NCBI GenBank assembly: GCA_050951805.1
Contig: JBMNJT010000004.1
Coordinates: 106,120-170,119 of the forward strand
DNA: 64,000 bases
Direction of reading: 5' to 3'
Source: Bacillota bacterium
Lineage (GTDB): Bacteria; Bacillota; DTU025
Shown: positions 1-64,000 of the stretch, piece by piece
Layout of the letters: every line of letters starts with the position of its first letter
Numbering within the stretch: the first letter of the stretch is position 1
Notes under the pieces: generated by a model
The model's database searches: none
Told to the model about the DNA's origin: nothing
The model's input: only the letters and a program-made list of their open reading frames with translations
Translations under genes and position numbers: made by a program

Positions 1-56
1 CGCTGCGCTGCTAATATCTCATCGATGGGCTTGCCGTTGATGGTTGCGAATTTCAT
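1..56 (-). CDS. 5' end (first ~18 codons, MKFATINGKPIDEILAAQ...) of an unidentified gene that runs off the window start
   Basis: Reverse complement of nt 1-56 begins with ATG and stays open to the window edge. No product can be assigned. Confidence 0.25.
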   Translation of the reverse strand, partial: MKFATINGKPIDEILAAQ

Positions 57-311
57 TGTTGATTGTGTTCCGGTATTCCTCTCGGGCATCGAATGCATAT
101 ATCCCTCATTGAACTAGTAGAGCCCCTTACGGGATATGTGAAGCGGAACCCCGAGCTTGACCATCTGTTCTATATAGGTGTTCTGCTGTCTTGTTACTTT
201 AGCCCGGCCGGGCGACTCGCGGTCGTGGACAATTGGGAAATCAACAAGGAGTGGAATGCCGCGGCCTGCTGGTGTATGATGTATAAAACTTGCCAGGAGG
301 TTCTTACGGTT

Positions 312-2009
312 ATGACACAAATAAACTCAGTAGCAGCCAGAGTCTTCGGAGTTGTCCTCGCTATCGTGATAATTCCGGTCATAGCTGTATCGGGAGCTTC
401 TACGACTTCAGAAGTCGCTCCCGGGACGTCTGCCGTGGCTCCATCCCGAGCCGAGGTGGAGGCCTTTTATTCCTATGATGCAGGCATCCCCCTTGATGTC
501 AAAGAGATCCCGTTGGGATCTAGTCCCTGGTATCGGGAGTATGAGATCAGCTATGCTAACCTTGGAGACACCGTGTATTCCAGGTTCATGCTTCCATGGG
601 AGGCGGGGGCGTCTTTCGAAACGATGAACCCGATGCCCTGCCTAGTCGGCCTCCATGGCATGTTCTCTGACTCAGCGTACCAGTTTTGGACCATTGCGGA
701 CTTCTGTGCCAAGCGAAAAGTTGCAGTAATGACCCCCAGCCTTCCATACCACCACAAGCGCACGAAGGGGATGCCTCTCATACCAGGACAGCAGCTGATC
801 GTTGGTTCGCCTGATGCGATCAGAAACAATCTGCGTCGAGCGGTCATAGATGTCCGTCGCGCTGTAGATTGGCTTGCCACGCGTGACGATATCGACCAGG
901 GCGCTATATCGATTGCAGGCGTCAGTCTGGGCGGAATTGTTGCCTCGTTGGCCTTCAAGGTTGAGCCAAGGTTCGCAAATGCCGTGCTGGTAGTGGCTGG
1001 CTCAGGGGTTAGAGGCATACTTGAGAACGGGGATACGAGTGTCCTCGATGTCTTCCGCGCAGCCACCTGGGCAAACATGGTAAACCCCGATGATTTCGTC
1101 GATGCGCTTCAGATCGTCGATCCCATCAATGTGCCGGATTTCCAGCCCCGCCCGGCGCTTCTAATGAACGGAATTTCCGATGCGATCATGGTCCCCGATA
1201 ACGTGACGGCGCTTCGCCGTTCCATGGCTCGAGCTGAGCAGATATGGACCACGGGCGGGCACTATTTTCCGATGTACCCAGCGGAATACTTGCTCATGGA
1301 CTATTTGTCTAGGCAGTATGCGGAATCTCCGTCATTTGCTCAAGGCATTCGTGTGGATGTAGGCTCTGGATTCTGTTTCACCGAAAGGGTGTGCGCACCG
1401 GAAGTGGGGGCCGACAACTTGTGGGTAGACATCGCAGTTGAGCTTGGCAGTCCCGAGTACGTGGCTGCTCACCGGGTTTCGGTACCGATGGTTAACAGGT
1501 CGGTTCCGGTCATAATCCTGAGCAGGGAGACTTATTTGGCTCTCGAGCCTTTCTTGATGGGACGGCATCTTCCTGCGTTCATCTATATCATCAACGGTGA
1601 TTCTCCACTCCAGCTGTGCGCCGCCGTGGCATATGTACAGGCGTTGGGGCTTGGCGCCGACCCGCAGCTCTATTACGTCTCCCCTCTGGAGGATTCAGAA
1701 AACAACCCGGGCCAGGAAGGATATGCCGTCTGTGCTGCATCTCCCATGGATGTGGGGAGGGTCCGCAATATGTTAGAGTCGATCGCACGAGCTCCTGGTT
1801 CTAGGACCTCGGGGGGCTTTGAGAAGGCGAATGCCCGAATCCCCCTGACGCTCTTTGGCGAAGCAAAGCGTTTTCAAGGCCCGACTGCTCGTGAGGACAT
1901 CGGGTTGTGGTTTGCCAAGACGCTCTCGGTGAGCAAACTCAAGGGCATCCCTTGGTTCCCGAATTATCCCCATGATGACCCATGTTGGTCGGCGGGGCCC
2001 GACAGATGA
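312..2009 (+). CDS. Membrane-anchored alpha/beta-hydrolase (dienelactone hydrolase / esterase-like) with a long C-terminal extension
   Basis: ORF 63..2009. The likely true start is ATG 312 (MTQINSVAARVFGVVLAIVIIPVIAVSG is a hydrophobic N-terminal anchor), with a GGAGG-like RBS 12 nt upstream. A GVSLGG nucleophile-elbow (GxSxG) motif and the downstream D/H region are typical of serine hydrolases. Confidence 0.6.
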   Translation: MTQINSVAARVFGVVLAIVIIPVIAVSGASTTSEVAPGTSAVAPSRAEVEAFYSYDAGIPLDVKEIPLGSSPWYREYEISYANLGDTVYSRFMLPWEAGASFETMNPMPCLVGLHGMFSDSAYQFWTIADFCAKRKVAVMTPSLPYHHKRTKGMPLIPGQQLIVGSPDAIRNNLRRAVIDVRRAVDWLATRDDIDQGAISIAGVSLGGIVASLAFKVEPRFANAVLVVAGSGVRGILENGDTSVLDVFRAATWANMVNPDDFVDALQIVDPINVPDFQPRPALLMNGISDAIMVPDNVTALRRSMARAEQIWTTGGHYFPMYPAEYLLMDYLSRQYAESPSFAQGIRVDVGSGFCFTERVCAPEVGADNLWVDIAVELGSPEYVAAHRVSVPMVNRSVPVIILSRETYLALEPFLMGRHLPAFIYIINGDSPLQLCAAVAYVQALGLGADPQLYYVSPLEDSENNPGQEGYAVCAASPMDVGRVRNMLESIARAPGSRTSGGFEKANARIPLTLFGEAKRFQGPTAREDIGLWFAKTLSVSKLKGIPWFPNYPHDDPCWSAGPDR

Positions 2010-2101
2010 CTAAAAACCGGGCGGGAAGGCAGACAGTGTGCCAGCTCTCTCGCCACTGCAGGTCTTGCTGTGCTCATGGCCAATAGCGCGGTTGATCGCG
2101 G

Positions 2102-2140
2102 AGGTCTTCATTAACTGTCTGCCGCAGCTGATGAAGACCT
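2102..2140 (+). terminator. Inverted repeat (aggtcttcat ... atgaagacct) downstream of the hydrolase gene; possible terminator without a clear U-tract
   Basis: A 10-bp perfect inverted repeat separated by about 19 nt, seen directly in the sequence. Confidence 0.3.
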
Positions 2141-3627
2141 GACTAGATACTCATGGGGCTGTCTGCGGGGAGTATGCAATTGTGCGAATCAGCGAAGCGC
2201 GGAAGAGACCGCCACTGCGCGCTTAGCCATTTCCGCATGGAACGGAACTCGTCTCTCAAGATAGTTTGCACAGCTAATGCCACAGGCCCTGCGGGAGTCT
2301 TTGGGTTGTTCGAACGTCCGTGTTCCGATTCCCGCGGAAGATTCCCGGCAGAGGTGATTCTGGTTCGTTATAGGCGAGGGCTTTGGGTTCATGCACTAGT
2401 CGATGTGGGAAGAGCTGAAGCAGGCAATTGTATGAAGCCCTTGGAAGGACTCGTGGGTTATCGGTTATTCTCGATCCGTGGGGACTCGCATCACTCAAAG
2501 TTCTATCCTACACACATTCCACCCCAAGGTATCAGCGCGAACTTCACATACTCAGTCTCTATTACGCTGTTTTCGCCGAATAGCGTGATGACTATCTCTA
2601 AGAATCGAAAGGAGCTAGAAACAAGAGCCCATCGCATATTCCCGCGATCTTCACACTGCAAGCCTTCTTGCAGCATTGGCCGCACTTGAATTCTACGGGC
2701 CAAGGCCATCCGCCATTGAGCCGTCAAAGTCCCGATCGAATGGCGCCGCAGCGATTCCTTGGGTGTCTTGTTTGCATGATACTCGACTATCACCACGGTA
2801 TACACTGACGGAAGGGCAGGTTACCCCGGAAGTCATGGCTGATGCGGGGCTCTTCCTGTATGGTGCAGGTTCATGTTTCGAGTGCGCCCGACCTGTCCCT
2901 TGGTTCTTCTTGTCGCTCCCTGCTGGCCATGTATCTCGTCACGTAATTTGGTTTGCATGATATGTCTGACGAAGAGAAGCCCATGCACGCCATGATTGCC
3001 TGGCAAGGGCTGGCGCTCTGCCCTCAAGGCTGTTCGATACAGCCCTGCGACTGCTGGCTACACTATTCCGGAAAACCCATATCCTCCCTTCATGTCGAGC
3101 CCGGCGATTCTCGTGTGTTCGTTTCGATGAGAGGGCCTTCGAACCTCCTGCCTAGGCGATGCTTTTCCTTGCTGTGTGCTTCGCTCAGAGGTACTAGCTG
3201 GTTTTCCGGCCCCTATTACCCACAAGGTTGAGAGGCGAGGTGCGATTGGTACCAGTCGACACCCTCCTTCGTTTATATACATTTTCAAGAATCATCCCGT
3301 GTGATAGATCGCTGATGTTATATAAGAGCCAAGCAAGACCGCGCATTTCCGATAGTGGGCGACCGACAAGAAACGAATGACCTTGCATATCTCGGTACCT
3401 CGAGTGAAGATGGAGAAATATCGCGTAAAAGACAGGCTGTGCGAATCGCCAGATACAAACCATGTTTCGGAATGCACGTATCGGAATGCCTCGTTTGCGA
3501 ATCCATAGGATTCGACAAGCTGTCAATGGGATTTGCTATAGACTGCGATTGTCTCATCATGAAATGGCACAATTCAGCGTTTTCTAAAGAGAAGCTATGT
3601 TTCAGTGTAAGAAGGAGGTTAAGTATC

Positions 3628-4119
3628 TTGACTAGCAGATTAGCAGTAGGTTTGGGGATTTTTCTCACAATTATGATAGTATCAGCGGCTGTCTGCGGCG
3701 CGGTTCCACAGTCTGTGACTCACAATATCACAATATGTGTTCCAGCCGTGGACGTTGTTCGGCTGAGTTGCCCCGGCGTTCACGCTACTTTGCAGGCACG
3801 CAATGATAATACAGGATTTGTTCAGCATGTGCTGGAGGCGGGCGACCTCAGGTGGATAACAAACGATTCTCCAAGGGAGGTAACGGTGAATGCGCAATGC
3901 ATTCCAAATGGTCTCACACTTGAGGTGCTCAAATCGCTCAGCCCTGCCAATAAGTGGCTGGAGCTTGGTGCGTCCCATGTGCTTCTGATAGATGATGCAT
4001 CATGCCATCCAGGCACGAGCCTGCCCAGGGAATTCTCAATCTTCTATAGGATCCTGGCTACGTTGGAGGTCCGTCCTGATACCTACGAGATTGTTGTCAT
4101 TTATACGTTGACAGTTTAG
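3628..4119 (+). CDS. Small secreted/membrane-anchored beta-rich protein (paralog 1), TTG start
   Basis: AGGAGG RBS at 3613-3618 followed by TTG 3628. The N-terminal signal/TM is LAVGLGIFLTIMIVSAAV. The C-terminus (...TYEIVVIYTLTV) resembles the C-terminus of the next gene (...DHDVTVTYTITD). Confidence 0.5.
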   Translation: MTSRLAVGLGIFLTIMIVSAAVCGAVPQSVTHNITICVPAVDVVRLSCPGVHATLQARNDNTGFVQHVLEAGDLRWITNDSPREVTVNAQCIPNGLTLEVLKSLSPANKWLELGASHVLLIDDASCHPGTSLPREFSIFYRILATLEVRPDTYEIVVIYTLTV

Positions 4120-4262
4120 GCACACTTGACAATCCCACGGCAACGAGGGCGTGAGCCAGCCCGGTTACATACTGGCTAGAGGCTTAGGAGATTGAAGTGA
4201 GCGGGGTGGCCAACTGCGAACTTCAAATTGAGAATAGTCAAGAATGGGAGGTCTTTTGTCAA

Positions 4263-4742
4263 ATGTCCAGACGGAAAGTAATGTGGTCGGTCCTTCTCTT
4301 GGTGCTTCTGGGGTTCTCGGCGATTTCGTTCGCGGCGGATAGCGCCTCGCACACCGTTACGATCGTGGTTCCGGAAATCGACAAGATCTGGGCGGACGCT
4401 GGCGGGACGCTACAGCTTGACTGGCTGCCAATTGAAGAGGTCGACGACAACATGGTTGCGTACCCCCATACGCTCCTTCAGGTTTGTCTGATGTACGTCA
4501 CCAATGCCTCTAATAGGAAGATAACGGCTCAGGCAAGTATACCGTTTGCTGGCTTGAGCCTGAGCGTGAAGGGACCAGGAATGGGTTATTGCGAGGAGCT
4601 CGGCGCTGGTTCCGTAACTGTAGTAGATTCCTGCATACCTGGGTCAGTGCAGACAGTGACGCTCACCTATGATGGCAAGGCGGACATTACTGTCCCGGCA
4701 GGCGATCACGACGTCACCGTGACCTATACAATTACTGACTAA
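4263..4742 (+). CDS. Small secreted beta-rich protein (paralog 2)
   Basis: GGGAGG RBS 12 nt upstream of ATG 4263. The signal peptide is MWSVLLLVLLGFSAISFAAD. It shares the TVTIVVP.D and VTYTIT motifs with 3628..4119. Confidence 0.55.
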   Translation: MSRRKVMWSVLLLVLLGFSAISFAADSASHTVTIVVPEIDKIWADAGGTLQLDWLPIEEVDDNMVAYPHTLLQVCLMYVTNASNRKITAQASIPFAGLSLSVKGPGMGYCEELGAGSVTVVDSCIPGSVQTVTLTYDGKADITVPAGDHDVTVTYTITD

Positions 4743-4886
4743 CAGGCTAGATCACTTGGCTTTAAGATGTATGGGAGAGGCTGGGGGGTTCTTCCTCGGC
4801 CTTTCCCATCGGCAGCCCTGTGCGGGTACTGGCTGAAGAGGGAGGATGTCTCTGTGCACGGTTGAAGCGAAGGGAGCGATGTTGTC

Positions 4887-5747
4887 ATGATATATCCAAA
4901 TCGCAGATGTGTTGCAGGTGCCACTACTTTGGCTCTGGCTGTTCTGCTTTGTGTGATGATGCCACCTAGCGCCCATGCCTCGGTAAACGTGCTGAGTGGC
5001 CTCACTCAAATGCATGAGGTTGCTCTAGGCGGGGAGTATAGCGGGGTCATAGTACTGGAAAATCTGGGCGATGTGGTCGAGAGGGTGGAGCTTTATCAAA
5101 CAGATTACCGGTTTACTGCAGAAGGCTACACATATTATGAAGAGCCTGGCACTGTTCGACGCTCCAATGCAGCTTGGATTCGCCTGGGACAGTCTGTTGT
5201 AGAGATTCCGCCCAAATGCAGAATTAGCATCCCCTACAGAATCCTGATACCCAACGACACCGGACTCGTCGGCACTTACTGGAGTATGGTGATGGCAGAG
5301 ATGCTGGGCAGTGTAGACGAGGTCGACATTGACGAGCCTTACAAGAAGGACGAGAATGCGATTGTCCTAGGAGTGAAACAGAAGTTTAGATACGGCATCC
5401 AGATAGTAACCAATATCGGCGTTACGGGCAAGAAAAAAGTAGTCTTCAGCAACCCGGCACTCAGACGCATCGAATCTTCCGGCGCCCTTACATTGAGCGT
5501 AGACCTGGCCAACGCTGGCGAACGGTTGGTCAACCCGTCTGTATGGGTTGAGGTATACGACAAGACCGGAACGAAGATAGGACGGCTTGAGGGCAAGAAT
5601 GCCAAGATATACCCTGACACGTCCGTTCGGGCAACGGTCGAGCTCGGCGCGCTCGAGCCCGGAAGCTACAGGGTGATTATAGTGGCCGACAACCATGACG
5701 AGTACGTGGCGGCTGTTCGGTACAGCCTGGAGGTGCCGGTACCTTGA
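4887..5747 (+). CDS. Secreted protein of unknown function (signal peptide; beta-rich)
   Basis: ORF with N-terminal signal peptide (TLALAVLLCVMMPPSAHA). No recognisable catalytic motif. Confidence 0.5.
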   Translation: MIYPNRRCVAGATTLALAVLLCVMMPPSAHASVNVLSGLTQMHEVALGGEYSGVIVLENLGDVVERVELYQTDYRFTAEGYTYYEEPGTVRRSNAAWIRLGQSVVEIPPKCRISIPYRILIPNDTGLVGTYWSMVMAEMLGSVDEVDIDEPYKKDENAIVLGVKQKFRYGIQIVTNIGVTGKKKVVFSNPALRRIESSGALTLSVDLANAGERLVNPSVWVEVYDKTGTKIGRLEGKNAKIYPDTSVRATVELGALEPGSYRVIIVADNHDEYVAAVRYSLEVPVP

Positions 5748-5777
5748 CTCGGTGTGAGGAGAGCCAGCCTACTTCCG

Positions 5778-8420
5778 ATGATTGCTGTTGCACTCTCCGC
5801 CGTCTGCGCTTTTGGGGCATTCGCTGAAGAGTCGGAGCGCGTTGTCGATTCATCCTGTCAACAGATTGATTCAGGCAGATCCGGGCAGTGTTGTTACCAT
5901 TGTGGTGGCGATTGAGAACCACAGTGCGGAGGCGGTAGATGTTGACCTCGGTTCGGAACTGCCTCAGTCGTGGTTTGCGTTCTTCGGAGACGAAACGGTC
6001 AGGCTGGCGCCGGGCGAAACCGAAATTCTGCCCATAGCGGCAATGATTCCCAAGAATGCGCCTGGCCGGAAGCTACGAAGTCCTCGTCCATGCGAGGTAC
6101 ACATGTCCGCGCATGAACGATCGTCAATCCTCAGAAATCCGGTTCACTGTGTTGGTAAACGAAGTCAGGAGTATCAGAGTTACACTTGTCAATGCGCCGG
6201 ATTACGTTGTGGACACTGCTTACACAGCATCATTTCTCCTGAGCAACCATGGCAATGTCGTGGAGGACTTGAAGCTCTCGACCTGCGATATTCAGGGGGC
6301 GTACATCAAACTCGACCCTGCCTGGGTCAGCTTGGAGCCGGGCGGGAGCACTCCGATAGATGTGCATGTAATCTTGACTGCCGCTCCTGGAAGGGTCCTC
6401 GATCATACAGTACTTGTCAAAGCGGGAAACCGGGATTTGCTGTCGAACTGGGCGTCGGCCAGCGCTCGGGTGAAGGTGCTTCCGCAGAAGCTGAGCGATT
6501 CCGATGCCTACCACCATTTCCCCCTCAAGATCCAGCTGAGCGCAGGTGTGCTTGGGACATCTAATCGGGCGCAGCTCAAAGTGGCCGGGGCAGGCCCGCT
6601 TGCTCACGGGGGCAATGACAGACTACGCTTTGATCTATCAGATACGGGAGGGGTTGTCGAATACAGTGCTCCTGGAATGCGTCTGATATTAGGTGACGGC
6701 AGGTTCGGCCTGTCCCCGCTGACCGAATGGCAGGCCAAGGCGCGAGGCATAGGCGTGCAAATCAGTCAGGAAAGGGCGGGACTCGAGCTCTATACTCACG
6801 ATGGCGCTGGCTCTCCTAGGGTGGGGCTTAGGGCTGCCGCGACTTCTAGCAACGGGTCTTCGCTTTCCCTTCAGCTTTTGACACAAGTAGAGCCCGCGAC
6901 GAACATTCTCACAGTAAAAGGTGTGCACAGGATACCTGGCGTCGAAATCGATTGTGAGTATGGAATGCTGGCTAATGGGTCGAGTTCTGGCGCACAAGCG
7001 CTGCGTGCAAGCGGCAGGTCAAAACTTGGCCCGGTTGAGGCAGTTGTGACCGTTCAGAATGCGGATCGTGGCTACACCGCAATAGACAATCCCGGGATTG
7101 ACATGTCGTTGAAACTCAAAAGTCTCTCAAAGCTGCCCGTATCAGGCACCCTTCTGCTGCAAAAGCATGATGATGGGGAATTGCATAGCCGCAAATTGGA
7201 AGCTAATGCCGTATGGAAGTTGGATTCGACTGAACTAGGATTGAAATACTCCGATACGGCGAAATGGGACGACGGTTCGGATGATCTCGGCAGGTCTAGA
7301 CAGGCCTCAGTCTCTCTCAACGTCTTCGATAGCAGCAATGCCTCTCTCAAGGAGGAGATTTCTGTGCAGAACTGCTCCGGCATGTTGGGAAACCCCGGAA
7401 GTTGGACCGTGGCATATGCTCTCAAGAAGCAGTTGACTGAAAGCAGGTGGAAGTGGACCTCCTGCCTGAGTGCGAGTATGCCGTTGAGCCAAGGCGCTTC
7501 GGTACAGTGTTGGCTTGGGTGCAGACGCTTCATATCAAGTTGTGCCCGGGCTGGAGATGAGGGGCGGTTTTCGCGCAGGCACAATGGGGCAGAGCGGCTT
7601 GACTGTGTCTGCAGGAGCGACGTACAAGCCATCTGATTGGGCGGCCCTATCGATCGATGCATCCTGCAAGATAGTGGACGGCGGGGTGCGTGACTTGGGA
7701 GTGAAGGTTGGCCAGACAGCCTTCTTCGATATTCCCCTAGCCCGCCGCTCAGACGTGGGGGAGATATCGGGAAAGGTTGTGGGCGTGGACGGTAAGGGTA
7801 TGCCGGGTATCATAGTGAACGCGGGAGGGTTTTCGACCGTAACGGATTCATCCGGCACTTTCAGATTCCCTGCAGTGGTCGAAGGCGAGCAGTATGTATC
7901 GGTTAGCGTGCGTGAACTGGGCCCCGAGTATCTAGTGATGCCCTCGTCCGCCGTCAGTGTGAAGGTGGAACGGAACACCGAATCCACAGTGCAATTGACT
8001 GTTGCCAGGTCGGGAAGGATCGAAGGTATTGTCAGATTCTCTTCTGACGAGGGAAGCCGTGCAGTGCCTGATGAAATGATATGGCGTATTGCAGATGGTA
8101 TATCGACTCAAAGTGCGCCCAAGCTGCTGTCAGGGCTGCTGGTGGAAGTATCCGGAGCTAGGCGGTACGTGGTTCCGCTTGATTTCGAGGGCCGGTTTGC
8201 TATCGACCATCTCCCCCCAGGGGACTACAGGGTAACTATAGATCGGAGCTCTGTGCCTTCCCTTTACGAGCTGACTCCGTCAGCGATGAACATAACATTG
8301 GGCGAAGGTGAAAAGGCATCGGCTGAATTTGCTATCTACCAGGTACTTCGGGAATATGATTTCACTGAAGGTGGTGAGATTGGACACGAGCTAATAGTAG
8401 AGGGACAGCAAGAAAGGTAG
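5778..8420 (+). pseudogene. Large cell-surface protein (NEW3/CARDB-like repeats, CarboxypepD_reg-like domain) split by at least three frameshifts
   Basis: A signal peptide (MIAVALSAVCAFGAFA) at 5778 is followed by ORFs 5782..6564, 6056..7636 and 7515..8420 in three different frames, overlapping end to end. Repeated V.V.N.G and P.GET motifs are typical of surface adhesin/S-layer repeats. The segment GKVVGVDGKGMPGIIVNAGGFSTVTDSSGTFRF matches a carboxypeptidase-regulatory-like fold. Confidence 0.5.
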
Positions 8421-8759
8421 TTCAGGGAAATTGCGCGGGAGTTGAGGTGATCAGGCGACGCAGCGGTATCTGCTAATAGGGGTAAACCGCGTTCTGCATG
8501 TGGTATGTCTGCGAAGAAGGCCTTTCATCAAAATGGGACGTGCCATACCTATCCTCCATATGAGCAACGCCGACAAGGCGTTAGCCTCTCCAGATCACGG
8601 TGTTCAGCTCGAGGGCTGTACCGGGTTTTGCCTAAGAAATAGCCTTGTTCCCATGCTACACCCGGGGTATGATAAGAATTGGAATGAAATGATGTAGTTC
8701 GCTTGAATGGCTCCCTCGTTTTTGAAGAGCCGAGCTGTCTGATGAGGAGGAACACCATT

Positions 8760-10397
8760 ATGTCTGTAACAGAACTTCCGGCGTGGCGGGCTTTGGCTGA
8801 GCACCGTCTGGAGATGGAGAACATCCATATGCGCCAGCTGTTCGCATCCGACCCGGAAAGATTCGAGCGGTTTTCGATCGGGCTTGGGGATCTGCTCTTC
8901 GACTACTCCAAGAACCGCATTACAGACGAGACCATGTCTTTGCTATTCAACCTTGCCGAACAGGCCCGCCTTGCAGAGGCAATAGAGGCGATGTTCAACG
9001 GCGAGCGGATAAACACGACAGAGAATCGCCCAGCGCTTCACGTGGCCTTGCGGAATCGATCCAATCGGCCCATCCTGGTGGACGGCACGGACGTTATGCC
9101 TGAGGTAAATGCGGTGCTTTCTCAGATGCGCCGCTTTTCTGAGGCGGTGCGCAGCGGCGACTGGAAGGGCTACACCGGAAAGGCCATCACCGATGTTGTC
9201 AATATCGGGATTGGAGGATCAGATCTGGGTCCTCGCATGGTTGTGCACGCGCTAAAGCCCTACGGCCATGACCGCTTGCACGTCCACTTTGTGTCGAATG
9301 TAGATCCCACGGACATTTCAGAAACCCTATCCGACCTTGCCCCAGAGACGACGCTCTTCCTCATCGCTTCGAAGACTTTCACTACGCAAGAGACCATGAT
9401 GAACGCCAATACGGCTCGAAATTGGCTTTTGCGCCATGCCGGAGAAGATGCAGCTGTAGCCAAGCACTTCGTGGCGATCTCCACCAATCGCGACGCGGTT
9501 GAAGCGTTCGGGATCGATCATCGCAACATGTTCGTCTTCTGGGATTGGGTTGGCGGCCGCTACTCGCTCTGGTCGGCCATTGGACTTTCGATAGCTCTCT
9601 ATGTGGGCATGGACGATTTCGAATCTCTGCTCGCAGGCGCGCACAAAGTAGACGAGCACTTTCGCACTGCGCCCTTGGACCGGAACATCCCGGCTATAAT
9701 GGGGTTGCTCGGCATATGGTACAACAACTTCTGGGGTGCCGAGACCTGCGCTGTTCTCCCTTACGATCAGTACTTGGCTTATTTCCCCGATTACCTGCAG
9801 CAAGCGGACATGGAAAGCAACGGCAAGAGCGTGACCAGGACGGGGGGGCCGGTGGACTATCAGACTGGGCCAGTACTTTGGGGACAACCAGGAACCAACG
9901 GGCAACACGCTTTCTATCAGCTCATTCACCAGGGCACGAAGCTGGTCCCGTGCGATTTTCTGGCTGCAGCTCAGAGCCATAATCCCATTGGCGACCATCA
10001 TGAAGTGCTTGTAGCCAACTTCCTGGCGCAGACAGAGGCGCTCATGAAGGGCCGAACTTCCGACGAGACCCGGGCGGAGCTTGCGGCTCAAGGCTGCACT
10101 GGTCAAGAGCTGGAGTTGCTGACCGCTGCGAAGACCTTTGAAGGAAACAAGCCTACGAACACGTTCCTTTACAAGAAGCTTACTCCTGAAACCCTTGGCA
10201 TGTTGATCGCTCTGTACGAGCACAAGATATTCACTCAGGGCGTTATTTGGAATGTGAACAGTTATGACCAGATGGGGGTCGAGCTAGGGAAGGAACTCGC
10301 CAGCAAGATTTTGCCCGAGCTGAAGGACGTCAGGCCCGCAGTCGGTCATGACAGCAGCACTGTCGGGCTAATCAATGCGTTCAAAAGCATGAGATAG
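8760..10397 (+). CDS. pgi: Glucose-6-phosphate isomerase
   Basis: Full-length similarity to bacterial PGI, including [10 protein letters not shown], the catalytic region [11 protein letters not shown] and the C-terminal [27 protein letters not shown] precedes ATG 8760. Confidence 0.9.
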
Positions 10398-10588
10398 CCG
10401 ATGATGTCATCCGTTTGGCAGCCGGAGAGTTCGTAGTTCGGCGGTCAAAATGTGCATAGCTAACTATGCCTGGGGCCAGTGGTTGCTCTCCATTCTTAGC
10501 TATATATGCATGCAAGTCTGTGCGAGTTGGCGGCGAAGCATCCTTGAAAAGAAAAGCCGAGAAGAACGGAGGCGTGCCGGTGAAGTTC

Positions 10589-11800
10589 ATGTCGAACATT
10601 ATGGCCTTCATAAAGAGGTCGGAATCGAATGTGATAGCAATCAGGCCCAATGAGTACCTGTTTCTTTGTGATGAGAATGGACACGATATGGCTGCTCTGA
10701 TCGCGTATTCGCCTGAAATGAAGATGGACATGCTAAGCGAGTTCAAACAAGACGCAAGTGCCCAGTATGCGTCCGGTTACAGCGCAGTGACTGGAGCGAT
10801 AGTCGACAAGCTTGGCGCGGTGGGACCGGTCATGATGAGCGGGGCGAGAGCCGGCGAATTGATGCAGATTGTTGCGCCCCCCGAGATTGTGAAGGCTTTG
10901 GCGGATGGATCGGTGAAGCTGATGCAGACGCCGACTGGGGCTACAAGCAGCGTGGTAGCTGAGGGATCCTCGAGAATAGTGGGCCAGGTTAGGTTAGCGC
11001 CGGCAAATGTTGCGCCAATAGTTGCTCCTGTTGTTCTCTATCAAATTCTAAATGCCATTGCAGGTGCGCATCAACTGAGCAAGATCAACGCTCGTTTAGA
11101 CAGCCTTCAAAGGGCTATAGATTCCGTAATCTTCCGTCAACAGGCGAACTCATATGCCCGACTCTATGCCGCCATCGATGCGTTGCAAGAACTGGATAGA
11201 GAGTATTGCGCTATCGGAATGTTTACGGATGACATGCGCTGGAGGCTTTCTATAGCTACGAATGATATTCAGGCTGTAAACTATGAAAGCAGCTTTATCA
11301 TTGGCCGCTTTAAGCGCATGAGCGAAGATCTGATAAGATCATCCCATAAAAGGCAGGGTGCGATACAGGCGAATACAATGCTGAACGAAGAGTCGAATGT
11401 GTACATGTTGGATGCGGCCATATACGTGACTGCGGTCAAGGCGGGGCTCATGGCTGAGCAGATGTGGATAAGGCACGATCTTCAGTTTGTCCCTGAATAT
11501 GTTGGGTATAGGCTTGCCGACTTGAATTGCGAGATTGAAGAGCTGAAAGAGACTGTTCCGCCAATGCGTTATATCGAGGAGCTTCAGGATCACGCGGATA
11601 GCTGTTTGCGGGAAATGCGGTCGTTACAAAGATGGACCAGCCCGCGGCTGAGTAAGGAGATACGAAGCCGCTCTGAGCAATTTGCGTCAATGCAGGAAGA
11701 TGATTCTCGGCAATATACTGCTCAATCGTTGTTCATATGGGAAGACGATAAGGGCGAAATCAAAGCCTTATCCGGAGTGGAGGCGATCGATACAAAATAG
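10589..11800 (+). CDS. Hypothetical protein (about 400 aa, predicted mostly alpha-helical), no recognisable domain; start uncertain (10574/10589/10601)
   Basis: A long ORF in a locally lower-GC stretch. No motif I can assign to a family. Confidence 0.45.
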   Translation: MSNIMAFIKRSESNVIAIRPNEYLFLCDENGHDMAALIAYSPEMKMDMLSEFKQDASAQYASGYSAVTGAIVDKLGAVGPVMMSGARAGELMQIVAPPEIVKALADGSVKLMQTPTGATSSVVAEGSSRIVGQVRLAPANVAPIVAPVVLYQILNAIAGAHQLSKINARLDSLQRAIDSVIFRQQANSYARLYAAIDALQELDREYCAIGMFTDDMRWRLSIATNDIQAVNYESSFIIGRFKRMSEDLIRSSHKRQGAIQANTMLNEESNVYMLDAAIYVTAVKAGLMAEQMWIRHDLQFVPEYVGYRLADLNCEIEELKETVPPMRYIEELQDHADSCLREMRSLQRWTSPRLSKEIRSRSEQFASMQEDDSRQYTAQSLFIWEDDKGEIKALSGVEAIDTK

Positions 11801-12401
11801 ACGTTACCGCTGCCACAGCGCTTCGGTTCGGCTACAGTTCGTCTGCTTCGTCGATGTTGCATGCGATGCAAAACTCCGCAGTGTGATGAGGACCCTCTGA
11901 CGGTTGGCCATTCGACGGGCACTGCAACCGGATCATAATTCTCTTTGCCGTATTGCATAGAAAGGCCATTGATATAATAGTGTGTGCCGCTTCCCAGCTG
12001 GACGCCATGGGCAGAATCGATGTGGCCAGAGCAAAAGGAATGCCAAATGGGATGGCGAGTTGGCTCCCGATCATCCTATTTCCAAAGATCGGGATGGATG
12101 TCTCTTGGTCAAGCCCTGCGTCTTTTGGAATATCGTAGTCCTCACGGAATGGCGGGCTACGCGAATCTGCCCAAAAATAGTGAACGAGTCTGATCGTATT
12201 AGGAAAGTCAATGCCACAAAATGTTTCATGTGAAACATTTGACTATGCATTATGCACATAGATGTCCAGAAAACTCTGCTTTTCATGGCATAAACTCGGT
12301 CTGCTCCCGTCTGGCACCTGGGCGAGTTGTTGGCCTCAGCAAGGAGCTGAGGTCCGGACGCATATGCCCTTCTAACATGAGCGTTCGGGGACGCTGCACG
12401 G

Positions 12402-13122
12402 TCAGAACGACCAGTCTTCCCTGGCGAAGCCCCAGCCTGTCTTATCCATCTCCTTGAGGAATCTCGCCAGATAATCTGAAAGAGCTCCTATCATCTTCTC
12501 GCCTTGCTCCCGCGTATCCCCGGTCGCTTTGGTCCTGGAGATCTGGGGTATCGTGGTCTTGATGCTCACTTCAGCCGGGCTGGCCGGCCACTCGCCCCGT
12601 GCTGCATCCATATCAACCAGGTCAGGCACGATCGCCAGCCCTGCAGCTGTTTTGGCTTCGCCGGCGTGCCCAAGGCCGTTCTCTAGGCCAAAGGTTCCCG
12701 GCGGACACAGGCGCGGCCCCGATATCCACCAAGCGTACGACACTGCCGCCTTGGCTGAAGGATACTCTCGGCCAAGGCGTCTCAAGGCGATGTCGATGGC
12801 AGAGTTGTTCCCGCCATGGCCGTTTATGAGGAGAAAACGATCGATGCCTTGGACGATACAGGACTCCAGTAATTCGAAGACTACTTGGGAGAGGGTTTCA
12901 GGACGGAGACTTAAGTTAAAGGGATACGGCATCAGCGGTCCGTTCTGCTATGGCGTATGCGGCGTAGGTGTCCATGCCCATGGGAAGATGATAGCCGTGG
13001 CTCTCGGTTGCGCCGATAACAAGAATAGCTTTGTTGAAGTGGGATGCTTCGAACCTGTGCCGGTTGAGCTTTTCCAGTCTGAATTCGTTTACCTTTGACA
13101 TCTGCGCTGCCTCCTCAGTCAA
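12402..13122 (-). pseudogene. Creatininase-family amidohydrolase (creatinine amidohydrolase / MftE / ArfB-like fold) interrupted by a frameshift near 12925
   Basis: ORF 12916..13122 carries the N-terminal part (ILVIGATESHGYHLPMGMDTYAA) and ORF 12402..12932 the remainder (LLINGHGGN ...). The two frames overlap by 17 nt. The conserved His/Asp/Glu metal-ligand regions are present. Confidence 0.6.
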
Positions 13123-13954
13123 GCCTGGCCATGACCATTAACTCTATCTCATCCATCAAAAGAGGACGACGCCCCCAATTTCCTGCAGTGCCGCCCCAGA
13201 TGTGCTCCACGCTGAACCCCGTTATGTTCAGCATCAGCGTCAGCTCCATTGGGGTGAAGGCTTTCTCCCTTATCACGGAGGATAATATGTTTTCCGGCAG
13301 TTCGTTGCGGATGTCGTCGGCTATGAACGAGCCTATGGGATGGATTTGGCACAAGGCAATGTTGTCGAATCTTCCTGCGGCTACATCATCATCGCTGTAC
13401 ATGCGTATAGTCCTGAGGGCGTTGAGAGCAGTAAGAAGGAAGGGGCCCTTTGGAACCAGGGCTGAAGCGATGCCCCTCAATATGGAGATGTCGCGGTCTG
13501 CGGCGTTTTCGCCTGAGTTGAGGAGGCCGAAAGCTCCTTCGCACAAGCATATGCATGCATCGTAAGTGCGGTCCAATTTGAGCTCGGTGGCATCTTGGCG
13601 CAGCCACTTCACATCGACTCTCGCCTGTTCTGCTCTGCGGGCAGCCTCATGAAGCATTCCTTCGGATATGTCTACGCCAGTGACCTGATATCCCCGGTTG
13701 GCAAGTTCAACGCTATGCCGTCCGACACCGCAACCTACGTCGAGCACCGATGCGCCAGGCTCAAGGGCCATTATTTCTATTATGAAGTCAACCTCTCTGC
13801 AGGTGTTGAGGGTGAAAGGCTCGTCCATGTAATAGGGCGCATAGATGTCGAAGAAGCTTTTCCATTCACGGGTCGAATCGTGCTCAGGCAAAGCTATTCC
13901 TCCTCGCGTTATCTTTACCCTGTTTGTTCTGTGTGCGGAGGTCTCTTCCTGCAT
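13115..13954 (-). CDS. Class I SAM-dependent methyltransferase
   Basis: Motif I LDVGCGVGRHSVELANRGYQVTGVDISEGM and post-I acidic motifs. Confidence 0.75.
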   Translation of the reverse strand: MQEETSAHRTNRVKITRGGIALPEHDSTREWKSFFDIYAPYYMDEPFTLNTCREVDFIIEIMALEPGASVLDVGCGVGRHSVELANRGYQVTGVDISEGMLHEAARRAEQARVDVKWLRQDATELKLDRTYDACICLCEGAFGLLNSGENAADRDISILRGIASALVPKGPFLLTALNALRTIRMYSDDDVAAGRFDNIALCQIHPIGSFIADDIRNELPENILSSVIREKAFTPMELTLMLNITGFSVEHIWGGTAGNWGRRPLLMDEIELMVMARLD

Positions 13955-14283
13955 CGCCCTGACGATGTTGACACCGTTGTGCCAAGGGCAATCCGGGATT
14001 CCCCTGAGCTCGATGAGCAGCTAGCCGAGGCAACCGGGCGTTTTGAAAGGTGTATCGCCGTAGAGGTTTTATTAGAGTATGGAGTCAAGCTCGACAGAAA
14101 GTTGATCGGAACGAGAACCCTAGGGATAAGCGCGGCAAGGTTTGGTTTGATTGGGCCAGTGCCAGATGCGCCTGGGATGCTTCGTGGCCTCCGAGCTATG
14201 TGCCAGGCATAATCTCTCAGGCGTTTGCTGATGATCCGAAGTACTGTTGGCGCCTTCGGGCCGCTGTGCATCGACGGAGGAGG

Positions 14284-14306
14284 CCAGAGGCGGCAGCCGC
14301 CTCTGG
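14284..14306. terminator. Perfect 10-bp stem / 3-nt loop hairpin (ccagaggcgg cag ccgcctctgg) downstream of feoB
   Basis: Seen directly. Lies about 30 nt beyond the feoB stop on the minus strand, but has no strong U-tract. Confidence 0.35.
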
Positions 14307-14336
14307 CTCGGTTACGAGCATAGCATAACGAACTGC

Positions 14337-16457
14337 TCAGGCCAGCCCAAAAAGGCGACCCACTTGATAGATTATGACTGCAAGCGTCCACCCGAGCACG
14401 AGAGTATATGCCACGGCGAAAGCCGTCCATCGCCGAGAACCTGTCTCCCTGCGTATGGCCGCAATCGTGGCTGTGCACGGTATGTATGTGAGGGCCATAA
14501 CCATGAATGAATAGGCCGCGAGCGGGGTCCAGCTGGCTCTGATCGCAGCGATGAGTCCCGCTTCCCCTGTTGTGCCGTAGAGGACTCCCAGGGTGCCGAC
14601 GATGAGCTCCTTGGCTATCACCCCAAAGAGCAAGGCCGCTGCTGCTTGCCATTGGCCGAAGCCTGCGGGGGCAAGAATGGGAGCTATTGCCTTTCCAATT
14701 CTCCCTATCAGCGAATCCGGGCTGCCGGGATCGACGCCTGGCGGCAGATTGGACAATGCCCATACCAGGACGACTGAGAGCAGGATGACTGTGCCTGCCT
14801 TCTCCAGGAATTCCTTTCCCCTTTCCCACGTCTGAATCAGGACCCCGGATATTCTCGGCATGCGATACGGCGGCAGTTCAAGGACGAATGTGGCCTCGTC
14901 ATCCGGTTCCACAAATAGGCTCAATACCTTGGCAACGATGAAAGCTAGCACAACTCCGAGGGCGTACAAGGAGAAGACAACCAGTCCGCGGCGGCTTTCG
15001 AAGAAAGCTGTGGCGAACAGTACGTACACAGGTAGACGCGCTGCGCAGGATATTAGAGGGTTAATCAATATGGATATAAGGCGGTCGCGCTTGCTGTCCA
15101 GGCTTCTGGTGGCCAGAATGCCCGTGACGTTGCATCCGAACCCGAGGATCATCGGGATGAAGGCTTTCCCGTGAAGCCCGACTGACCGCATCAGCCTGTC
15201 TGATAGCACTGCAGCCCTTGCCATGTAGCCCACGTCTTCAAGAAGTGAGATCATCAAAAAAAGCATGAATATTGGCGGTGCGAACTCCAATACGGCCCCT
15301 AGTCCCCCGACTACGCCTTCTACGAGCAAGCCAATAACGATATTGGGTGTTCCCGCCGCTTCCAGAGAACCTGCAAGCCAGGTGCCGAATGTTGCAAATA
15401 AGCCGCTGAGTGCGTCTGCAATTGGCTCGCTGAGGGTAAATGTTATCTGAAACATTAGCCATACTACGACGAAGAATATGGGATATGCGAGCCACGGATG
15501 GAGCACGAACTTGTCGATACGCTGCGTAGGAGTGATCTCGGCGTCATCTGGGCGTGAGACTATGACGGACGCGGAGATGCTTGCCGCAAGTTCGTAGCGC
15601 TTTTCGGCAATCAAGTCCACAGCTTCACGGCCTGCTGCCTTCTTTACGCGCGCGCAGGCCTCCTCTGCTGCGACTTCGAGTTCGGCAATTAGCTTTCCAT
15701 AGGCCGTGTTGGCCTGTTCATTCGCTGAATTCCTGATTTCCTGCAAAATGTCGGCGTCTTTTTCAAGCAGCTTTATGGCCAGCCACCGCGCAGATCGTCT
15801 ACGGCAGAGATCCGGGACGCCGGCAAGTGCCTGCTCGAGCAGGGCAATTTCCTTCTCCAAAATGGGGCCGTAGTCTATCCAGTATGAAGGCGTTCCGGCA
15901 TCGGCGGGTTTTTCTACATCTTCGAGGCCTTCAGCCCCGGCGACCGCATTGGCAGTCTTGAGGGCGAGATCGACTAGTTCCTCGACTCCTCTTCCATGAA
16001 CGGCAGCTGTGGGCACGACCCCGACTCCGAGGTGGTTCGACAGCTCATCTATGTCTATATCGAGGCCGAGCTCTTCAGCCTCGTCTATCATGTTCAGTGC
16101 CACAATGGTGGGCACGCCCATCTCCAGCATCTGAAGGGTTAGGTAGAGGTTTCTTTCGAGATTCGTAGCGTCAACGACGTTTATTGCCACGTCTGGGTGC
16201 TCGTGCATGATGAAGTTACGGGCAATTACCTCATCCAGCGCTCGCGAGCTGAAAGCGTAAGTACCCGGCAGGTCCACGACTAATGCTGAGGTGTCGCCTC
16301 TTGTCAATGTGCCCTCTTTTCGCTCTACTGTGACTCCGGGCCAATTGCCCACGTGTTGTCTTGACCCTGTCATTGCATTGAAAAGGGCTGTCTTCCCTGA
16401 GTTGGGGTTGCCCGCAATTGCTATGACAGGCCTAGAGTGTGCACTTGAATGGTTCAT
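14337..16457 (-). CDS. feoB: Ferrous iron transporter FeoB (N-terminal GTPase plus polytopic membrane domain)
   Basis: G1 motif GNPNSGKT, G-domain motifs, then a long hydrophobic permease region. 706 aa is typical of FeoB. Confidence 0.9.
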   Translation of the reverse strand: MNHSSAHSRPVIAIAGNPNSGKTALFNAMTGSRQHVGNWPGVTVERKEGTLTRGDTSALVVDLPGTYAFSSRALDEVIARNFIMHEHPDVAINVVDATNLERNLYLTLQMLEMGVPTIVALNMIDEAEELGLDIDIDELSNHLGVGVVPTAAVHGRGVEELVDLALKTANAVAGAEGLEDVEKPADAGTPSYWIDYGPILEKEIALLEQALAGVPDLCRRRSARWLAIKLLEKDADILQEIRNSANEQANTAYGKLIAELEVAAEEACARVKKAAGREAVDLIAEKRYELAASISASVIVSRPDDAEITPTQRIDKFVLHPWLAYPIFFVVVWLMFQITFTLSEPIADALSGLFATFGTWLAGSLEAAGTPNIVIGLLVEGVVGGLGAVLEFAPPIFMLFLMISLLEDVGYMARAAVLSDRLMRSVGLHGKAFIPMILGFGCNVTGILATRSLDSKRDRLISILINPLISCAARLPVYVLFATAFFESRRGLVVFSLYALGVVLAFIVAKVLSLFVEPDDEATFVLELPPYRMPRISGVLIQTWERGKEFLEKAGTVILLSVVLVWALSNLPPGVDPGSPDSLIGRIGKAIAPILAPAGFGQWQAAAALLFGVIAKELIVGTLGVLYGTTGEAGLIAAIRASWTPLAAYSFMVMALTYIPCTATIAAIRRETGSRRWTAFAVAYTLVLGWTLAVIIYQVGRLFGLA

Positions 16458-16584
16458 CTCATTGTGCCTCCGTAGATGATTCGTGTAAATAATGTATAAA
16501 GCCTAAAAGACGCATAATAGTTACCAACGCCTAACTTTTGGTCCAAAAAGAGTGCGCCCAATGGACGCCCGTGCGAGTATTTCT

Positions 16585-16977
16585 CTATTCAGTGCAATCT
16601 GCTTTCCTGTGTTGATGGCGCCCGCTTTCCCGCAGGCATTTATCGCCTGAGGCCGCCACCTGTCCATGTCTGTGGCGTCGACGGAACGGCCCGTGATTTT
16701 CCAGCTTGCATGCTTCCGAGCAGGGCCTGTCAGCACACGGTATGACGGATATGCCTGCCGCTTCGCCTCTTCGCAGACCGAGGCGGCAGCCGCGGGCACA
16801 CACTATCAGGGGATCTCCGAAGGGCGCTGTCCCTTCTATGCAGACTTCTGTTCCAGGGGTCAAGCCCATATCCATCAACCGTCTCCTGAGTGGTCCCTCA
16901 CAATCTATGCTCAGGATTGTTCCCCGATCGCCCGGATTGAGTTGGCTGAGGGATATTGCTCCGTTAGCATCGCTCAT
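16585..16977 (-). CDS. feoA: FeoA-domain protein with an unusual Arg/His-rich C-terminal tail of about 50 aa
   Basis: The SH3-like FeoA core (LSQLNPGDRGTILSI ... GLTPGTEVCIEGTAPFGDPLIVCARGCRLGLRRGEAAGISV) is clear. The extra tail could be genuine or a read-through caused by a frameshift. Confidence 0.6.
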   Translation of the reverse strand: MSDANGAISLSQLNPGDRGTILSIDCEGPLRRRLMDMGLTPGTEVCIEGTAPFGDPLIVCARGCRLGLRRGEAAGISVIPCADRPCSEACKLENHGPFRRRHRHGQVAASGDKCLRESGRHQHRKADCTE

Positions 16978-17363
16978 TCCGCGTCTCTCCTCTCCATGAA
17001 TTCAACTAGTCCGTTCATTGTGTCTTTGCTGACTACATGCTCTATCTGGCACGCATCTTCTTCTGCTATGTGTTCGGCCACGCCTAGCACCGATACGAGA
17101 AAGGCTTTGATGGTGTGGTGGCGCCTGGACACGGCTCGAGCCTGTTCGTCCCCGGAGTCTGTGAGAAAGACTGGACCGTACTTTTCGCGCTCAATTAGGC
17201 CGCGATCGACCAAAAGCCCCATTGCCTGATTGACGCTGGCTTTCGATACGCCGAGCTTATCAGCTATATCGGTGGTACGGGCAGCACCGCTTTCGTCCGC
17301 CACTTCCAGCACGGCTTCGAGGTAATCTTCGAGCGACGGCGATATTGGCGTTGAGTTCTTCAC
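16974..17363 (-). CDS. DtxR/MntR-family metal-dependent transcriptional repressor
   Basis: The N-terminal HTH (TTDIADKLGVSKASVNQAMGLLVDRGLIERE) and metal-binding helix are typical of IdeR/DtxR/MntR. Its stop overlaps the feoA start by 4 nt, so this is a dtxR-feoA-feoB operon. Confidence 0.8.
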   Translation of the reverse strand: MKNSTPISPSLEDYLEAVLEVADESGAARTTDIADKLGVSKASVNQAMGLLVDRGLIEREKYGPVFLTDSGDEQARAVSRRHHTIKAFLVSVLGVAEHIAEEDACQIEHVVSKDTMNGLVEFMERRDAE

Positions 17364-17915
17364 TTCTTTCTCCCACCTTCATACTGAGGCGGCCGATCTG
17401 GATCAGCCGAAAGCTAAGTAAGGCATGACTAACTTGCCCTGATAAGAATCTATGCCATTTTTCAGGAGATGTCAAGAGCTTTCTGACGCGTATTGACATG
17501 TACGTGCCGTAGCGGGAAAATAATTATGGACATATGACCAATATGCAACGATATAATCTACCCGTCTCGACTGGCCTTTATCAACTCTATCCAGGTGCGA
17601 TACGTCCTGGGACGGGAAGGCAGTTTGAAGGACTCATGTGCGTTCAGTGCAGGTTAGCCATAGTCAATTGCGTGCTCAGGGGATGGGTGTAGATGGGATG
17701 AGAGGGCACCTGGTTGTCTCTTTGCAAGTTGCAGTTGAGCCTGGGGCTTTCCTTTGTAGCCTTAAAACATCGCCTTGGGCGACTATATCGCACGCGGGCC
17801 CTAACCCTAAGGAACGTGAATTTCAGGATCCCGCAATATTCGATTGTAAGCGGCTCAGATTGCTGTTGCGCCGATTGAAGAAAACTTGAAAGATCTCTGA
17901 CTAGGAGCTGATATT

Positions 17916-18404
17916 ATGCCGAGGCCTCCAAAATGCAGAAGAGTCGAGTTCATGCCCGAAGTGACTGTCTTCAAGCCTGCTGGCGTTCGATTGGCGGAGA
18001 TGGAAGAGGAGATCCTCCTCCTGGAAGAACTGGAGGCTCTGCGCCTCAAGGATGTTGAAGGGCTAGAGCAAGAGGAGTGCGCCGATAGGATGCAAGTGTC
18101 CCGGCCTACATTCCAGAGGGTGCTCTCTTCAGCCAGGGAGAAGGTGGCCCGGGCGCTGGTCGAAGGTAAGGCTATCCGGATCGAAGGCGGAACCTACCGT
18201 CTTGCTGCGCGGAAGCTGCGGTGCGAGGATTGCAGTTATGAGTTCGAGGCACCCGTTGCCATGTATCGCCAAGGCGCCGGAGCGGCTTGCCCTAGGTGCG
18301 GTGCGCGTCATGGGCGACGTAACGACGGGGACCAGACAGCAGGCGGCATGATGCACCACGGGCGCTGTGGCAGGGGGTGGAGGAATACCGAAGGCGACGA
18401 ATAG
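17916..18404 (+). CDS. DUF134/UPF0251-family predicted DNA-binding protein (sigma-70 region-4-like HTH) with a C-terminal CxxC...CxxC zinc ribbon
   Basis: MPRPPKCRRV ... LEALRLKDVEGLEQEECADRMQVSRPTFQRVL is characteristic of DUF134. CEDC...CPRCG forms the zinc ribbon. Confidence 0.7.
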   Translation: MPRPPKCRRVEFMPEVTVFKPAGVRLAEMEEEILLLEELEALRLKDVEGLEQEECADRMQVSRPTFQRVLSSAREKVARALVEGKAIRIEGGTYRLAARKLRCEDCSYEFEAPVAMYRQGAGAACPRCGARHGRRNDGDQTAGGMMHHGRCGRGWRNTEGDE

Positions 18405-18527
18405 AGGTTAAAGCTTCAAGGTGCATCCAAAGCGGCCACATGCCAGGCAACTGACCTTTACACCTTGCCAAAAACCTTTGCTTGTTTCGCCGGGGCCAAA
18501 TGAGGCAACCAGAGTATACGGGGGGCG

Positions 18528-19502
18528 TTGAGTTTGAAATACATCTTTGGTCCAGTTCCCTCAAGACGGCTGTGCCGTTCGTTGGGGGTCGACTTGATTC
18601 CGTACAAGCATTGTTCCTTCGACTGCATCTATTGCCAGCTCGGCGCGACCGTCCACAAGAGGGCGGAGCGCCAGCAATTCGTCGAGACAGGCGAGGTCAT
18701 CGCCGAGCTCGAGTCGGCTTTGCCCTGTGTGGAAGCCGACTACGTCACTTTGTCGGGGTCGGGCGAACCCACCCTATGCTTGGGGATAGGGGAGCTGATC
18801 GAGGGGATAAAGGAATTGACAGAGATTCCTGTGGCGGTTCTGACCAATAGCTCGCTCATGTCATGTGCTGAGGTCCGAAAAGAGCTCCTTGGCGCGGACC
18901 TTGTGATTCCTTCTGTTGATGCCGCAACGCAAGACGTTTTTGAAAGGATAAACCGCCCATGCTCCGGATTGAGAATCGAGGACATCCTCTGCGGCTTGGA
19001 GGAGTTCTCGTATGAGTACTCGGGGAAGCTTTGGATAGAAGTGATGATGGTCAGGGACATAAACGACAGTGATGATGAAATCGACAAGATAGCCTCTGCC
19101 CTAACACGCATAAGGTGTGAAAAGATCCAGCTCAATACGGTGGAAAGGCCTCCCGCCGAATCCTTTGCCCGCGCACTGACACAGGGGGCGCTGGAAAAAG
19201 CGAGAAGACGGTTTGACGATCGGGCGGAGTTGATCGTGGCGTCCGGGATTTATCAGGACGCTGATGGGTCTTTTCATAGCCCAGCCGGGGCCGGGCTGGG
19301 GGCGCCCGGGATCGAAGCGGACTGTGGGCGGGTGCTTGAGCTCCTCAAGAGACGGCCGTGCACCGTCAGGGACATAGCCGAAGGGCTCGATCTCAACATC
19401 AATGAGGCCGCTAAGTTTGTGGGGATTCTCAAGGGAGAAGGACTTATCTGCGCCATCCGCCGAGAAGGACGGGCCTATTTCTTCGCCAACGATGGAAACT
19501 GA
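18528..19502 (+). CDS. Radical SAM protein (COG0731-like) with a C-terminal winged-helix domain; TTG start
   Basis: The CSFDCIYC motif (CxxxCxxC) follows FGPVPSRRLCRSLGVDL. The C-terminus ...VGILKGEGLICAIRREGRAYFF is wHTH-like. Confidence 0.75.
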   Translation: MSLKYIFGPVPSRRLCRSLGVDLIPYKHCSFDCIYCQLGATVHKRAERQQFVETGEVIAELESALPCVEADYVTLSGSGEPTLCLGIGELIEGIKELTEIPVAVLTNSSLMSCAEVRKELLGADLVIPSVDAATQDVFERINRPCSGLRIEDILCGLEEFSYEYSGKLWIEVMMVRDINDSDDEIDKIASALTRIRCEKIQLNTVERPPAESFARALTQGALEKARRRFDDRAELIVASGIYQDADGSFHSPAGAGLGAPGIEADCGRVLELLKRRPCTVRDIAEGLDLNINEAAKFVGILKGEGLICAIRREGRAYFFANDGN

Positions 19503-19714
19503 ACCATTGCGGGCACATTTCTGCGCTCAGATTATTGACATATGCTCATAACCACGGGTATACTGATAATGAACATATGCCCATAACCCTACAACAGCAA
19601 TTGATGGCGTCAAGCCAAGCACGTATTCAATCCAACCGGAGGATGGGCATATGAAAAAGCCGTGGAGGTAGTCGTTCGATCAAACCCCAAGGCTTTGGAG
19701 AGGAGGTGCTTTAC

Positions 19715-20125
19715 ATGCCGAGAGGAGATGGAAGAGGACCAACTGGTTTCGGTCCTATGACAGGCAGGGGCGCAGGCTTCTGCACCGGATATGATGTTCC
19801 TGGATATGCTAATCCCGCAATGGGCAGGGGGCCGGGATTTGGACGCGCTCCGCGCTGTTATGGGGGAGGCGGATTCGGACGAGGGTACAGAAGGATGTAC
19901 TACGCGACGGGACTGCCGAGATGGATGCGTTCTGGAGCAGGGGCATGGGGTCAGGCCGCGTACGGGCCTGCTTACAGCCCTTACGCCCAAGAGGCCATGA
20001 GGCCGTCGAAAGAACAGGAGATAGGCTATCTAAAACGACAGTCAGAGTTTCTCATGGAGGAGCTCGAGGCCGTCCGGGGGCGTCTGAGCGAGCTTTCTGG
20101 TTCCCAAGAGTACGATGAAGGCTAG
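19715..20125 (+). CDS. DUF5320-family Gly/Arg-rich protein with a C-terminal coiled coil
   Basis: AGGAGGTG RBS 6 nt upstream of ATG. The sequence MPRGDGRGPTGFGPMTGRGAGFCTGY is the DUF5320 signature, which commonly neighbours NifX-like genes in anaerobes. Confidence 0.65.
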   Translation: MPRGDGRGPTGFGPMTGRGAGFCTGYDVPGYANPAMGRGPGFGRAPRCYGGGGFGRGYRRMYYATGLPRWMRSGAGAWGQAAYGPAYSPYAQEAMRPSKEQEIGYLKRQSEFLMEELEAVRGRLSELSGSQEYDEG

Positions 20126-20249
20126 TCCTTCGAGGCGAAGGGGTGAGAGAGGTCGGATTTGAGCGTCCTTCGGCTCCTTCGCCGGCCAGCAATCGACCTG
20201 TACCGAGGATAGTGGACAAAGTTGCCGGAGGTTAAGGGGAGATGGTAGT

Positions 20250-20636
20250 TTGAAGCTAGCAGTAACGGCGCAGGGAACCAGCCTCTCAGCCGGGTTGGAC
20301 CCGCGTTTCGGCAGGTGCGAACATTTTGTGATCATAGACGTCGATACCGAGGAATTCGAAGCATTCTCCAACGAGAGCGTTATGGCGTCAGGCGGAGCGG
20401 GAACTGAAAGCGCCCAGTTTCTTGCTGACAAGGGCGCAGAGGCGGTCGTTACCGGAAATGTTGGTCCCAATGCAGCGATGGCTCTGGAAGCCGCGGGCAT
20501 AAAGGTCTACAGAATGTCTTCCGGGACAGTGAAGGACGCTTTGGAGGCTTTTAAGTCAGGGACGCTCGAGGCAATTTCCGGACCTACAGTCAATTCCCAT
20601 CATGGAATGGGCGGGCATGGCCGCGGGGGTCGCTAG
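20250..20636 (+). CDS. Dinitrogenase FeMo-cofactor-binding-domain protein (NifX/NafY-like, PF02579) 1
   Basis: MKLAVTAQG ... GRCEHFVIIDVD ... GAEAVVTGNVGPNAAMALEAAGIKVY matches the NifX/NifB-C-terminal fold. Confidence 0.75.
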   Translation: MKLAVTAQGTSLSAGLDPRFGRCEHFVIIDVDTEEFEAFSNESVMASGGAGTESAQFLADKGAEAVVTGNVGPNAAMALEAAGIKVYRMSSGTVKDALEAFKSGTLEAISGPTVNSHHGMGGHGRGGR

Positions 20637-20749
20637 GCTCAAGGGCTGGGCCAGCTGGCAAGTGGGGCAGACCCCGTCGGCGCAAACGGAGCTTCCCACG
20701 ATAGGATCGAGCAGAATTGGTCTTTTCACATTTAAGGGGGTAACCATAG

Positions 20750-21157
20750 ATGAAGATTGCTGTGGCAACTGACGGTTCCACCGTCTCGCCTCATTTCGGG
20801 CATTGCTCTGAATTCACCATAGTCACAGTGGAAAACGGCAAGGCCGTCGATTCGGCCATTCTTCCAAACCCCGAGCATCAACCCGATTTTCTCCCTCAGT
20901 ACCTTTCTGAACACGGAGTTTCATGCATCATCGCAGGCGGAATGGGTCCAAGGGCCCAGCAACACTTTGCTGCTAGGGGCATTAAGACCGTGATAGGAGC
21001 GTCCGGGAGTGTGGACGATGTCGTCCACGCGTATCTTGCGGGATCTCTTGAGGTGGGCGAGAGCGCTTGCGATCACGGCCACGGACATGAGCAGCACGGT
21101 GAATGCGGACACGGGGAAAACGGGGGAACCCATAGGCGCGGCTGCGGCCACAACTAG
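20750..21157 (+). CDS. NifX/NafY-like FeMo-cofactor-binding-domain protein 2 with a His/Gly-rich tail
   Basis: MKIAVATDGSTVSPHFGHCSEFTIVTV ... VSCIIAGGMGPRAQQHFAARGIKTV, followed by HGHGHEQHGECGHG. Confidence 0.75.
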   Translation: MKIAVATDGSTVSPHFGHCSEFTIVTVENGKAVDSAILPNPEHQPDFLPQYLSEHGVSCIIAGGMGPRAQQHFAARGIKTVIGASGSVDDVVHAYLAGSLEVGESACDHGHGHEQHGECGHGENGGTHRRGCGHN

Positions 21158-21228
21158 CGGGGGATTGGCGGGCAGGCCCGTTAGAGCCTGCCTGTTTTTG
21201 GAAGGACAAAATACGCGAAGTTGGGGCA

Positions 21229-22154
21229 TGCACGATGAATGGTGGCGATGGAATGTGATTGTTTCAATAGCGAGCGGCAAAGGAGGAACGGGCAAGACTA
21301 CTGTCGCGGTCAACTTGGCGTTGGCCTTGGAGGGGGCTATGCCGATACGCTTTTTGGACTGCGATGTTGAGGAGCCCAATGCCCATCTTTTCCTCCATCC
21401 CGAAATCGAGCGCTCCGAAAAAGTAAGTTTGCCAGTTCCGGTTGTGGACGAGAGCAAGTGTAACGGATGCGGAAAATGCGCCCGGGTGTGCGCTTTCCAT
21501 GCGATCCTTGCCTTCAGCTCCCGGACGATCGTCCTGCCCGAGCTCTGTCATGGATGCGGGGGGTGTGCGCTTCTTTGCCCGCAGGGGGCGATAACGGAGA
21601 GCCCGAAGGTGATCGGGGAAGTGGAGACGGGGCGCGCAGGAGATATCAGGTTTGCCCATGGACGGACAGGGATCGGAAGCCCTCTGGCACCGCCTGTGGT
21701 GAAAGCGGTGAGGGAGGCGTTGGACAAGGAAGGCCTAGGGGCCGGGTTGACGATCATAGACGCGCCCCCCGGGACGTCCTGTCCGGTTGTGGCTTCGATC
21801 AAGGGCAGCGATTACTGCGTGCTGGTGACGGAGCCTACGCCCTTCGGCCTCAACGATCTTGGGCTGGCCGTTGGACTGGTTCGGGAGCTAGGCATACCCT
21901 GCGGCGTAGTGATTAACAGGGCCGGGTTGGGGGATGAGGCCGTTTCAGCCTATTGCAGCCGCGAGGGCATCCCTGTGTTGCTTGAAATACCATACGACAG
22001 GAAGTACGCCGAATGCTACGCTAAGGGCGGAAGGCTTGTGGATGACTTTCCAGAGCTCCGAGGCGCTTTGAAGGGGTTGTGGCGCAAGATCAGTGCGAGC
22101 GGCGAATCTGGCGCAGAGGGAGAGGATGGGCGAAGGGAGATGGGTGAGATATGA
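21229..22154 (+). CDS. MinD/ParA-superfamily P-loop ATPase with an inserted 2x[4Fe-4S] ferredoxin domain (COG1149-like) 1; start uncertain (ATG 21229 or GTG 21254)
   Basis: Deviant Walker A SGKGGTGKTT, then CNGCGKCARVC and CHGCGGCALLCP cysteine clusters. Confidence 0.75.
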
Positions 22155-23074
22155 AGGAGTTGCTCGTGATAAGCGGCAAGGGAGGCACCGGCAAGACGAG
22201 TGTAGTTGCGTCATTTGCGGCTTTGGCGGAGAACAAAGTCTTAGTCGACTGCGATGTGGATGCTGCCGACCTTCACCTCTTGCTTTCGCCAGAGGTAGTT
22301 GAATCCCATGAATTCATGGCTTCGCGACAGGCAACTGTCGATGTGAGCCGATGCACGGGGTGCGGTCATTGCAGCGAAGTGTGCCGCTTCGGCGCTATAG
22401 CCATGGCCTATGGGCATCCAACCATCGATCCGATTTCCTGTGAAGGGTGTACTGTGTGCTCCCATATTTGTCCCGAGGGTGCTATAACCATGGTCGACGT
22501 CATGTCAGGGCACTGGTACGTATCCCATACCCGGTTTGGGCCGATGGTCCATGCCAAGCTCAAGGCGGCTGAAGAGAACTCAGGGAAGCTCGTATCCCAA
22601 GTGAGGCGCAAGGCGCGGGAGATAGCCGAAAGCCAGGGGCACGAGTTGATCATTACCGACGGGCCGCCTGGGGTGGGATGCCCCGTCATATCCTCCATCT
22701 CCGGAGTGGATCTTGCCTTGATCGTAACGGAACCCACGGTGGCGGGGGTCCACGACATGGAGCGGGTCCTCGACCTTACGTGCCATTTCGGTGTAGAGTC
22801 GGCGGTATGTATCAACAAGTGCGATCTTGATGGGGCTAATGCTGAGCGCATAGAGGATTACTGTTGTGCAAGGGGAATCGAGATTGCGGGGAAGATCCCG
22901 TTCGATGAGGATATGGTAAGGGCGGTTGTAAGGGGTGAGCCGCCTGTTCTGTACGGAGATGGTGCTCCTGATTGCGCGGGCCCAGATAGCGTTGCGGGCG
23001 AAGCCGCGCAGGCTATACGCCAGCTTTGGGATAGGGTCGCTGTTCTTCTCGCGCGTGATGCGGGCTCTTTCTAG
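22151..23074 (+). CDS. MinD/ParA-superfamily P-loop ATPase with an inserted 2x[4Fe-4S] ferredoxin domain 2
   Basis: MKELLVISGKGGTGKTS, CTGCGHCSEVC, CEGCTVCSHICP. Its start overlaps the stop of the preceding paralog (ATGA). Confidence 0.8.
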   Translation: MKELLVISGKGGTGKTSVVASFAALAENKVLVDCDVDAADLHLLLSPEVVESHEFMASRQATVDVSRCTGCGHCSEVCRFGAIAMAYGHPTIDPISCEGCTVCSHICPEGAITMVDVMSGHWYVSHTRFGPMVHAKLKAAEENSGKLVSQVRRKAREIAESQGHELIITDGPPGVGCPVISSISGVDLALIVTEPTVAGVHDMERVLDLTCHFGVESAVCINKCDLDGANAERIEDYCCARGIEIAGKIPFDEDMVRAVVRGEPPVLYGDGAPDCAGPDSVAGEAAQAIRQLWDRVAVLLARDAGSF

Positions 23075-23084
23075 GAGCGGAGGC

Positions 23085-23669
23085 TTACCCGAACAGTGAA
23101 AAAAGGTAGCTGAGGATGGCTCCAACAACGGCGCCGACCACGTATTCCATGACCTTGCTTTGCCAGCTGCGCTCCTTGGCGAGGGCTGCGTCGAGCTCCT
23201 CGATCATCCTCGATTGCTCTGCTATGGCTCTTGAGAGAACCTCAATCTGGTTCGGCTGGTCTGCCAGGGCCTGCACGAGCACGCGCGAGATATCGCTTGC
23301 AGTCATGGGTTCGACAGAAGACCCGACTTGAGCATACGCGCTGCTGTCGGCGAGGACGAGACTGTCGGCTTCCTCGACAGTTATCACAGCGACGTCTTTT
23401 CCTTCAACATTTACGATTTCGAAAGAAGTTCGGGGCTTAGGCTCCAGTTTTTCGAGGGCGTCTACATACAGTCTTCGCGCCTTTTTGATGTCGGTGCCTA
23501 TGATTTCGCCTGACTCTTCTATGCCAACGAGGATCGTGCCGCCAGACGTGTTGGACAGGGCACCTATCAGCCTCGACAGGTCCTTAGGCTTCTTGGGCTT
23601 AGCTCTGAATTCAACCTTTTCATTCTGCCCCTGGGCGATGAGATCGCAAATCTTTTGAGACTTTGTCAC
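23085..23669 (-). CDS. AlbA_2 (Schlafen-like / divergent-AAA) putative DNA-binding domain protein with a C-terminal transmembrane helix
   Basis: The N-terminal region (E..KVEFRAKPKKPKDLSRLIGALSNTSGGTILVGIEESGEIIG) matches the AlbA_2 signature. The C-terminus VVGAVVGAILSYLFSLFG is hydrophobic. Confidence 0.55.
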   Translation of the reverse strand: MTKSQKICDLIAQGQNEKVEFRAKPKKPKDLSRLIGALSNTSGGTILVGIEESGEIIGTDIKKARRLYVDALEKLEPKPRTSFEIVNVEGKDVAVITVEEADSLVLADSSAYAQVGSSVEPMTASDISRVLVQALADQPNQIEVLSRAIAEQSRMIEELDAALAKERSWQSKVMEYVVGAVVGAILSYLFSLFG

Positions 23670-24852
23670 ATTAATGGCCCCCTAAGCAGCACATTGCGCC
23701 AATACCATTTCCAGTTCTGCCGTGAGCTTACTCAATTTCCAGTAAGAATGCAAGCAGTTGATTCCTGCCCCAAAGTTTGCCAGCCGCATACCGTTGGAGC
23801 GGGGCAAGGTCAACCATCTTGTCGGCCTGTCCGTATGATCCCGGCGGCACGATCATCTTCTCCCCCGGACGCCAATCTGCCGGGGTGGCCACTTTCTGCC
23901 CGTCAGAAGTGTGCACGGCGATGAGCAGGCGCTTGATCTCGTCGAGGGTAGGCCTATGTCACCCGCTGACGGCTGAATCATCCCTCACTTCTTTGCCACC
24001 TCCATCTTCAGATCGACAGATGAGCGGGAACTTGATTTTCTCTTTGATGGTTCTTGGCCAAGCGATGTGGCTGAAGAGTATGCCCACTTGTTCTCGTAGT
24101 CATTGGCGAAAGAGACTGTGCCACGGCTTCGAAGCTCGGGGCCTTCTCTTTGATAAGCGGAATCCGCACGGTCTCTTCACAACAAGTTGAATTGGCGGTT
24201 TCTCTCATATCTGCTTTTCACACAGTCTGCACACGCCACGCCATTATACATGGATTGCGTGGCGCGGCCGATCTCTTCAATGGTTGTTATCAATCCCATG
24301 TCGTCAAGAATCCACAAGGTTCGATAGACTGTAGTTCTCGTGGACGTGGTGATATATGGTTTCCGCGTCGGTGCGGTCACTCGACTCTGCTAATTCCTCA
24401 CAAGAATCACTAATATGTCTGGGGTGTCAATGGTTGCCTCCATTCTTATTGTCCCATCTGCTGTTTGTGGAAAGCACAATTGAAGAAGCTTGCTCGACTT
24501 CATGCATGCTGGTTTAGCTGCCTGATCCCGAATCGAACTCGGAAAGGTTAGAGGATTCCAGAGCTAACCTTTTTGCAATGCAGATGCTCCTCAGCCATCT
24601 CCTATTAGAACCTGAGGCGGGTATGAGACCCCTTCCATCGCGGTGATGTTCAAACTGAATCTGCTATGGCTATTGCCAGTTGGCGCCTTAATCTCAGACC
24701 GATGCAGATATGGAGGATTATGGTGATATACCTCGAAATACACGTTCATGGTCCTGGGCTTGGGCGCACAACAAAGTGCAGAGGCACCCGAGTCCATGAA
24801 CACGAATCTTAACCTTTGGGGTTAATATACGATTTGACTTGGGGGACGTAAT

Positions 24853-25097
24853 TTGCGTATAATGTTCAGGGATGAAGACCTCCAATTGGCATGCACAGAT
24901 CCTGATGTTGGCAGACGTAGATGGGGAGAATCTTGTGCAAAGGTGATCAGGCGAAGACTTGATCAGCTTCGGGCTGCAGAAACACTTGAAGACATGAGGA
25001 ATCTGTGGAATGTCCGCTGCCGCGGAAACCGGATGGAGGTTTGGACTGGACGAAAGTGAAGGAAATTGTCGTAATTGGGGTGGTGGACTACCATTGA
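24853..25097 (+). pseudogene. Decayed HigB-family (RelE/ParE superfamily, COG3549-type) toxin gene with an internal deletion and frameshift
   Basis: Frame 1 gives MRIMFRDEDL ... AKVIRRRLDQLRAAETLEDMRNL ... RGNRMEVWTGRK and then stops. A different frame (25014..25097) gives ...KEIVVIGVVDYH*, matching the canonical HigB C-terminus (...DYH). The central SIRIN..WRI segment is missing. Confidence 0.55.
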
Positions 25098-25114
25098 CTG
25101 AGAAGGGCATAGGA

Positions 25115-26203
25115 ATGTACGAGTACGTGCCAGATGTGGTATCACCGCCTGGTTCCACGCTGCTGGAGACGATTGAGGCGTTGGGGATGACTCAAGCAGA
25201 ATTGGCACGGCGAATGGGCCGTCCGGTAAAGACGATAAATGAGATTATCAATGGGAAAACCGCAATAACTCCGAAGACGGCCTTGCAGCTTGAACGCGTT
25301 TTAGGCATTCCTGCACATTTCTGGAGAAATCGTGAGGAGCAGTATCAGCAGTATCTTTTGGCCCAAAGGGACGAAAAAGAGCTGGCTGAGTATAGCTATT
25401 GGCTGGAGGAGATACCGTTCAGGTATCTTGTGACAAGTGGCTGGGTAAAGGATGGCGCGAATGATGCCGAACGAGTCAGGCTTGGCTTGGAGTATTTCGG
25501 AGTAGCGTCAGTCGATGCATGGCGCTCGACATGGGGTTCGCCGACCGCAGTTTATCGCCGGTCGCCGGTTTTTGAGGCCAAACCCGGAGCGGTGGCCGCA
25601 TGGCTGCGGAAGGGTGAGATAGAAGCAAGGACAATAGAGTGCAGCCCTTACAGGAAGAAGGCGTTTGCTTCGGCTCTTCAGGATATTCGTATTCTCACAG
25701 TGGAGCAGCCAGAGGTTTTCATTCCGAAAATGCAATCCTTGTGTGCCCAAACTGGTGTGGCAGTAGTTTTCGTGCCTGAAGTGCCCGAAAGCCGCGCATC
25801 GGGTGCTGCTCGATGGTTGAACAGACAGAAGGCCCTTATTCAGCTGAGCTTTCGCTACAAGACCGACGATCAACTTTGGTTTACATTTTTCCATGAAGCA
25901 GCCCACGTACTGGGCGGCTACCAGAGCAGTGCATTCATTGACAATTTCGAACCCAACGATCTCGCATCAGAAGTAGAGCTTGAGGCGGATCGCTTCGCTG
26001 CCGACATCCTCATGCCGCCGACTGAGTATCGCAAGTTTACCGAAGGCATTCAGGGAGGGCGAATAAGTCGGAACAAGGTTTCAGCATTTGCCAAGTCAAT
26101 CGGCGTGGCCCCGGGAATTGTTGTCGGACGTCTGCAACATGATGGGCTACTGCCGTACACTCATCTTAACGGGCTCAAAGTGCGTCTGAAATGGCCTACA
26201 TGA
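25115..26203 (+). CDS. HigA-like XRE-family HTH antitoxin fused to an ImmA/IrrE (COG2856) zinc metallopeptidase domain
   Basis: The N-terminal HTH (GMTQAELARRMGRPVKTINEIINGKTAITPKTALQLERVLG) is followed by a peptidase domain with the HExxH motif (FFHEAAHVL). Confidence 0.7.
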   Translation: MYEYVPDVVSPPGSTLLETIEALGMTQAELARRMGRPVKTINEIINGKTAITPKTALQLERVLGIPAHFWRNREEQYQQYLLAQRDEKELAEYSYWLEEIPFRYLVTSGWVKDGANDAERVRLGLEYFGVASVDAWRSTWGSPTAVYRRSPVFEAKPGAVAAWLRKGEIEARTIECSPYRKKAFASALQDIRILTVEQPEVFIPKMQSLCAQTGVAVVFVPEVPESRASGAARWLNRQKALIQLSFRYKTDDQLWFTFFHEAAHVLGGYQSSAFIDNFEPNDLASEVELEADRFAADILMPPTEYRKFTEGIQGGRISRNKVSAFAKSIGVAPGIVVGRLQHDGLLPYTHLNGLKVRLKWPT

Positions 26204-27091
26204 TTTGAGGCTTGATCCGTTTTCCGGCGTATCTGCCGATGACTAGATTGTGTCGCATCACAGCCACACCCCTGTTGGGTTTTTGACTTTCCCCTGGATC
26301 TTGAGTCTAAAGACATATTCCATGCGCCTATTGACGTCCTTGTTGGGATCCCTGACATAGCTCTGAATTGCCTAAGCACAGATTTCTGCATCCATTTTTG
26401 TTGAATGCCTGATTGCATCACAGACGGCCCGTCGTGCCATTGACCACCTGCTCGGAAAGCCCAATGTTGATGAGACGGGGCTTAACGAAGTATGCCTTTA
26501 GAGCGGGGTATTCAAGCTTAAGTTTCGTTTTGTTGATCAGGTGTCAGGGGTTTGGTCAATATACCCGTGAAAGTGGAGTGCGCTGTCCATGCAGAGCATT
26601 GCTTCGGGAATCAGCCGGAAGATGATCTTCATCTCTGAGGCCGTCTGCGGTCCACTCGTAGACCACTCTCTTTACTGCATCATGTTTGCTCATAGAAAAC
26701 ACCTCGTCAAAAGTATCCGTGGCATCTATAAACAAGCTGACACTTTTGACAAAGCAGACGGCGGCTGTGGCGTCAATGGTGAAGCGCAGGTGCAGGTTAA
26801 TAGGCTAGCCATTACGGGGGCCACGTGCTCTGTCAGGCAGACAAGTTCAGTGGATCCATATTTGAGCCCGGTTTTCTATTGTGAGGCCAATTTCTGCATT
26901 GAGAATATCCACAACAAGGGAAGTACCAGTTTGACGTTTCCGGTGGGGCAAGTCCATATTTGCGCAGGGAGCATCCTCCGCAGTCAGAGGCAGGGATAGG
27001 ATGTCAACCGAATTGGGCAGCATCACAAAAAAGGAAACCTGGGGGCAAATGAACCAGCATAGCGCCAGCGATTAGGGAGTCCGGGGCGAGG

Positions 27092-27275
27092 CATATCTGG
27101 TCAGGTTTGCGGATAGCTTCGTGGTCTGCTTCGAGCACAAGCAGGATGCAGAACGGTTTTATCGAGCGTTGGTGGAACGTATGGGGGAAATTCGGGCTGG
27201 AGCTTGCGGAGGAAAAGGTGCGCTTACTGCTCTTCGGCCGATTTGATATTCATCTCAAGCTATTGGGCTCTTGAT
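27092..27275 (+). pseudogene. Remnant of a reverse transcriptase (group II intron/retron-type; fingers-palm motif 5-7 region), frameshifted and truncated
   Basis: ...LVRFADSFVVCFEHKQDAERFYRALVERMG, then after a +1 shift KFGLELAEEKVRLLLFGRFD. This parallels the F/YxDD-...-LGLEL.PEKTRL region of bacterial RTs. FADS replaces the catalytic YADD. No upstream RT domains are present. Confidence 0.4.
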
Positions 27276-27400
27276 TCTGCGTCCACCTGGGGATGGATCT
27301 TCAGGATAAAAAACGCTTCGCCCTGGCAGTTAGCCTGGGCGAAGCGGCAGTTGCGCGAGAAATCGAGGTTCGAGTCAGTACTCATCTGACGGTTATTGGC

Positions 27401-28231
27401 TCAATAGACTAGATCCTCTACAGAATTCATGACAATGTCAGGTCGGAATTCTATCGGGTAAGCATCTGGAGCGCTCATGTCGAGGCCCTTGGAATTTCCG
27501 CTGAGCACGAGAATGGTGCTCAACCCCAATCGATTCCCGGCAAGGATATCTGTTTCAAGAGTGTCGCCTACAATGGCGCACTCCGCTGCGTCGAGCCCAC
27601 TTTGTTCCAAGGCCATTTCCAGCAACAGGGTTCCAGGTTTTCCTACGATTACGTCAGGATCGCGATTAACCATGGCCGTTATAGCTGCTACTATTGCCCC
27701 CGCTCCTGGTTCCAAGCCGTCTTGCGAGGGAACTGTTGGGTCACAATTCACGGCTACAAAACGTGCACCTGACTGGAGAACGCGCAGGGCACATGTGAGC
27801 CGAGCAAAGCTTAGATCATTATCCTTGCCGGCAATGAGGTAGTGGGCTTTTTCAGGATTTCTGGTTGAGGCATTACGCGCATCCAGGCCAGCAGCTAACG
27901 CCTCTTCCAGAAGCCCTTCAGATCCCAACACGTATGTTACGGCGCCCGGCATCTGACTTGCCACATACTTTGCTGCACATTCGCTTGCTATGAATACTTC
28001 GCTGCTGTCAACGTCCAGACCCATGTGCTTGAATATTGAAAGGCATTTCGCCTTTGAGCGCGAGCTAGTATTGGAGACAAACATGAGTTGTTTGCCTTCT
28101 CTCCTGAGCTGTTTAAGCGTATTCGCTACGCCTGGAATGGGATGGTCGCCAAGCCACAACACTCCGTCGAGGTCAAACATGAAACCTTTGATGTCTCTGA
28201 TAACGTTGTTCCTGTCAGTGATCTGTGTCAT
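27401..28231 (-). CDS. HAD-superfamily subfamily IIA hydrolase (NagD/p-nitrophenylphosphatase-like)
   Basis: Motif I FMFDLDGVLW, FVSNTSSRS, and C-terminal GDTLETDILAGNRLGLSTILVLSG (motifs III/IV). Confidence 0.75.
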   Translation of the reverse strand: MTQITDRNNVIRDIKGFMFDLDGVLWLGDHPIPGVANTLKQLRREGKQLMFVSNTSSRSKAKCLSIFKHMGLDVDSSEVFIASECAAKYVASQMPGAVTYVLGSEGLLEEALAAGLDARNASTRNPEKAHYLIAGKDNDLSFARLTCALRVLQSGARFVAVNCDPTVPSQDGLEPGAGAIVAAITAMVNRDPDVIVGKPGTLLLEMALEQSGLDAAECAIVGDTLETDILAGNRLGLSTILVLSGNSKGLDMSAPDAYPIEFRPDIVMNSVEDLVY

Positions 28232-29315
28232 CCCCAATTCTCTTCCCTGTTTCTGCATCATAGATGTTGATCTGTGAGCGGTCCAGCTCAAGCCAGACTT
28301 GCTGGTTCCCTTGGAATGACGTGCCTCTGTCGGCACGAATAACGATCTCGATTCCGTTTGAGTCGGCATATACGAGCACCGATGGACCAACTGGCAATGT
28401 TGCGTATACCACAGCTGGAATCCGACCGGGCTGATTATCGTTGCAAAGAGTCAGGCCCTCAGGCCTTATGGCTAGCACAACTTGGTCTGGCCAACCAGGT
28501 TGAGCTGGCCAAAGTACTGTATCACCTACAGCTAGGTAAGGTGAGTCTCCGTTGCGAACGACCTTTGCGTCTAGAAAGTTAGTCTGAGGGTTGCCGGTAA
28601 ACTCCGCGACGAAATGCGTGGCAGGACGTTCATATACGTCTTCTGGGGGCGAATACTGCTCAAGCTGTCCATGGTTCATCACGGCAATCTTGGTTGAAAG
28701 CGTGAGCGCCTCTTCTTGGTCGTGCGTCACGTAGACTACAGTGGTGTTTGCCTCCTGATGCATCCGTTTCAGGCTTGCTCGCATCTGCATTCTGAGTCGA
28801 GTATCCAGATTTGATAGCGGCTCATCCATCAGAAGCAGCTCGGGTTCGACTATTACCATGCGGGCTAGTGCTACGCGTTGCTGTTGGCCTCCTGAAAGCT
28901 CTGATGGATACCGATCGGCTAGGTCTTCTAACCCTACCTGCTTCAGAGTGCCAAATACCTTGGCCTCGATTTTATCGCGTGGCATTTTTTGCTGAACGAG
29001 ACCGAATGCCACGTTGTCAAAGACTGTCATATGCGGCCACAGAGCGTAAGATTGAAAGATTATCCCCAGGCCACGGGCGGCTGGAGGAAGGTTGATTCCC
29101 TGACTTGCGGAGAAAACAAGTTTCCCGTTTATGTATATGTCTCCAGCGTCGGGATCTTCGAGCCCTGCAATCATTCTGAGCGTGGTGGTCTTCCCACAGC
29201 CAGACGGTCCGAGCAAGGTAGCGAAATCCCCTTTGCCGATGTCGAAACTGAGGTTGTCCACAGCCTTTACTCCTGGCCATTCCTTGGTTACGCCGACCAG
29301 TTTGACTGCTTCCAT
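28215..29315 (-). CDS. ABC importer ATP-binding subunit (PotA/FbpC/MalK-type with a C-terminal TOBE-like domain)
   Basis: Walker A GPSGCGKTT, Q-loop, LSGGQQQRVALARM signature, Walker B LLLMDEPLSNLD and H-loop. Confidence 0.85.
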   Translation of the reverse strand: MEAVKLVGVTKEWPGVKAVDNLSFDIGKGDFATLLGPSGCGKTTTLRMIAGLEDPDAGDIYINGKLVFSASQGINLPPAARGLGIIFQSYALWPHMTVFDNVAFGLVQQKMPRDKIEAKVFGTLKQVGLEDLADRYPSELSGGQQQRVALARMVIVEPELLLMDEPLSNLDTRLRMQMRASLKRMHQEANTTVVYVTHDQEEALTLSTKIAVMNHGQLEQYSPPEDVYERPATHFVAEFTGNPQTNFLDAKVVRNGDSPYLAVGDTVLWPAQPGWPDQVVLAIRPEGLTLCNDNQPGRIPAVVYATLPVGPSVLVYADSNGIEIVIRADRGTSFQGNQQVWLELDRSQINIYDAETGKRIGDDTDH

Positions 29316-29317
29316 AT

Positions 29318-31126
29318 CTACATGCCTCCTAAGCCTTCAGCAATATCCATGTTTTGCCAAGCTTTAATCGCCCAGGTCATTAATAGTACCAGAAGGGTGA
29401 GAAGCACGGTCATGGCATTGCTGAATTGCGTGTAGCCCACTTCTATGTACCTGTAAGTAAGTGTAGTAAGCATGCGATTGGCGGGCGTAACCAGCAGTAT
29501 GTATAGACTGAGTTCGCGCATGCTGGTGATAAGGACTATGAGCGCACCAGACACAAAGCCACTCTTTGTTAGCGGAAGCATTATCCGGCGCATGCGCTCT
29601 CTCCATGACGCGCCAAGAATTACTGCTGCCTCTTCTAGCTCGTGAGATACTTGGAGCATCGATGATACGCCGGATCGCACGGTATAGGGCAATTGCTTGG
29701 CAATGGTAACGAGAACTAGTAAAGTGAATGTGCCGTAGAGTGCGGGGATCGGGCCTCGTCGCACGGCAAACAAAGTCAGGTACAGGGCTCCAAAGACTAT
29801 GCTTGGCACGAGCATCGGGGCGAATGAGATCTGCTCAAGCATGTGAGCGATCGGTGAGTTCCGCGATTTCACTACGACATAGCCAATCAGCATTCCGAAT
29901 AGGCCGCATATCAACGCTGAAATAAGTGATAAGCGGACGCTGTTCCAAGCCGCTCCCCGTACTGCTTCGTTACGGAGGATACCCGGTTCACCAGCAGCAA
30001 ACCTGGGATTGCTGGCGCCTATCCAGTAATGCGACGAGAGATTGGATATGCTGTAGTCGCCTGCGTTCAGGCAGAAACTGCTCCATACAAGGAAGCCCAG
30101 AGGGAACACGGATACCATGAACAGAAATATCAAAGTGATCACTGCTATGGGCGTATTCCACTTTCCCAGCTTTACTTTTCGCGACTTTACTCCTTTTCCC
30201 CCTATTGTGGCGTAACTGCGACGAGAGCTGATGAGCTTCTGGTTGAGATACAGGCCAGTGCTGGATATCAACAGCAGAACAATTGCTAGTATGTAAGCTT
30301 GTGCTTCTCTTTGAGTGTGAATGAGAGAGTATATCTGCGTCGATAAAGTATAGTATCTAGCAGGCAGGCCAAGGATTGCCGGAGTTCCGAAAGTGCCCAT
30401 GGAACGCGCTATGCCTAGTAATGCAGTGGAAAGCAAGGCGGGACTTACTATGGGCATGGTTATGTGACGCCCTATGAACCGTTGGTTGGCGCCGAGGATC
30501 TCTGCTGACTCTTCTAGCTGAGAATCTACAGTAGACAGAGCTCCGGATATCAATAGATAGCCAAAGGGATAGTAGTGCAAGCCCAAGGTAATCATTATGG
30601 GGATCGGACCGTAAACCAGCCACTCAGGAGCATTTTTGCCTGTGAGGAAGAAAAGTAGACCATCCGGCAATGCAACAGCACTGTTCTGGAAGATCTGTAG
30701 CCAAGACAACGACAATACCCAAGAAGGGAGGATATAAGGTACAATGGCTAAGGCGTTGATAAGCTTAGCCCACCGAATGTCAGTGCGCACTACTAGATAT
30801 GCCAGGAGAGTGCTTATAAGCAGTATGATGGCTACGGCGCCAACAGTGATTGTAAGAGTATTGAGCAATGGTTTGTAGAAAACAGATTTTGCGAAATCTC
30901 CAGTTAGCATGCGTCGCCAGTGATACAAAGTGAATTTGCCAGGCTCTACATTTTCACCCTGGATGCGAAGATCGCCAGTCCCCCATACAAAGGTTCTGCA
31001 TATGAGTGAGATGAGCGGAACTATTATTAGGTAAGCCAAAATGATCAAGAACAAGATCGATAAGATCGATTCTGGCTTACGAAGCTGATTCCATGCCTTG
31101 CGACCGTGTAATTTCACATTGTTCAT
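29318..31126 (-). CDS. ABC importer permease, fused tandem two-domain type (FbpB/AfuB-like Fe(III) or polyamine family)
   Basis: 602 aa with two sets of about six TM helices and two EAA-like loops. Located between an SBP gene and the ATPase gene. Confidence 0.75.
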   Translation of the reverse strand: MNNVKLHGRKAWNQLRKPESILSILFLIILAYLIIVPLISLICRTFVWGTGDLRIQGENVEPGKFTLYHWRRMLTGDFAKSVFYKPLLNTLTITVGAVAIILLISTLLAYLVVRTDIRWAKLINALAIVPYILPSWVLSLSWLQIFQNSAVALPDGLLFFLTGKNAPEWLVYGPIPIMITLGLHYYPFGYLLISGALSTVDSQLEESAEILGANQRFIGRHITMPIVSPALLSTALLGIARSMGTFGTPAILGLPARYYTLSTQIYSLIHTQREAQAYILAIVLLLISSTGLYLNQKLISSRRSYATIGGKGVKSRKVKLGKWNTPIAVITLIFLFMVSVFPLGFLVWSSFCLNAGDYSISNLSSHYWIGASNPRFAAGEPGILRNEAVRGAAWNSVRLSLISALICGLFGMLIGYVVVKSRNSPIAHMLEQISFAPMLVPSIVFGALYLTLFAVRRGPIPALYGTFTLLVLVTIAKQLPYTVRSGVSSMLQVSHELEEAAVILGASWRERMRRIMLPLTKSGFVSGALIVLITSMRELSLYILLVTPANRMLTTLTYRYIEVGYTQFSNAMTVLLTLLVLLMTWAIKAWQNMDIAEGLGGM

Positions 31127-31221
31127 TGGCTCAACCTCCGCCAGTGCTACATTGGCTAAGGCGGATAGTTCCCAAGACGGGCGCCTCCGCCTTAGCCTTC
31201 AGATTTCTTGGTAGTTGTCCA

Positions 31222-32442
31222 TTAGTTGATGTTTATCATCCACCATTCCTGAACTTCGGCCGAAGTTTTCCATATCCCGATCGGGTCAAGCATCCAGAAC
31301 TTCATGCTCTTTAGAGGCAAAGAAAGATTGGGCAAAAACTCGTTCTTCGGCTCGGCCAGCATGTCAGTGCGGGCTGGCCAATTACCCACTATAAAGAACG
31401 GTTTCATGCCAAGTCCCCCGTATTGATCTCCGAACAAGTATTTGATCAGCAGTTTAGCAGCGTTAGGATGCGGAGCCTTGTATGTGATGTTCATAAGGCT
31501 GGGATATAGTAGCCCCACAGTAGGCGTGATATTAGTTGTCGCCATGAGCTTGAGGCTGCCTCTAGCTGGGTCTTCTGCGTATCCTAGGCTGGAAAAGGGG
31601 ATTGATATCCCAATCGGCGGATTCTTGTTAGTAGGATCGCCCACTACGTTTATTAGATCTGTGTGTCGAGAGTATATGCGAGGTTTGTTTGCGATGATGC
31701 CTTTGAGAAGTTCGTATCCTGCATTTGGCGTGGTGAGACGAATGGGGCGTCCAAACACTCGCTGGTAATCACTGGCTAGATCGTCGGCGTTGAGCACTAT
31801 GGTTGTGATCAGGTCCAGACTAGATGCATCATTCACAGGATCAACCATTGCTATTTTGCCGCGCCACTCAGGCTTGGTCAGATCCCACCAGCTGTTGATG
31901 GGGCATTTCGGGTAGACCTTGGAATTATAGAAGATGGTTCGCGACTCGTATCGCTGGGCAACCAAGGGCTCGCGAAATGCCCGCGGGATCACGGATTCGA
32001 GCTCGGGCGGGTAGAACGGGAACAACATGTTCTTGTTGTAGAGGAGATGGAGTTGGTCCGCATAACCTGAGGCATGAAGTATGTCAGCATTGTATACGCC
32101 TGCTAATTGTTCTCGTTCGACCTTCTCGATGGCGCCTGTGGTTCCCAGCTCGTATACTTCCATGGTCACGCCCGGATAGAGTGATTCAAACTCTGACTTT
32201 AAGCTGATCGTTCGCGAGGAACTTGTGTAGATCACCACCTTGCCTTCGCGTTTAGCTGCTTGGTAAACTTTGTCCCAATCTACCTTAGCAGGTTGGTAGG
32301 GGCCGATCTCAACTTGCTTAAGCCATGCATCCACATCAGCAGGAAGTTTGGGGGCAGAATAGGCTCGTGGTGCCCCAACGTACGCTCCAATCATTCCAAC
32401 GAATACGCACAAGATTACTAACTTGATTATCCGTTGACTCAT
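31222..32442 (-). CDS. ABC transporter periplasmic/extracellular solute-binding protein (family 1; Fe(III)/polyamine-type)
   Basis: N-terminal signal/anchor MSQRIIKLVILCVFVGMIGAYVGA, then a typical SBP fold (GKVVIYTS ...). Confidence 0.7.
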   Translation of the reverse strand: MSQRIIKLVILCVFVGMIGAYVGAPRAYSAPKLPADVDAWLKQVEIGPYQPAKVDWDKVYQAAKREGKVVIYTSSSRTISLKSEFESLYPGVTMEVYELGTTGAIEKVEREQLAGVYNADILHASGYADQLHLLYNKNMLFPFYPPELESVIPRAFREPLVAQRYESRTIFYNSKVYPKCPINSWWDLTKPEWRGKIAMVDPVNDASSLDLITTIVLNADDLASDYQRVFGRPIRLTTPNAGYELLKGIIANKPRIYSRHTDLINVVGDPTNKNPPIGISIPFSSLGYAEDPARGSLKLMATTNITPTVGLLYPSLMNITYKAPHPNAAKLLIKYLFGDQYGGLGMKPFFIVGNWPARTDMLAEPKNEFLPNLSLPLKSMKFWMLDPIGIWKTSAEVQEWWMININ

Positions 32443-32466
32443 ACGATTCCCTCCTATTTTTGATAA

Positions 32467-33321
32467 TCATAGACAGTCATAGCGTTGGCGTAATGTATCT
32501 AAGCGACTGAGCTGCTCTACAGCATCATCGCCTTTTGCGAGCATAACGCCGAGGATCAATGCATCTACCAACGCAAGGGGGGCCCCCATGGGTCTGAAGG
32601 CCTCCATCGGACCGCGTTGAACAAGGAATACTTGGGTTGCCAGAGGATGCATTTTGGAATCAATGAGATCGGTGACGAGCAGGCTTTGTCCACCTTCTTG
32701 ATTGAGGTGTTCAAGTATAGCCATGGCTTCTAAGGTTACCCGGCGGAAAGCAAAAACTATAGCCAGATCTTCTGATCCTGCTTGGAATATCTTGTCGAAC
32801 AGACGCCTTCCGGTCTGGTTTACGCGGACTACCTGGCAACCAAGGCGCGATAGCCAGAAATCCGCAAGCACTGTAATGCTGGCCGGAGCGCCCTCGCCGA
32901 AAACAATCACTCGCCGAGCGCTGATTATTCTTTGCACTGCTTCTTCAACTTGTGCATCATTGACGCTTTGAAGGAGAAGCTGCAAGCTTTTTATGGTTTC
33001 ACTTACTACCATGGTCAATGGGCCTGCATTATCCGATTGTGCGTGGACCATTGCAGCAACTCTGCTGGATGAGCGAAACTGCTTCAGCAGTTCTGTTTGT
33101 AGCTGCTGTCGCATGTCGGGGTATCCGTTGAATTCGAGCATCTGGGCAAATCTGACTACCGTGGCCTCGCTAAGATCCATGCAACAAGCGAGATCAGCAC
33201 TGGACATCATGGCGACTTCCGGCATGTTTTGCAGTACGAAGTCGGCGAGACGCTGCTGACTCTTGGTCATAGAAGCATATTTTGAATGGATTCGCTCAGT
33301 GACAATCCCGAGGTTTTCCAC
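32467..33321 (-). CDS. RpiR/MurR-family transcriptional regulator (HTH_6 + SIS domain)
   Basis: N-terminal LTKSQQRLADFVLQNMPEVAMMSSADLACCMDLSEATVVRFAQMLEFNGYPDMRQ, with a C-terminal SIS phosphosugar-binding fold. Confidence 0.8.
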   Translation of the reverse strand: MENLGIVTERIHSKYASMTKSQQRLADFVLQNMPEVAMMSSADLACCMDLSEATVVRFAQMLEFNGYPDMRQQLQTELLKQFRSSSRVAAMVHAQSDNAGPLTMVVSETIKSLQLLLQSVNDAQVEEAVQRIISARRVIVFGEGAPASITVLADFWLSRLGCQVVRVNQTGRRLFDKIFQAGSEDLAIVFAFRRVTLEAMAILEHLNQEGGQSLLVTDLIDSKMHPLATQVFLVQRGPMEAFRPMGAPLALVDALILGVMLAKGDDAVEQLSRLDTLRQRYDCL

Positions 33322-33572
33322 GCTAATTCACCATCCTGTTGGAGAATGGCCGACATGGGCTAAAGTTTATATTCAACATATCTTGCAACATTCCTTCTTG
33401 TGCAAGATATATTACATATACATGGCTGGAGGAGACGAATGCCTGATAGATAAAGTTCATTTTGATGATAACAGGGCAACAGAGCGTTGGGTCGGGTGGA
33501 CCGATTAAGGAAAAGGAACACCTCCGGGGCGCACCGCCCCGAAGATGTTCCTTTTATGCTTTACCTTAAAGC

Positions 33573-35522
33573 TTACACCGCTTCATCGTACGCCCCGGCA
33601 AATTGGCTGTTGTAGAGGTCGTAGTAGAATCCGCGGGCTGCCATGAGCTCCTCATGGTTGCCCTGCTCCACGATGCGTCCATTATCCATTACCAGGATAG
33701 TGTCGGCATTGCGTATTGTCGAGAGGCGGTGGGCTATAACAAAGCTTGTTCTGCCACGCATCAGCTCTGCCATGGCCTCTTGTATCAGTACCTCGGTACG
33801 GGTATCCACCGAGCTTGTAGCCTCGTCGAGAATGAGGATATCGGGGTCGGCGAGGAAAGCTCGGGCGATTGTGAGCAGCTGTTTCTGCCCTTGGGATATG
33901 TTGGATGCCTCATCGCCCAGCTCGGTATCGTACCCTTTAGGCAGAGTCCTGACGAAGTGGTCGACATGGGCCGCGCGGGCCGCGGCCAGTATCTCCTCTT
34001 CGGTGGCATCCTCGCGCCCGTAGGCGATGTTGTCGCGTATGGTCCCGTTGAAGAGCCATGTGTCCTGAAGGACCATCCCGAATAATCTCCTCAGGTCGTT
34101 TCGGGCCATGTCGCGGATGTCAATGCCGTCTATGGAGATGCTTCCCCCATCCAGCTCGTAGAATCTCATCAAGAGGTTGACTACGGTGGTTTTGCCAGCG
34201 CCAGTGGGCCCGACTATGGCTACTGTCTGTCCTGGCTTAACCTCGAGGTTCATGTCCTCAATCAGCGGCACATCAGGCTTATATCTAAACGAGACGTTCT
34301 TGAAGACCACATGGCCTTCTACCTTTTCCAGGACTACAGGGTTTTCGGTGTCAGGCGTCTCCTCTTCCTCGTCGAGGAGCTCGAACACGCGCTCAGCTGA
34401 GGCCACTGTTGACTGAAGCACATTCATGATGCTAGCTGTCTGGACTATCGGCTGAGTAAACTGCCTTGAATACTGGATGAAGGCTTGGACGTCTCCGAGG
34501 GAGAGGACGCCATTGGCGACCTTCATACCCCCTATCACGCAGATTGCCACGTAGTTTAGGTTATTGATGAACTGCATGGCCGGCTGGATAGTGCTTGAGA
34601 TAAAGTGCGCCTTGAAGCTGGCCTGGTAGAGGCGGTCGTTTTCCTTATCGAACTCGTCGATCGCCTCTTGCTGGCGGTTGAAGGCCTTTACTATCCGATG
34701 GCCGGTGTACATTTCCTCTATATGTCCGTTGAGCGCGCCGGTGCTGTCCCATTGCTCCGCAAACTGCTTCTGGGAGCGTTTGGCGATGAACAGCGTGACG
34801 ATAACGCCCAAGGGCAATACTACCAGAGCAATTGCGGCAAGCAGCGGGCTGATGGAAAACATCATTATCAACACGCCGATTACCGTAAACGTCGCCGTAA
34901 CCAGCTGCGTCAGGCTTTGCTGAAGCGTGCTGGCGATGTTGTCTATGTCATTTGTCACCCGGCTCAGGATCTCTCCCCGCGTGTTGCTGTCGTAGTATTT
35001 CAGAGGCAGCCTCCCAAGTTTTGCATCCGCCTCTTTGCGCAGGCTGTACACGGTGCGCTGGGAGATTCCGGCCATGATGTAGTGCTGCAGCCAACTGAAC
35101 AAGGCGTTGGCGATGTATATTCCGACAAGTATGAGCAGTATTCGCTTGATGGCCTCGAAATCGACGCCGGCGCCGGGGACGATGTTCATTCCCGCCACCA
35201 TATCGGCCATCTGGTCCTTGCCGGCAGCCTTGAGCATGCTAATGATCTGTTCCTTGCCAAGTCCAGGAGGAAGCTGCTTCCCGATGACTCCTTCAAAGAG
35301 GATGTTCGTGGCTTTGCCCAGGATCTTCGGCCCAGCAATGGTCAGGACGACGCAGACTATGGATAAAACCATGACGATGATGAGCTGCGTCTTGTGCGGT
35401 TTGAGATACCCGAACAGCCTCTTCAACGACCCCTTGAAGTCGCGCGCTTTTTCTCCGGGCATCATGGCGCCTCGGGGACCATGTCCTCGCTGGCGTCGTG
35501 CTGCTGTTTTCTCTTCACTCAT
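33573..35522 (-). CDS. ABC exporter, fused permease-ATPase (type I exporter; heterodimer partner B)
   Basis: Six-TM N-domain, Walker A GPTGAGKTT, signature LSQGQKQLLTIARA, Walker B ILILDEATSSVD. Confidence 0.85.
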   Translation of the reverse strand: MSEEKTAARRQRGHGPRGAMMPGEKARDFKGSLKRLFGYLKPHKTQLIIVMVLSIVCVVLTIAGPKILGKATNILFEGVIGKQLPPGLGKEQIISMLKAAGKDQMADMVAGMNIVPGAGVDFEAIKRILLILVGIYIANALFSWLQHYIMAGISQRTVYSLRKEADAKLGRLPLKYYDSNTRGEILSRVTNDIDNIASTLQQSLTQLVTATFTVIGVLIMMFSISPLLAAIALVVLPLGVIVTLFIAKRSQKQFAEQWDSTGALNGHIEEMYTGHRIVKAFNRQQEAIDEFDKENDRLYQASFKAHFISSTIQPAMQFINNLNYVAICVIGGMKVANGVLSLGDVQAFIQYSRQFTQPIVQTASIMNVLQSTVASAERVFELLDEEEETPDTENPVVLEKVEGHVVFKNVSFRYKPDVPLIEDMNLEVKPGQTVAIVGPTGAGKTTVVNLLMRFYELDGGSISIDGIDIRDMARNDLRRLFGMVLQDTWLFNGTIRDNIAYGREDATEEEILAAARAAHVDHFVRTLPKGYDTELGDEASNISQGQKQLLTIARAFLADPDILILDEATSSVDTRTEVLIQEAMAELMRGRTSFVIAHRLSTIRNADTILVMDNGRIVEQGNHEELMAARGFYYDLYNSQFAGAYDEAV

Positions 35523-37258
35523 GCGACTTCCTCCTCTGAAAGCTGTGAGAGGACGATCTCACGATATACGGAACAGAGCTTCATCAGTTCCTCATGTGTC
35601 CCCATTCCCACGATCTCGCCTTTGTCGAGCACGATTATGCGTTCGGCATTCATGATAGTGCTCACACGCTGCGCCACGATGAAGACTATGGCGTCATCCA
35701 CTTCGTCATTGAGCGCGGCGCGAAGTGCGGCGTCGGTCTTGAAGTCAAGTGCGGAGAAGCTGTCATCGAAGACGTATATCTTCGGCCTTTTCACCAAGGC
35801 TCGCGCGATGGCTAGGCGCTGCTTCTGCCCTCCCGAGAAGTTCGTTCCTCCCTGAGAGACTGGGGCTTCAAGCTGTCCGGGCATCTCGGCGACGAAGTCG
35901 GCTGCCTGGGCTATGCGCAGGGCATGCCAGAGTTCGTCGTCGGTGGCATCGCGCTTTCCGTAGCGCAGGTTGCTGGCAATTGTCCCGCTAAAAAGGAAGG
36001 CTTTCTGTGGGACAAAGCCTATCTTGTTCCTCAGGTCCTCCTCAGGTATTTCCCGTATGTCTACTCCATCTATGAGCAGGCTGCCGCCGGTCACATCGTA
36101 GAAGCGGGGGATGAGGTTGATCAGAGTGGACTTCCCGCATCCTGTGCCGCCGACGATGGCGGTGGTTTCGCCCGGATAGGCGATGAAGGAGATTCCGCGC
36201 AGGACCGGAGTCTCTGCGCCCGGGTATGTGAACTCTACATCCCTAAATTCGACGCTCGCGTCGGAGTCGGCGGTGCCTGGGTTGAGCGCGGCCGGCGCCT
36301 TGGGGGCGGAGATAGACGGCTCAGTCTCGAGAACTTCGAGGATTCGTTCGGCCGAGGCACTGGCCCGCGGGATCATGATGAACATCACTGTGGCCATCAT
36401 CACCGCAATGAGGATTTGCATGGTGTAGGCGATGAAGGCTGTAAGGTTTCCTATGGGCATGGCCCCGCTGTCGATTCTGTGTGCGCCGAACCACATAATG
36501 GCTGCCATGGAGATGTTGACTATGAGCATCAGCAGCGGCATGGTGATGGCGACCATCCTGTTGATCTTCAAGGCTGTGGTTGTGAGATCGAGGTTGGCCT
36601 CATCGAATCGCGCCTCTTCGTAGTCGGTTTTAACAAAGGCTCTGATGACCCGGACTCCGGCAAGCTTCTCGCGGACTACCTGGTTGAGCCTGTCTATTTT
36701 TACCTGCATCGACTTGAATAGCGGCAGGGCGCGTCGCATGATCACACCGATGACCACGGCCATTACCGGCACAATGATGATGATGGATATGGACAATGGC
36801 ACGTCCTGGCGGAGAGCCATGATGATGCCGCCGATGCACATTACAGGGGCGGAGATCATGACGTTTAGGGTTATGAGGACTGCCATCTGTACCTGCTGCA
36901 CGTCGTTGGTGGTGCGGGTTATGAGTGAGGGTGTACCGAATTGGTCCACCTCTGCCTGGGAAAAACTCTGCACCTTGCGGAAAACGTCGCTCCTGAGGTC
37001 TCGGCCGAAGGACATTGCTGTTTTCGATCCCCAATATACCGAGACCACGGAGCATGCCGCCAGCAGTAAGGTGACGAGCAGCATGAACCCGCCTGTCTTC
37101 AGGATGTATTCGGTGTCGCCCCTAGCGATGCCGTTGTTGATGATATCGGCATTGAGGTCGGGCAGGTACAAATTGGCAATAGCCTGGACCAGAAGGAGTG
37201 CCATTACGAGGAACAGCTGCTTTTGGTAGGGCTTGAGGTATTGAAGTAGTTTTGTCAT
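35519..37258 (-). CDS. ABC exporter, fused permease-ATPase (heterodimer partner A)
   Basis: Six-TM N-domain, GGTGCGKST, LSGGQKQRLAIARA, IYVFDDSFSALD. Overlaps the downstream partner by 4 nt. Confidence 0.85.
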   Translation of the reverse strand: MTKLLQYLKPYQKQLFLVMALLLVQAIANLYLPDLNADIINNGIARGDTEYILKTGGFMLLVTLLLAACSVVSVYWGSKTAMSFGRDLRSDVFRKVQSFSQAEVDQFGTPSLITRTTNDVQQVQMAVLITLNVMISAPVMCIGGIIMALRQDVPLSISIIIIVPVMAVVIGVIMRRALPLFKSMQVKIDRLNQVVREKLAGVRVIRAFVKTDYEEARFDEANLDLTTTALKINRMVAITMPLLMLIVNISMAAIMWFGAHRIDSGAMPIGNLTAFIAYTMQILIAVMMATVMFIMIPRASASAERILEVLETEPSISAPKAPAALNPGTADSDASVEFRDVEFTYPGAETPVLRGISFIAYPGETTAIVGGTGCGKSTLINLIPRFYDVTGGSLLIDGVDIREIPEEDLRNKIGFVPQKAFLFSGTIASNLRYGKRDATDDELWHALRIAQAADFVAEMPGQLEAPVSQGGTNFSGGQKQRLAIARALVKRPKIYVFDDSFSALDFKTDAALRAALNDEVDDAIVFIVAQRVSTIMNAERIIVLDKGEIVGMGTHEELMKLCSVYREIVLSQLSEEEVA

Positions 37259-37288
37259 TCAGAAACTGACACCTCTCATGTAAGCAAA

Positions 37289-37840
37289 TCAAAGCTCCTG
37301 TGATATGTTGGAACACAGGGCGCTCAGGAGCCTGTCGAATTCTTCGCGGTCGCCGGAAGGCATTTTGCCGAAGGTGGCGTTGACGAAGTCCGCAAGCGCC
37401 TCGTTCATCTCTTCCTGTATTTTGCGTCCTGCATCAGTCAAGTATATGCGGGACAGTCGTTGGTCCTCCTCATCCGTTTTTCGGACTATCGTGCCTGCAG
37501 CCTCCATCTTCTGAAGCATCACGGTTACCGTGGATGACGCCACATGAAGCTTTCGGGCTAGGTCCCGCTGGGCAATGCCGTCATGACCGCTGAGGACCCA
37601 GAGGCATCCGGCTTGTCCGGGGTAAATTTCCTTTTCAGACAGCACTTTGAAGATTAGCTGGCGATACAAGCGCATTGCCTTGAAAAAGGAATGGAAGACG
37701 CGCAACGATAGAGGATCGACTCCATAAAGCTCTGTGACGGGCGTGGGATCATATGTCGATGAATGCACTGTTAGACCCCCTTTCAGCGATCGTAGGCCAG
37801 GCCCCGAGCACATAATCGTTGCCATGCTAATAGGTAGCAT
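37289..37840 (-). CDS. MarR-family transcriptional regulator
   Basis: wHTH region GQAGCLWVLSGHDGIAQRDLARKLHVASSTVTVMLQKMEAAGTIVRKTDEEDQRLSRIYLTDAGR. Immediately upstream of the ABC exporter pair. Confidence 0.8.
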   Translation of the reverse strand: MLPISMATIMCSGPGLRSLKGGLTVHSSTYDPTPVTELYGVDPLSLRVFHSFFKAMRLYRQLIFKVLSEKEIYPGQAGCLWVLSGHDGIAQRDLARKLHVASSTVTVMLQKMEAAGTIVRKTDEEDQRLSRIYLTDAGRKIQEEMNEALADFVNATFGKMPSGDREEFDRLLSALCSNISQEL

Positions 37841-38399
37841 GCTAACTATATGCGTAATGTATTGTAGCGCGTCTTGGCTGCGAGGTCAACAGGGATGTGT
37901 TGAGGGTGGCTGGGAATCAGTAGTATGAAGCTCTTAGCGTCTGGGCGGGCTCCGTGGGAGGGGATTTCGCGTCCCCGTACACGCTGCAAACTCTATCCGC
38001 TGCTAATAGAGGGGTTTAGGTCCGTTTCGCCAACGCCTGCTGCGCTCAATTCGAATGCTCTCCCTCCTGACCTTTTCCGGCTATACTGCGAATCGTCAGA
38101 TTTGCCCCGCATAGCATCGGTATGTCCAGTCCGAATGCTTCTATGAGCTTGGATAGATACTCTACTGCCTGTAGTATGCCTTTTTGTTTCCCACAGCGGA
38201 GCTATTCGATTGTCCGTATAAGACTTTGAAAGCTCAAAGCTTCGGTGTTCGCACCAACGTGTTCGCGTGGCCGAGTTGAGATTCTTCCATTACAATGACA
38301 GTTGACAAGCGGCATCTTTAGGGGCGGGAGCCATGCTCCGATGTTCTGCCTTTTAGTCTCAGGTGGCATATTGTCCACTTTGCCAAAGGGGGCTCCGAT

Positions 38400-38954
38400 A
38401 TGAACGGGGAATTGGAAAAAATGCTCTCGGGCGAGCTTTACGACGCCGGCGACCCTGAGTTGTACCGTATGCGTCTCAGAGCTCGCCGGTTGACCCGGGA
38501 GTTTAACGCCACAACGGAAGAGGAACACGACTTGCGTGCGACGATTTTGAAGGAGCTGTTTGCATCGGTGGGCAGCGCCTTCATTGAGCCGCCTTTCTAC
38601 TGCGATTATGGAAGTAACATATGCGTCGGCAAGAACTTCTACATGAATTTCAACTGCGTCATTCTTGACTGCGCTGCAGTTGAGATCGGTGACAACGTCA
38701 TGGCCGGTCCCGGGGTTCATATCTACACTGCATACCACCCGCTTGATGCCGCAGTGAGGGTGCAAGGCCTTGAACTTGCGGCGCCAGTCAAAATAGGAAA
38801 CAACGTCTGGATAGGCGGAGGGGCCATAATATGCCCTGGGGTTGTCATCGGCGATAACACAACGATCGGAGCGGGAAGCGTGGTGACTAGGGACGTTTTG
38901 GCCAATGTGTTCGCAGCGGGGAATCCCTGTCGGGTGATGAGAGACTTGGAGTAG
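38400..38954 (+). CDS. maa: Maltose/galactoside O-acetyltransferase (left-handed beta-helix, hexapeptide-repeat family)
   Basis: Typical Maa/LacA N-terminus (LSGELYDAGDPEL ... R.RA..L...FN) and hexapeptide repeats (IGDNVMAGPGVHI ... IGNNVWIGGGAIICPGVVIGDNTTIGAGSVV). Confidence 0.8.
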   Translation: MNGELEKMLSGELYDAGDPELYRMRLRARRLTREFNATTEEEHDLRATILKELFASVGSAFIEPPFYCDYGSNICVGKNFYMNFNCVILDCAAVEIGDNVMAGPGVHIYTAYHPLDAAVRVQGLELAAPVKIGNNVWIGGGAIICPGVVIGDNTTIGAGSVVTRDVLANVFAAGNPCRVMRDLE

Positions 38955-39100
38955 CGCTCATTTTTCCGGCTCGGGAACGGCGGCGGATTCGTCACTGGGC
39001 GGGGAATCGATTGTTGATGGAGGAGAAAGGAGTGGGCTGCCCGAACGCTTATCAGAACTGATGCAGCCTTTCGATTGTATATATTTGATGGGGGACGTGT

Positions 39101-39829
39101 ATGGATCTTCTTGTTGATGCCGACATTCTGGCGTGCCAGTACGCGTACGTGTATGAAGCGAGCCGTGGATGGGACGCGGGCGATGACTTTGATATAGATG
39201 ACGCAGGCTGGGCGATTTCTGGGTTTGATTCGGCGGTTGTTCGGATGATGAACGAGACGGGAACGGAAAATGCGATCCTTTGCTTTACCGGCAGGGATAA
39301 CTTCAGGTACTCGATACTGCCTACATACAAATCGAATCGGCGGGGCAAGCCCAGGCCGGTGCTTCTGGATGTGCTTATTGAACATGCGTGGGATATATGG
39401 AACTGCAAGTCAGTCGATTGCCTTGAGGCGGATGATGTGATGGGGATTATGGCGACTAGGTGGCCTGGGCGCTATGTAGTGGCCAGCACCGACAAGGATT
39501 TGAAGCAGATTCCCGGGCTCCATTACAACTGGAAGAAGGAGAGGGTTGCAGAAGTCGATCAGCGCCGGGCTGATTACTGGTTCTACTTTCAGGTGCTCAC
39601 CGGTGATTCTACAGATGGGTATGCGGGGTGTCCCGGCATTGGCGAATGCAGGGCCAGGCGGGTTTTGGAGGATGCTGCTCCTGACATGTGGGCGCGGGTT
39701 GTGGCCGCCTTCGAGTCCCGGGGGTTGACTGAGGAGGACGCTCTTATTCAGGCAAGGGTAGCCCGAATCCTGCGAGCAGATGACTACGATTTCGAAGAGA
39801 GCCAGCCTATCCTCTGGAGCCCGGCTTGA
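39101..39829 (+). CDS. xni: Standalone 5'-3' exonuclease / flap endonuclease (FEN/PIN-like + H3TH; Xni/ExoIX- or phage-type)
   Basis: Motifs LLVDADILACQYAY, TFRYSILPTYKSNRR, LEADDVMGIMAT, YVVASTDKDLKQIPGL and GDSTDGYAGCPGIGECRARRVLE correspond to the conserved FEN blocks, including H3TH GDxSDNIPGVPGIG. Confidence 0.7.
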   Translation: MDLLVDADILACQYAYVYEASRGWDAGDDFDIDDAGWAISGFDSAVVRMMNETGTENAILCFTGRDNFRYSILPTYKSNRRGKPRPVLLDVLIEHAWDIWNCKSVDCLEADDVMGIMATRWPGRYVVASTDKDLKQIPGLHYNWKKERVAEVDQRRADYWFYFQVLTGDSTDGYAGCPGIGECRARRVLEDAAPDMWARVVAAFESRGLTEEDALIQARVARILRADDYDFEESQPILWSPA

Positions 39830-40135
39830 ATGTGTAATAAGTCTGCTCCCGTCGGTGGCTTCGGTGCCGATCTTAGCAGTGATAAACCACATTGTCTGTA
39901 CCGATTTTCTGCCTTCCCCGCGGCTTTGCTGCAGATATGCATGACGCGGGTTTTGTTTTGCCTTCCGGCGCTTGTCTCTTGCAAGGCGTTGACGGGGATG
40001 GTTTTGATTCTCCTTCAGATGCCTGAGGATGTGCGGCCCAACTTATTTCTAGCTTTGATTGGGAAATACCGGATTCGGCTCACACTCAACTAATGGGGCG
40101 CTCGTCGCGGCCACCTGGGATTGAAAACCCAACCT

Positions 40136-41645
40136 GTCAACCGACTGTGAAAATGTCACCCCTTTTGGGGGTTAATCCGTCTGAGAAAATGTCACCCCCT
40201 GTGGTTGTGTTCCGCTGGCGAGCCCGCGCATTATGCGCAGGCTCGCGGCCGATTGAGATTAGGGTGCCGCCAGCGGGAAACTGTTGTTTTGTCTGTTTTT
40301 GGTCTGGGTTGCCTAGCGTGCTTGTTGAATGCGTTGTTGACGCTCGTAGCTCGCATGTTTCCAGGGATGATCATCCGGGGGCTTCCATGGCATCCTCGGG
40401 GCTTTAGGCTCTTGGGCTGCAGCCGAGGCTGAGTCTTCGATCGCCGGTGTGGAGTTGAACTCGGCTAGGCTGTAGCATTTTCCCTTGTAGAGTGCGTTGA
40501 TTGACCCGTCCATGTGCGTAAGCACGAAAACGGGATCCCTCCTGGCCAATCCGACAACATGGCCGTATGCGTCCAGAAGACGGAACTTGGTGCCATGGTA
40601 GGATATGAGTGATCCTCCCAGCCCTTGACGAGATTCCCTGATCGAAAGAATCATGTCGAGATCCATGTCGGGGGGCGGGTGTCTCATCAGCTGCAGGAAC
40701 GGCAAAGCGGGCGTTGTACCTGGGGATATATCTGAGGAGGAACTCATTTGCCTGTTCGATTGTGTTGATTCCGGCGAGGCGCATTTCAATAGGCAGTCTT
40801 CCCTGAAGCGTCTCCCATGCGCGCTCAATGCGGCCCTTTGCTTGAGGCGAATGCGCTGGTATGTGAGTGATCTGTAGTTCGTCGAGAATGCGGCCTATCT
40901 GGGTAAGGTTGACCCGTTTGCCCTGGAGTTGTTCTTCGATGGTGAGCTTGTCCATCTTGGGCGAGAAAAACATGGTATGGCGGTCAGAATACAAGCACAG
41001 CGGTATGCCGTTGTTCTCAAGCACCTGACGGAACACATGGAGGTATCCTATGATGTCTTCCTGAGGCCTGAAATACAGGCCCAGGATGGCTCCGGTGGCG
41101 TCGTCGATGATCCCATGAAGCGACATAGCTGGGCCTCTTCCTTCGAGCCAGTCGTAGGGACTGGCGTCGCATTGGAGCAAGATGCCCGATTGGGGTTTTC
41201 GCTCTCGCATGCGTCTGTGGCGCGGGGCTCTTTTGGTGGAGCACACTATCCCGGCTTTTTTCAGCAATCGTTGTACAGTGCGTGGACTCACCGAGATCTG
41301 ATAGCCCTCTGCCATGAGCTCGGACATATGGGTGCAATTTGCGTCTTTCAGGTCGGTCTGAGCTAGCTCTATGATGCGTGATGGGTCTAAAGGCTTGCGT
41401 CCGGCATTGCCATGCCCCAGGGCCTGGACCCCGTTACTCTGCATCTCCTTTTTGATCCGTTTGATCTGGCGGACACTTAATCCAAGCATCTTGGCAGCCT
41501 GCGCGTTTGTGATTTGCCCGGCGGCAAGCTGATCCATTACGAAGACCCTCTTCCGTACTTTTTCCGTCAAGATGACGTCCCCCTTGTTCATGGGTGACAT
41601 TATCTCAGACGCGTTATGGGGTGACAATATCACAGACGCGTAACA
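40136..41645 (-). mobile_element. IS element copy A (about 1.5 kb, rve/DDE transposase, IS481/ISNCY-like), transposase frameshifted
   Basis: Imperfect terminal inverted repeats (left ctgtgaaaatgtcacccc...; right ...ggggtgacaatatcacag), each end carrying a second inner copy of the motif. Near-identical to copy B except for a 14-nt deletion that shifts the transposase frame near 40690. Confidence 0.7.
40404..41633 (-). pseudogene. IS transposase, copy A (N-terminal HTH + rve integrase core), C-terminal part out of frame
   Basis: The N-terminal 330 aa are identical to copy B. The C-terminal region continues in another frame (ORF 40313..40828 encodes the expected ...ILSIRESRQ ... tail). Confidence 0.6.
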
Positions 41646-41662
41646 GATTGAAAACCCAACCT

Positions 41663-43240
41663 GTCAACCGACTGTGAAAATGTCACCCCTTTTGGGGGTT
41701 AATCCGTCTGAGAAAATGTCACCCCCTGTGGTTGTGTTCCGCTGGCGAGCCCGCGCATTATGCGCAGGCTCGCGGCCGAGTCAAGGATCGGCCTGCGGCC
41801 TGCTTTGCTCCTTGACTCGGCCTCTGCGCCTGCTCGAGATTAGGGTGCCGCCAGCGGGGAACTGTTGTTTTGTCTGTCTTGGCTCTGGGCTGCTTTGCGT
41901 GCTTGTTGAATGCGTTGTTGGCGCTGGTAGCTTGCACGTTTCCAGGGATGATCGTCCGGGGGCTTCCATGGCATCCTCGGGGGCTTGGACTCTTTAGCTG
42001 CAGTTGAGGCGGAGTCTTCGACCGCCGGTGTGGAGTTGAACTCGGCCAAGCTGTAGCATTTGCCCTTGTAGAGTGCGCTGATTGACCCGTCCATGTGCGT
42101 AAGCACGGAAACGGGATCCTTCCTGGCCAATCCGACAACATGGCCGTACGCGTCCAGAAGACGGAACTTGGTGCCATGGTAGGATATGAGTGATCCTCCC
42201 AGCGCTTGACGAGATTCCCTGATAGAAAGAATGACGTCCAGATTCATCTCTGGGGTCAGAGCACGAAAAGCGGGTGTCTCATCAGCTGCAGGAACGGCAA
42301 AGCGGGCGTTGTACCTGGGGATATATCTGAGGAGGAACTCATTTGCCTGTTCGATTGTGTTGATTCCGGCGAGGCGCATTTCAATAGGCAGTCTTCCCTG
42401 AAGCGTCTCCCATGCGCGCTCAATGCGGCCCTTTGCTTGAGGCGAATGCGCTGGTATGTGAGTGATCTGTAGTTCGTCGAGAATGCGGCCTATCTGGGTA
42501 AGGTTGACCCGTTTGCCCTGGAGTTGTTCTTCGATGGTGAGCTTGTCCATCTTGGGCGAGAAAAACATGGTATGGCGGTCAGAATACAAGCACAGCGGTA
42601 TGCCGTTGTTCTCAAGCACCTGACGGAACACATGGAGGTATCCTATGATGTCTTCCTGAGGCCTGAAATACAGGCCCAGGATGGCTCCGGTGGCGTCGTC
42701 GATGATCCCATGAAGCGACATAGCTGGGCCTCTTCCTTCGAGCCAGTCGTAGGGACTGGCGTCGCATTGGAGCAAGATGCCCGATTGGGGTTTTCGCTCT
42801 CGCATGCGTCTGTGGCGCGGGGCTCTTTTGGTGGAGCACACTATCCCGGCTTTTTTCAGCAATCGTTGTACAGTGCGTGGACTCACCGAGATCTGATAGC
42901 CCTCTGCCATGAGCTCGGACATATGGGTGCAATTTGCGTCTTTCAGGTCGGTCTGAGCTAGCTCTATGATGCGTGATGGGTCTAAAGGCTTGCGTCCGGC
43001 ATTGCCATGCCCCAGGGCCTGGACCCCGTTACTCTGCATCTCCTTTTTGATCCGTTTGATCTGGCGGACACTTAATCCAAGCATCTTGGCAGCCTGCGCG
43101 TTTGTGATTTGCCCGGCGGCAAGCTGATCCATTACGAAGACCCTCTTCCGTACTTTTTCCGTCAAGATGACGTCCCCCTTGTTCATGGGTGACATTATCT
43201 CAGACGCGTTATGGGGTGACAATATCACAGACGCGTAACA
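41663..43240 (-). mobile_element. IS element copy B (intact; contains an extra 48-nt palindromic insertion in the transposase 3' region)
   Basis: Same ends as copy A. The 48-nt insert ccgagtcaagga ... tccttgactcgg lies at about 41776-41830. Confidence 0.7.
41840..43228 (-). CDS. IS transposase, copy B (HTH + rve/DDE integrase core), apparently intact
   Basis: rve core with D..D..E context (LLQCDASPYDW, LYSDRHTMF, HSPQAKGRIERAWETLQ). The start is set by identity to copy A (MILSPHNASEIMSPMNKGDV...). The ORF track extends it artificially upstream to 43576. Confidence 0.75.
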   Translation of the reverse strand: MILSPHNASEIMSPMNKGDVILTEKVRKRVFVMDQLAAGQITNAQAAKMLGLSVRQIKRIKKEMQSNGVQALGHGNAGRKPLDPSRIIELAQTDLKDANCTHMSELMAEGYQISVSPRTVQRLLKKAGIVCSTKRAPRHRRMRERKPQSGILLQCDASPYDWLEGRGPAMSLHGIIDDATGAILGLYFRPQEDIIGYLHVFRQVLENNGIPLCLYSDRHTMFFSPKMDKLTIEEQLQGKRVNLTQIGRILDELQITHIPAHSPQAKGRIERAWETLQGRLPIEMRLAGINTIEQANEFLLRYIPRYNARFAVPAADETPAFRALTPEMNLDVILSIRESRQALGGSLISYHGTKFRLLDAYGHVVGLARKDPVSVLTHMDGSISALYKGKCYSLAEFNSTPAVEDSASTAAKESKPPRMPWKPPDDHPWKRASYQRQQRIQQARKAAQSQDRQNNSSPLAAP

Positions 43241-43289
43241 GATTGAAAACCCAACCTTGACATCCGCTACACGGGGGTATATACTGTCT

Positions 43290-43630
43290 CCAAGTTTAAA
43301 ATCGCAGCTAAACGCAATGACGGGGATGAGTACTCGCACAGTACCGGGCACAGAGAGCCGGCCTCGAGCTGAAAGCCGGAACCGCGGAAATGCGACGAAC
43401 ATGGCCCCTGAGCGGCCGTCCGAACTTCCTCCGCTTTGCTCCTTGATGGGCAGGGAGGGAAAGTAGGCGCGGACGTGTGCGCACGTTAAAGCGCCGGGGT
43501 CTAGCGAATCGGATGGATTCGCCGCACCTGCCGAGGCGCGGTATCGTGAGAACCGCGTGAACCTGGGTGGTACCACGAAGGATTAGTCCTCTCGTCCCAG
43601 GCATTTTGCCTGGGGGAGAGGGCTTTTTGC
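43290..43630 (+). promoter_or_regulatory. Putative T-box riboswitch leader (probably Met-specific) with antiterminator/terminator, upstream of metF-metH
   Basis: A near-consensus T-box sequence GGGTGGTACCACG (43565-43577; consensus AGGGUGGNACCGCG) sits immediately 5' of a strong terminator hairpin (cctctcgtcccagg cattttg cctgggggagagg, 43588-43620) followed by cttttt. Upstream helices (cgtgtgcgcacg, gcgaatcggatggattcgc) could form stems I-III. The specifier codon was not identified. Confidence 0.5.
43588..43628 (+). terminator. Rho-independent terminator of the leader (14-bp stem, T-tract)
   Basis: cctctcgtcccagg / cctgggggagagg followed by gctttttg. Confidence 0.6.
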
Positions 43631-43709
43631 ATTTGCCCTTCTTGGCTTGGGCGGCTAAAGACTTTTCAGCAGAGATAAGTAGAGAAAGCTCGCGCAGGAG
43701 GGAGTTTTT

Positions 43710-44645
43710 ATGGCAAGATTATTGAACAGGTTGAGGCAGGGCAGCTTTGCGGTTACGGTGGAGGTTAACCCCCCGAAAGGTGCGGATGTTTCCAAGACGC
43801 TTGCGCTGGTTCGCCGGTTTTCTGACCGGGTGGACGCCGTGAATGTGGCGGACTGCCCTATGGCAAATGTGAGGATGAGCCCTATTACCTTAGCCCACCT
43901 TATCCAGCGCGATGTAGGGGTAGAGGCCATTTTCCACCTTACGTGCCGTGATCGCAACACCATAGGGCTTCAGGCGGAGCTTTTGGGTGCCTCCGGGCTC
44001 GGAGTCAGGAACATACTGGCCCTCAGGGGCGATCCGCCGTCGAGGGGGGATCATCCGGAGGCCCATGGAGTGTTCGAGGTAGATGCTGTTGGGCTAATCA
44101 GCTTGGCCGCCGCGCTCAACTCGGGACACACGGTAGGCGGCGGCGAGCTGGGTGAAGGGACCGATTTCGCCATCGGTTGCGTAGCAAATCCCAACGCCGA
44201 AGATCTTGAGGCCGAGATATCGAGGCTGGAGGAGAAGATCGCAGCTGGAGCGCACTTCGTCCAGACCCAGCCCATTTTCGACGTCCGCGCCTATGAAAGG
44301 TGGGCTAATGCCATAGACGGGCGGGTGAGCATCCCTATCCTCTACGGGATACTCCCTATCAAAGATGCTGCCTTTGCTGTGCACCTAAAGGAGAATGTTC
44401 CTGGCATGGCGGTGCCCGACTGGGTTATCGACCGGATGCGCTCCGGGGGAGACGGTGAAGGGTACAGGCTGGCTGCGGAGTTGCTATCGGAGATAGGGAA
44501 GGATATCGCCGGGATACACATCTTCCCCATGAACAGTTCCAAGCGGGTTGTAGGCGTGCTGGACGCCTTGGCCGAGGAGGGGTTTGCGGTGCCCCCGGTA
44601 CAAACGGCATGCGACGGCCTGCGGAAGGTGGCTCCGAACGGATGA
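43710..44645 (+). CDS. metF: 5,10-methylenetetrahydrofolate reductase
   Basis: MTHFR (TIM-barrel) family motifs: FAVTVEVNPPKG, VNVADCPMANVRMSP, LTCRDRN, LALRGDPP. Confidence 0.8.
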   Translation: MARLLNRLRQGSFAVTVEVNPPKGADVSKTLALVRRFSDRVDAVNVADCPMANVRMSPITLAHLIQRDVGVEAIFHLTCRDRNTIGLQAELLGASGLGVRNILALRGDPPSRGDHPEAHGVFEVDAVGLISLAAALNSGHTVGGGELGEGTDFAIGCVANPNAEDLEAEISRLEEKIAAGAHFVQTQPIFDVRAYERWANAIDGRVSIPILYGILPIKDAAFAVHLKENVPGMAVPDWVIDRMRSGGDGEGYRLAAELLSEIGKDIAGIHIFPMNSSKRVVGVLDALAEEGFAVPPVQTACDGLRKVAPNG

Positions 44646-47107
44646 GTGTGCGTGTGGAGGATCTGATCCGTGGGGACGAGGTGTTCGTGTTTGACGGGGC
44701 ATTTGGGACGATGCTTCAGGCGCGCGGTCTGCCTCCCGGAGCCTGTCCTGAAGTGTGGTGCCTAAAGTGCCCGGAAGAAGTGGAGCGGGTTCACCGCCAG
44801 TATATTGATGCCGGCGCGCAGGTGATCGAGACTTGCACTTTCGGGGGCACAGCTTTGCGGCTCGGACATTTCGGGCTAGCTCATGCGGCGCGGGAGATCA
44901 ACCTGGCTGCCGTCGAGATTGCCCGGAGGGCTGCTGCCGACCGCGGAACGCTTGTGGCGGCTTCCATGGGCCCCCTGGGGGCATTGGTGGAGCCTTTGGG
45001 CGAAGTCAGTTTCGATGAAGCCTATCTGCAATTTGCGGAGCAGGCGGAGGCGTTTGCCCTGGCGCGACCGGACCTTATCATCATCGAGACCATTGCCGAT
45101 CTCAACGAGATGCGCGCAGCGCTCCTCGCGTGCCGCGATCGTGCGCCAGACATCCCGGTAATCGCCCAGATGACATTCGATTCCACAGGCCGAACCTTCA
45201 CCGGCACTCCGCCGGAGTCGGCCGCGCTCGTCATGGAGTCGATGGGGGCGTCTGTCGTGGGCGTCAACTGCTCTGTCGGCCCGGACCTGCTCGCAGATGT
45301 TGTAGCTCGGATGGGGGCTGTTACATCAAAGCCAATATCGGTCCAGCCCAATGCTGGACTGCCGCATGTGGGCCCATCGGGGCGGGGCGAGTATCCAATG
45401 GGGCCTGAGGAATTCGCGTCCTACGGCCCTAAGCTGGTGTCGGCGGGAGCCTCTATCGTAGGGGGCTGCTGCGGAACTACCCCGGAGCACATCGCAAGGC
45501 TTCGCAGTGCGCTGGAGGGGCTCCGGCCGATCGTGCGAAGGCGCGAGCCTGAGCTTGGTATAACTTCCCGGACTCAGCCTCTGTTTTTCGCCGATGCGGA
45601 GCTGCCCGCGATTGTGGGCGAGAGGATTAACCCAACTGGCAGGCGCAAACTTGCCCAAGACATTGTCGACGGCAGCTTCGAGCTAGTTCGGAAGGAAGCG
45701 GTTGCTCAGGCTAAGGCGGGAGCGCAAGCTCTCGATGTGAATGTGGGCACGCCTCTTGCGAACGAGCCGTGGGCGATGTATGAAGCAGTGAAGGCGATTG
45801 AGGCGACCACTCGTCTGCCGCTCTGCCTCGACTCTTCATCTGCCGAGGCTCTCGAAGCAGGGCTTCGGGCTTATGCAGGCCGAGCCTTGGTCAACTCCTT
45901 CTCGCTGGAGCGTGGCAGGGAAGAGGACGTGCTGAGGCTTGCAGCCAGATACGGCGCGGCGGTGATAGGCTTGCCTATCGACGAGAACGGGATTCCGGCG
46001 ACGGCAGAGGACCGGCTGAGACTGGCTGAGCGGCTCGTCTCGAGCGCACAATCTCATGGAATCCCCCAAAATGCGGTGATCATCGACGCTTTGGCGATGC
46101 CTTGCGGGGCAAAGCAGGAACAGGCTGTGGAGACTCTCAAGGCCATAGAGATGATCCGCAAAGAGCTGGGCTGCAAGACTTCTCTGGGGATTTCCAATGT
46201 ATCGTTCGGGCTTCCGAGCAAGCCCGTGTTGAACACTGCATTCTTGATGCTGGCCATCGCTGCCGGGTTAGACATGGCTATAGCTAACCCCCTTGATGAG
46301 GCGATGATGGCTCAGGTGCGGGCGGCAAGGGTCCTTCTCGGGCGGGATGTTAATGCGGAAAGATACATCTTGTGGGCGGGCGCGGCGTCGCCTGCACCTC
46401 ATGGCGTTGCTGCCGATCCAGGCGGGAAGAAGAAGTTGACCTTGATCTATGATGCGGTCCTCGGGGGCGACAAGGACCTCGCCGTAAGGTTTGTGGAGGA
46501 GGCGGTTTCGGAGGGAGAGGATCCGTCTTCTATCCTAAACGACGCGCTCATCCCGGCTATAGAAGAGACCGGACGGCGCTTCGCCTCAGGCGCTTACTTC
46601 CTCCCTGAACTGATGCTGTCGGCAGGGGCCATGCAGGCTGCAACTGAAGTTATCAGGTCCAGGGTAGGCAGCGCAGAGGATGCGCCGGCATCCCGAGGAA
46701 CTGTGGTGATTGCCACAGTCGAAGGGGATATCCACGACATAGGCAAGAACATCGTCTCCATGTTCCTCGAAAGCAACGGCTACAACGTAGTAGACCTGGG
46801 AAAGAACGTTAAGGCCAGGGATGTTCTGGCAGGGGCCAAGAAGGCAGGGGCCGACGTGGTCTGCCTGAGCGCGCTGATGACAACGACGGCTCCGAAGATG
46901 CGCGAGTCGATAGAGCTTTTTTCAAGCGAGGGGTACGATTGCCCAATCATCATTGGAGGCGCAGCTACATCACGGGAGTACGCCATACGCATAGGAGCGG
47001 ACGGATACGGCAGTGATGCCGTGGAAGCGGTCTTCGAGGTAGAAAGGCTTTTGGCAAGAAAGCGTGCTTTTGGGCGGCAAAGCGATCAAGTGGGAGGGAA
47101 AGAGTAG
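44642..47107 (+). CDS. metH: Cobalamin-dependent methionine synthase, short form lacking the C-terminal reactivation domain (Hcy S-methyltransferase + pterin-binding + B12 cap + B12-binding)
   Basis: Hcy-binding domain (VFDGAFGTMLQ ... GGCCGTTPEHI), pterin domain (IVGERINPTGRRK ...), B12-binding DxHxxG-like (VEGDIHDIGKNIV). ATG 44642 overlaps the metF stop (ATGA). 821 aa. Confidence 0.85.
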   Translation: MSVRVEDLIRGDEVFVFDGAFGTMLQARGLPPGACPEVWCLKCPEEVERVHRQYIDAGAQVIETCTFGGTALRLGHFGLAHAAREINLAAVEIARRAAADRGTLVAASMGPLGALVEPLGEVSFDEAYLQFAEQAEAFALARPDLIIIETIADLNEMRAALLACRDRAPDIPVIAQMTFDSTGRTFTGTPPESAALVMESMGASVVGVNCSVGPDLLADVVARMGAVTSKPISVQPNAGLPHVGPSGRGEYPMGPEEFASYGPKLVSAGASIVGGCCGTTPEHIARLRSALEGLRPIVRRREPELGITSRTQPLFFADAELPAIVGERINPTGRRKLAQDIVDGSFELVRKEAVAQAKAGAQALDVNVGTPLANEPWAMYEAVKAIEATTRLPLCLDSSSAEALEAGLRAYAGRALVNSFSLERGREEDVLRLAARYGAAVIGLPIDENGIPATAEDRLRLAERLVSSAQSHGIPQNAVIIDALAMPCGAKQEQAVETLKAIEMIRKELGCKTSLGISNVSFGLPSKPVLNTAFLMLAIAAGLDMAIANPLDEAMMAQVRAARVLLGRDVNAERYILWAGAASPAPHGVAADPGGKKKLTLIYDAVLGGDKDLAVRFVEEAVSEGEDPSSILNDALIPAIEETGRRFASGAYFLPELMLSAGAMQAATEVIRSRVGSAEDAPASRGTVVIATVEGDIHDIGKNIVSMFLESNGYNVVDLGKNVKARDVLAGAKKAGADVVCLSALMTTTAPKMRESIELFSSEGYDCPIIIGGAATSREYAIRIGADGYGSDAVEAVFEVERLLARKRAFGRQSDQVGGKE

Positions 47108-48271
47108 ATGGGCTACAGGAGCTTTGAAGAGATAAACGAGAAGATACGCAGCAAAAAGGCGGTTGTTGTGACTGCTGAGGAGATAATAGAGATTGTGGAC
47201 GAGAAGGGGGTAGAGGGGGCCTTTCGCGACGTGGATGTCGTGACTTGCGGCACTTTCAGCCCGATGTGTTCCTCAGGGGCTTTTCTCAACTTCGGCCACT
47301 CTGATCCTCCCATAAGGATGAGCCGCGTGTGGCTAAATGACGTGCCGGCATGCGCTGGGCTTGCTGCTGTAGACGCCTATATCGGTGCAACGGAGCTCTC
47401 GGAGACCGCGGGGATGGAATACGGGGGAGCGCACGTCATCGAAGACCTCATAGCAGGCAGAAAGGTGAGGCTTAAGGCCACTTCCTACGGGACAGACTGT
47501 TATCCTCGGCGCGCGCTCGAGGCATGGATTACCAAGGATTCAATCAATGAGGCCTACATGTTCAACCCCCGCAACTGCTACCAGAATTACGGGGCGGCGA
47601 CCAATTCCTCGGACCGCACTATTTATACGTACATGGGAACACTCCTGCCCCACTTTGGGAATGTGAACTACTGCACTGCAGGCGAGCTCAGCCCTTTGAT
47701 AAACGACCCGTTCTACCGCACGATCGGGTTGGGTTCACGGATATTCCTCGGAGGCGCCCAAGGGTACGTTGCGTGGCAGGGAACCCAGAACAACCCGTCG
47801 CAGCCTCGGGCGGAAAACGGGGTTCCTATCGGCGGAGCGGCATGCCTCGCTCTTATAGGCGACCTAAAACAGATGGATCCGAGATACATAAGGGCCGCCA
47901 GGTTCGAAAAGTATGGGGTGACCATGTTTGTCGGAGTGGGCACTGCCATTCCTCTGCTGGACGAGGAGATGGTCAGATTCGTCGCGGTGCAAAACCGCGA
48001 CATAAAGACGAAGGTCTTTGATTACAGCGTCGGTCGTCGATCCAAACCTGCATTGGCCGAAGTCTCCTACGAGGAACTGCGGAGCGGGAGTGTTCAGATT
48101 GGGTCGCGCACGATCCCTACCGCGCCTCTTTCCAGCCTGAAGGTGGCGCGGGAGATAGCCCAGACGTTGAAAGGCTGGATTGCCCGAGGAGAGTTCCTGT
48201 TGCAGCAGCCTGTGGCGGCTCTTCCGCTCGAAGGCTCGCCGACTACACTAGATAACTGTGAGGGGGAGTAA
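47108..48271 (+). CDS. COG1900/DUF39 homocysteine-biosynthesis protein (methanogen MA1821-type, sulfide-dependent)
   Basis: Length and N-terminal region (KAVVVTAEEIIEIVDEKG ... VDVVTCGTFSPMCSSGAF) fit the DUF39 family. The tight gene order with an NIL-ferredoxin supports the assignment. Confidence 0.65.
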   Translation: MGYRSFEEINEKIRSKKAVVVTAEEIIEIVDEKGVEGAFRDVDVVTCGTFSPMCSSGAFLNFGHSDPPIRMSRVWLNDVPACAGLAAVDAYIGATELSETAGMEYGGAHVIEDLIAGRKVRLKATSYGTDCYPRRALEAWITKDSINEAYMFNPRNCYQNYGAATNSSDRTIYTYMGTLLPHFGNVNYCTAGELSPLINDPFYRTIGLGSRIFLGGAQGYVAWQGTQNNPSQPRAENGVPIGGAACLALIGDLKQMDPRYIRAARFEKYGVTMFVGVGTAIPLLDEEMVRFVAVQNRDIKTKVFDYSVGRRSKPALAEVSYEELRSGSVQIGSRTIPTAPLSSLKVAREIAQTLKGWIARGEFLLQQPVAALPLEGSPTTLDNCEGE

Positions 48272-48273
48272 GG

Positions 48274-48732
48274 ATGACCGTGGAGAGGACTGTTGGGGCC
48301 GATGGCATAACTGATGCGACGACGGCAAAGAGAGTTAAGGCGTTGCTGACCTACCCTCCGGGCGCGGCAGGCAAGCCCATAACTTACTCCCTGATCCGCG
48401 AGTTCGATCTGTGGATCAATATTCTCCACGCCGAAATCGCCGCGGACAAAGCCGGCAAGCTCATCATGGACATACAGGGAAGCGTTGAAGATGTGGATCG
48501 GGGCTTGGAGTTCCTCGACGAAGAGGGCATTGGGTACGAGATCCTAAATGGCAGCATCGTTTGGGATGAGGACAAGTGCGTGCATTGTGGAGCATGCACG
48601 GCTGTATGCCCTTCGCACGCGCTCACTATGGATAACTGTGATTGGAGCCTTGTATTTGACAAAGAGAAATGCTATCTTTGCCGGTTGTGCGCCCGCACAT
48701 GTCCCGTGGGGGCAATGAGCTCGCCCATATAG
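48274..48732 (+). CDS. NIL-domain + 2x[4Fe-4S] ferredoxin protein (MA1822-type partner of COG1900)
   Basis: N-terminal NIL-like domain, then CVHCGACTAVCP and CYLCRLCARTCP clusters. Confidence 0.7.
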   Translation: MTVERTVGADGITDATTAKRVKALLTYPPGAAGKPITYSLIREFDLWINILHAEIAADKAGKLIMDIQGSVEDVDRGLEFLDEEGIGYEILNGSIVWDEDKCVHCGACTAVCPSHALTMDNCDWSLVFDKEKCYLCRLCARTCPVGAMSSPI

Positions 48733-48742
48733 AGGGGGCGGG

Positions 48743-49609
48743 ATGGGCAAAGATAGGTTGGGGGAAAGTTGCGTGAGAGAAGCCTACGAACCGAGGAAAT
48801 ACAGGGAGCTTTTCAGCGCTCAAGATGTAATCTATTTCAGATGCGCCGTGGGGCAGACTGATCTTCAAGTCGGCGTTGGCTTCTCTTGCCCTGATTTTCG
48901 CGGGAAACTTCCCGAAGAGAGCTTTCTTCGGGATCATGTCTCGGGCGTTGTTCTTCGCGCCCGCAGAGATATCGAAAACTACATCGCCACTCACCCCGAG
49001 TTTCTCACTAGCCTCATCCCGGTGATTCCGCGGCCATGGGCGCCGCCTATTGTCAGATGGATGTGCGCCTGTGCTGCGCAGGCAGGGGTGGGGCCCATGG
49101 CCGCCGTGGCCGGCGCCATAAGCGAGACGGTTGGGATCAGCCTCCTGTCGGAGGATAGCCTTTCTAAGCTGTGGCAGCGCGAGCCTGACATTGGGAATCC
49201 TGATGGGCATCGAGCGAGGATAAGTGAAGTGATAGTGGAGAATGGGGGAGACGTGTTCATCGCCTCCAGCCGTTTGCGCAGGGTTGGAATCTACGCGGGC
49301 ACGTCCCCTTTGAGTGGCAAGATTGCCCTGGAGATTGCTCCGGGCCAGACCCCTTGCGGCATCTGTACGTCTTCTGGAACGGTCGGGCATTCGCGCAGTT
49401 TCGGTAGATGCGACGGAGCCGTGATCGTTGCGAAAGACACAGCCCTCGCCGATGCCGTTGCCACTAGGGTCGCAAATGTCGTGAAATCGAGGGAGGACAT
49501 TGAAGAGGCGTTGGACACGGCTTCGAAGATTCCCGGCATAGTCGGGGCTGTTATCGTCATCGGCGATGCCTTGGGGGCATGGGGCGATATCAAGCTGGCG
49601 CCGGCGTGA
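48743..49609 (+). CDS. UPF0280/COG2122 ApbE-superfamily protein (third component of the anaerobic homocysteine biosynthesis set)
   Basis: Family-typical regions PMAAVAGAISETVG and GICTSSGTVGHSRSFG. Last gene of the operon. Confidence 0.55.
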   Translation: MGKDRLGESCVREAYEPRKYRELFSAQDVIYFRCAVGQTDLQVGVGFSCPDFRGKLPEESFLRDHVSGVVLRARRDIENYIATHPEFLTSLIPVIPRPWAPPIVRWMCACAAQAGVGPMAAVAGAISETVGISLLSEDSLSKLWQREPDIGNPDGHRARISEVIVENGGDVFIASSRLRRVGIYAGTSPLSGKIALEIAPGQTPCGICTSSGTVGHSRSFGRCDGAVIVAKDTALADAVATRVANVVKSREDIEEALDTASKIPGIVGAVIVIGDALGAWGDIKLAPA

Positions 49610-49709
49610 AGAAACATAGCAAATCGCAACATGGCTGACATTGAGCCCGGTTCCATTTTATCTGGGGCAACATAGAATAAGCCAGACCTACCTCAGGAGG
49701 TGACCGGAC

Positions 49710-49820
49710 GTGGCCGACGTGACTGCCAGCCAGTGCTTCTGCCCTTGGTGGTTCTGGCTTTGGGTTGCGATCATCGCATTCATCGTGTGCTGCATCTGCC
49801 GTTTCGTGCTTTGCTGGTAA
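49710..49820 (+). CDS. 36-aa Cys/Trp-rich hydrophobic small protein (sORF 1): VADVTASQCFCPWWFWLWVAIIAFIVCCICRFVLCW
   Basis: AGGAGG RBS (49695-49700) 9 nt upstream of GTG 49710. A paralogous copy lies 197 bp downstream with mostly conservative or synonymous substitutions in this frame. Confidence 0.5.
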   Translation: MADVTASQCFCPWWFWLWVAIIAFIVCCICRFVLCW

Positions 49821-49906
49821 GGCACGATTTTCCTCCGCGCAAGTAAGATCAAGTTCGCTTCAGGCGTCATAGTATGGACCAGACATGCATCAGGAGGTGA
49901 CCGGAT

Positions 49907-50017
49907 GTGGCCGAAGTGACTGCCAGCCAGTGCTGTTTTCCTTGGTGGATTTGGTTTTGGGTAGTGGTAATCGCATTCATCGTGTGCTGCATTTGCCATT
50001 TTATGCTTTGCTGGTAA
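49907..50017 (+). CDS. 36-aa Cys/Trp-rich hydrophobic small protein (sORF 2): VAEVTASQCCFPWWIWFWVVVIAFIVCCICHFMLCW
   Basis: Same AGGAGG RBS and 9-nt spacing to the GTG start; same length and stop. Tandem paralog of sORF 1. Confidence 0.5.
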   Translation: MAEVTASQCCFPWWIWFWVVVIAFIVCCICHFMLCW

Positions 50018-50085
50018 GAACCAGCTCGTCCCCACGCTGGCAAAACAGCTCATCGCCTATATCGAGCTTGGACAACGGCCCACGC

Positions 50086-50115
50086 GCCATCCGCCCGCCA
50101 CGGTGGGCGGATGGC
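50086..50115 (+). terminator. GC-rich 14-bp hairpin (gccatccgcccgcc ac ggtgggcggatggc) downstream of the sORF pair
   Basis: Seen directly; about 70 nt after the sORF 2 stop. No clear U-tract. Confidence 0.35.
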
Positions 50116-50515
50116 GTTGGTGATGCGTCCCGCCGCACCTGTTAAAAGAAAGGACGGACCCGTTGCAAGGACTGATATCCTTGACCACACAAAAGATGAC
50201 AGGAAAGGTTGGAGATGAGCTTTTATCAGAAGGCGCGCGGCAGGGTCTTCCGCGAAATGGTCGTCACATATTGGCGCCGTGACCGCGTTGATGTTGATAG
50301 CGATAATCGCGTGCTGGATTCTGAAGCCCGAGCGGAAACCCGGACGTGTCTATAGAGCCGATTGTGGGTGCCGCTTTGGCTCCTGATCGATGATGATCAG
50401 CATTTCCGCCTCGCACAAGAACAGAGCAGCAGGACTGCGGCATCGGTGGTCTCTTTCCCTGCGCGATTTAGAGCAGGGAAGGGCGTCGTGCCGCAGTCAG
50501 CTTTGTCTCCACTCA

Positions 50516-51220
50516 TCAGCCAGCGTTTCCGCTCATCAGCTCCTCGAGTTCCTCAGAGTCTTTGCAGGCATACACGGCCTTGTAATAGGCCACATCCGCC
50601 ATGCGGGCGCATTCTGCAAGGGTTATCTTTCGGCCGGCAGCCGCAAGTTCTCTGGCGGCTTCGAGTATCTTCTCTCTCGTCTGTTCTTTGGGCACTCTCT
50701 CATACTTCCCTCGCGGTTTCGACGGGGTCGCAGCGCGTCCCCCAGTTCCCGGACCCGCGGTGCCGATGGCTGAAACCTGTGAGGCAGGGAGGCTGGGTGT
50801 GGGAAATGATGTGACTGCCAATCCTTCCTGAGGTTCGATTCTCTTCAGAAGCTCGAGAAGAGCCCTGTCTGTTCTGCTGGCCAAGGCCGCAAGGTCGCGG
50901 CGGACTAAGTCGAGGGATGCCACAACGGTGGCCAGCTGCTCTCCGATTCGCCTTTCCAGACCTACGGGATCGGCAAGGGCAGGCGAAGTCCTTGCGCCCG
51001 ACAAGATGTCGAGTAGATTTGAGAATGCTGCTAGAGACTTCTTTCCAATCTCTTCGTAAGTGCCATTGTCCACATTAGAGACCTCCTCGTACGACGGTGT
51101 TTCTTCTCTACTGCGCTTGAGTGCCGCTTCTTGCACAATAGCGGCATAATAGCGCTGTTTCCCACGAGAGCGCAATTGGGTTGCACCTCCTGCCATATTA
51201 TTATTTCCAAACTCGTTCAT
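50516..51220 (-). CDS. Hypothetical protein with a possible C-terminal HTH (…KITLAECARMADVAYYKAV…)
   Basis: ORF only; no family recognised. Divergent from the HD-GYP gene. Confidence 0.35.
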   Translation of the reverse strand: MNEFGNNNMAGGATQLRSRGKQRYYAAIVQEAALKRSREETPSYEEVSNVDNGTYEEIGKKSLAAFSNLLDILSGARTSPALADPVGLERRIGEQLATVVASLDLVRRDLAALASRTDRALLELLKRIEPQEGLAVTSFPTPSLPASQVSAIGTAGPGTGGRAATPSKPRGKYERVPKEQTREKILEAARELAAAGRKITLAECARMADVAYYKAVYACKDSEELEELMSGNAG

Positions 51221-51378
51221 AATGTGTCATATGGATGGAAGATCGTCTGGATGACGCCTGCCCCGAACCGTGTTGGCTCGGGAAGGGTTGTCTCAAAGTG
51301 TTTATTGCGCCTACAATATACTAGCCGGGGAGAGTCGGCGCTATTCATCTTTATCTTCAGAAGACGGAGGGGTGAAGG

Positions 51379-53205
51379 GTGAAAGCGGAGATCAATCTGC
51401 CTTCGACAGCGGTGGTTTTGAGCCTTGATCCACGGCTCGAGGCTTCAATCCGGGTTGCTGTGTCATTGCGCAGAGAGCCCTTTCCTTCAGACGCGGATAT
51501 GAGAATCATAACTTGCAGTACTCGGGCAGGGGCTGCGGAAGCCTTGGCCCGATATGTGGGGCAGCCCGTTCTCTCCATTGTCCTTGTTGACGTGTCGCCT
51601 GGAGGCGGCTTTACCCTGGATGACGTTACCCTCATGGCGCGGCAGTTTCCTACGATTCCGGTGGTGGCTGTTGTGCCTCGCAACAAGGAGGACTTGGAGT
51701 ATGAGGCGCTTCGCGCCGGGGCGTGCGACTACTTGATAAAAGGGGTCATCACTCCGAGCATATTCGCGAGGATGACAAGGAGCGCAGAAAACTACTGGTC
51801 TGCAAAGAGCCTGGCCTTTGAGGGACTAGAAAAGGCCAAGACCTTGGCGCAAGCGATTCCCATAGCTCTGATGCTCGTTGATGATCGGGGTATCGTGATA
51901 GGTGGCTGGAACCCGGCGGCTGAAGAGGTGTTTGGCGTTGCGAGAAGGGACGCTCTCGGCAGACCGATGCCTGCGGTGAAATGGACTGGCAAGGAAGAGA
52001 CTGCAGCCATTCTGGCGAGGGCTGTTGCCGGCGACTCCATATCTGGAATCGAGGTCCAGTGTCGGCGCGCGGACGGGGAATTGATAGATGCAATTGCCTT
52101 CTTTACCGCGCTTTACGAGGGGGACGAGCTCAAGGGCATACTGGCTCTTTTTGAGGATATCACCCAACGAAAGCGGGCGGAGAACGCGCTGCGCGACAGC
52201 GAGGTGCGGTTCAGGGGAGTTTTCGAGGGAAGCCAGCTTGGGATGGCGATTGCGGACACAAATATGCGGATTATCCACGCAAACCCCGCTCTTGGGGAGC
52301 TGTTCGGATGTCTGCCGGAGGACTTGGCCGGGGTCATGGCAGAAGAACTGATCCACCCGGACGATGAAGCGGATATTGCGTCGCGTGTGAGCAGGCTTCT
52401 GCGGGACAGGATAAGCTTTTTTACAGCGGAGAGCCGGTATGTGAGGATGGACGGCACGGTCTTTGTAGGCAGGTTGCTTGCGACTCTGTTCAGCGTCAGC
52501 CTGGAAGGGCCGCACTATGTCCTTTTTGCTCTGGAGGACATTACATTGCGCAAGATAGCCCAAGATCAGCTCGAGGCCAGCCTGGTCAAGCTCGCGCAGA
52601 CTACGGAGGGAGCCATCCATGCAATGTCGCGGGTTGTGGAGATGCGCGACCCTTATACCGCGGGCCATCAGGAACGCGTGGCTTGCCTGGCACGGCACAT
52701 CGCAATGGAACTGGGATACCCCAAGGACGCCGTGGACGGGATTTACTTCGGCTCGCTGGTGCATGACATAGGCAAGATCGTGGTTCCGGGGGAGATACTG
52801 ACTAAACCGGGCAAACTGAGCCCAATTGAGTTTTCGTTGATCAAGGCCCACCCTGAAGAGGGTTTTAAGGTGGTCAATTCGATAGAATTTCCCTGGCCCA
52901 TTGCGGACATGGTCCTTCAGCATCACGAGAGGCTGGACGGGTCGGGTTATCCAGCCGGCCTAGCCGGGGACGCGATCTGCGAGGGGGCAAAGATAATTGC
53001 AGTTGCCGACGTGGTGGAGGCAATGTCGTCGCACAGGCCTTACAGGCCTTCTTTGGGAATGGATGCAGCATTGGACGAGATAGTGAGCAAAAGTGGTATA
53101 CTGTACGATCCTGAAGTGGTCCAGGCTTGCGTAAATGTAATCGCGGTCCATGGCGACCGCGCTCTCATGGGAACGGTTTCGGATTTGAATGGAGAAATGC
53201 CCTGA
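51379..53205 (+). CDS. Response-regulator-like (degenerate REC) - 2xPAS - HD-GYP c-di-GMP phosphodiesterase
   Basis: N-terminal REC-like fold, PAS blocks, C-terminal HD-GYP: HDIGKIVVP ... HHERLDGSGYP. Confidence 0.75.
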   Translation: MKAEINLPSTAVVLSLDPRLEASIRVAVSLRREPFPSDADMRIITCSTRAGAAEALARYVGQPVLSIVLVDVSPGGGFTLDDVTLMARQFPTIPVVAVVPRNKEDLEYEALRAGACDYLIKGVITPSIFARMTRSAENYWSAKSLAFEGLEKAKTLAQAIPIALMLVDDRGIVIGGWNPAAEEVFGVARRDALGRPMPAVKWTGKEETAAILARAVAGDSISGIEVQCRRADGELIDAIAFFTALYEGDELKGILALFEDITQRKRAENALRDSEVRFRGVFEGSQLGMAIADTNMRIIHANPALGELFGCLPEDLAGVMAEELIHPDDEADIASRVSRLLRDRISFFTAESRYVRMDGTVFVGRLLATLFSVSLEGPHYVLFALEDITLRKIAQDQLEASLVKLAQTTEGAIHAMSRVVEMRDPYTAGHQERVACLARHIAMELGYPKDAVDGIYFGSLVHDIGKIVVPGEILTKPGKLSPIEFSLIKAHPEEGFKVVNSIEFPWPIADMVLQHHERLDGSGYPAGLAGDAICEGAKIIAVADVVEAMSSHRPYRPSLGMDAALDEIVSKSGILYDPEVVQACVNVIAVHGDRALMGTVSDLNGEMP

Positions 53206-53230
53206 GCTGTCAGGGCATTTCTCATGCGAT

Positions 53231-55093
53231 CTATGCTAGCTTGAACCTGGCTGCAAGCTGCTGTAGCCTTGCTGCCATGTCGGCAAGGGAATGGGAAGCA
53301 GAGGACATCTGCTGCAGCGAAGCGGTGATTTGCTCCGTTGAGGCCGCCACTTCCTCTACTGAAGCCGCGTTTTCTTCGGATATGGCAGCTACGTTTTCGA
53401 TAGCTTTTTGCACTTGTTGTATGCTCGCTGCCATCTGCTGGGATGCCGCGGCGTTCTCGTCAGCCACTGCTACAACTTCTACAGTGGCCTCGTTCACATC
53501 GCTCGCTCCCTCCATCAAGCTGTTGCTAGATTCGACTACTGAATGCGCAAGCTCTAGGTTGTTCGCGGCGTGGTTGCTTATGTTATGCAAAACCTCTGTG
53601 GATTCGATTACCAGTGGAAGGCTCTCTTCTACGAGATCGTTTGTGCCTCTGATGGCCGATGCCACTTTGCCTACTTCTGCCAATGTTTGCTCGATCAGTC
53701 CCGAGATGACCTTCGTTTCATTTAGCGAGCCCTCTGCGAGTTTCCGCACTTCGTCCGCTACCACCGCAAAACCGCGGCCCTGTTCGCCGGCGCGCGCCGC
53801 TTCTATGGCGGCGTTGAGAGCCAGAAGATTGGTCTGATCCGCGATATCCTCTATTACCTGCACCACCTGGACCATCTGGCGCGAACTTGCCTCTAGGTCT
53901 GCCGCCGCCTGCTCCACTTCGTTTGACGAGTTCTTTATCCTTTCCATGCTGGCGGCTACTTGGGCGACTGACCGGTCTCCCTTTTCGGCCTCTTTTGCTG
54001 TGGCATTTATGGCTTCTTCCATTTTCATAACGAAGTCATTTACATGGTCGAGCTCTTGCCCCATTTGGGCTATGAGGCGGGATACGTTCTGCAATTGCTG
54101 CGTTTGCTGGCCCGCTCCATCGGCTATCTGCTCGATTGCTGCAGCCACCTGCTGCGCGCCTGCGGCGGTCTCGCCGGCATTGGCGCTCTGTTGCTCGGCC
54201 CCTGAGGCCATCTCCTGGATTGCCGCGGAAATCTGCTGGGCAGCGTGGGCCGATTCCTCTCCGGATGCGGAGAGCTCTTCGCTGGTGCTCGCAACCTGCT
54301 CAGCTTCGTTTTGCATTTCGCTCAGCAAATTGGTTAGGTTTTCAACCATTTTCCTGGTGGATGTGGCAAGGTCTGCTATTTCGTCGCCTGTGTTGAGGAT
54401 CGGCACTGAGACTGTGAGGTCTCCCTGGGCTACCGACTCCGCGGCGACCTGGATTGTCTTCACCGGTTTGGTGATGTTGCGGTTGAGGAGAATTGTCATG
54501 ATAACCGCTATTGCTATGTTGGCTATCATGCCGACTAAGGAGATTAGATCGTTTATTCTGCTCGCGGACTCTGCTTTGGCAATTGACTGTCTGTTCTGAT
54601 CCTGTATGAGCTGGATCCAATTATGGATTGTCTGGTCAAGTTCGTCTATGAGGAATACTTCTCTTTCTTCGATCAAAGCATAGGCCTCATCCATCATTTC
54701 GAATTCGACAAAGACGGAAATATCGTCTGCGAAGCTGTTGTAACGATTATTTATGTCGGTTAGGAGCTCCAACGCTCGCTGAGATTCCTTATCTTCGCAC
54801 AGCGGCTGCATTTCATCGAAGAGCTGTAGAACGTCGTCATCTATGGTGTAGAACTTGACGATGGTGGCCGGGTCGCCTGTCATTACGTAGCCGCGCAAGG
54901 CTATGCCTTTTTCCAAGATCTCGCTTCGAACTTTCCAAACTATCGTTTCTAGGGGAAGATTTTGCTCAACAAGGTTTGCGTAGTGCTTCGTCGTTACCCT
55001 GTCAGTGTAGATGTTCGCCATGCTCATGATTAGCATGACCAAGAGGACGATTATGTAGGAAAAGATGATCTTGCCTCGTATTTTGAACTTCAT
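53231..55093 (-). CDS. Methyl-accepting chemotaxis protein (4HB-type sensor, HAMP, MCP signalling domain), paralog 1
   Basis: Start at the ATG preceded by GGGAGG (minus strand). The TM-flanked sensor, HAMP and conserved MCP hairpin region are identical over about 460 aa to the next gene. Confidence 0.85.
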
Positions 55094-55295
55094 AGCCTGG
55101 CCTCCCATTACTTCCTGCATATTAATTATATCGACAGGAATGAGGGAAATATTAGGGAGGAAGACGCTCATGAGAAGAATCCGGCTTTTTGTGTGGATTG
55201 GCATAGTCTCGGAGGCCCTTTAGCAGAACCGAGAGAAGTAGTCACAATAGGAAATGAGAAATGCCCTGAGCTGTCAGGGCATTTCTCGATTCGAT

Positions 55296-57158
55296 CTATG
55301 CAAGCTTGAACCTGGCTGCAAGCTGCTGTAGCCTTGCTGCCATGTCGGCAAGGGAATGGGAAGCGGAGGACATCTGCTGCAACGAAGCGGTGACTTGTTC
55401 TGTCGAGGCTGCTACCTCCTCTACTGAAGCCGCGTTTTCTTCGGATATGGCAGCTACGTTTTCGATGGCCTTCTGCATTTGCTGTATACTCGCTGCCATC
55501 TGCTGGGATGCCGCGGCGTTCTCGTCAGCCACTGCTACAACTTCTACAGTGGCCTCGTTCACATCGCTCGCTCCCTCCATCAAGCTGTTGCTAGATTCGA
55601 CTACTGAATGCGCAAGCTCTAGGTTGTTCGCGGCGTGGTTGCTTATGTTATGCAAAACCTCTGTGGATTCGATTACCAGTGGAAGGCTCTCTTCTACGAG
55701 ATCGTTTGTGCCTCTGATGGCCGATGCCACTTTGCCTACTTCTGCCAATGTTTGCTCGATCAGTCCCGAGATGACCTTCGTTTCATTTAGCGAGCCCTCT
55801 GCGAGTTTCCGCACTTCGTCCGCTACCACCGCAAAACCGCGGCCCTGTTCGCCGGCGCGCGCCGCTTCTATGGCGGCGTTGAGAGCCAGAAGATTGGTCT
55901 GATCCGCGATATCCTCTATTACCTGCACCACCTGGACCATCTGGCGCGAACTTGCCTCTAGGTCTGCCGCCGCCTGCTCCACTTCGTTTGACGAGTTCTT
56001 TATCCTTTCCATGCTGGCGGCTACTTGGGCGACTGACCGGTCTCCCTTTTCGGCCTCTTTTGCTGTGGCATTTATGGCTTCTTCCATTTTCATAACGAAG
56101 TCATTTACATGGTCGAGCTCTTGCCCCATTTGGGCTATGAGGCGGGATACGTTCTGCAATTGCTGCGTTTGCTGGCCCGCTCCATCGGCTATCTGCTCGA
56201 TTGCTGCAGCCACCTGCTGCGCGCCTGCGGCGGTCTCGCCGGCATTGGCGCTCTGTTGCTCGGCCCCTGAGGCCATCTCCTGGATTGCCGCGGAAATCTG
56301 CTGGGCAGCGTGGGCCGATTCCTCTCCGGATGCGGAGAGCTCTTCGCTGGTGCTCGCAACCTGCTCAGCTTCGTTTTGCATTTCGCTCAGCAAATTGGTT
56401 AGGTTTTCAACCATTTTCCTGGTGGATGTAGCAAGGTCGGCTATTTCGTCGCCTGTGTTGAGGATCGGCACTGAGACTGTGAGGTCTCCCTGGGCTACCG
56501 CGTCCGCGGCGACCTGGATTGTTTTCACCGGTTTAGTGATGTTGCGGTTGAGGAAAATTGTCATGATAACCGCTATCGCTATGTTGGCTATCATGCCGAC
56601 TAAGGAAAATAGATCCTTTGATTGGCCGGTTGCCTTGGCTGTGTTTACCCAATTGTCATTCAGGCCCTCAATGAACTCGACCCACTCAGCGATGACATCG
56701 TCAACTTGTCCGAGGATCAAAGCGCCTTCATCAGCCATCAATGCGGTTGCCTCTTCTGTCATCCCAAGCTGAACAAGGTGTGAGATGTCTTCGGCGAGCA
56801 AATCATAGCGGTCGTTAATTTCGGCCAATAGCTCCAACGACTGCAATGATTTGCCAGCCTGGCTCAGCATGCGGGCCTTATCCATGCTCTGCTCAACGTT
56901 CTCATCGAGCAGATGGAATCTTTCGATTTCTGCGGGATTGCCCGAGAGTATGTAACCGCGCAGGGCCAGCCCTTTTTCCAAAAGCTCGCTGCGAAGCCTG
57001 TATATTATGGTCTCTCCGGGCAAGCTCCGCTCGATCAGGTTCATATATTCGTTCGTTATCTTACGATCAGCTTGAATGCCGAGTATGCTTATGGCAGCCA
57101 TGACTAAAAGGACGACTGTGTACGACAGTACGATCTTCCCACCTATCTTGAGCTTCAT
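55296..57158 (-). CDS. Methyl-accepting chemotaxis protein, paralog 2 (different sensor domain, identical signalling module)
   Basis: Same as above; start preceded by GGAGGTAGG. The N-terminal 200 aa differ from paralog 1. Confidence 0.85.
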
Positions 57159-57341
57159 TGGCCTACCTCCTGTTGCGTCATGCAATAATCTTATCGGCAA
57201 ACGCAAGCACCGATATTAGGTACGACATCAAAATTTTCGATATAATTTGATATAGACTGACACGGTTTATGCCGATATAGATAATGGGGCATTGGCATCG
57301 CTCATCTACCAAACCTGCGGTAAGGTGGGGAGGTACCAAAC

Positions 57342-59554
57342 GTGGGGAAGATTAATGTTTCAAGTCTGCGCAACCGTTTCGCGCTTGTTCTCATAATTGT
57401 CCTTTTGCCGTGGATTGTAGTGAATGTCAGAAACAATCTAGCTGAACAAGAGGAATTGATGAGGGATGCAGAAGAGCGAAGCCTGAAGCTTCTTGACTAT
57501 CTCGACGAAACAGAGCGTCTCAATCTGAGGAGCATCATGAGGATCATCGAAACCGCGCTGCTGGGCAGAGATGGGCAGGATGGGGGCCACGTTGACCTTA
57601 TGAAGGTTCAGATGCTTGTCGATGTATTTGGATGCGAATTGCCGGTAGCAATAACGGATTTTGGAGGCAATGTGTTGGCGTCCTCTTTTCCCTTGGACAA
57701 TGAAGAGCTTGTGCGTGAAAACCCGCAGGTTCGCGCCGCCGCCGATACAGGCAAGATCTCGTTCGGCAGCTTCCAAGGGATTCTCGGCCCTGATAAGTAT
57801 GGGGTCGTAGTGGCCTATCCCGTGATTGATCCGAGCTATGGCATCCGCTCAATCATAGTAGGTTTCGTAGATGAAGAAAGATTGGCCGATCCCATTGCGC
57901 GAGTCTCGAGCTACCGGCAGACGCTGTTTTCGAGGTGGCTGACCTGGACGGGAACGTGGTCGCGCGCTATTCTCGTGCAAAAGAGGATATGAGGCGTGGC
58001 GAAGCTATGGAACAAGCGATGCTTAAATCCGGGGCAGCGGAAATCAGCGAAAGAAGCCGCAGTGGGTTCATGAAGTTGGAGGATGGCTCAATGCAGCTCG
58101 TTGCAGAAAAGATAATAGTTGATCCCTGCGGCAGGCCAACGCTGCGCGTCGCCGTTACAACTCCGGCTGCCTCTTCTCTTTCTCGCATGAATGACCATAT
58201 CTTGCGCGACCTGAAAGCGCTTTTGGTGGTAGCTGCGATCATCACCCCTGTTCTGTGGGGCATATTCCGTGCAGAAGTAGTGGTGCCTGTAGAAAAATTG
58301 GCGAACTTAGCCAGTCGGCTAGCACAAGGAGAATTCGGAATCAGGCACGGCGAGCCTTACCGCCGTGGGGAACTTGGGCTTCTTGCGAGGACTCTTGACC
58401 AGATGTCAACAGCATTGGAGAGACGCGCAAATGAACTCATCTATCTCAGCCATCACGATTCGTTGACCGGTGCCTATAATCGAACCTACATCGAAAGCAT
58501 CGAAGAGGATTTGAACGCTGAGGACAAGCTTCCTACTACAGTGATTGTGGGCGACATAAACGGGCTAAAGAGGATAAACGATATTTACGGGCATTCAGTC
58601 GGCGATGAGGTTGTGATTGCGGCCGGGAACATCTTTCGCGAATATGTTGGAGAGAAGGGAATCGTAGCTAGGTGGGCAGGGGACGAGTTCATTGCCATTT
58701 TACCAAACACCGACTGGAAAGAGGGCCTGGCAGTGTGCAGGGAGATCAGTCATTCCTGCAGCCAGATGGAGCCTGATCCAGTAGCGCCCAACATAGCCTT
58801 GGGGGTTGCCACACGCGCCACACTCGAGCAGAGTTTGAGAGACACGTGGATTGCGGCTGAGGACCGGATGTACACAAACAAGCTTGCAGGATCAACATCT
58901 GGCAGAGGAAGGTTGCTCCATTCGCTGAGGCAAGCATTGGCTGAAAGCACACATGAGACGCAGCAGCATTCAAGCAGATTGCATTTTCTCGCCACTGAAC
59001 TGGGGAAAGTTATGGGGCTTTCTGCAGGTGCCCTCGATGATCTAGCGCTGCTCGCGGACTTCCACGACATAGGGAAGATCGGGATTCCAGATGCTATACT
59101 TCAGAAGCCCGGTCCGCTCACGCCTCCGGAGTGGGATATGATGATGGCGCACCCTGAGATAGGGGCGAGGATTGTTGGTGGATGCTACGAACTAGAGCAT
59201 ATCGCAGACGCCATCTTATCCCATCACGAAAGGTGGGATGGCACGGGATATCCTAATGGGCTTGCGGGGGATGAAATTCCTCTGATCTCGCGGATCCTTG
59301 CAATTGTTGATGCCTATGATGCCATGACCAGTGACCGTCCTTATCGTACAGCGATGAGCAGGGAAGAGGCGCTTGAGGAGATACAGAGGTGTTCGGGAAC
59401 GCAGTTCGACCCGAATTTAGTTGAGGTATTTGTGAAGATGATGGAAGAGATCGACTTGAAGGAGGAATACGAGAAGAACTGGTTTGAAGGAGACCCATAC
59501 TGGCTGTGCACAACGTTTGACGAGTCCAAGCTTATTGGCGACGGTGATTCTTGA
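57342..59554 (+). pseudogene. Sensor (periplasmic domain + TM) - GGDEF (AGDEF variant) - HD-GYP protein, interrupted by a frameshift near 57935-57990
   Basis: ORFs 57342..57992 and 57935..59554 together are colinear with the intact paralog at 60389..62605 (shared LSHHDSLTGAYNRTYIESIEE, FHDIGKIGIPD, HHERWDGTGYP). The GGDEF motif reads AGDEF. Confidence 0.6.
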
Positions 59555-59685
59555 TCAGATCCTATTGCTTTGCTGTGTTACCTTATCCGGCAGTGTGACG
59601 TCGGTTTGACGAATTGCTGTTCACGTGATATCATAGCTGAGCAAAAGACTTATGCGTTAAGTTAAGATTTGCCATATATGTTTGC

Positions 59686-59761
59686 GCTCCCATGGTCTAG
59701 TGGCCTAGGACATCGCCCTTTCAAGGCGGTAACACGGGTTCGAATCCCGTTGGGAGCGCCA
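59686..59761 (+). tRNA. tRNA-Glu (anticodon TTC)
   Basis: GCTCCCATGGTCTAGTGGCCTAGGACATCGCCCTTTCAAGGCGGTAACACGGGTTCGAATCCCGTTGGGAGCGCCA. Cloverleaf with 7-bp acceptor, anticodon loop CTTTCAA, GTTCGAATC T-loop and encoded CCA. Nearly identical to canonical bacterial tRNA-Glu. Confidence 0.9.
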
Positions 59762-60388
59762 TTATTATGCCCTTTTTTCATCTCTCCTTGGCCGTATGAG
59801 GAATGTCGGATCATCCTCGGGCTTCTCCTCTGCCTTTTCCCTGTGTTCAAGCGGGGCAACCTGCTACTGAGCCGTTGTGACGCCATATGACCCTCTTATC
59901 GGCAGATTCACTCAAACACTGTCAATTGTTGATTGCGGCGTGCACAGCACCGCCAGGGAGATTACGCTTCGTTCAACCTTGTTCTGGGACAGGCCGCTGA
60001 CTATAGGGAACGAGTCTGGTTGGCATCGGCGCTTTCATCGCAAAGAATATCTGCTCCATTCCGGCGTTTGCGCGTTTATGTGCACAAGAGCGATTCCGCC
60101 AGAAGATCTCATGTGACAGGAAGAGCTCGTGCACGGCATGTGCAGGTTTTGCTTCTGCGGGCAGAAACAGTCAACGAGGATATTTGATAGAGTTCGCAAG
60201 TGTAGTATAATAAGTTCTGGAAAGACACACATTTTTTATTTGACATCAGTGGGCAGAAGCTCTCCGAGGTTGGCTCAACGGATTGCCGATATGTGCCGAT
60301 ATATACAAATGGGCCCACAAATTGTACCGAATGCGTCGATTACCCTTCTTGAGCATGGCCAATGATCTGGAAGGAGAAGAAACCTGCT

Positions 60389-62605
60389 ATGAAGGTGAAT
60401 ACGTCGCGTCTGCAATGTAGGATGATGCTGTTGATCCTGTTGATGGCTGTGCCATTGCTTGCAGCCAGTGTCCAAAATGGCTTTTCCCAGAGGAAGGCAA
60501 TGGTTCAGCAGATAGAAATGCAAGGCCTTGATCTGCTAGGATATATGGAGTCAGCGATGAGCATGGGCCTGAAGCGGAACATCGAGACGATAGCGATGGT
60601 TGTGTTAGGGGAAGGGGAAGACTTCGATATCGAGGCCAAACAGCGAGCCATCGACAAGATCGTTGCTAAGACAGGAAACAGGTTGGACATAGCCATTATT
60701 GACGACCGAGGCAGGATTCTTGCTTCCTCCACAACTCAGTTCGACTCCGCATTACTCGCGGATAAGGAGCGCCTTCAGGAAGCGCTCCTTACAGGTCAGA
60801 TCTCCTTCGGTGTGCATAAGCCGGACCATGCAGGCGGCAGGCCGGGGGTGCTTTTGTTATATCCAGTCTTCGACGCCGATAATAGTGCTACTTTTGTTGT
60901 TGCAGCGCTTCTTTATGAAGAACTGCTTTTTTCTTCCCTGAGCAACGTTGATCTTCCCGCTGATGTAGCTTTCGAACTCGTCGACCTCAATTGGGATGTT
61001 GTAGCGCATCGCGAGACATCTGATAGGGCTTTAGGCCTTACTGCAAGCCCAGACCTGGGCGATGTCAGGCAGAAACTGGCATTCAGTGTAGATGGAGGCT
61101 TGAGCGAGGTTAGCAAATGGGAGGACGGGGTCAAGCGCCTAGCGGGCATCAAGACAGTTACAGACTATCGCGGGAATCCTGTTTTCTATGTTACCGCCAC
61201 TATGCCGATTGGGGCAGATCTGACCCGCGCGACGATTTTGTCCTTCTATCAAGTTGCGGTGATGCTTGGAGTATCGTTGATCGTTATTCCTGTAACATGG
61301 GGATTGATGAACAAGCAGTTTGTGGAACCAGTCAACAGACTGGTCGACTTGGCAGAAGATCTTGGAAGCGGCCACATGGATGCGAGGCACGGCGAACCCT
61401 ACGAGGCGGGCGAGGTTGGCGAGCTTGCGAAGGCTTTCGATGAGATGGCGGAGGCGCTTAAGGAACGCAGTGAGGAGCTGGAGTATCTCAGTTTCCACGA
61501 CAGTTTGACCGGAGCCTATAACCGCACTTACATCGAAAGCATCAGCGAGGAATTGGCTTGTGAGGAGAACCTTCCGACAACGATAATATTGGGCGATATC
61601 AATGGCCTGAAGATGGTGAACGATACCTATGGCCATCAGGCCGGAAACGAGCTAATAGTGAGGGCTGGCGCCATCATCCAGCAGTGCGTCGGGGATAGCG
61701 GCGTTGTTGCCAGATGGGGCGGTGACGAATTCATAATAGTCTTGCCCAACGCGCCCATGCGAAGCGGCCTCTTGCTGTGTAACAGGATACGTTCGGCTTG
61801 CGAGTCGTCCGGCCATTATCCGGCGGCGCCAAGCATAGCTTTGGGTGTTGCCACCCGGATGGCTGCCGAACAGTCGATAATGGACACGCTTGTGAGCGCC
61901 GAAAGCCGTATGTACAGGAATAAATTCCTCGACACGTCATCAGCCAGGGGCACTCTGCTTTACTCGCTCCGAAGGGCTCTCGCGGAAAGCACCCATGAGA
62001 CGGAAGAGCACTCCAGCAGAATGTGCTTTCTCGCTCTGGAGTTGGGCAGTATGATTGGCCTGTCATCCAATACCTTGGACGACCTGGCTATCCTCGCGAG
62101 TTTCCACGACATAGGGAAGATCGGGATACCCGACAGTATCTTGCAGAAGCCCGGGCCTCTCACTGATGAAGAATGGAAGGTGATGAAGGCTCATCCAGAG
62201 ATAGGCGCCAGGATTGTGGGGGGATCATACGAGCTTTCGCATATTTCGGAATCCATTCTCTCCCATCACGAGAGGTGGGATGGGGAGGGGTACCCTGAGG
62301 GGGTTGGCGGAGACGAGATACCGCTTATCTCCCGAATCCTCGCGATTGTCGATGCGTATGACGCGATGACCAGTGATCGGACATACAGAAAAGCCATGTC
62401 GAGGGAGGAAGCTTTGGCCGAGATAGCGCGTTGCTCCGGAACTCAGTTCGATCCCGACTTGGTGGAGATGTTCCTCACTATGATGGAGGAGATGGCCAGG
62501 TCGGAGGAGGACGAGATGGACTGGTTGACTGCGGGGATGCAGTGGTACGAAGGTTTGGGCGACTGTGATTCCGGCGTGCCCAAGATGCCCGAAGATGAAG
62601 CGTAG
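60389..62605 (+). CDS. Sensor (periplasmic Cache-like domain, TM, HAMP-like) - GGDEF diguanylate cyclase - HD-GYP phosphodiesterase, intact paralog
   Basis: AAGGAG RBS before ATG 60389. Signal/TM LLILLMAVPLLAA, GGDEF motif RWGGDEFIIVLPN, HD-GYP FHDIGKIGIPD ... HHERWDGEGYP. Confidence 0.8.
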   Translation: MKVNTSRLQCRMMLLILLMAVPLLAASVQNGFSQRKAMVQQIEMQGLDLLGYMESAMSMGLKRNIETIAMVVLGEGEDFDIEAKQRAIDKIVAKTGNRLDIAIIDDRGRILASSTTQFDSALLADKERLQEALLTGQISFGVHKPDHAGGRPGVLLLYPVFDADNSATFVVAALLYEELLFSSLSNVDLPADVAFELVDLNWDVVAHRETSDRALGLTASPDLGDVRQKLAFSVDGGLSEVSKWEDGVKRLAGIKTVTDYRGNPVFYVTATMPIGADLTRATILSFYQVAVMLGVSLIVIPVTWGLMNKQFVEPVNRLVDLAEDLGSGHMDARHGEPYEAGEVGELAKAFDEMAEALKERSEELEYLSFHDSLTGAYNRTYIESISEELACEENLPTTIILGDINGLKMVNDTYGHQAGNELIVRAGAIIQQCVGDSGVVARWGGDEFIIVLPNAPMRSGLLLCNRIRSACESSGHYPAAPSIALGVATRMAAEQSIMDTLVSAESRMYRNKFLDTSSARGTLLYSLRRALAESTHETEEHSSRMCFLALELGSMIGLSSNTLDDLAILASFHDIGKIGIPDSILQKPGPLTDEEWKVMKAHPEIGARIVGGSYELSHISESILSHHERWDGEGYPEGVGGDEIPLISRILAIVDAYDAMTSDRTYRKAMSREEALAEIARCSGTQFDPDLVEMFLTMMEEMARSEEDEMDWLTAGMQWYEGLGDCDSGVPKMPEDEA

Positions 62606-62660
62606 TGGGCATCGCGGCGTCCGGGCCATGGGCCCGGACTTGCCTTTTCAGCCCGGTGTG

Positions 62661-64000
62661 CTAACTCCGCTCTAGCTCCCTGAGTGCTCTCATGATCTCC
62701 GGTGCGAACTGCTGTTTTCTTGACACTACGCCCGGCAGCCAGAACGATTCTGCTCCCGCTTCCACCCCGGCGTGGCCGAAGGCGCGCTCTGCCAGGCTTG
62801 CGTCACGCGCTGTCCACAGTATTTCTGAACCGTCTGCCGCCACATCTGTGAGCATGAGCGCTACCATAGCGTAGCCTGCATCTTCCATAAGGCTTCGCGT
62901 GGCGTCTAGAAGTTGGCGCTTGAGGTCGGAGCTGAACCCTCCGGAAGTGGTAGCCTGCCCTATCCCCACTTTGAACTTGCCCACAGTGAACTCCTTGAAG
63001 TCGGATCGCAGTATTTCGGCGGGATCGGCGTCTTCTATATGGGTCTTCGCCGTGAGCACCAGATCGGCGAGGCTCTTCAGGTCGACGTCGGCTCCTGAGG
63101 CCAGGCGTTCCGCTTCCAGCCTGTCTTGGGGTGTAGATGTGGGCGACTTGAAGGCCAGGGTGTCGGAGATGATTGCGGATGCCAATAGTCCTGCCAGGGC
63201 AGGGCTGAGGGTGACTTTGTTCTGGCGCGCCAGGGCGCTTATTATCGTCGAGGTGGATCCCCATGGCCTGTTCACGAAGAGTATGGGATGATCTGTCTCA
63301 ATCGACCCTATTCGATGGTGGTCGATCACTTCCAACACTACGGCCGTGTCGATCCCTTCCACTGATTGGGTTTTCTCGTTGTGATCCACCAAGATCACTC
63401 GCTTGCGGGGAGGGTCGGCCAGATGGTTTCTGCCGATCATGCCTGTGGGTCTTCCGTGCTCGTCCATGACCGGATAGAGCTTGAACGGGCGAAGCCTCAT
63501 TTCCTCTCTCACTTCTGACACCAGGTCATCAAGGGTGAATGTGGCCACGTCGGCGCTTGTCATCACTTGGTCTACGGGGACTGCCTGCCACAGAAGCCCG
63601 AGGCAAGCGAGGGTGTCTGCTGCCGTTGACAGCACGGATGTGCCGCGCGAGCGCGCCAGTTCGAGCGTGTCGCGGGAGACGGGGGCCCGATGGGCATCTG
63701 TCACTACGAGCACAGCGACCCCCTCTTCGACTGCGATTCGCTGGAGGTCGGGCCTATCGGAAACGATCAGCATGTCGTGGGGGGTGATGGCGCGACGGGC
63801 CCAATCTATTCCGATGTCGCCCACGAATACTCGGCCATCGAACTCGGGCTGGCCTTCTGCTACGAGTTGGGCGTCGAGGGCGCTCACGAGGTTTTTTATG
63901 GGGAACGAATAGTGGCTTCTCTTTGCTGAGGCGTTAAGCTCGGCCCTGGCGATATCGCCCAAGGTGGCAAGGCCCTGAAGCTTCCCGTCCTCGTCCACAA
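62661..64000 (-). CDS. ppaC: Family II (DHH) inorganic pyrophosphatase with DRTGG/CBS insert (CBS-PPase), 5'-truncated by the window end
   Basis: DHH-family motifs (ILVDHNE, VIDHHRIG), DHHA2 C-terminal region, inserted regulatory domains. The ORF is open to the window edge. Confidence 0.65.
   Translation of the reverse strand, partial: VDEDGKLQGLATLGDIARAELNASAKRSHYSFPIKNLVSALDAQLVAEGQPEFDGRVFVGDIGIDWARRAITPHDMLIVSDRPDLQRIAVEEGVAVLVVTDAHRAPVSRDTLELARSRGTSVLSTAADTLACLGLLWQAVPVDQVMTSADVATFTLDDLVSEVREEMRLRPFKLYPVMDEHGRPTGMIGRNHLADPPRKRVILVDHNEKTQSVEGIDTAVVLEVIDHHRIGSIETDHPILFVNRPWGSTSTIISALARQNKVTLSPALAGLLASAIISDTLAFKSPTSTPQDRLEAERLASGADVDLKSLADLVLTAKTHIEDADPAEILRSDFKEFTVGKFKVGIGQATTSGGFSSDLKRQLLDATRSLMEDAGYAMVALMLTDVAADGSEILWTARDASLAERAFGHAGVEAGAESFWLPGVVSRKQQFAPEIMRALRELERS

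Follow-up and report, generated by a model that had tools for sequence, protein, structure and literature searches.

The window, a 64-kb (64,000-nucleotide) stretch of Bacillota DNA, carries between positions 17916 and 23074 a run of seven genes, all in the same orientation:

17916..18404, + strand: g1, DUF134 helix-turn-helix (HTH) protein (Pfam: DUF134 83.6, Zn_ribbon_8 25.3, Sigma70_r4_2 23 bits)
18528..19502, + strand: g2, single-cluster radical SAM enzyme with a C-terminal winged helix (PF0610-like; Radical_SAM 48 bits)
19715..20125, + strand: g3, DUF5320 protein (Pfam, 73 bits)
20250..20636, + strand: g4, NifX-like protein of the ORP/Orp8/MTH1175 type (Pfam Nitro_FeMo-Co, 92.5 bits)
20750..21157, + strand: g5, NifX-like protein (Pfam Nitro_FeMo-Co, 83.3 bits)
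21229..22154, + strand: g6, MinD-type ATPase with a 2x[4Fe-4S] insert, paralogue type A (DVEEPN)
22151..23074, + strand: g7, MinD-type ATPase with a 2x[4Fe-4S] insert, paralogue type B (DVDAADLH)

The seven open reading frames (ORFs) are real and belong to the Pfam families first named for them. The true start of g3 is the ATG at 19715 (the GTG at 19706 was discarded), while the ORF listed for g6, 21009–22154, overlaps g5 and truly begins at ATG 21229 or GTG 21253. Successive gaps from g1 to g6 are 123, 212, 124, 113 and about 70–95 bp, and g6 and g7 overlap by 4 bp. The operon-like organisation put forward in the original prediction is borne out by this co-orientation, by the short gaps and by the conservation of gene order in relatives: four loci (L005, L007, L008 and L089) keep the order of the window, with proteins 55–70% identical and different flanks. 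Since the order persists in relatives with other flanks, and the families recur in 80 genomes, the co-occurrence of the seven genes far exceeds chance. As also predicted, no nitrogenase gene was found in the window, either in Pfam scans of 37 larger ORFs or with our own family HMMs on all ORFs.

The neighbourhood of the ATPase pair was surveyed across 80 genomes, which span many phyla of both bacteria and archaea, the archaea being diverse. Among these loci, the ATPase pair and NifX-like proteins each occur in 67, DUF5320 in 40, Mrp in 37, IscU-like NifU_N in 27, DUF134 in 20, radical SAM in 19 and Fur/DtxR/FeoB in 14. Unbiased clustering of the neighbours also brings up DnaJ, CGGC and a Cys-rich zinc-ribbon protein, among others. 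Neither this clustering nor the survey shows recurrent nif or Mo/W genes near the ATPase pair.

Of the two NifX-like proteins, g4 is by sequence an Orp8/ORP-type protein. It bears RFGRC and GGAG motifs and a short Gly/His/Arg tail, and matches the structures of Desulfovibrio gigas ORP (2wfb, 2.9e-20) and of MTH1175 (1eo1, 1.2e-20), the best match, which its authors assigned to the ‘IssA clade’. The second protein, g5, aligns with the NCBIfam MrpORP model at positions 265–365 only, which form the Di-Nase part (105.5 bits), and with the structures 1t3v/1o13 at about 5e-17. Its HFGHC, CDH and Pro-loop motifs are those reported for the Di-Nase domain, which binds a [3Fe-4S] cluster (PMC6345978). 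Of about 88 loci, 52 carry both NifX types. The N-terminal part of g3 is rich in Gly, Arg, Pro and aromatic residues, conserved yet disordered, with an invariant Cys23, and is followed by a single long C-terminal helix. Because DUF5320 and NifX form one polypeptide in many organisms, g3 belongs with g4 as its partner; such fusions are found in 118 of the best 120 database clusters and, confirmed by Pfam, at 8 genome loci. L070 has a NifX-DUF5320-NifX protein, and a DUF134–NifX fusion also occurs (L075). It is probable that g3 is equivalent to Orp5 (DVU2105), whose label of ‘major ampullate spidroin’ in a published table suggests that Orp5 is itself a DUF5320 protein.

The ATPases g6 and g7 have a CbiA/ParA-type P-loop and two complete CxxCxxCxxxCP motifs each. 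Such ATPases stand as an ordered A–B pair in 67 of the 89 loci compared. Both the ferredoxin insert and the switch I and switch II cysteines are invariant, and an (A/F)xxLWxx(V/I) helix is conserved at the C-terminus. No solved structure of this family was found; among solved structures, MinD is closest to both proteins. A deviant Walker A motif (SGKGGTGKT) and the switch I/II layout are shared with Mrp/NBP35/ApbC and MinD, and Mrp genes are often neighbours in other genomes. However, g6 and g7 differ from Mrp and MinD in the 2x[4Fe-4S] insert of roughly 75 residues after switch I and in forming an obligate-looking A–B pair, from MinD in having cysteines in place of its switch residues (DCDV, GCPV), and from Mrp in lacking its CxxC motif. 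Since their features match those reported for Orp3 and Orp4, the two genes are classed, by sequence, as an Orp3/Orp4-type pair of MinD-class ATPases.

Adjoining the cluster, and divergent from it, lies a feo operon:

14337..16457, - strand: FeoB ferrous iron transporter, a 706-aa ORF
16585..16977, - strand: FeoA-domain protein (Pfam FeoA, 77.5 bits)
16974..17363, - strand: DtxR/MntR-family metal-dependent repressor, first gene of the operon

The repressor scores 62.6 bits for Fe_dep_repr_C and 46.4 bits for Fe_dep_repress (Pfam); its NCBIfam MntR score of 108.9 is below the 153-bit cutoff. An HMM seeded with the 706-aa ORF placed FeoB beside the ATPase pair in 5 of the 80 loci (L009, L022, L054, L059 and L076). 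In L007 and L008 a Fur gene lies within the counterpart of the g1–g7 cluster itself, downstream of the same palindrome as that described below.

This palindrome, TTATGAGCATATGCTCATAA, is present at both promoter regions of the cluster:

17526..17541: palindrome site 1, ATGGACATATGACCAA, matching the core at 11 of 12 positions, in the intergenic region between the divergent operons
19534..19584: two palindrome sites flanking an internal promoter-like site between g2 and g3
19643..19658: a weaker third copy (10/12), upstream of g3

Site 1, which at 390 bp upstream is the nearest palindrome to g1 in the window, directly follows a promoter-like TTGACA-17-GAAAAT (17493–17521). Between g2 and g3, the site at 19534–19549 (11/12) overlaps the -35 of a TTGACA-18-TATACT (19535–19564), and that at 19569–19584 (12/12) lies directly past its -10; a 21-nt stretch of this internal promoter region, TTATTGACATATGCTCATAAC, is identical in the relative L089. 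The core is matched at 11 or more of its 12 positions at 20 sites, where 0.95 would be expected. Across phyla, the palindrome co-occurs with DUF134 (odds ratio 10.8, p = 9.5e-5), an association specific to this family and absent for Fur and for sigma-54 activators. When 120 metagenome contigs were chosen on the palindrome pattern alone, the next gene was DUF134 in 75, and DUF134 is therefore likely an autoregulated repressor of the cluster, acting via the palindrome; a regulatory role suits it better than one within the machinery itself. The HTH of DUF134 resembles sigma-70 region 4, and the C-terminus of g1 has an FmdB-type zinc ribbon followed by a Gly/Arg-rich tail.

This assignment draws on co-occurrence and position, and it is possible, though doubtful, that the palindrome instead serves a regulator encoded elsewhere or folds as a hairpin in a 5' leader RNA. 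A perfect 20-nt palindrome could form an 8-bp hairpin, half-site changes are sometimes symmetric, as in L039, and 5 of 16 genome loci with the motif have no DUF134 gene within 10 kb. At the site overlapping the -35, however, the left half is altered to TTGACA, which breaks pairing at two positions, so that a function in DNA fits better than one in RNA. The right half and flank often read CATAAT or TATAAT, resembling a -10, and the family-specific association, the adjacency in the pattern-selected contigs and the sigma-70 region 4-like HTH all point to DUF134.

The original prediction regarded this cluster as uncharacterised, a description that does not apply. The ORP (orange protein) system is an anaerobe-specific multi-protein Fe-S complex. 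With a probability of roughly 0.6, the locus represents a Bacillota-type variant of it, and its function is iron-linked handling of Fe-S driven by ATP. Like the ORP complex, it combines an ORP-type single-domain NifX-like protein (g4), adjacent paralogous MinD-class ATPases with two [4Fe-4S] ferredoxin motifs each (g6, g7), a Di-Nase domain with HFGHC and CDH motifs (g5) and a small Gly-rich protein (g3, compared with Orp5), and it is confined to anaerobes. It differs in that its genes all run one way in a single array instead of forming two divergent operons, in its additional radical SAM/winged-helix gene, in the adjoining DtxR-feoAB operon, and in its DUF134 gene, palindromic operator-like site and sigma-70-type promoters. 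The Di-Nase domain stands alone, without an Mrp/NBP35 NTPase domain. The lack of this domain, of a NifU_N gene and of the sigma-54/OrpR control of Desulfovibrio speaks against a variant of ORP. In the known complex, Orp3, Orp4 and Orp8 co-purify and carry Fe-S clusters (PMC6345978); its authors termed its role unclear and favoured a link to cell division. The native ligand of D. gigas ORP is a Mo-Cu-S cluster, not Fe-S.

A second likeness, resting on architecture and composition only, is to IssA, the iron-sulfur/thioferrate storage protein of Pyrococcus furiosus, which also has an IPR003731/NifX-like globular domain, a disordered Gly/Arg/Pro/aromatic tail with a single cysteine (supplied in trans by g3, and in cis by the fusions elsewhere) and few cysteines overall. 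In the window, by contrast, the tail is a separate protein, whose N-terminus has a strongly conserved motif and whose C-terminus is a coiled-coil-type helix; the pI is 5.3 for g4 and has a median of 6.0 for the fusions, below the value of at least 9 for the IssA clade; and a MinD-type ATPase pair is not known as a requirement of IssA.

In the proposed mechanism, iron would be supplied by the adjacent DtxR-feoAB operon. The g6 and g7 proteins, with their deviant Walker A and signature lysine, would form an ATP-dependent heterodimer, whose invariant switch I/II cysteines could, judging from their placement, hold a subunit-bridging cluster as in NifH. The pair would couple ATP hydrolysis and low-potential electrons to the loading or unloading of labile iron-sulfide species held by the NifX-like proteins, which the disordered, cationic DUF5320 protein, with its invariant cysteine, may help to bind. 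The system may thus buffer or store Fe-S units or pass them to scaffold or carrier proteins, the last step being suggested by the NifU_N/IscU-like, Mrp and DnaJ neighbours in other genomes. The g1 protein would repress both promoters through the palindrome, probably sensing the system's cluster or iron status, and g2 would be an optional accessory.

The assembly or trafficking role originally predicted is the best-supported direction as regards metal-sulfur species, but its extension to a novel nitrogenase-like cofactor is disfavoured. The latter would have the radical SAM enzyme act like NifB, the NifX-like proteins as carriers and the ATPase pair as a NifH-like reductase or insertase. The set of domains does parallel NifB, NifX/NafY and NifH: besides the NifX-like fold, there is a radical SAM enzyme nearby and a dimeric MinD/NifH-class P-loop ATPase whose switch II cysteine sits at what we take to be the position of NifH Cys132. 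NifB structures (7bi7, 6y1x, 7jmb) are among the best matches of the g2 model (about 6e-8), and the Mo-Cu-S cluster of D. gigas ORP is itself unusual. However, PFL activase, RlmN, TYW1 and viperin match the g2 fold as well as NifB does, and the nifB model gives no match to g2. The invariant cysteines of the g2 family are the CxxxCxxC (C29/C33/C36) and one in the winged helix only, NifB-type K-cluster ligands being absent, and g2 is not fused to a NifX domain. The window has no nifHDKEN genes, NifH has no inserted ferredoxin domain, and a NifH-like P-loop occurs in just 1 of 88 loci. No candidate target enzyme recurs nearby, whereas general Fe-S scaffolds, carriers and iron regulators do. Ordinary Fe-S or iron-sulfide handling is favoured by these recurring IscU-like, Mrp, DnaJ, Fur, DtxR and Feo neighbours, by the lack of auxiliary-cluster cysteines in g2 and by the occurrence of radical SAM in only about a quarter of loci, making biosynthesis of a new metallocluster unlikely.

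A redox-regulated, MinD-like positioning or cell-division system, as first proposed for the D. vulgaris ORP complex, is very improbable. The closeness of MinD and the conserved C-terminal helix of g6/g7 are in its favour, as are literature reports of morphological defects on loss of orp expression, of polar MrpORP and of a C-terminal amphipathic helix in Orp3/4. Yet the recurrent neighbours of the ATPase pair are all metal- or Fe-S-related, with no division genes among them, diverse archaea carry the system too, and the invariant ferredoxin insert and switch cysteines point to redox or cluster chemistry; the morphological phenotype may be an indirect result of faulty Fe-S supply. Also very improbable is the handling or detoxification of thiometalates (Mo, W or Cu sulfides), in which the NifX-like proteins would sequester thiomolybdate–copper species of sulfidic cells. 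Native D. gigas ORP, a homologue of g4, does bind [S2MoS2CuS2MoS2]3- non-covalently, and the orp genes of D. alaskensis respond to copper surfaces (PMC10533852). Against this, the neighbour clustering shows no recurrent Mod, Tup, Moa, Moe or copper-efflux genes around the cluster, the linked regulators and transporters are of the iron type (DtxR, Fur, FeoAB), and in the D. alaskensis data the expression of Dde_3197–3199 shifts alongside feoA and flavodoxin, an iron signature (PMC10533852).

Seven co-oriented genes, g1–g7, lie at 17916-23074, where the original prediction had placed them; its description of the cluster stands, except that two start codons needed correction. The genes, together with the iron transport genes that precede them, are as follows.

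14337-17363, divergent, upstream of the cluster: DtxR/MntR-family repressor, FeoA and FeoB
17916-18404, +: g1, DUF134 (PF02001), above the Pfam gathering score (83.6 bits against 27); weak sigma-70 region 4 HTH; C-terminal Zn_ribbon_8
18528-19502, +: g2, Radical_SAM with a C-terminal winged helix (Pfam/NCBIfam)
19715-20125, +: g3, DUF5320 (PF17253), Pfam 73.3 bits against a gathering score of 27; the ATG at 19715 is the true start
20250-20636, +: g4, Nitro_FeMo-Co (PF02579), Pfam 92.5 bits
20750-21157, +: g5, Nitro_FeMo-Co (Pfam)
21229 or 21253 (start) to 22154, +: g6, CbiA/ParA-type ATPase with two complete CxxCxxCxxxCP motifs
22151-23074, +: g7, CbiA/ParA-type ATPase with two complete CxxCxxCxxxCP motifs

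Downstream of g7 the context shifts to an opposite-strand Schlafen/AlbA_2 gene. Nitrogenase genes had been described as absent, and Pfam scans and our own HMMs indeed found none in the 64-kb window. The intergenic region before g1 (17364-17915) is unusually long at about 550 bp and contains short ORFs of 52-83 aa within 17534-17889. An Rfam gathering scan of the whole window gave a single tRNA (59686-59758), with nothing near the cluster and no match in this intergenic region, and on this ground a riboswitch or another RNA of a known kind ahead of the genes was rejected. The spacers between g3, g4, g5 and g6 (20126-20249, 20637-20749 and 21158-21228) are 70-124 bp, which is long for an operon, and hold short GC-rich inverted repeats such as CCTTCGAGGCGAAGG after g3; these might serve differing mRNA stabilities or protein ratios.

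The orp cluster, which encodes the orange protein (ORP) complex of Desulfovibrio, is reportedly defined in a paper by Fievet et al. from 2011; our search of the bacterial ORP literature found no papers newer than 2021. The present cluster had been taken to be uncharacterised, a view that does not hold: g4–g7 reproduce the ORP core, because g4, g5 and the g6/g7 pair each match parts of the complex described in PMC6345978, and the cluster is therefore a member of a known system. In D. vulgaris the complex comprises the paralogues Orp3 and Orp4, with two [4Fe-4S] ferredoxin motifs in each, the small protein Orp5, the ORP homologue Orp8 and MrpORP (Orp9); Orp3, Orp4 and Orp8 purify together (PMC6345978). 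In a PDB sequence search g4 matched the D. gigas ORP structure 2wfb over residues 2-113 (E = 2.9e-20), as well as MTH1175 and TM1290, and its RFGRC and GGAG motifs are typical of Orp8/ORP-type single-domain NifX-like proteins. The second NifX-like protein, g5, belongs to the other subtype (TM1816, PH0822). The NCBIfam MrpORP model NF041136 aligns to it over model positions 265-365 only (105.5 bits against a 450-bit cutoff), a match confined to the C-terminal NifX-like domain of MrpORP, termed Di-Nase, which is here a free protein. It carries the HFGHC, CDH and proline-loop motifs which, according to Pardoux et al., mark the Di-Nase domain, a domain that binds [3Fe-4S] (PMC6345978). Finally, g6 and g7 match Pfam CbiA/ParA and Fer4 and, like the ORP complex, form an adjacent paralogous ATPase pair with two [4Fe-4S] ferredoxin motifs in each member; agreement with Orp3/Orp4 was judged by the published description.

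The cluster also departs from the Desulfovibrio arrangement. In the ORP complex an Mrp NTPase domain is fused to Di-Nase (MrpORP/Orp9), whereas the window cluster is without this fusion, and our own HMMs found no Mrp-type ORF in the window. The ORP complex is also associated with sigma-54 promoters and the activator OrpR, both of which are missing here: no sigma-54 activator gene was found in the window with our own HMM, and the pattern TGG-N8-TTGCW occurs 4 times against 6 expected. A candidate sigma-54 promoter at 17711 (TGGTTGTCTCTTTGCA) was accordingly rejected, the pattern being no commoner than chance and an activator gene lacking.

An alignment of ten ATPases of the g6/g7 family shows that the deviant Walker A motif (SGKGGTGKT) and the eight ferredoxin cysteines are invariant. 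So are one cysteine each in switch I (DCDV) and switch II (D[GA]PPGxxCPV), a YC motif and an LW helix at the C-terminus. The switch cysteines stand where MinD has Ala and Lys, and that of switch II lies seven residues past the Walker B aspartate, which is the position of Cys132 in A. vinelandii NifH. Since the switch cysteines are invariant and this position is shared with NifH, the pair could plausibly hold a bridging cluster of the NifH kind, with ATP hydrolysis coupled to it. A search for a solved structure of this ATPase family found none.

DUF5320 is more than a low-complexity protein. Across 120 homologues the N-terminal MPxGDGTGPxGxGPMTGRGAGYCAGY and the YYATGLPGW motif are conserved, and Cys23 is invariant. 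The N-terminal part consists of 30% Gly, 10% Arg, 11% Pro and 16% aromatic residues, with Lys, Asp and Glu nearly absent (pI ~10), while the last 45 residues are rich in Glu and Lys; AlphaFold gives residues 1-95 no structure (pLDDT <55) and predicts a single confident helix at 99-127. In eight genome loci DUF5320 is fused C-terminally to an ORP-type NifX domain (Pfam PF02579 + PF17253), variants being a NifX-DUF5320-NifX protein (L070) and a fusion with an added ferredoxin (L049). When one NifX-DUF5320 fusion protein was used as query, 118 of the 120 best-matching database clusters contained both domains. Because the two domains are fused elsewhere, g3 would be expected to work together with g4, on Rosetta-stone evidence.

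The NifX-DUF5320 layout recalls IssA of P. furiosus, in which a NifX-like globular domain (IPR003731), the fold also found in g4 (PF02579, 92.5 bits), is followed on one polypeptide by a long, disordered, cationic tail that is rich in Pro, Gly, Arg and aromatic residues and bears the sole cysteine. The tail of g4 amounts to about 14 residues of Gly, His and Arg; the IssA-like tail module is the separate protein g3 in the window and is fused to the NifX domain in other organisms. The IssA clade has been delimited by a pI of at least 9, fewer than 5 Cys and at least 20% Gly in the last 40 residues (PMC5524996 supplement). With 1 Cys and 22% Gly g4 falls inside these bounds, but its pI is 5.26, and for the fusion proteins the median is 6.0, with 3 of 120 reaching 9. 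The likeness has limits, g4 and the fusions falling short of the published pI bound. Among the ORP proteins, D. vulgaris Orp5/DVU2105 has been labelled 'Major ampullate spidroin' (PMC4641369 supplement), a label that would fit a DUF5320 protein with its high Gly content. For the D. alaskensis homologue of Orp5, Dde_3197, binding of [2Fe-2S] has been reported (cited in PMC6345978). DUF5320 lies directly upstream of the ATPase pair in the Desulfobacterota-type loci L046, L086 and L088. An alternative candidate for Orp5 is a Cys-rich zinc-ribbon protein present at 31 loci.

The gene order is conserved in relatives, as had been anticipated: g2 homologues at 55-70% identity occur in the same arrangement, with unrelated flanks, in four database loci (L005, L007, L008 and L089). 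That of L008 runs DUF134, radical SAM, Fur, DUF5320, NifX, NifX, ferredoxin, ATPase, ATPase, metallo-beta-lactamase (MBL)-fold, NifU_N. In L002, a Desulfobacterota-type contig, the radical SAM gene lies inside an OrpR-type cluster, and in L001 and L004 the g2 homologues lie outside such clusters. A wider set of 80 loci from species-representative genomes was fetched with the ten aligned ATPases. The bacterial sources were Clostridia, Dehalococcoidia, Desulfobacterota, Planctomycetota, Aminicenantes, Acidobacteriota, Zixibacteria and Spirochaetes, and the archaeal ones Methanocellaceae, Methanosarcinales, Methanophagales, Bathyarchaeia, Altiarchaeota and Thermoplasmata.

Neighbours within 10 kb at the 80 loci, by HMMs from the window and relatives; counts are lower bounds, many contigs being incomplete
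Second ATPase: 67/80
NifX-like: 67/80
DUF5320: 40/80
Mrp/ParA: 37/80
NifU_N: 27/80
DUF134: 20/80
Radical SAM: 19/80
Fur/DtxR/FeoB: 14/80
Sigma-54 activator: 13/80

The ATPase pair is ordered, type A (DVEEPN, as g6) then type B (DVDAADLH, as g7), in 67 of 89 loci. In a set made up of 88 loci and the window, the two NifX subtypes are co-present in 52 of about 88. When the neighbouring ORFs were clustered all against all, without preselected families, further recurrent genes emerged: an FmdB-type zinc-ribbon protein of about 80 residues with a Cys-rich tail (31 loci), MBL-fold (15), methyltransferase (12) and DnaJ-domain (10) proteins, as well as TrmO_N, CGGC, pyridine-nucleotide disulfide oxidoreductase and DUF364. 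The g1–g7 locus is in itself an unremarkable member of a system that is very widespread. The zinc-ribbon protein, with the conserved tail motif TCCGRxERCxxPPCSxxGxCRR, is found in loci from L002 to L088 (e.g. L081 1123-1365 and L014 10871-11116). In the 31 ATPase-anchored loci it mostly separates the ATPase pair from a NifX-like gene, and it may correspond to what the literature calls the 'small iron-sulfur protein of the ORP operon'. The window has just its zinc-ribbon part, fused to DUF134 in g1. This FmdB-type ribbon is likewise fused to DUF134 in several relatives and is a separate gene elsewhere.

A strong sigma-70-like promoter (TTGACA-18-TATACT, 19535-19564) lies in the 212-bp gap upstream of g3, flanked on both sides by copies of ACATATGCYCATAACC, which belong to a palindrome with the consensus TTATGAGCATATGCTCATAA. 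The copies of the palindrome in the window are as follows.

17526: in the divergent intergenic region, just past a promoter-like site
19534: overlapping the -35
19569: just past the -10, matching 12/12 core positions
19643: a weaker copy

The first of these is the sole copy in 17364-17915 and sits 390 bp upstream of the g1 start. A scan of 1.25 Mb (88 loci plus the window) gave 20 sites with at least 11/12 core matches against 0.95 expected, and 8 perfect sites against 0.05. Loci that have the palindrome tend also to encode DUF134 (odds ratio 10.8, p = 9.5e-5); in the same set the palindrome showed no correlation with Fur and zero co-occurrence with a sigma-54 activator. A Fur or DtxR box was rejected, as the palindrome fits neither consensus and does not co-occur with Fur. 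In an independent test, metagenome contigs were scanned by the palindrome pattern alone. Among the 120 loci listed, the nearest downstream gene within 250 bp was DUF134 in 75, DUF5320 in 5 and NifX-like in 2; DUF134 was encoded anywhere in 85, and the palindrome centre lay a median of 27 bp upstream of the DUF134 start. The 21-nt site is also kept in the relative L089, though the surrounding spacer has diverged. Because the palindrome associates with and precedes DUF134 genes, and the site is conserved in L089, DUF134 probably represses the ORP-type cluster, its own gene included, by way of this palindrome, to which we infer that it binds. A literature search on DUF134/UPF0251/COG1342 function found nothing relevant. 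In L075 DUF134 is fused to a NifX-like domain. In the 55%-identity relatives L007 (at ~9013) and L008 (3486-3501 and 3566-4033), a Fur gene lies between the radical SAM and DUF5320 genes, directly behind this same palindrome/-35 element (TTATTGACATATG), so that the operon includes a regulator of iron.

On the best-supported reading, the cluster encodes a complex of the ORP type whose task is the handling of Fe-S or iron sulfide. Such a complex would have ties with iron regulators and iron uptake, a redox-active ATPase heterodimer would power it, and DUF134 would control it. Synthesis of a novel cofactor is a possible rival reading. The radical SAM enzyme g2 belongs to a large family (>7800 matches) and has, across 32 homologues, only C29, C33 and C36 (CxxxCxxC) and C278 in the winged helix as invariant cysteines. 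NifB adds ligands for two auxiliary K clusters to its radical SAM core, whereas the g2 family has no extra invariant ligands, and the NCBIfam nifB model TIGR01290 gave no match to g2. TYW1, the JGI label for g2 homologues, fares little better, at 30 bits against a 318-bit cutoff on TIGR03972; NCBIfam matches were all far under cutoffs, and the PDB gave no sequence match. The predicted model (pLDDT 81) is equally like many minimal radical SAM enzymes, and identification by fold was rejected, Foldseek being equally weak for PFL activase, RlmN-like, NifB, TYW1, viperin and LipA. The radical SAM gene is, moreover, an optional member of the neighbourhood, usually placed after or between the ATPase genes, as also in 5 of 8 archaeal loci.

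Thiometalate handling is another possible reading. No Mo, W or nif genes were recurrent among the clustered neighbouring ORFs, and a NifH-like P-loop was found in 1 of 88 loci. Cell division, also possible, would draw on the MinD-type fold of g6 and g7. Matches to the MinD equivalog models stay below the cutoffs (minD_bact 54.9 against 212.9 bits, minD_arch 53.9 against 201.75), and a ferredoxin insert is present.

The ORP-type reading can be taken further, to a proposal to which we would give roughly one chance in four: that the extended ORP neighbourhood, which ranges from Bacillota and Chloroflexota through to methanogen-related archaea, is the anaerobes' counterpart of ferritin together with its loading machinery. 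NifX-like proteins and the disordered Gly/Arg/aromatic DUF5320 would nucleate or hold a thioferrate-like iron-sulfide store, possibly a particle or condensate, the NifH-like redox ATPase pair would load or mobilise it, and DUF134, with its predicted operator, would be a new transcription factor family that senses the state of the store. Little is understood of the way in which strict anaerobes store iron and sulfide and supply them to their many Fe-S enzymes, and the ORP complex has been without a function since its first description. The locus shows the ORP core to belong to a far larger set of genes that is very widespread, and its value lies in testable assignments for three families: DUF5320 as a partner or in-cis tail of the ORP-type domain, DUF134 as a likely regulator with a predicted 20-bp operator, and the ATPase pair with switch cysteines that lend themselves to mutagenesis. 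If true, an Fe-S buffering model would bear on the physiology of sulfate reducers, dehalogenators, syntrophs and methane-cycling archaea.

The G+C content of 18000-24000 is 0.57-0.58, slightly higher than that of the flanks (0.50-0.53), and the flanks are not alike between L089 and the window, which fits a module moving between genomes. Elsewhere in the window the following features were found.

7515-8420: protein with carboxypeptidase-regulatory-like domains, after the ORF run at 2153-7636
23085-23669, -: Schlafen/AlbA_2-domain protein, immediately downstream of the cluster
25010-26203, +: HTH_3 + IrrE/ImmA-type metallopeptidase gene, after the Schlafen gene
43710-48271, +: methionine/homocysteine block, with MTHFR, a MetH-like cobalamin-dependent methionine synthase (832 aa) and HcyBio
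51379-62605: dense set of signalling genes, with a PAS/HD-GYP protein, two methyl-accepting chemotaxis proteins and two HAMP-GGDEF-HD-GYP proteins

In L090, a 99%-identical contig, the cluster is again followed by this Schlafen gene; in L089 it is not. The run at 2153-7636 (+) holds ORFs of 178, 254, 181, 286 and 526 aa with no Pfam match at E <= 1e-5. Two adjacent large ORFs at 40404-43576 (-), of 409 and 578 aa, have HTH_29/HTH_28 winged-helix matches only and may be transposase-like genes. HcyBio, a COG1900-type homocysteine biosynthesis enzyme (521 bits), is an enzyme characteristic of anaerobes in which sulfide is the source for making homocysteine. The tRNA falls inside the signalling-gene region.

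Follow-up and report, generated by a model that had tools for sequence, protein, structure and literature searches.

The locus described here lies in a 64,000-nucleotide stretch of Bacillota DNA, referred to below as the window, and consists of a higB toxin pseudogene followed by an intact gene for a long antitoxin, in which a HigA-type XRE helix-turn-helix (HTH) is fused to a zinc peptidase of the M78/ImmA-IrrE type (higA-M78). The positions of these genes, of the control elements in front of them and of two degraded genes further upstream are compiled in Table 1, together with the orthologous loci (L002-L004, each with an intact HigB of 111 aa) that served for comparison where they are named.

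Table 1. Features of the higB/higA-M78 locus, with positions counted from the first letter of the window.
Feature	Position	Strand	Remarks
Degraded 1-Cys peroxiredoxin (Prx) pseudogene	23812..24208	-	tblastn of the intact L002 Prx gives fragments in three frames
Degraded Fur-family regulator pseudogene	24211..24399	-	tblastn of L002/L003 Fur gives short fragments in two frames
Candidate HigA operator (palindrome TTAACC-TTTGG-GGTTAA)	24809..24825	+	unique in the window; conserved in the family
Sigma-70-like motif TTGACT-18-TATAAT	24834..24863	+	11/12 match
higB pseudogene, 5' part	24853..24998	+	~codons 1-49 in the original frame; the broken ORF continues to a stop at 25059
Deletion junction	24999..25007	+	91 nt absent relative to intact orthologues; the surviving copy of the CCTGCG repeat reads TCTGTG
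higB pseudogene, 3' part	25008..25097	+	last 29 codons plus stop in a shifted frame, ECPLPRKPDGGLDWTKVKEIVVIGVVDYH*
Intact higA-M78 gene	25115..26203	+	362 aa from ATG 25115; 369 aa from TTG 25094
HigA-type XRE helix-turn-helix domain	25115..25399	+	~residues 1-95; HTH_3, TIGR02607
M78/ImmA-IrrE-like zinc peptidase core	25730..26074	+	~residues 206-320; Peptidase_M78

In frame 1, the higB remnant starts at TTG 24853 with LRIMFRDEDLQLACTDPDVGRRRWGESCAKVIRRRLDQLRAAETLEDMR and then runs off register into its stop, which yields an ORF of 68 aa with an out-of-frame tail, whereas frame 3 ends with ECPLPRKPDGGLDWTKVKEIVVIGVVDYH at 25097, the C-terminus being VVDYH. Searched alone against Pfam and NCBIfam, neither remnant ORF gave a significant HigB match: the 68-aa ORF stayed below threshold for PF05015 (HigB-like_toxin; E = 0.15, with 13 bits where 27 are required), a domain that is present in the orthologous 111-aa genes, and the 30-aa C-terminal ORF had no Pfam match. 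By contrast, a HigB subfamily profile, made with the sequences of 63 intact partner HigBs, matched 24856-25023 with its positions 2-57 (E = 4e-15) and, in another frame, 25008-25094 with its positions 83-111 (E = 7e-11). Judged by these two profile matches, homology of the remnant to HigB is certain. The gene order is toxin-first, and the original higB stop (25095-25097) overlaps the alternative antitoxin start TTG 25094 (TTGA), as in L002-L004. An uninterrupted toxin ORF of ~90-115 aa is absent owing to a 91-nt deletion and the resulting frameshift; 24853-25097 is a higB pseudogene from which no toxin can be made, and should be labelled accordingly in annotations. The 68-aa peptide was ruled out as a functional product, since the remnant evolves at a neutral rate (1.9%) and its start has been lost in a sister strain (L001).

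DNA alignment of the locus to L002-L004 (~80% identity) revealed a single 91-nt gap, and blastn breakpoints also supported the junction given in Table 1. In L002 and L003, CCTGCG direct repeats are found at higB nucleotides 150 and 241, with a spacing of exactly 91 nt, the second copy reading CCCGCG in L003. One deletion between these 6-bp direct repeats, of the kind typically produced by replication slippage, removed higB codons ~50-80. Because the loss of 91 nt shifts the frame, the N-terminus and the terminal VVDYH now lie in different frames. The deleted residues include the family-invariant H57, L59 and R76 as well as the nearly invariant G65, P74 and L77, and the segment, as placed on solved HigB/GraT structures via PDB sequence alignments, corresponds to their core. 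H57 and R76 are presumably catalytic-type residues of this HigB subfamily. Sister strain L001 (Logan ERR2642273), which shares ~98% DNA identity with the window and encodes a HigA-M78 that is 99% identical, has the same gap; a programmed frameshift was therefore ruled out, the lesion being a 91-nt deletion common to both. Furthermore, the retained higB codons keep an omega of 0.23-0.36 in comparison with the orthologues, so the deletion must be recent.

The gene at 25115-26203 is an intact fusion of a HigA-XRE HTH with an M78/ImmA-IrrE peptidase. Its product matches HTH_3 (Pfam, E = 7.5e-12), the HigA model TIGR02607 (residues 12-76; 52.8 bits, cut-off 47.7) and Peptidase_M78 (PF06114, COG2856; residues 233-311; E = 1.1e-7; 32.2 bits, cut-off 22). 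The zinc motif HEAAH is encoded at 25892-25906 (residues 260-264), and H260, E261, H264 and E288 are invariant among the 27 family members compared, with the downstream Glu ligand E288 lying within a conserved E-x2-A-x2-FA-x3-L motif. Of 118 highly conserved columns, the protein departs from the consensus in no more than 3, each time conservatively. In an AF2 model (pLDDT 87), the HTH domain superimposes in Foldseek on the HigA proteins of Proteus vulgaris and E. coli (target TM 0.75-0.83, rmsd 0.9-1.5 Å), and the PDB profile matches of this domain are HigA proteins as well. The C-terminal half of the model resembles CapP (7t5t) over 178 columns (E = 2e-4) as well as PprI (8sln; E = 4e-3), with modest TM scores (0.26-0.36), as each protein is shared in part only. 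Among the PADLOC models, PD-Lambda-2_B gave a match of E = 8.9e-27 (residues 20-343 aligned with positions 68-376 of the 402-position profile) and capP one of E = 7e-10, while the RmrA models matched weakly and partially (E = 1e-8 to 5e-3). Residues 141-150, which have low pLDDT in the model and contain an invariant R148, are a candidate for a cleavable loop. The closest named relative is a protein from a Clostridia metagenome-assembled genome (66% identity), and the best match in the species-genome scan reached 54% identity. A 397-aa ORF starting at ATG 25010, as in one automatic gene call, is an artefact in which the toxin remnant is read in the wrong frame; the correct start of the antitoxin is 25115 or 25094.

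A preliminary description of this DNA, made without database searches, had proposed a decayed HigB toxin gene at 24853-25097 that retains its N-terminus and, in another frame, its DYH C-terminus but has lost its central segment, followed by a HigA-like HTH fused to a COG2856 HExxH peptidase. The profile matches in two frames, the 91-nt gap and the HTH and peptidase matches bear out each of these points, and the coordinates were accurate, apart from the refinement that the antitoxin may start at TTG 25094. The proposed likeness to HigB profiles stayed below the Pfam threshold and held with the subfamily profile, and the intact HigB sought at orthologous loci was found both in L002-L004 and in the species survey presented below.

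Upstream of the remnant lies the palindrome, whose core TTAAC-N7-GTTAA occurs once in 64 kb, with 0.02 copies expected. Among 66 loci of the family, 52 loci from many phyla carry TTAACC-N5-GGTTAA ~25-45 nt 5' of higB, and we infer that the HTH domain may bind this palindrome. The sigma-70-like motif has a counterpart in L002-L004 (TTGACA-18-TATAAT), but it overlaps the ribosome-binding site (an RBS-like GGGGGA at 24841-24846, by direct reading) and start codon of higB, which makes its role as the higB promoter doubtful. In the window, the palindrome upstream of the antitoxin gene and the ribosome-binding region are intact. The remnant ORF now ends 35 nt 5' of TTG 25094 and 56 nt 5' of ATG 25115; therefore, translational coupling of higA-M78 to higB is broken.

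A survey of the family returned 7,915 homologues of ~360-370 aa, many of them labelled HigA by their sources. Of 80 species genomes, 76 could be assessed, and ~66 of these carry an intact 111-aa HigB directly upstream of the fusion, while in ~10 (~13%) HigB is broken or absent next to a full-length fusion that keeps its HExxH motif. A metagenome scan seeded with a narrow HigB alignment yielded 58 loci with enough sequence, 50 of which have an intact fusion downstream of HigB. Lesions of the fusion, which were settled by reading translations, were found in seven loci with an intact HigB and one with a broken HigB, and all of them spare the N-terminal ~100-aa HigA part, although the surveyed loci are mostly metagenome-assembled and part of these lesions may be sequencing errors. 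A conserved third gene was found neither downstream in 82 family loci, where the largest cluster comprised 4 ORFs from 3 loci, nor in the window. This distribution across hundreds of genomes and many phyla shows the HigA-M78 fusion to be ancestral to this HigB subfamily and its standard partner. Moreover, the natural lesions suggest that HigB would be the toxin and the first ~100 residues of its partner the antidote, with the peptidase being dispensable for neutralisation. The idea, also raised in the preliminary description, of an ImmA-type protease switch co-opted into a toxin-antitoxin (TA) locus is thus upheld for the family as a whole; it does not hold as a local innovation or as a result of toxin loss, because the fusion is the standard partner.

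This architecture has already been described. Makarova, Wolf and Koonin (2009; PMC2701414) reported fusions of Xre to COG2856 in operons with RelE or PIN toxins, for which they predicted a protease-controlled, LexA-like circuit, and the Xre HTH::COG2856 zinc peptidase adjoining a RelE-superfamily toxin is exactly the arrangement in the window. Their study was computational and covered the whole class, and did not single out the subfamily of a 111-aa HigB with a ~365-aa HigA-M78, its palindrome or its decayed copies. The window locus is an ordinary stage of gene decay, not a new system. Our literature searches found no experimental study of a two-gene HigB and HigA-M78 system.

By analogy, the best mechanistic model for intact members of the family would be VapBC52 of Mycobacterium tuberculosis, in which single-stranded DNA leads to self-cleavage of the antitoxin VapB52 and thereby frees the toxin, with a phage-defence phenotype (Singh et al. 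2026; PMC13273310). VapB52 likewise has a peptidase of the IrrE/CapP type on one chain with an HTH, and its N-terminal domain binds the toxin (PMC13273310). However, the toxin of VapBC52 is a PIN-domain tRNase and not a HigB, domain order and details differ, the loop residue of its cysteine switch is not conserved in the HigB/HigA-M78 family, and PDB searches detected no close sequence relationship to the window protein. The switches CapP/CapH, IrrE(PprI)/DdrO and ImmA/ImmR also pair an M78 peptidase with an XRE repressor, which the peptidase cleaves once it has been activated by DNA damage or single-stranded DNA, but there the two are separate proteins controlling other operons (CBASS, DNA repair and ICEBs1), whereas the window antitoxin has peptidase and HTH on one chain and a HigB toxin as its effector. 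With canonical HigBA systems (Proteus vulgaris, E. coli, P. aeruginosa; GraTA), the family shares the toxin-first order, a RelE-fold HigB ending in DYH, the HigA HTH and palindromic operators; canonical HigA, however, has ~95-105 aa and no peptidase, while the window HigA carries an extension of ~265 aa with the M78 peptidase, and the toxin gene in front of it has decayed into a pseudogene. RosmerTA (Millman et al. 2022, bioRxiv 10.1101/2022.05.11.491447) is a defence TA pair with a Zn-peptidase in its antitoxin RmrA; its toxin differs from HigB, and the likeness to the window protein is confined to the HTH and peptidase domains.

We conclude, with a probability of about 85%, that the locus belongs to a widespread type of two-gene module, composed of a HigB-type toxin and a HigA-HTH::M78 antitoxin, and that this copy was inactivated recently. 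The toxin of such a module would be a RelE-fold, mRNA-cleaving HigB, followed by the translationally coupled long antitoxin. In intact members, the HigA domain probably binds TTAACC-N5-GGTTAA and represses the operon, and it would also neutralise HigB. If CapP, IrrE and M. tuberculosis VapB52 are a guide, the peptidase domain may act as a built-in trigger: activated by a signal, for example single-stranded DNA that arises through damage or phage infection, the peptidase would cut the antitoxin itself, so that the toxin is freed and the operon de-repressed. The 'cysteine switch' of CapP and VapB52 may not apply, since no cysteine is conserved across the family in the loop that follows HExxH. 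In the window, the sensor-repressor half presumably remains alone as an orphan antitoxin, which at most would regulate its own expression, or could neutralise related toxins that enter the cell.

Two of the competing readings differ in whether selection still keeps the antitoxin gene. Under the first, to which we give even odds, the whole locus is dying DNA, and the antitoxin ORF is intact merely through shortage of time. The recent date of the deletion and the broken translational coupling fit this reading, as do the surroundings. The locus lies among other decayed genes: it is bordered on either side by the two largest ORF-poor gaps of the window, and the Prx and Fur pseudogenes lie upstream, the Prx gene being intact and syntenic in L002 and an intact Fur preceding higB in L002-L004. 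Short ORF fragments at 26161-27274 had no Pfam match and are possible remnants of a group II intron reverse transcriptase or an AbiEi-like protein. In sister strain L001, furthermore, an extra 783-bp deletion has carried away promoter and operator together with the 5' end of the higB remnant, which looks like ongoing decay rather than domestication. On the other hand, the substitution density in the antitoxin gene since the split from L001 (0.73%) is about half that of the flanks (1.5-1.9%) and near that of the adjoining functional HAD gene (0.62%), the gene has acquired no indels, whereas the flanks have three in addition to the 783-bp deletion, and every family-invariant residue is kept.

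The same observations can be read as selection for HigA-M78 after toxin loss, with the orphan serving as a stand-alone repressor that is cleaved upon a signal, or as an antidote of the 'anti-addiction' kind to related HigB toxins brought in by mobile elements. We regard this second reading as possible but doubtful. In its favor, the gene is full length with no more than the three conservative changes mentioned above, the operator and RBS region are kept in the window, and toxin-less intact copies recur in the species survey. Since the split from L001, 8 of the 1089 nt of the gene have been substituted, with 4 of the changes synonymous and 4 non-synonymous (omega 0.31), against 22 substitutions in 1412 nt of flanking dead DNA (Fisher p = 0.066 for substitutions). 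The numbers are tiny, however, with a binomial p of 0.10 for 4 versus 4 changes, and as the deletion is recent, an intact ORF of 1.1 kb is not very improbable under neutrality. It is also worth noting that L001 has lost its control region, that the adjoining genes are decaying too, and that the 64 kb contain no second copy of the palindrome, so that no further regulatory target is visible. Continued selection on the orphan antitoxin is therefore suggestive, not decisive, and the preliminary description's view of an antitoxin domesticated after toxin loss remains unproven, with the L001 deletion speaking for decay.

A third reading reverses the polarity, with the Xre-peptidase as the poison that the window has kept and the HigB-like protein as the antidote that it has lost. 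It draws on PD-lambda-2, an anti-phage system of E. coli in which the Xre-peptidase protein is toxic alone when over-expressed and the HigB-like protein rescues (Vassallo et al. 2022; PMC9519451), an opposite polarity that counts against HigB as the toxin. PD-lambda-2 also has a HigB-like first gene and, as its second gene, a HigA-like Xre HTH with a C-terminal peptidase (PMC9519451), in line with the strong PD-Lambda-2_B match of the window protein. However, PD-lambda-2 needs a third gene, C, for defence (PMC9519451), for which the HigB/HigA-M78 family has no conserved counterpart, the intact orthologous HigB of L002 gave no PADLOC match at E <= 0.01 and hence no PD-Lambda-2_A match, and the first gene of the module is dead in the window. 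The natural loss pattern of the family disagrees with a toxic B protein rescued by A as well: the HigB-like gene has been lost independently in ~10 of the 76 genomes and in the window while the fusion stayed intact, which is unlikely if the fusion were lethal at native levels, and lesions of the fusion next to an intact HigB always spare the HigA domain. Partner HigBs, moreover, are homologous to the solved HigB/GraT RNases, and their His/Arg/...(D/E)(Y/T)H residues, which are of the catalytic type, have been kept. We consequently consider a reversed polarity very improbable. Finally, a sequencing or assembly error concealing a truly intact higB is effectively refuted, because the lesion is a 91-nt gap bounded by direct repeats rather than a homopolymer slip and because it recurs in L001, an independent short-read assembly of another sample.

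With the locus thus best regarded as a recently inactivated copy, its wider interest lies in the two-gene family to which it belongs, which is very common. The pointers from the survey, namely an operator that spans phyla, the lesion patterns and the lack of a third gene, bear on the working of protease-gated antitoxins, as context at the level of the family rather than as a property of the decayed copy in the window. That the orphan HigA-M78 is actively kept, be it as a self-cleaving repressor sensing damage or phage or to confer immunity when related HigB toxins enter the cell, we consider unlikely; if it were, the toxin-less copies seen in ~13% of genomes would represent a regular route from protease-gated antitoxins to stand-alone regulators.

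The toxin gene upstream of the higA-M78 antitoxin gene was found in two pieces. In the ORF listing and the three-frame translation of 24853-25100, frame 1 starts with the TTG at 24853 and encodes LRIMFRDEDLQLACTDPDVGRRRWGESCAKVIRRRLDQLRAAETLEDMR, followed by unrelated residues up to a stop at 25059, and frame 3 encodes ECPLPRKPDGGLDWTKVKEIVVIGVVDYH, with its stop at 25097. The 68-aa ORF matched Pfam HigB-like_toxin with E = 0.15 and 13 bits (cut-off 27), the 30-aa piece had no Pfam match, and neither ORF had a match in NCBIfam. Since curated profiles by themselves leave the identity of the remnant unsettled, orthologous loci were used to settle it. A subfamily profile derived from 63 intact HigB partners matched the 5' piece over positions 2-57 (E = 4e-15) and the 3' piece over positions 83-111 (E = 7e-11), which confirms, as judged by sequence similarity, that both are homologous to HigB. 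The remnant represents a HigB-family pseudogene, and no second copy of higB or higA-M78 was found within the 64-kb window.

Compared with the 336 nt of an intact higB, the remnant comprises 245 nt. The difference of 91 nt corresponds to the one gap that separates the window and its sister strain (L001) from the intact genes in a DNA alignment and, not being divisible by three, explains the change of frame between the pieces. The deletion is real, because L001 is an independent assembly, and it predates the split between the window and L001. In the related loci L002 and L003, the hexamer CCTGCG occurs at higB positions 150 and 241, at a spacing of exactly 91 nt (the second copy in L003 is CCCGCG), the signature of a deletion that arose between direct repeats by slippage or microhomology. 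Relative to the intact orthologues, residues ~50-80 are absent; among these, H57, L59, and R76 are invariant in the subfamily and G65, P74, and L77 nearly so. This segment aligns to the central and best-conserved region of the solved GraT (E = 7e-8) and Proteus vulgaris HigB (4e-6). No functional toxin can be made from this gene. The preliminary description of a decayed HigB with its ends in different frames and its central segment lost was therefore correct.

The product of the downstream gene matched HTH_3 (E = 7.5e-12), Peptidase_M78 (E = 1.1e-7, 32.2 bits, cut-off 22), and TIGR02607 HigA (52.8 bits, cut-off 47.7), and it carries a HEAAH zinc motif; it belongs to both HigA and Peptidase_M78, as had been proposed. 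A homology search revealed 7,915 significant homologues of ~360-370 aa, many of them named 'HigA family addiction module antitoxin' at source. In L002-L004, whose fusion proteins P0002 and P0003 are 80% and 79% identical to that of the window, a 111-aa PF05015 gene lies immediately upstream and overlaps the antitoxin start by 4 nt, which provides the intact orthologous HigB suggested for comparison. P0001 of L001, from a separate sequencing run, is 99% identical and represents the same gene. The automatic gene call on this near-identical contig (P0001, 397 aa) begins at ATG 25010, and its first 35 residues stem from out-of-frame reading of the remnant's 3' part; the resulting ORF (25010-26203) is an annotation artefact produced by the deletion.

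The locus lies on the chromosome and shows synteny with its relatives: in L002-L004, higB is preceded by a Fur-family gene on the opposite strand, in L002 together with a 1-Cys peroxiredoxin, and in L003 a MarR gene and two ABC transporters follow downstream. In the window, the peroxiredoxin and Fur genes remain only as fragments in several frames, an oxidative-stress gene pair lost beside the toxin-antitoxin locus. Given these remnants and the two largest ORF-poor gaps of the otherwise densely coding window on both sides (23670-25009 and 26204-27400), the antitoxin gene is an intact island within a decay patch. The downstream gap contains ORF fragments that may resemble an AbiEi-like antitoxin (~26537-26735, minus strand) and the reverse transcriptase of a group II intron (~27107-27274, plus strand); Pfam searches with the short ORF fragments of this stretch gave no match. 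Comparison of window 26240-33521 with L003 2561-3452 revealed ~7 kb of extra sequence in the window between the toxin-antitoxin locus and the conserved ABC-transporter pair, in place of which L003 has a small DUF5105 gene.

Features of the higB/higA-M78 locus and its surroundings (window coordinates)
Feature	Position	Strand	Remarks
194-aa protein, Schlafen/AlbA_2 domain	23085-23669	minus	E = 2.7e-16; hydrophobic C-terminus; just upstream of decayed region
1-Cys peroxiredoxin pseudogene	23812-24208	minus	multi-frame fragments only; intact, syntenic in relatives
Fur-family regulator pseudogene	24211-24399	minus	multi-frame fragments only; intact, syntenic in L002-L004
Palindrome TTAACC-N5-GGTTAA	24809-24825		candidate operator
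Sigma-70-like motif	24834-24863		TTGACT/TTGACA-18-TATAAT
higB pseudogene	24853-25097		91-nt deletion
higA-M78 antitoxin gene	25115-26203		intact
HEAAH zinc motif	25892-25906
ORF-poor stretch	26204-27400		1.2 kb, between antitoxin and HAD hydrolase genes
HAD hydrolase and ABC import operon	27401-33321		content of ~7-kb insert
Two ABC transporters and MarR gene	33521-37593		counterparts downstream in L003

The retained higB codons have an omega of 0.23-0.36 against L002/L003, which indicates that purifying selection acted on the toxin during most of the time since these lineages diverged and that the deletion is recent. Between the window and L001, the antitoxin gene differs by 8 substitutions in 1089 nt (0.73%, 0 indels), the higB remnant by 4 in 215 nt (1.9%, 0 indels), the downstream non-coding stretch by 18 in 1197 nt (1.5%, 3 indels), and the functional HAD gene by 3 in 486 nt (0.62%, 0 indels). 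L001 carries a further deletion of 783 bp (window ~24105-24882; L001 1-60 against window 24052-24104 and 24883 onward) with ATTGG microhomology, which removed the control region with palindrome and promoter-like motif as well as ~30 nt at the start of the higB remnant; despite this, the antitoxin ORF is intact. This loss supports the reading that the antitoxin is a relic not yet hit, to which we assign a probability of about one half, while the substitution data speak against it, as they lean towards continued constraint on the antitoxin but are far from decisive. That the orphan is instead kept by selection is a more tentative reading, favored by the lower substitution density than in the dead flanks (Fisher p = 0.066), by an omega of 0.31 (4 synonymous and 4 non-synonymous changes; binomial p = 0.10), and by deviation of the fusion at only 3 of 118 columns with at least 90% conservation (all conservative; family range 1-11); the same loss in L001 speaks against it. 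Since constraint is weakly favored but the control region is gone in L001, both were retained as sub-alternatives.

The family was surveyed from both genes; sequencing errors may account for individual lesions, as most loci stem from metagenome contigs or metagenome-assembled genomes. The fusion-seeded survey of species-representative genomes yielded 80 loci from Cyanobacteria, Chloroflexota, Nitrospirota, Desulfobacterota, Bacillota, Planctomycetota, Verrucomicrobiota, and other phyla. Among the 76 with enough upstream sequence, ~66 have an intact HigB immediately upstream and ~10 a higB lesion: internal stops (L008, L051, L056), frameshifts (L052, L081), truncations (L026, L082), an internal deletion with frameshifts (L060), or no detectable higB (L028, L084). 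All 10 retain a full-length fusion gene with HExxH. In the HigB-seeded survey of metagenome contigs, the fusion is intact in 50 of 58 loci with enough downstream sequence and damaged in 8 (L085, L114 and L117, L127, L143, L147, L154, L160); as higB is broken in L154 too, the damaged fusion has an intact HigB as partner in seven loci. None of the eight fusion lesions affects the N-terminal ~100-residue HigA part. L143 (2826-3786) has an intact HigB and a C-terminally truncated fusion with the zinc motif QQVGH (HExxH to QQxxH), predicted to be a natural peptidase-dead antitoxin. No conserved third gene was found downstream of the fusion across the family loci. Together with the conserved palindrome, these patterns fit the conventional assignment, with HigB as the toxin, a HigA domain that acts as antidote and sequence-specific autorepressor, and a peptidase part dispensable for neutralisation.

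In 52 of 66 family loci (among L005-L084), which represent many bacterial phyla, the palindrome precedes the higB start by ~25-45 nt; in the 64-kb window it occurs once, against 0.02 expected. We found no earlier report of this palindrome in the literature searched. The near-perfect sigma-70 motif follows 6-9 nt downstream, at the same position in L002-L004, and is partly present in L010, L016, L022, L024, L027, L040, L062, and L083. At this position, where it shares sequence with the RBS and the start codon of higB, it is a doubtful higB promoter; its TTGAC could be a third, degenerate half-site. Other family loci have a -35 ahead of the palindrome and a TAATAT -10 that extends over the right arm.

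The AlphaFold2 model of the fusion is confident (mean pLDDT 87.4, pTM 0.77). Its N-terminal ~90 residues superpose on P. vulgaris and Escherichia coli HigA (target TM ~0.8, rmsd 0.9-1.5 A), and its C-terminal half matches the ssDNA-activated peptidases CapP (7t5t) and PprI/IrrE (8sln). Two loops are poorly ordered, residues 141-150, where an A-(F/Y)-R motif contains R148, invariant across the family, and residues 271-283 directly after the HEAAH helix. The PADLOC model PD-Lambda-2_B matched nearly the whole protein (E = 9e-27), followed by capP (E = 7e-10) and weaker RmrA matches. Fusions of this architecture, and their association with RelE-family toxins, have been known since 2009; Xre-COG2856 fusions often occur in operons with RelE or PIN toxins, and a LexA-like protease-controlled circuit was proposed for them (Makarova et al., PMC2701414). 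Furthermore, the XRE partners of CapP and IrrE are cleaved upon DNA damage or ssDNA. By analogy, intact family members may be self-triggering modules, in which the HigA domain would keep hold of HigB and the operator until, on a signal, the peptidase would cut its own chain and release the toxin. The fusion family lacks the conserved cysteine found in the switch loop of CapP and VapB52.

A published relative shows a different behaviour: over-expressed PD-lambda-2B was toxic alone and rescued by the HigB-like PD-lambda-2A (PMC9519451). For the two-gene family at native expression, the natural lesion pattern appears to argue against this polarity. PD-lambda-2 has a C gene, which the window module lacks, and its PD-Lambda-2_A model does not match the intact orthologous HigB of L002; the window module is therefore not a PD-lambda-2 system, nor is it a VapBC system, as the toxin differs.

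Overall, the preliminary observation of pseudogene pieces, deletion, and intact fusion is fully confirmed; of its interpretation, the decayed HigB beside an intact fusion stands, but the fusion is not a local novelty, given how often an intact HigB precedes it. Loci of this kind are familiar for losing the toxin first and keeping an orphan antitoxin, and such decay recurs within the HigB/HigA-M78 family (~13% of surveyed genomes). The finding is thus ordinary, a decayed copy of an already known module type. The more useful leads are at the family level, namely the lack of a third gene, the lesion polarity, and the conserved palindrome, a ready-made operator candidate for this family.

Follow-up and report, generated by a model that had tools for sequence, protein, structure and literature searches.

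The DNA analysed here (the window) is a stretch of 64,000 nucleotides of contig JBMNJT010000004.1 from a Bacillota bacterium (assembly GCA_050951805.1), in which two copies of one insertion sequence (IS) lie head to tail upstream of a methionine (met) operon. The locus raises the question of why a single short sequence, the 17-mer GATTGAAAACCCAACCT, is found between the two copies and on both sides of them, and of how such a pair came to lie at this position. An earlier note on this DNA had described the tandem pair, with its rve-type (RNase H fold) transposase, and the three copies of the 17-mer. Both observations hold: the two copies share a transposase strand (minus), and the 17-mer has exactly three occurrences (starts at 40119, 41646 and 43241), where shuffled sequences lead to an expectation of 0.01 matches.

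Architecture of the tandem locus

The locus is laid out as follows, with IRL denoting the end that adjoins the transposase start and IRR the end distant from it.

40119-40134, no strand: target site duplication (TSD) copy 1, GATTGAAAACCCAACC, 16 bp, with a single occurrence in the empty sites L002 and L007
40135-41645, minus strand: IS copy A, 1511 bp, degenerate; IRR 40135-40162, IRL 41618-41645
41646-41661, no strand: TSD copy 2, the spacer in the IRL(A)-16 bp-IRR(B) junction (41618-41689)
41662-43240, minus strand: IS copy B, 1579 bp, intact; IRR 41662-41689, IRL 43213-43240
43241-43256, no strand: TSD copy 3, 16 bp, the third repeat

The element is 1.5-1.6 kb in size, encodes one DDE transposase and has the ends TGT...ACA. 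Its 28-bp terminal inverted repeats, TGTCAACCGACTGTGAAAATGTCACCCC and TGTTACGCGTCTGTGATATTGTCACCCC, are imperfect (21 of 28 positions agree), and two CTGWGAWAWTGTCACCC repeats are found in each end of copy B. The true target duplication at the met site is 16 bp and not the apparent 17, as the 17th base of the repeat, a T, is also the base at which both the IS (TGT...) and a -35 hexamer begin. Empty sites, which the earlier note had proposed to look for in related genomes, were found: the metagenome contigs L002 and L007 contain the met site with the 16-mer once and the same flanks. Because the empty sites hold the repeat once, it represents duplicated target DNA rather than a terminus of the IS. 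Every other site of the IS has a duplicated 16-mer of different sequence; L022, for example, is a separate insertion site with its own 16-bp duplication, and at L001 the IRR end reads TGTCAACC despite a different flank. The idea that recognition rests on the 17-mer, or that the 17-mer forms part of the IS terminus, in favour of which there are just the three identical copies, is refuted by the single-copy empty site and the different 16-mers elsewhere, and has virtually no chance of being correct. Among the three readings of the repeat in the earlier note, that of a site-specific target came closest, but the specificity lies in the adjacent promoter and not in the 17-mer.

Family assignment of the element

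The intact copy encodes the following protein.

41840-43186, minus strand: copy B transposase gene, 448 aa, with a match to NCBIfam NF033594 (ISNCY_2)

The match to NF033594 scores 381.6 bits (cutoff 250), the next best model being IS481 with 72 bits against a cutoff of 224. Amongst Pfam domains, HTH_29, HTH_28 and HTH_23 were detected, and rve_3 weakly. Residues D142, D163-D164, D203, E256 and Q263 are invariant in the transposase alignment (A2), with the Q located seven residues past the E, and the C-terminal tail contains a conserved HPW motif. An AlphaFold model of the protein (mean pLDDT 75.5) has ShCAST TnsB, IstA and MuA as its top Foldseek matches, and a profile search of PDB sequences with the transposase gave TnsB (E 2.7e-4), a weak match to the TnsB N-terminal domain only.

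Members of the IS1202 family are 1.3-1.75 kb in size, have one ORF and carry imperfect terminal inverted repeats of 22-29 bp. Their transposases are characterized by a DD(DD)E triad with Q, rather than K or R, seven residues after the E (PMC10132070; bioRxiv 10.1101/2022.12.17.520857), and duplications of 15-17 bp are the norm in the ISTde1 subgroup (PMC10132070 Table 7; bioRxiv 10.1101/2022.12.17.520857). The copies of 1511 and 1579 bp at the met locus have the inverted repeats, the N-terminal helix-turn-helix with RNase H catalytic domain and the TnsB-like motifs of the family, alongside the TGT at both ends and the long duplication (16 bp here, 16-18 bp in 28 relatives) of the ISTde1 subgroup. 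These features place the element in the IS1202 family (the ISNCY / IS1202 group of ISfinder), as an insertion sequence of the ISTde1 type; a duplication of 17 bp, which the earlier note had thought unusually long, would be ordinary in this subgroup, where 16-17 bp is the published norm.

Differences between the two copies

Three further features distinguish or are shared by the copies.

40313-41591, minus strand: copy A transposase pseudogene, with ORFs 40404-41633 and 40313-40828 in different frames
41780-41833, no strand: 54-nt hairpin-forming non-coding segment, 3' of the transposase stop codon (41842-41840) and missing from copy A
43194-43222, minus strand: transposase promoter-like site in IRL, TTGTCA-17-TG-GATAAT, which overlaps both terminal repeats

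Copy A is frameshifted by a 14-nt deletion near 40674/40675, as had been noted before, and has in addition a nonsense codon near the C-terminus and a 54-nt deletion. Its frameshift product (P0010) is NCBI protein MGI6540787.1, and the 14-nt deletion is common to L017, a copy at a different promoter. The 54-nt segment had been taken for an in-frame palindromic insert of 48 nt in copy B, a description that has to be revised: it is non-coding, lies past the stop codon and is found in four copies other than A (copy B, L001, L011 and L022). Since it is common to other copies, it represents a deletion in copy A and not an insertion in copy B.

The substitutions between the copies, 38 in number, fall within ~500 nt, with none across ~990 nt. 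Copy A is a mosaic: the 600 nt on its IRR side resemble the variant in L017 and L022, the ~990 nt on its IRL side equal copy B, and 135 nt at the IRR tip are identical in the two copies. Near-identical copies of copy B (99.3-99.9%) are found at other sites (L011, L104, L105). The promoter-like sequence in IRL occurs unchanged in copy A (41599-41627), and from its position transcription of the transposase is predicted to start about at the ATG (43186).

The met operon promoter and T-box leader

On the promoter-facing side of copy B, the third repeat is followed directly by the expression signals of the met operon.

43257-43285, plus strand: host promoter of the met leader, sigma-70-type, TTGACA-17-TATACT, 11/12 consensus matches, intact, directly after the TSD
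43308-43602, plus strand: probable T-box leader, RF00230 full model, 85.5 bits against a gathering score of 93, E 4.2e-19
43710-44645, plus strand: methylenetetrahydrofolate reductase (MTHFR), PF02219, E 2.8e-42, the first met operon gene

An Rfam search of 39000-45000 at the gathering threshold returned nothing, and the T-box surfaced only under an E-value threshold. The leader carries a GGGUGGUACCACG motif, and its specifier loop reads AUG at 43401-43403, although the alignment alone also allows a CAU register one base upstream. The AUG register fits the downstream met genes, namely MTHFR followed by B12-dependent methionine synthase. The IS pair lies immediately upstream of this met T-box leader, as the earlier note had it. 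Contrary to the accompanying suggestion, the IS neither supplies nor disrupts the leader promoter; that promoter is intact and is the target of the IS. The promoter of the met T-box leader is the targeting determinant at this locus.

Insertion upstream of promoters

The generality of this arrangement was surveyed using the IS itself (seven independent sites) and 61 relatives from several phyla, with a strict promoter rule scored on 67 sites; the duplications of the relatives were called by a search constrained by both duplication and inverted repeats. All seven independent IRL flanks of the IS read ACA, 16-17 nt, TTGnnn, a spacer of 17-18 nt and a TATAAT-like hexamer. Across the wider set, a strict promoter match with the -35 start 16-18 nt from the IS end was found at 37/67 sites (background 0.31%, p ~1e-74), the distance peaking sharply at 16 and 17. 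Flanks aligned on TTG (n=50) yield TTGACA-17-TATAAT. Insertion orientation is constant, with the transposase-proximal end (IRL) facing the promoter; compared side by side, IRL flanks score 17/28 and IRR flanks 1/28. At 29/31 sites the duplication is exactly as long as the gap up to the -35 box, and the correlation of that gap with spacer length is only weak (r = -0.22). A count of ORFs that lie downstream of the predicted promoters and run in their direction had no discriminating power (23 vs 21 of 28).

The IS, at all seven of its sites, and its relatives, at most of theirs, insert in one orientation, with IRL separated from the -35 hexamer downstream of it by the length of a duplication (16-18 bp). 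One of the cuts therefore falls on the upstream boundary of the -35 box; the DNA that is duplicated on insertion is the stretch immediately upstream of that box. The strict promoter rule does not hold for about 45% of the relatives' sites, many of which are in Chloroflexota or Acidobacteriota, where promoters may differ or targeting may be looser. Selection against gene-internal insertions could also have inflated the promoter signal, though it would leave the exact spacing unexplained. Both surveys of the IS1202 family give no target preference for its long-duplication groups (PMC10132070; bioRxiv 10.1101/2022.12.17.520857). Promoter targeting is already known for the unrelated TnGBS and ISLre2; for the IS1202 family no report of it was found in the literature that could be searched.

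Recognition of the promoter

Recognition of the promoter probably depends on a host protein bound to it, either RNA polymerase holoenzyme or the sigma subunit, and not on the -35 sequence alone. A good -10 box is present at 17/23 TTGAC sites, as against 13% of background TTGAC pentamers, and among sites without a TTG 6/17 have a -10 box of >=5/6 in the correct register (background 2.1%, p 8e-7). Where the -35 box is weak, the -10 box is a consensus one, a combination that is also seen in real promoters.

Transposases of the TnsB, MuA and IstA fold class usually have their targets chosen via a partner protein, which is contacted by the C-terminal tail. By analogy, it is conceivable, though less likely than not, that ISTde1-type transposases are recruited by promoter-bound holoenzyme (sigma region 4 or the alpha C-terminal domain) via a conserved, disordered C-terminal tail bearing the HPW motif, and that the whole IS1202 family docks on a DNA-bound host protein (XerC, or sigma/polymerase). 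Docking by the HPW tail would mirror the way in which the tails of TnsB, MuA and IstA reach a target-selecting partner. On this reading the family would cut at distances of 5-6, 16-17 and 27-28 bp, each roughly a helical turn apart from the next. If true, this would be a natural single-protein system for promoter-guided DNA insertion, independent in origin of TnGBS.

It is on balance unlikely that the targeting, while real, reflects direct reading of the -35 hexamer by the transposase, as a mimic of its own binding motif or end, with RNA polymerase uninvolved. Direct DNA reading is plausible because the -35 hexamer resembles the IRR tip and the inner repeats: TGTCAA, the reverse complement of TTGACA, is the commonest IRR tip (14/29 elements), and a near-invariant inner TGTCA motif is present in both ends, TGACA being common to it and the hexamer. 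The cut is also registered on the -35 box and not on the -10, as seen from the agreement between duplication length and -35 distance and from the weak correlation of that distance with spacer length. Against this stand the strong enrichment of the -10 box, which extends to the TTG-less sites, and the consensus -10 of weak -35 sites, together with the conclusion by authors working on the sister subgroup that sequence alone is not recognised at Xer sites. The usual partner guidance in this fold class and the conserved HPW of the tail likewise argue for a bound protein. A version in which the target mimics the IS circle junction was rejected, since the -35 hexamer is opposite in orientation to the real IRR and the geometry therefore differs.

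Origin of the tandem pair

Re-targeting of a promoter that survives insertion most simply accounts for the triplicated repeat, and it is likely that this ISTde1-type IS, targeting the upstream promoter edge, struck the same met promoter twice to give the tandem pair. Insertion would rebuild an intact 16 bp and promoter beside IRL, and because the promoter is left intact it can be targeted again. A second insertion, possibly of a copy-out product of the resident element, would duplicate the same 16 bp to give repeat-IS-repeat-IS-repeat, and at least one later gene-conversion event would have made the copies mosaic, with copy A additionally gaining its inactivating lesions. Tandem ISKpn21 arrays with one shared 5-bp repeat at dif have been reported in the sister ISAba32 subgroup, and IRR-16/18 nt-IRL junctions are also present in L032, L064 and L105.

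The order of arrival is an imperfect fit, as the met site of other samples has a single B-type copy. Simple re-targeting predicts that the newcomer is promoter-proximal, yet the A-type variant sequence is distal. With the variant sequence in the distal copy, the extra gene-conversion step is required whichever copy arrived first.

The junction was also sought beyond the window. An IRL-tip scan found IRR within 80 nt of IRL at 0/12 metagenome loci from other samples, and exact-protein look-ups (P0010, the 578-aa and 104-aa junction-spanning ORFs and a 451-aa start variant) gave no second tandem-bearing sample. Locus L061 was not counted as a tandem, since it has only a short IRL-like fragment beside a small palindromic element. 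The possibility that the tandem junction forms a promoter, with the TTGACA of the IRR tip and, 16 nt further along the minus strand, TGTTAC, was dismissed on account of its poor -10 (3/6).

IS21, IS30 and IS911 are the classic cases of tandem dimers whose spacer is as long as the duplication. It is rather unlikely that the met tandem arose in a comparable manner, by duplication of one resident copy (through unequal exchange at the 16-bp repeats, replication slippage or an IS dimer) with no second targeted transposition, part of the left copy having been converted afterwards with a diverged copy at another genomic site as donor. The identity of the copies over the 135 nt of the IRR tip and ~990 nt on the IRL side favours such a history, as does the single B-type copy that other samples usually hold at the met site (L011, L104, L003-L006). 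A homology of 16 bp is a poor recombination substrate, however, and the number of events is equal to that needed for re-targeting, which follows directly from the targeting rule and is also the published reading of the ISKpn21 arrays.

Less likely still is an assembly artefact, in which one IS present as two strain variants (A-like and B-like) appeared as a tandem because reads from an excised circle, with the same 16 bp at its junction, looped the assembly graph, the loop being walked once. The genome was assembled from a metagenome (P0010, NCBI MGI6540787.1), this IS is often found on contigs whose flanks do not match (L001, L011, L103, L104, L105), and the IRR-spacer-IRL junctions of L032 and L064 break off within the first k-mer length of the second copy; circles with a duplication-length spacer have also been reported for ISKpn21. 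The contig nonetheless crosses both full copies and three identical repeats, with outer flanks exactly those of the empty site, and circle reads are normally too scarce to survive graph pruning. The junction k-mers must in either case be present in real reads.

Significance

The long-duplication branch of the IS1202 family, for which two dedicated surveys in 2022-2023 reported no target, hereby gains one. Unrelated transposase superfamilies would then have come to target the region upstream of promoters, ~16 bp from the -35, on at least two separate occasions, which suggests that the polymerase-promoter complex imposes a common structural constraint at its upstream edge. Such elements are tolerated because insertion restores both the promoter and the DNA adjoining it upstream; their tandem arrays form because the target is still there after an insertion, with no sign of target immunity. 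In practice, a likely promoter can be located in genomes of uncultured bacteria by the flank of such an IS, and the transposase is a candidate for a single-protein tool with which to insert DNA beside promoters.

Comparison with known systems

The closest known elements are those of the ISTde1 subgroup (ISTde1, ISCARN63 and ISHahy13, the last with 1497 bp, a 17-bp duplication and a 447-aa transposase). They are alike in size, in the single transposase of ~450 aa with DD(DD)E-Q, in the TGT tips, imperfect 24-28 bp inverted repeats and 15-17 bp duplications, and in their occurrence in Firmicutes and many other phyla. They differ in that the surveys gave no target preference and tandem arrays are undescribed there, whereas a precise promoter-upstream target and a tandem are present here.

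In the ISAba32/ISAjo2 subgroup (ISKpn21, ISAjo2), IRL always abuts the XerC arm with a 5-bp duplication between (bioRxiv 10.1101/2022.12.17.520857). The likeness lies in an IRL that always points toward a site occupied by protein and is set apart from it by the duplication, in tandem arrays that share one duplication and in circles with a duplication-length spacer; the target there is XerC/XerD with a duplication of 5-6 bp, and here it is the -35 box with 16-18 bp.

Oriented insertion 15-17 bp upstream of the -35 of sigma-A promoters has been described for TnGBS, ISLre2 and ISKra4, for which contact with the transcription initiation complex was proposed (PMC3942029). The present IS shares oriented promoter-upstream insertion with these elements and works like them, with no membership implied: their transposase is Mutator-like (p-MULT 3/4), and the one described here is an unrelated ISNCY/IS1202-type protein with a TnsB/MuA/IstA-like fold, whose duplication covers the entire 16-bp gap to the -35. 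Finally, the dimers of IS21, IS30 and IS911 resemble the met tandem in their head-to-tail copies, abutted ends and duplication-length spacer; they belong to other IS families, and in the tandem described here there is no convincing junction promoter but a resident promoter-like site within IRL.

Architecture of the tandem pair and its empty site

Directly upstream of the T-box leader of the met operon, the first gene of which encodes MTHFR, lie two head-to-tail copies of one insertion sequence (IS), a distal copy A and a promoter-proximal copy B, with their transposases on the minus strand. The triplicated 17-mer described around and between them in the earlier note was recovered: GATTGAAAACCCAACCT occurs exactly three times in the whole window, at 40119, 41646 and 43241, whereas 0.01 matches are expected from shuffling the window. 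The motif CTGWGAWAWTGTCACCC is found twice at each IS end, and all eight of its matches in the window lie inside copies A and B. Read from the tip inwards, the end far from the transposase start (IRR) is TGTCAACCGACTGTGAAAATGTCACCCC and the end adjoining the transposase start (IRL) is TGTTACGCGTCTGTGATATTGTCACCCC. If both ends are taken to begin with TGT, the duplicated host DNA amounts to 16 bp, and the 17th T of the repeat serves both as the IS tip and as the adjoining host base.

Features of the tandem pair and the adjoining leader
40135-41645, transposase on minus strand: copy A, 1511 bp if both ends begin TGT
41662-43240, transposase on minus strand: copy B, 1579 bp if both ends begin TGT
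43222-43194, also 41599-41627, minus strand: transposase promoter-like site TTGTCA-17-TG-GATAAT (promoter scan)
43240: IS end; 43257: start of the met -35 box; 43285: end of the met -10 box; 43308: start of the T-box model

Contigs from many metagenomes were obtained by exact match to the downstream MTHFR protein. Two of these (L002 and L007) carry an empty site, in which the left flank, downstream of a 5'-3' exonuclease gene, is followed by the 16-mer once and then by TTGACATCC, and in four others (L003 to L006) the site is occupied; natural populations are therefore polymorphic for the insertion. The single 16-mer at the empty sites also disposes of the proposal that the repeat is the terminal sequence, or any other part, of the IS. 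A promoter scan places the met promoter at 43257-43285 with 11/12 matches, and since the empty allele has the same promoter preceded by the same 16 bp, the IS neither supplies nor destroys it, both of which had been suggested. The T-box leader scores under the Rfam gathering threshold; its specifier loop (window 43397-43404) reads GAA-C-AUG-G, where AUG fits a met operon and a CAU register directly past GAA is possible.

The transposase promoter-like site inside IRL overlaps both terminal repeats and stands back to back with the met promoter. It is composed of the two terminal repeat motifs of IRL, and its predicted transcription start falls at about the ATG at 43186, so that a leaderless transposase mRNA, and self-repression by a transposase binding its own end, are suggested by the sequence.

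IS family and transposase structure

The transposase matches NCBIfam NF033594 (ISNCY_2) with 381.6 bits against a cutoff of 250, and it carries the signature of the IS1202 family, namely D142, the DD pair 163-164, D203, E256 and Q263 at E+7 (for the criteria, see PMC10132070; bioRxiv 10.1101/2022.12.17.520857). This family is split by duplication length into classes of 5-6, 15-17 and 27-28 bp, and the ISTde1 subgroup (15-17 bp) has TGT at each end and is found in Firmicutes and many more phyla (PMC10132070; bioRxiv 10.1101/2022.12.17.520857). One member, ISHahy13 (1497 bp), encodes a transposase of 447 aa and makes a 17-bp duplication (PMC10132070). A duplication of 16-17 bp is therefore the norm for the subgroup, rather than unusually long as had been thought, and the IS is an ordinary member of a known group. 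Taken as 5-6, 16-17 and 27-28 bp, the literature classes differ by steps of about one DNA helical turn, which would keep both cuts on the same helix face relative to a recognised site.

An AlphaFold model (mean pLDDT 75.5) contains two helix-turn-helix domains, an RNase H core, a beta-barrel and a C-terminal helix, and its best structural matches are ShCAST TnsB, IstA and MuA. Residues 400-448 (window 41840-41986) make up a C-terminal tail in which P409, P414 and W415 (KPxxDHPW) are invariant among relatives about 50% identical, the tail elsewhere being variable and disordered; KPxxDHPW may be the peptide by which the transposase docks on a host protein.

A promoter at a fixed distance from IRL

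Scanning metagenome contigs for the IRL tip gave 12 loci and, with the window, L103 and L105, seven independent IRL-side flanks. All seven read ACA, 16-17 nt, a -35-like hexamer, a 17-18 nt spacer and a -10-like hexamer, with the promoter directed away from the IS. The 16-mers are mutually unrelated, and the constant feature is the promoter.

The 16-17 nt beside IRL and the promoter hexamers at the seven independent flanks
Window (met): GATTGAAAACCCAACC; -35 TTGACA; -10 TATACT
L013: TCGGCTCCCCTCCCGC; -35 TTGACC; -10 TATAAT
L014: CGCAAATGCCTCATATA; -35 TTGACA; -10 TATAAT
L022, upstream of a tRNA gene: AAGTGATTTTGCCCCC; -35 TTGCAT; -10 TATAAT
L018: GGAAATCTATGGCGTG; -35 TTGCCT; -10 TATAAT
L103: GCTAGGCGGAAACGAC; -35 TTGACA; -10 TATAAT
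L105, beyond a small derivative element: TACAGTTTCCAACTCA; -35 TTGTCA; -10 TATAAT

The same rule is seen at many sites of more distant relatives. A genome scan found 80 loci encoding proteins of 33-54% identity, in hosts from the Bacillota, Chloroflexota, Acidobacteriota, Dormibacterota, Nitrospirota, deltaproteobacteria and other groups; IS ends were placed by duplication and inverted repeats in 28 loci and by an IRL-end position weight matrix in 33 more. By the criteria of the promoter scan, a strict promoter has at least 4/6 matches per hexamer and at least 9/12 in total, a spacer of 16-18 nt, and a -10 box with A as its second base and T as its sixth. Such a promoter, with its -35 box starting exactly 16-18 nt from the IS end, was present at 37/67 sites as against 0.31% of random positions in the same sequences (p about 1e-74). 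The distances are sharply peaked: 14 sites lie at 16 nt, 19 at 17 nt and 4 at 18 nt, and no other distance has more than 2. In 29/31 cases the distance equals the duplication length. The promoter is found in the IRL-side flank in 17/28 loci versus 1/28 for the IRR-side flank, and flanks aligned on TTG (n=50) yield a textbook TTGACA-17-TATAAT logo. This promoter-targeting rule is the reason for the position of the IS and probably also for its doubling.

In L012, L016 and L021 the IRL tip is followed by 7-8 variable nt and then by one common sequence, GAGCCATTTTTGATGTAACGG. In L012 these variable nt read GATTGAA, as at the beginning of the met 16-mer. L012, L014, L020 and L021 hold just a remnant of about 230 bp of the IRL end, 85% identical. 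The derivative in L105 (reverse complement 5400-5940) is about 470 bp long, with IRR-like and IRL-like ends and without a transposase gene; it lies 18 nt from an IS copy 99.9% identical to copy B, with mismatched duplications, and 16 nt upstream of TTGTCA-17-TATAAT and a leader resembling a cobalamin riboswitch.

How the target is recognised

On balance, the IS seems to recognise a working promoter via a protein bound to it, most simply the RNA polymerase holoenzyme. Three features of the target sites favour promoter recognition: a good -10 box accompanies 17/23 TTGAC sites versus 13% of background TTGAC pentamers; among sites without TTG, 6/17 have a -10 box of at least 5/6 in the correct register (background 2.1%, p 8e-7); and consensus -10 boxes accompany weak -35 boxes, as in real promoters. 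In the TnsB/MuA/IstA fold class, targets are normally chosen via a partner protein touched by the C-terminal tail, and the invariance of three residues in a tail that is disordered in the model was counted for protein-mediated recognition. In the sister ISAba32 subgroup the target is a Xer site, against whose XerC arm IRL is always placed, with the 5-bp duplication filling the distance (bioRxiv 10.1101/2022.12.17.520857); the authors concluded that recognition is not of sequence alone. Direct reading of the target DNA by the transposase is a possible, if rather unlikely, explanation. It would account for the commonest IRR tip, TGTCAA, being the reverse complement of TTGACA, for the near-invariant inner TGTCA motif in both IS ends, and for a cut position registered on the -35 box, not the -10 box.

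Lesions and mosaicism of the two copies

The 14-nt deletion and frameshift reported for copy A are real, and this copy has an additional stop codon slightly ahead of the usual transposase C-terminus. Copy B does contain an extra segment; it is not an in-frame 48-nt insert, measuring 54 nt (41780-41833) and lying past the stop codon (41842-41840), and it is hence non-coding. As the segment is found in L001, L011 and L022 too, it was copy A that lost it. All 38 substitutions between the copies fall inside about 500 nt on the IRR side, about 990 nt on the IRL side being identical. The variable part of copy A resembles the L022/L017 variant, located at another promoter, and its 14-nt deletion is common to L017. 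Recent duplication followed by drift therefore does not explain the pair and, judged from these sequences, at least one gene-conversion event is needed whatever the history of the copies.

Two 3-aa stretches, KHA and IAA, are missing from both window copies and present in four close homologues. They correspond to two 9-nt stretches between the helix-turn-helix domains (gaps at window 42960-43010 and 41365-41415), which are also missing in L011 and present in P0001, P0003, P0006, L001 and L022. The form without them is probably active, since it is still present at several sites.

Origin of the tandem

A first insertion would keep the 16 bp and the entire promoter intact beside IRL; a second insertion at the same promoter would then cut at the same two positions and duplicate the 16 bp again, giving repeat-IS-repeat-IS-repeat. 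Re-targeting is the published reading of the ISKpn21 arrays at dif, which contain as many as four copies with one and the same 5-bp sequence between neighbours. The missing AAA+ partner gene (a target-selecting ATPase of the TnsC, MuB or IstB type) would fit an absence of target immunity. A single B-type copy stands at the met site in other samples (L011, L104). The variant sequence in the window sits in the distal copy, not the promoter-proximal one, so re-targeting needs an extra conversion step.

Junctions of IRR, 16-18 nt and IRL also occur in L032, L064 and L105. Those in L032 (3095-3206) and L064 (2800-2941), both from short-read assembled genomes, extend into the second copy by less than one k-mer length and have a spacer that differs from the duplication on the opposite side. 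They could equally be IS circle junctions, as they look to be; this would point to transposition by copy-out-paste-in, the spacer being as long as the duplication.

The tandem may alternatively have arisen by duplication of a resident copy, again with gene conversion; less probably, circle-junction reads closed a loop in the assembly. The source of the window is a metagenome-assembled genome, and this IS is often found on contigs whose flanks do not match, both of which speak for the loop. In L001 and L011 (1-1700) the L018-site left flank is combined with the met promoter, and in L103 the L022-site left flank is combined with a new promoter. In L104 IRL meets the L022-site left flank in inverted orientation, an arrangement that cannot result from simple recombination between copies of the IS. 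These mixed-flank contigs are either IS-mediated rearrangements or assembly chimeras.

Comparison with known systems

The promoter-targeting rule appears to be new for the IS1202 family. Both surveys of the family found no target for the long-duplication groups, and a full-text literature search, with most subscription journals outside its coverage, did not turn up promoter targeting by any IS1202, ISTde1 or ISNCY element. It is established that TnGBS, ISLre2 and ISKra4, which have Mutator-like transposases, insert in one orientation at 15-17 bp upstream of the -35 box of sigma-A promoters (PMC3942029). The IS studied here resembles these elements in its targeting behaviour but differs from them in transposase superfamily, and it is therefore not a member of their group.

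Follow-up and report, generated by a model that had tools for sequence, protein, structure and literature searches.

A five-gene methionine operon behind a putative Met-specific T-box leader in an uncultured Bacillota bacterium

In Lactobacillales and Staphylococcus, Met-specific T-boxes form a known class of leader ahead of met operons (PMC3771891, PMC2494555, PMC3766115). As for homocysteine synthesis, D. vulgaris and D. alaskensis become methionine auxotrophs when DUF39, NIL/Fd or COG2122 is mutated, and in Dehalococcoides the three genes are clustered as DET0921-DET0919 (PMC5764234, PMC4045070). For bacteria the trio thus already has genetic backing, and it is routinely annotated; its genes form a cluster in a wide range of genomes, in many cases together with metF and metH. 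The hallmark of its COG1900a member is a pair of near-universal cysteines, Cys54 (essential) and Cys131 (PMC12068725). Here we analysed a 64-kb stretch of DNA (the window, taken at its full length) from an uncultured anaerobic Bacillota bacterium, and we consider it highly probable that it holds a five-gene methionine operon under the control of a Met-specific, transcription-attenuating T-box riboswitch.

Gene order and protein families

The five genes form a tight array on the + strand (43710-49609) in the order metF-metH-HcyBio/DUF39-NIL-ferredoxin-COG2122, behind a promoter, a T-box and an intrinsic terminator, and two small ORFs follow:

43710-44645, + strand: metF, methylenetetrahydrofolate reductase, 311 aa (PF02219, 145 bits, E=2.8e-42)
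44642-47107, + strand: metH, cobalamin-dependent methionine synthase, short form, 821 aa (PF02574, PF00809, PF02607, PF02310)
[quoted passage not shown]
48274-48732, + strand: NIL-domain protein with 2x[4Fe-4S] ferredoxin, putative electron-supplying L-ASST subunit, 152 aa (PF09383 NIL, E=3e-13; PF00037 Fer4, two stretches)
48743-49609, + strand: COG2122/UPF0280 (ApbE-superfamily) protein, 288 aa (NCBIfam PRK04334.1-3; PDB 2o34; homolog names)
49710-49820, + strand: small conserved ORF 1, 36 aa, Cys/Trp-rich and hydrophobic, at the operon 3' end, candidate member
49907-50017, + strand: small conserved ORF 2, paralog of ORF 1 (protein-level conservation)

The C-terminal half of MetF also matches NF006396 (288.9 bits). 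The start of metH was revised from 44609 in the ORF list to the ATG at 44642, which is preceded by GGAAGGTGG and overlaps the metF stop as ATGA; this 4-nt overlap is followed by spacers of 0, 2 (between the HcyBio and NIL-ferredoxin genes) and 10 nt. MetH combines the Hcy-binding, pterin-binding, B12-cap and B12-binding domains in that order, covers TIGR02082 over model positions 4-862 of 1182 only, and gave no match in the Pfam search to PF02965, the AdoMet reactivation domain present in E. coli MetH. Judged from its sequence, it is a short form without the C-terminal reactivation domain.

HcyBio matches PF01837 over its full length (profile positions 1-349 of 349; 521.2 bits, E=1e-156), and its homologs carry the name 'homocysteine biosynthesis protein'. 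Residues C54 and C131 are invariant in our alignment A1 of 29 sequences; they are equated with the two published cysteines by coinciding numbering, A1 not being aligned to MA1821. PF01837 is the only Pfam domain of the 387-aa protein, which carries no CBS domains, and the Pfam search found no Fer4 match within it, i.e. no ferredoxin insertion, unlike MMP16/COG1900d. Its architecture therefore appears to be that of the bacterial, CBS-less form such as Dde_3007 (PMC4045070), not that of methanogens. The COG2122 protein reaches 271.1 bits against PRK04334.1-3 (cutoff 271) and is matched by PDB 2o34 with E=8e-27. Although the Pfam copy used returned no match for the protein itself, PF27030 is found on 120/120 of its homologs among the matches listed, many of which are named UPF0280/ApbE superfamily and one of which is labelled COG2122.

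[quoted passage not shown] Two of its phrases need correction. The label 'methanogen-type' is outdated, the trio having been genetically proven in Desulfovibrio and found clustered in Dehalococcoides (PMC4045070, PMC5764234), and the 'complete route' to methionine was overstated, because genes for aspartate-semialdehyde supply are encoded neither in the operon nor elsewhere in the 64-kb window, and the same holds for a MetH reactivation partner. A short MetH needs such a reductive partner; tblastn with the L003 protein as query found no RACo-type MetH activase in the window, and Pfam revealed no Met-pathway or reactivation gene among its remaining 29 larger ORFs. The ORF 1 protein is conserved directly after the COG2122 gene in five related loci (L001, L005, L091, L092, L093), and neither small peptide matches a Pfam or NCBIfam family.

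By analogy with the Methanosarcina and Desulfovibrio homologs, from whose genetics and biochemistry the enzyme activities are taken, HcyBio and the NIL-ferredoxin, aided by the COG2122 protein, would convert aspartate semialdehyde and sulfide to homocysteine; MetF would supply methyl-THF, and MetH would methylate homocysteine to methionine.

The leader and its specifier codon

The following elements precede metF:

40131-43250, - strand: two tandem ISNCY-family insertion sequences (context only), with 6 nt between them and the -35 box
43257-43285, + strand: sigma-70-type promoter TTGACA-17 nt-TATACT (11/12 consensus matches)
43308-43602, + strand: T-box leader (Rfam RF00230, model positions 1-219 of 219, 85.5 bits, E=5.1e-19)
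43585-43628, + strand: intrinsic terminator, 18-bp hairpin plus U-tract (-40.2 kcal/mol, z=-4.73; 0/200 shuffles fold as well)

The leader is a T-box by its sequence motifs, its covariation and its alternative folds. Stem I (~43313-43413) contains the K-turn AAUGA, the S-turn AGUA/GAA, the AG bulge AGAGA and the distal loop GCUGAAA (as the strings AAUGA, AUGAGUA...GAA, CAGAGAG and GCUGAAA), and compensatory changes affect 11 of its 22 pairs among the 11 leaders compared. The T-box sequence GGGUGGUACCACG lies at 43565-43577, and an antiterminator fold with the canonical 7-nt bulge UGGUACC (43568-43574) is predicted; since the terminator's 5' arm and the antiterminator's 3' arm overlap, with the CUCUCGUCCCAGG strand common to both, the two folds are alternatives. 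The earlier note had claimed a T-box leader with an AUG specifier, and both were found: the next-best Rfam matches have E>2, leaving the T-box and no other class, and the AUG (Met) sits at 43401-43403 in the Stem I specifier loop, followed by G43404 and then the CCCC helix. At 85.5 bits the match falls short of the curated RF00230 gathering score (93): the leader shows up only in E-value mode, and a scan at the gathering threshold reports no riboswitch in it; we attribute this shortfall to three long insertions and a G+C content of 62%. Our own Stem I covariance model R1, with which 12 homologous leaders were found, scores the window leader at 90.2 bits.

Every leader reads GAA-N-AUG-G and then the closing helix, with N being G in L078 but C in the other 11 distinct leaders (12 in all), so that AUG is constant while the -1 frame shifts from CAU to GAU. 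The UGGU of the bulge calls for A73 as the discriminator, which is the base that tRNA-Met has. There is no tRNA-Met gene in the 64-kb window, and the anticodon and discriminator pairings are therefore predicted ones. In S. aureus, the choice of tRNA was governed mainly by something other than the AUG specifier (PMC3771891), so that here, too, the leader may respond to either initiator or elongator tRNA-Met.

What the analysis shows directly is the set of sequence elements with their conservation and covariation, the pair of alternative folds, and the family to which each protein belongs; the following scenario is inferred. Transcription would start from the promoter at 43257-43285 and, as long as tRNA-Met is mostly charged, the leader would form the terminator at 43585-43628 and transcription would stop before metF. 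When methionine is scarce, the CAU anticodon of uncharged tRNA-Met would pair with the AUG specifier in Stem I and its free 3' ACCA with the UGGU of the T-box bulge (43568-43571); this predicted binding would stabilise the antiterminator, and RNA polymerase would read through into the five genes, which are probably co-transcribed.

Two rival readings concern the leader itself. The specifier loop has one extra 3'-side nucleotide compared with the minimal GAA-codon-purine layout, and position alone would permit CAU (His), AUG or UGG (Trp) within the overlapping frames of GAACAUGG. Specificity for another amino acid is extremely unlikely all the same, because the corresponding string in L078 is GAAGAUGG, where the -1 frame would turn from His to Asp and AUG is unchanged, because UGG would precede a paired C instead of the conserved unpaired purine, and because methionine genes lie downstream of all 12 leaders; moreover, from established knowledge of tRNA identity, the UGGU bulge suits A73 (Met), not C73 (His) or G73 (bacterial Trp). 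The CAU and UGG frames were rejected on these grounds. A different objection is that the leader might be a decaying or non-functional T-box remnant, with the operon constitutive or otherwise controlled, e.g. through a promoter effect of the adjacent IS, a thought prompted by the Rfam score under the gathering threshold and by the two IS copies abutting the promoter. We regard this as very unlikely, given that all functional motifs are intact, that Stem I shows compensatory changes and that terminator and antiterminator are both well formed. The promoter, CCAACCTTGACA...TATACT, is kept in L001 and L091, neither of which has an IS upstream; homology to these two relatives begins at 43251, and leader plus promoter are 77-80% identical to theirs at the nucleotide level. 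Of the eight related T-boxes given an Rfam score, seven likewise stay under the gathering score, so that a sub-threshold score is a trait of this GC-rich subclass with its insertions and does not point to decay; default Rfam annotation would miss a regulon made up of such leaders.

Related operons and the unity of the locus

Synteny in related genomes, which the earlier note had proposed to check, is extensive: the same gene order is found behind a T-box in L001, L005, L091 and L092 and behind a SAM-I riboswitch in L003 and L087-L090. The recurrence of both leader and gene order on the four independent T-box contigs is far beyond chance. Among the nearest relatives, the syntenic orthologous operons thus carry either a T-box (window, L001, L091/L092, L005) or SAM-I (L003/L004, L087-L090), and the statement that an S-box is the usual leader of such operons held, SAM-I preceding 5/9 distinct metF-first operons; among 80 GTDB loci, about 20 have SAM-I and 9 a T-box. 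The trio commonly shares one cluster with metF/metH; 11 GTDB loci with the trio (Acetivibrionales, other Clostridia) matched neither an Rfam family at the gathering score nor our own T-box model. Neighbour-joining trees of MetF, MetH and HcyBio disagree on the monophyly of the T-box carriers and would allow one leader swap or two; a single T-box origin is favoured by the leaders of the window and L005, which are nearly identical.

A second group consists of nine loci, mostly Actinomycetota/Coriobacteriia MAGs (L015, L047, L049, L051, L055, L069, L077, L078, L084), in which an AUG T-box precedes HcyBio-NIL-Fd. Downstream of these genes, metH is present in six (L047, L049, L051, L055, L069, L084) and as a contig-end fragment in L077, and metF in 5/9; only HcyBio and NIL-Fd are visible in the sequence examined for L015 and L078.

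These comparisons also bear on two rival readings of the genes. DUF39/NIL-Fd/COG2122 might put sulfur into another aldehyde, as MMP16/ComF does for coenzyme M, instead of forming homocysteine, since COG1900 has paralogous subfamilies with other substrates (PMC12068725) and HcyBio gives a partial match to TIGR03287. That match, however, amounts to 147 bits, far under the cutoff of 364, and comes without a ferredoxin insertion; the full-length PF01837 domain with invariant C54/C131 is typical of COG1900a, the genes share their close translational packing with metH and metF, all behind a Met T-box (SAM-I in relatives), and bacterial homologs are needed for methionine prototrophy, all of which makes another substrate most unlikely. 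We also judge it improbable, if a little less so, that the five genes are split over more than one transcription unit, an internal promoter or partial terminator uncoupling the homocysteine genes from metF and metH. Spacers of 0-10 nt with one start/stop overlap, and the single leader per operon in relatives, argue for one unit, even though the trio makes its own unit in other lineages. Weak promoter-like sites (9/12 matches) do occur within metH at 45054-45081, and weak terminator-like hairpins at 47268 and 48927, but such sites are no commoner than in shuffled sequence (terminator-like sites within the operon, 5 observed vs 7.6 expected).

Significance and comparison with known systems

Every part of the five-gene T-box operon is of a known kind, and no new mechanism, enzyme or pathway is revealed; the one mildly unusual feature is that a T-box takes the place which a SAM riboswitch has in close relatives. 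The orthologous operons offer a clear-cut, testable natural example of riboswitch-class swapping, SAM-I reporting on the methyl-donor pool and the T-box on tRNA-Met charging, and one that lies outside Bacilli, where the S-box/T-box swap was previously described. Going by the leaders, at least two lineages would use a T-box to control the bacterial sulfide/aspartate-semialdehyde homocysteine pathway, and the GC-rich, insertion-bearing T-box subclass below the Rfam gathering score will be under-reported by annotation pipelines. A broader and rather doubtful proposal is that one lineage (window, L001, L091/L092, L005) swapped an ancestral SAM-I for a Met T-box on the syntenic metF-metH-L-ASST operon, so that tRNA-Met charging and not SAM governs the homocysteine route; this lineage, which has no RACo in the operon, carries one or two copies of the gene for the 36-aa Cys/Trp-rich membrane peptide downstream, possibly a linked, undescribed component, e.g. 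for sulfide/thiol handling at the membrane. With the parallel Actinomycetota/Coriobacteriia T-boxes added, it might constitute an unreported Met T-box regulon for L-ASST, though Met T-boxes before these genes in Clostridia/Actinobacteria may already stand in comparative surveys, RegPrecise or TBDB.

Among known regulators, the met-leader of S. aureus metICFE-mdh and the Met T-box regulon of Lactobacillales resemble the window leader in that an AUG T-box acts by transcription attenuation before methionine genes and replaces the S-box of related Firmicutes (PMC3771891, PMC2494555, PMC3766115). The targets differ, being metF, metH and the sulfide/aspartate-semialdehyde route in the window but trans-sulfuration or direct sulfhydrylation genes plus metE in S. 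aureus and Lactobacillales; so do the hosts, Clostridia-type Bacillota as against Bacilli, and no CodY layer is known for the window operon. As for the enzymes, Methanosarcina acetivorans MA1821/MA1822 with MA1715 (COG2122) likewise bring together a COG1900a protein bearing the conserved cysteine pair, its NIL-ferredoxin partner and the COG2122 helper (PMC12068725, PMC5764234). The M. acetivorans L-ASST, however, has C-terminal CBS (SAM-sensing) domains, which the window protein lacks, so that control lies in an allosteric domain there and, by prediction, at the RNA level here; furthermore, the window trio is contiguous and joined into a metF-metH operon, unlike the M. acetivorans genes. Desulfovibrio (Dde_3007; DvMF_1464, DvMF_0262, DvMF_0044) and Dehalococcoides have the bacterial, CBS-less version of the same three proteins co-occurring with a short MetH without activation domain (PMC4045070, PMC5764234), although the three Desulfovibrio genes are dispersed, as seen from their locus tags, with no T-box reported, whereas those of the window are contiguous.

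The SAM-I operons L003/L004, L087, L088, L089 and L090 share the metF-metH-HcyBio-NIL-Fd-COG2122 set with 55-77% protein identity and a single riboswitch leader, and SAM-I with the same gene set also occurs in many Clostridia (e.g. L017 Wukongibacter, L024 Paramaledivibacter, L028 Marinisporobacter, L036 Lutispora). Their leaders sense SAM, whereas that of the window would sense uncharged tRNA-Met, and a RACo-type corrinoid activase lies between metH and HcyBio in 4/5 of the SAM-I operons (not L087) but in none of the T-box operons. Finally, in the Actinomycetota/Coriobacteriia-type loci the L-ASST genes are T-box-led in 9/9, with an AUG specifier and a Stem I very like that of the window; in contrast to the window, gene order is reversed (HcyBio first), no COG2122 gene lies in the operon, and HcyBio is only 57-64% identical to the window protein.

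Genes and T-box leader of the operon

The window holds an ordinary, well-formed methionine T-box operon of known parts, with the following features.

43257-43285 (+): near-consensus sigma-70 promoter, TTGACA-17-TATACT
43308-43602: T-box leader, RF00230 at full length (model positions 1-219), 85.5 bits, E=5.1e-19
43585-43628: strong predicted terminator (-40.2 kcal/mol, z=-4.7), then a U-tract
43710-44645: metF
44642 (start): metH, 821 aa; Hcy-binding, pterin-binding, B12-cap and B12-binding domains
47108-48271: HcyBio/DUF39, PF01837, 521 bits
48274-48732: NIL + 2x[4Fe-4S] ferredoxin (NIL-Fd)
48743-49609: COG2122-type protein, 288 aa

The genes follow one another with a 4-nt overlap and then spacers of 0, 2 and 10 nt. 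The metH ATG at 44642, preceded by a ribosome-binding site, overlaps the metF stop as ATGA (the mechanical ORF start is 44609), and no PF02965 reactivation domain was found in the product, so that MetH is short, as the earlier note had held. That note had also named the three downstream proteins, and the matches to PF01837, NIL + 2x[4Fe-4S] and COG2122/UPF0280 bear it out. The last of them had no match in the Pfam copy searched; its score suffices for the NCBIfam PRK04334.1-3 cutoff, PDB 2o34 is matched at E=8e-27, and its homologs, all with the newer PF27030, are named UPF0280, ApbE superfamily or COG2122. The metH region (44001-46000) has 62% G+C versus about 52-56% over most of the window, which could reflect gene-specific composition or past horizontal transfer.

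At gathering thresholds, Rfam returned one tRNA and nothing else in the whole 64-kb window. The leader emerged from a permissive scan of 43000-43800, in which every other family had E>2, and its 85.5 bits lie just below the curated RF00230 cutoff of 93; this check sustains the T-box proposed earlier. All canonical elements appear in the RF00230 alignment (basal K-turn AAUGA, S-turn AGUA/GAA, AG bulge AGAGA, distal loop GCUGAAA, T-box sequence GGGUGGUACCACG). Folding predicts two alternative structures with one strand in common, terminator versus antiterminator, the latter carrying the textbook 7-nt UGGUACC bulge, and the alignment of homologous leaders contains compensatory changes at 11 of the 22 Stem I pairs.

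Specifier codon and probable mode of action

On the 3' side of the specifier loop stands GAA-C-AUG-G, and the CCCC helix comes next. With one nucleotide more than the minimal layout, this loop permits CAU, AUG or UGG by position alone. We compared 12 distinct homologous leaders, identified through motif searches, Rfam and a covariance model derived from aligned Stem I sequences; they come from the window, the relatives' contigs L001, L005 and L091/L092 (one leader, two contigs) and nine loci of a GTDB panel. AUG, then G and the helix, is kept in all 12. In L078, a panel locus, G replaces the C before AUG, which would turn a CAU frame from His to Asp while AUG stays the same. If UGG were read, the next base would be a paired pyrimidine, where an unpaired purine is conserved. 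Methionine genes lie downstream of every leader, and a UGGU bulge calls for discriminator A73, as in tRNA-Met. By these four points of the comparison (the constant AUG-G-helix, the L078 substitution, the wrong context for UGG, and the methionine genes with the UGGU bulge) the specifier is AUG (Met), where it had been expected. The leader most likely follows the standard T-box mechanism: uncharged tRNA-Met would dock onto Stem I, its free 3' end would stabilise the antiterminator, and without it the terminator would halt transcription upstream of metF.

Flanking elements and the homocysteine pathway

The operon is bordered by insertion sequences on one side and small ORFs on the other.

about 40131-43250 (-): two tandem ISNCY-family insertion sequences, about 1.5-1.6 kb each
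40404-41633 and 41840 to about 43180: their transposase ORFs, NF033594, 348 and 382 bits
49710-49820 and 49907-50017 (+): 36-aa ORFs, about 100 nt past the COG2122 gene
L001 7131-7238 and 7328-7429, L005 10641-10748, L091 8890-8997 and 9087-9188: counterparts of the 36-aa ORFs
53231-55204 and 55296-57206 (-): adjacent paralogous CHASE3-HAMP-MCP methyl-accepting chemotaxis proteins
57935-59554 and 60362-62605 (+): paralogous pair of HAMP-GGDEF-HD-GYP proteins
59686-59761: tRNA-Glu, between the two preceding genes

The ISNCY copies are 96.5% identical to each other, their terminal inverted repeats contain internal GGGTGACA repeats, and the junction string ATTGAAAACCCAACC occurs at both outer ends as well as between the two copies. 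The element stops 6 nt short of the -35 box, which is undisrupted; homology to IS-free relatives starts exactly at 43251, and the met promoter is native.

No convincing terminator was found after the COG2122 gene. The two window small ORFs are paralogous, Cys/Trp-rich and hydrophobic (MADVTASQCFCPWWFWLWVAIIAFIVCCICRFVLCW and a variant), each with AGGAGG as its ribosome-binding site plus a conserved -10-like CATAG(A/T)AT box. They have no Pfam or NCBIfam family match. Conserved at the protein level, they sit right behind the operon in every T-box-lineage contig, and the SAM-I relatives lack them. A 563-aa alpha/beta-hydrolase (Peptidase_S15/Abhydrolase) gene, present in L001, L091, L092, L093 and L005 and not in the window, sits in these relatives between the small ORFs and a conserved minus-strand gene of 217-244 aa; comparing about 50114-50470 of the window with L091 9300-11155 and L001 7632-9323, we find that the window's lineage has apparently lost about 1.85 kb.

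[quoted passage not shown] Unlike the coenzyme-M paralog, the window protein has no ferredoxin insertion, and unlike the methanogen enzyme it has no CBS domains. Desulfovibrio mutants in DUF39, NIL/ferredoxin and COG2122 are methionine auxotrophs, homoserine is no intermediate there, and the three genes form a cluster in Dehalococcoides (PMC5764234, PMC4045070); databases already name such proteins "homocysteine biosynthesis protein". The trio is therefore neither methanogen-specific nor new in bacteria, and the label "methanogen-type" is outdated. The "complete route" was likewise overstated: the sulfide-route trio, metF and metH do share one cluster, but the other window genes serve unrelated transport, signalling and housekeeping (besides one tRNA-Glu), so the genes for aspartate-semialdehyde supply and for the reductive reactivation of MetH lie elsewhere. 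As a whole, the observation is confirmed and its interpretation supported.

T-box and SAM-I leaders on related operons

Among 80 GTDB loci with HcyBio 56-71% identical, most of those from Bacillota have the three genes side by side, and in many Clostridia metF and metH come next; homocysteine synthesis and methionine synthase are thus commonly linked. About 20 of the 80 have SAM-I motifs upstream, confirmed by Rfam in 11/11 tested (51-94 bits). Three of these, from Peptostreptococcales-type Clostridia, carry two full aptamers serially before HcyBio-NIL-Fd-COG2122-metF-metH.

L017 5572-5677 and 5797-5902: tandem SAM-I
L022 2899-3003 and 3165-3267: tandem SAM-I
L024 5321-5426 and 5723-5826: tandem SAM-I
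L053 1547-1651 and L056 4169-4273: second T-box type

An AUG T-box precedes nine of the 80, mostly Actinomycetota/Coriobacteriia-type MAGs; HcyBio-NIL-Fd comes first in all nine, followed by metH in six (L077 has a further fragment of it at a contig end) and by metF in five, and COG2122 is in none of the nine operons. About 50 loci, some incomplete, had no detected leader. Eleven such Bacillota loci with HcyBio-NIL-Fd-COG2122 (L009, L010, L012, L014, L016, L021, L025, L026, L030, L040, L062; Acetivibrionales, Clostridiaceae, Christensenellaceae and Veillonellaceae MAGs) gave no Rfam family at gathering score and no match to the T-box Stem I model. The second T-box type, with specifier region ...GAAAGGUGAGCCG-CCCC and possibly a GCC (Ala) specifier, precedes a roughly 407-aa aminotransferase-like gene directly upstream of HcyBio; in L056 a SAM-I motif then lies directly before HcyBio.

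In the nearest clade, comprising operons with the window's metF-first order, the T-box is carried by the window, L001 (92% HcyBio identity), L091/L092 and L005 (76%), and SAM-I takes the equivalent position in L003/L004, L087, L088, L089 and L090 (about 71-75%). L091, L005 and L003 belong to the assemblies GCA_050951785.1, GCA_034926675.1 and GCA_012840345.1, respectively. Four of the five SAM-I versions encode, between metH and HcyBio, a RACo-type reductive activase of corrinoid enzymes (Fer2 + Raco_middle + RACo_C_ter), which presumably reactivates the short MetH.

L003 6298-7932: RACo-type activase
L088 5197-6921: RACo-type activase
L089 5715-6938: RACo-type activase
L090 5809-6744: RACo-type activase

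It is missing from L087 and the T-box versions, and no homolog was found anywhere in the window.

We see modest interest in the alternation of T-box and SAM-I on orthologous operons, in the L-ASST pathway standing under T-box control in two lineages, and in the way this T-box subclass systematically scores too low in Rfam (7 of 8 leaders fall under the gathering score). The single indexed paper in which both "T-box" and "DUF39" occur seems unrelated, judging by its title and abstract; the main comparative T-box survey may already have tabulated T-boxes on these genes. According to the Schoenfelder hypothesis, T-box control is favoured where the metK, methionine-salvage and polyamine pathways have been lost. 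In Lactobacillales and Staphylococcus, Met T-boxes are documented to have taken the place of the S-box (PMC3766115, PMC3771891, PMC2494555), and the window adds a further instance, in another host group and on another pathway.
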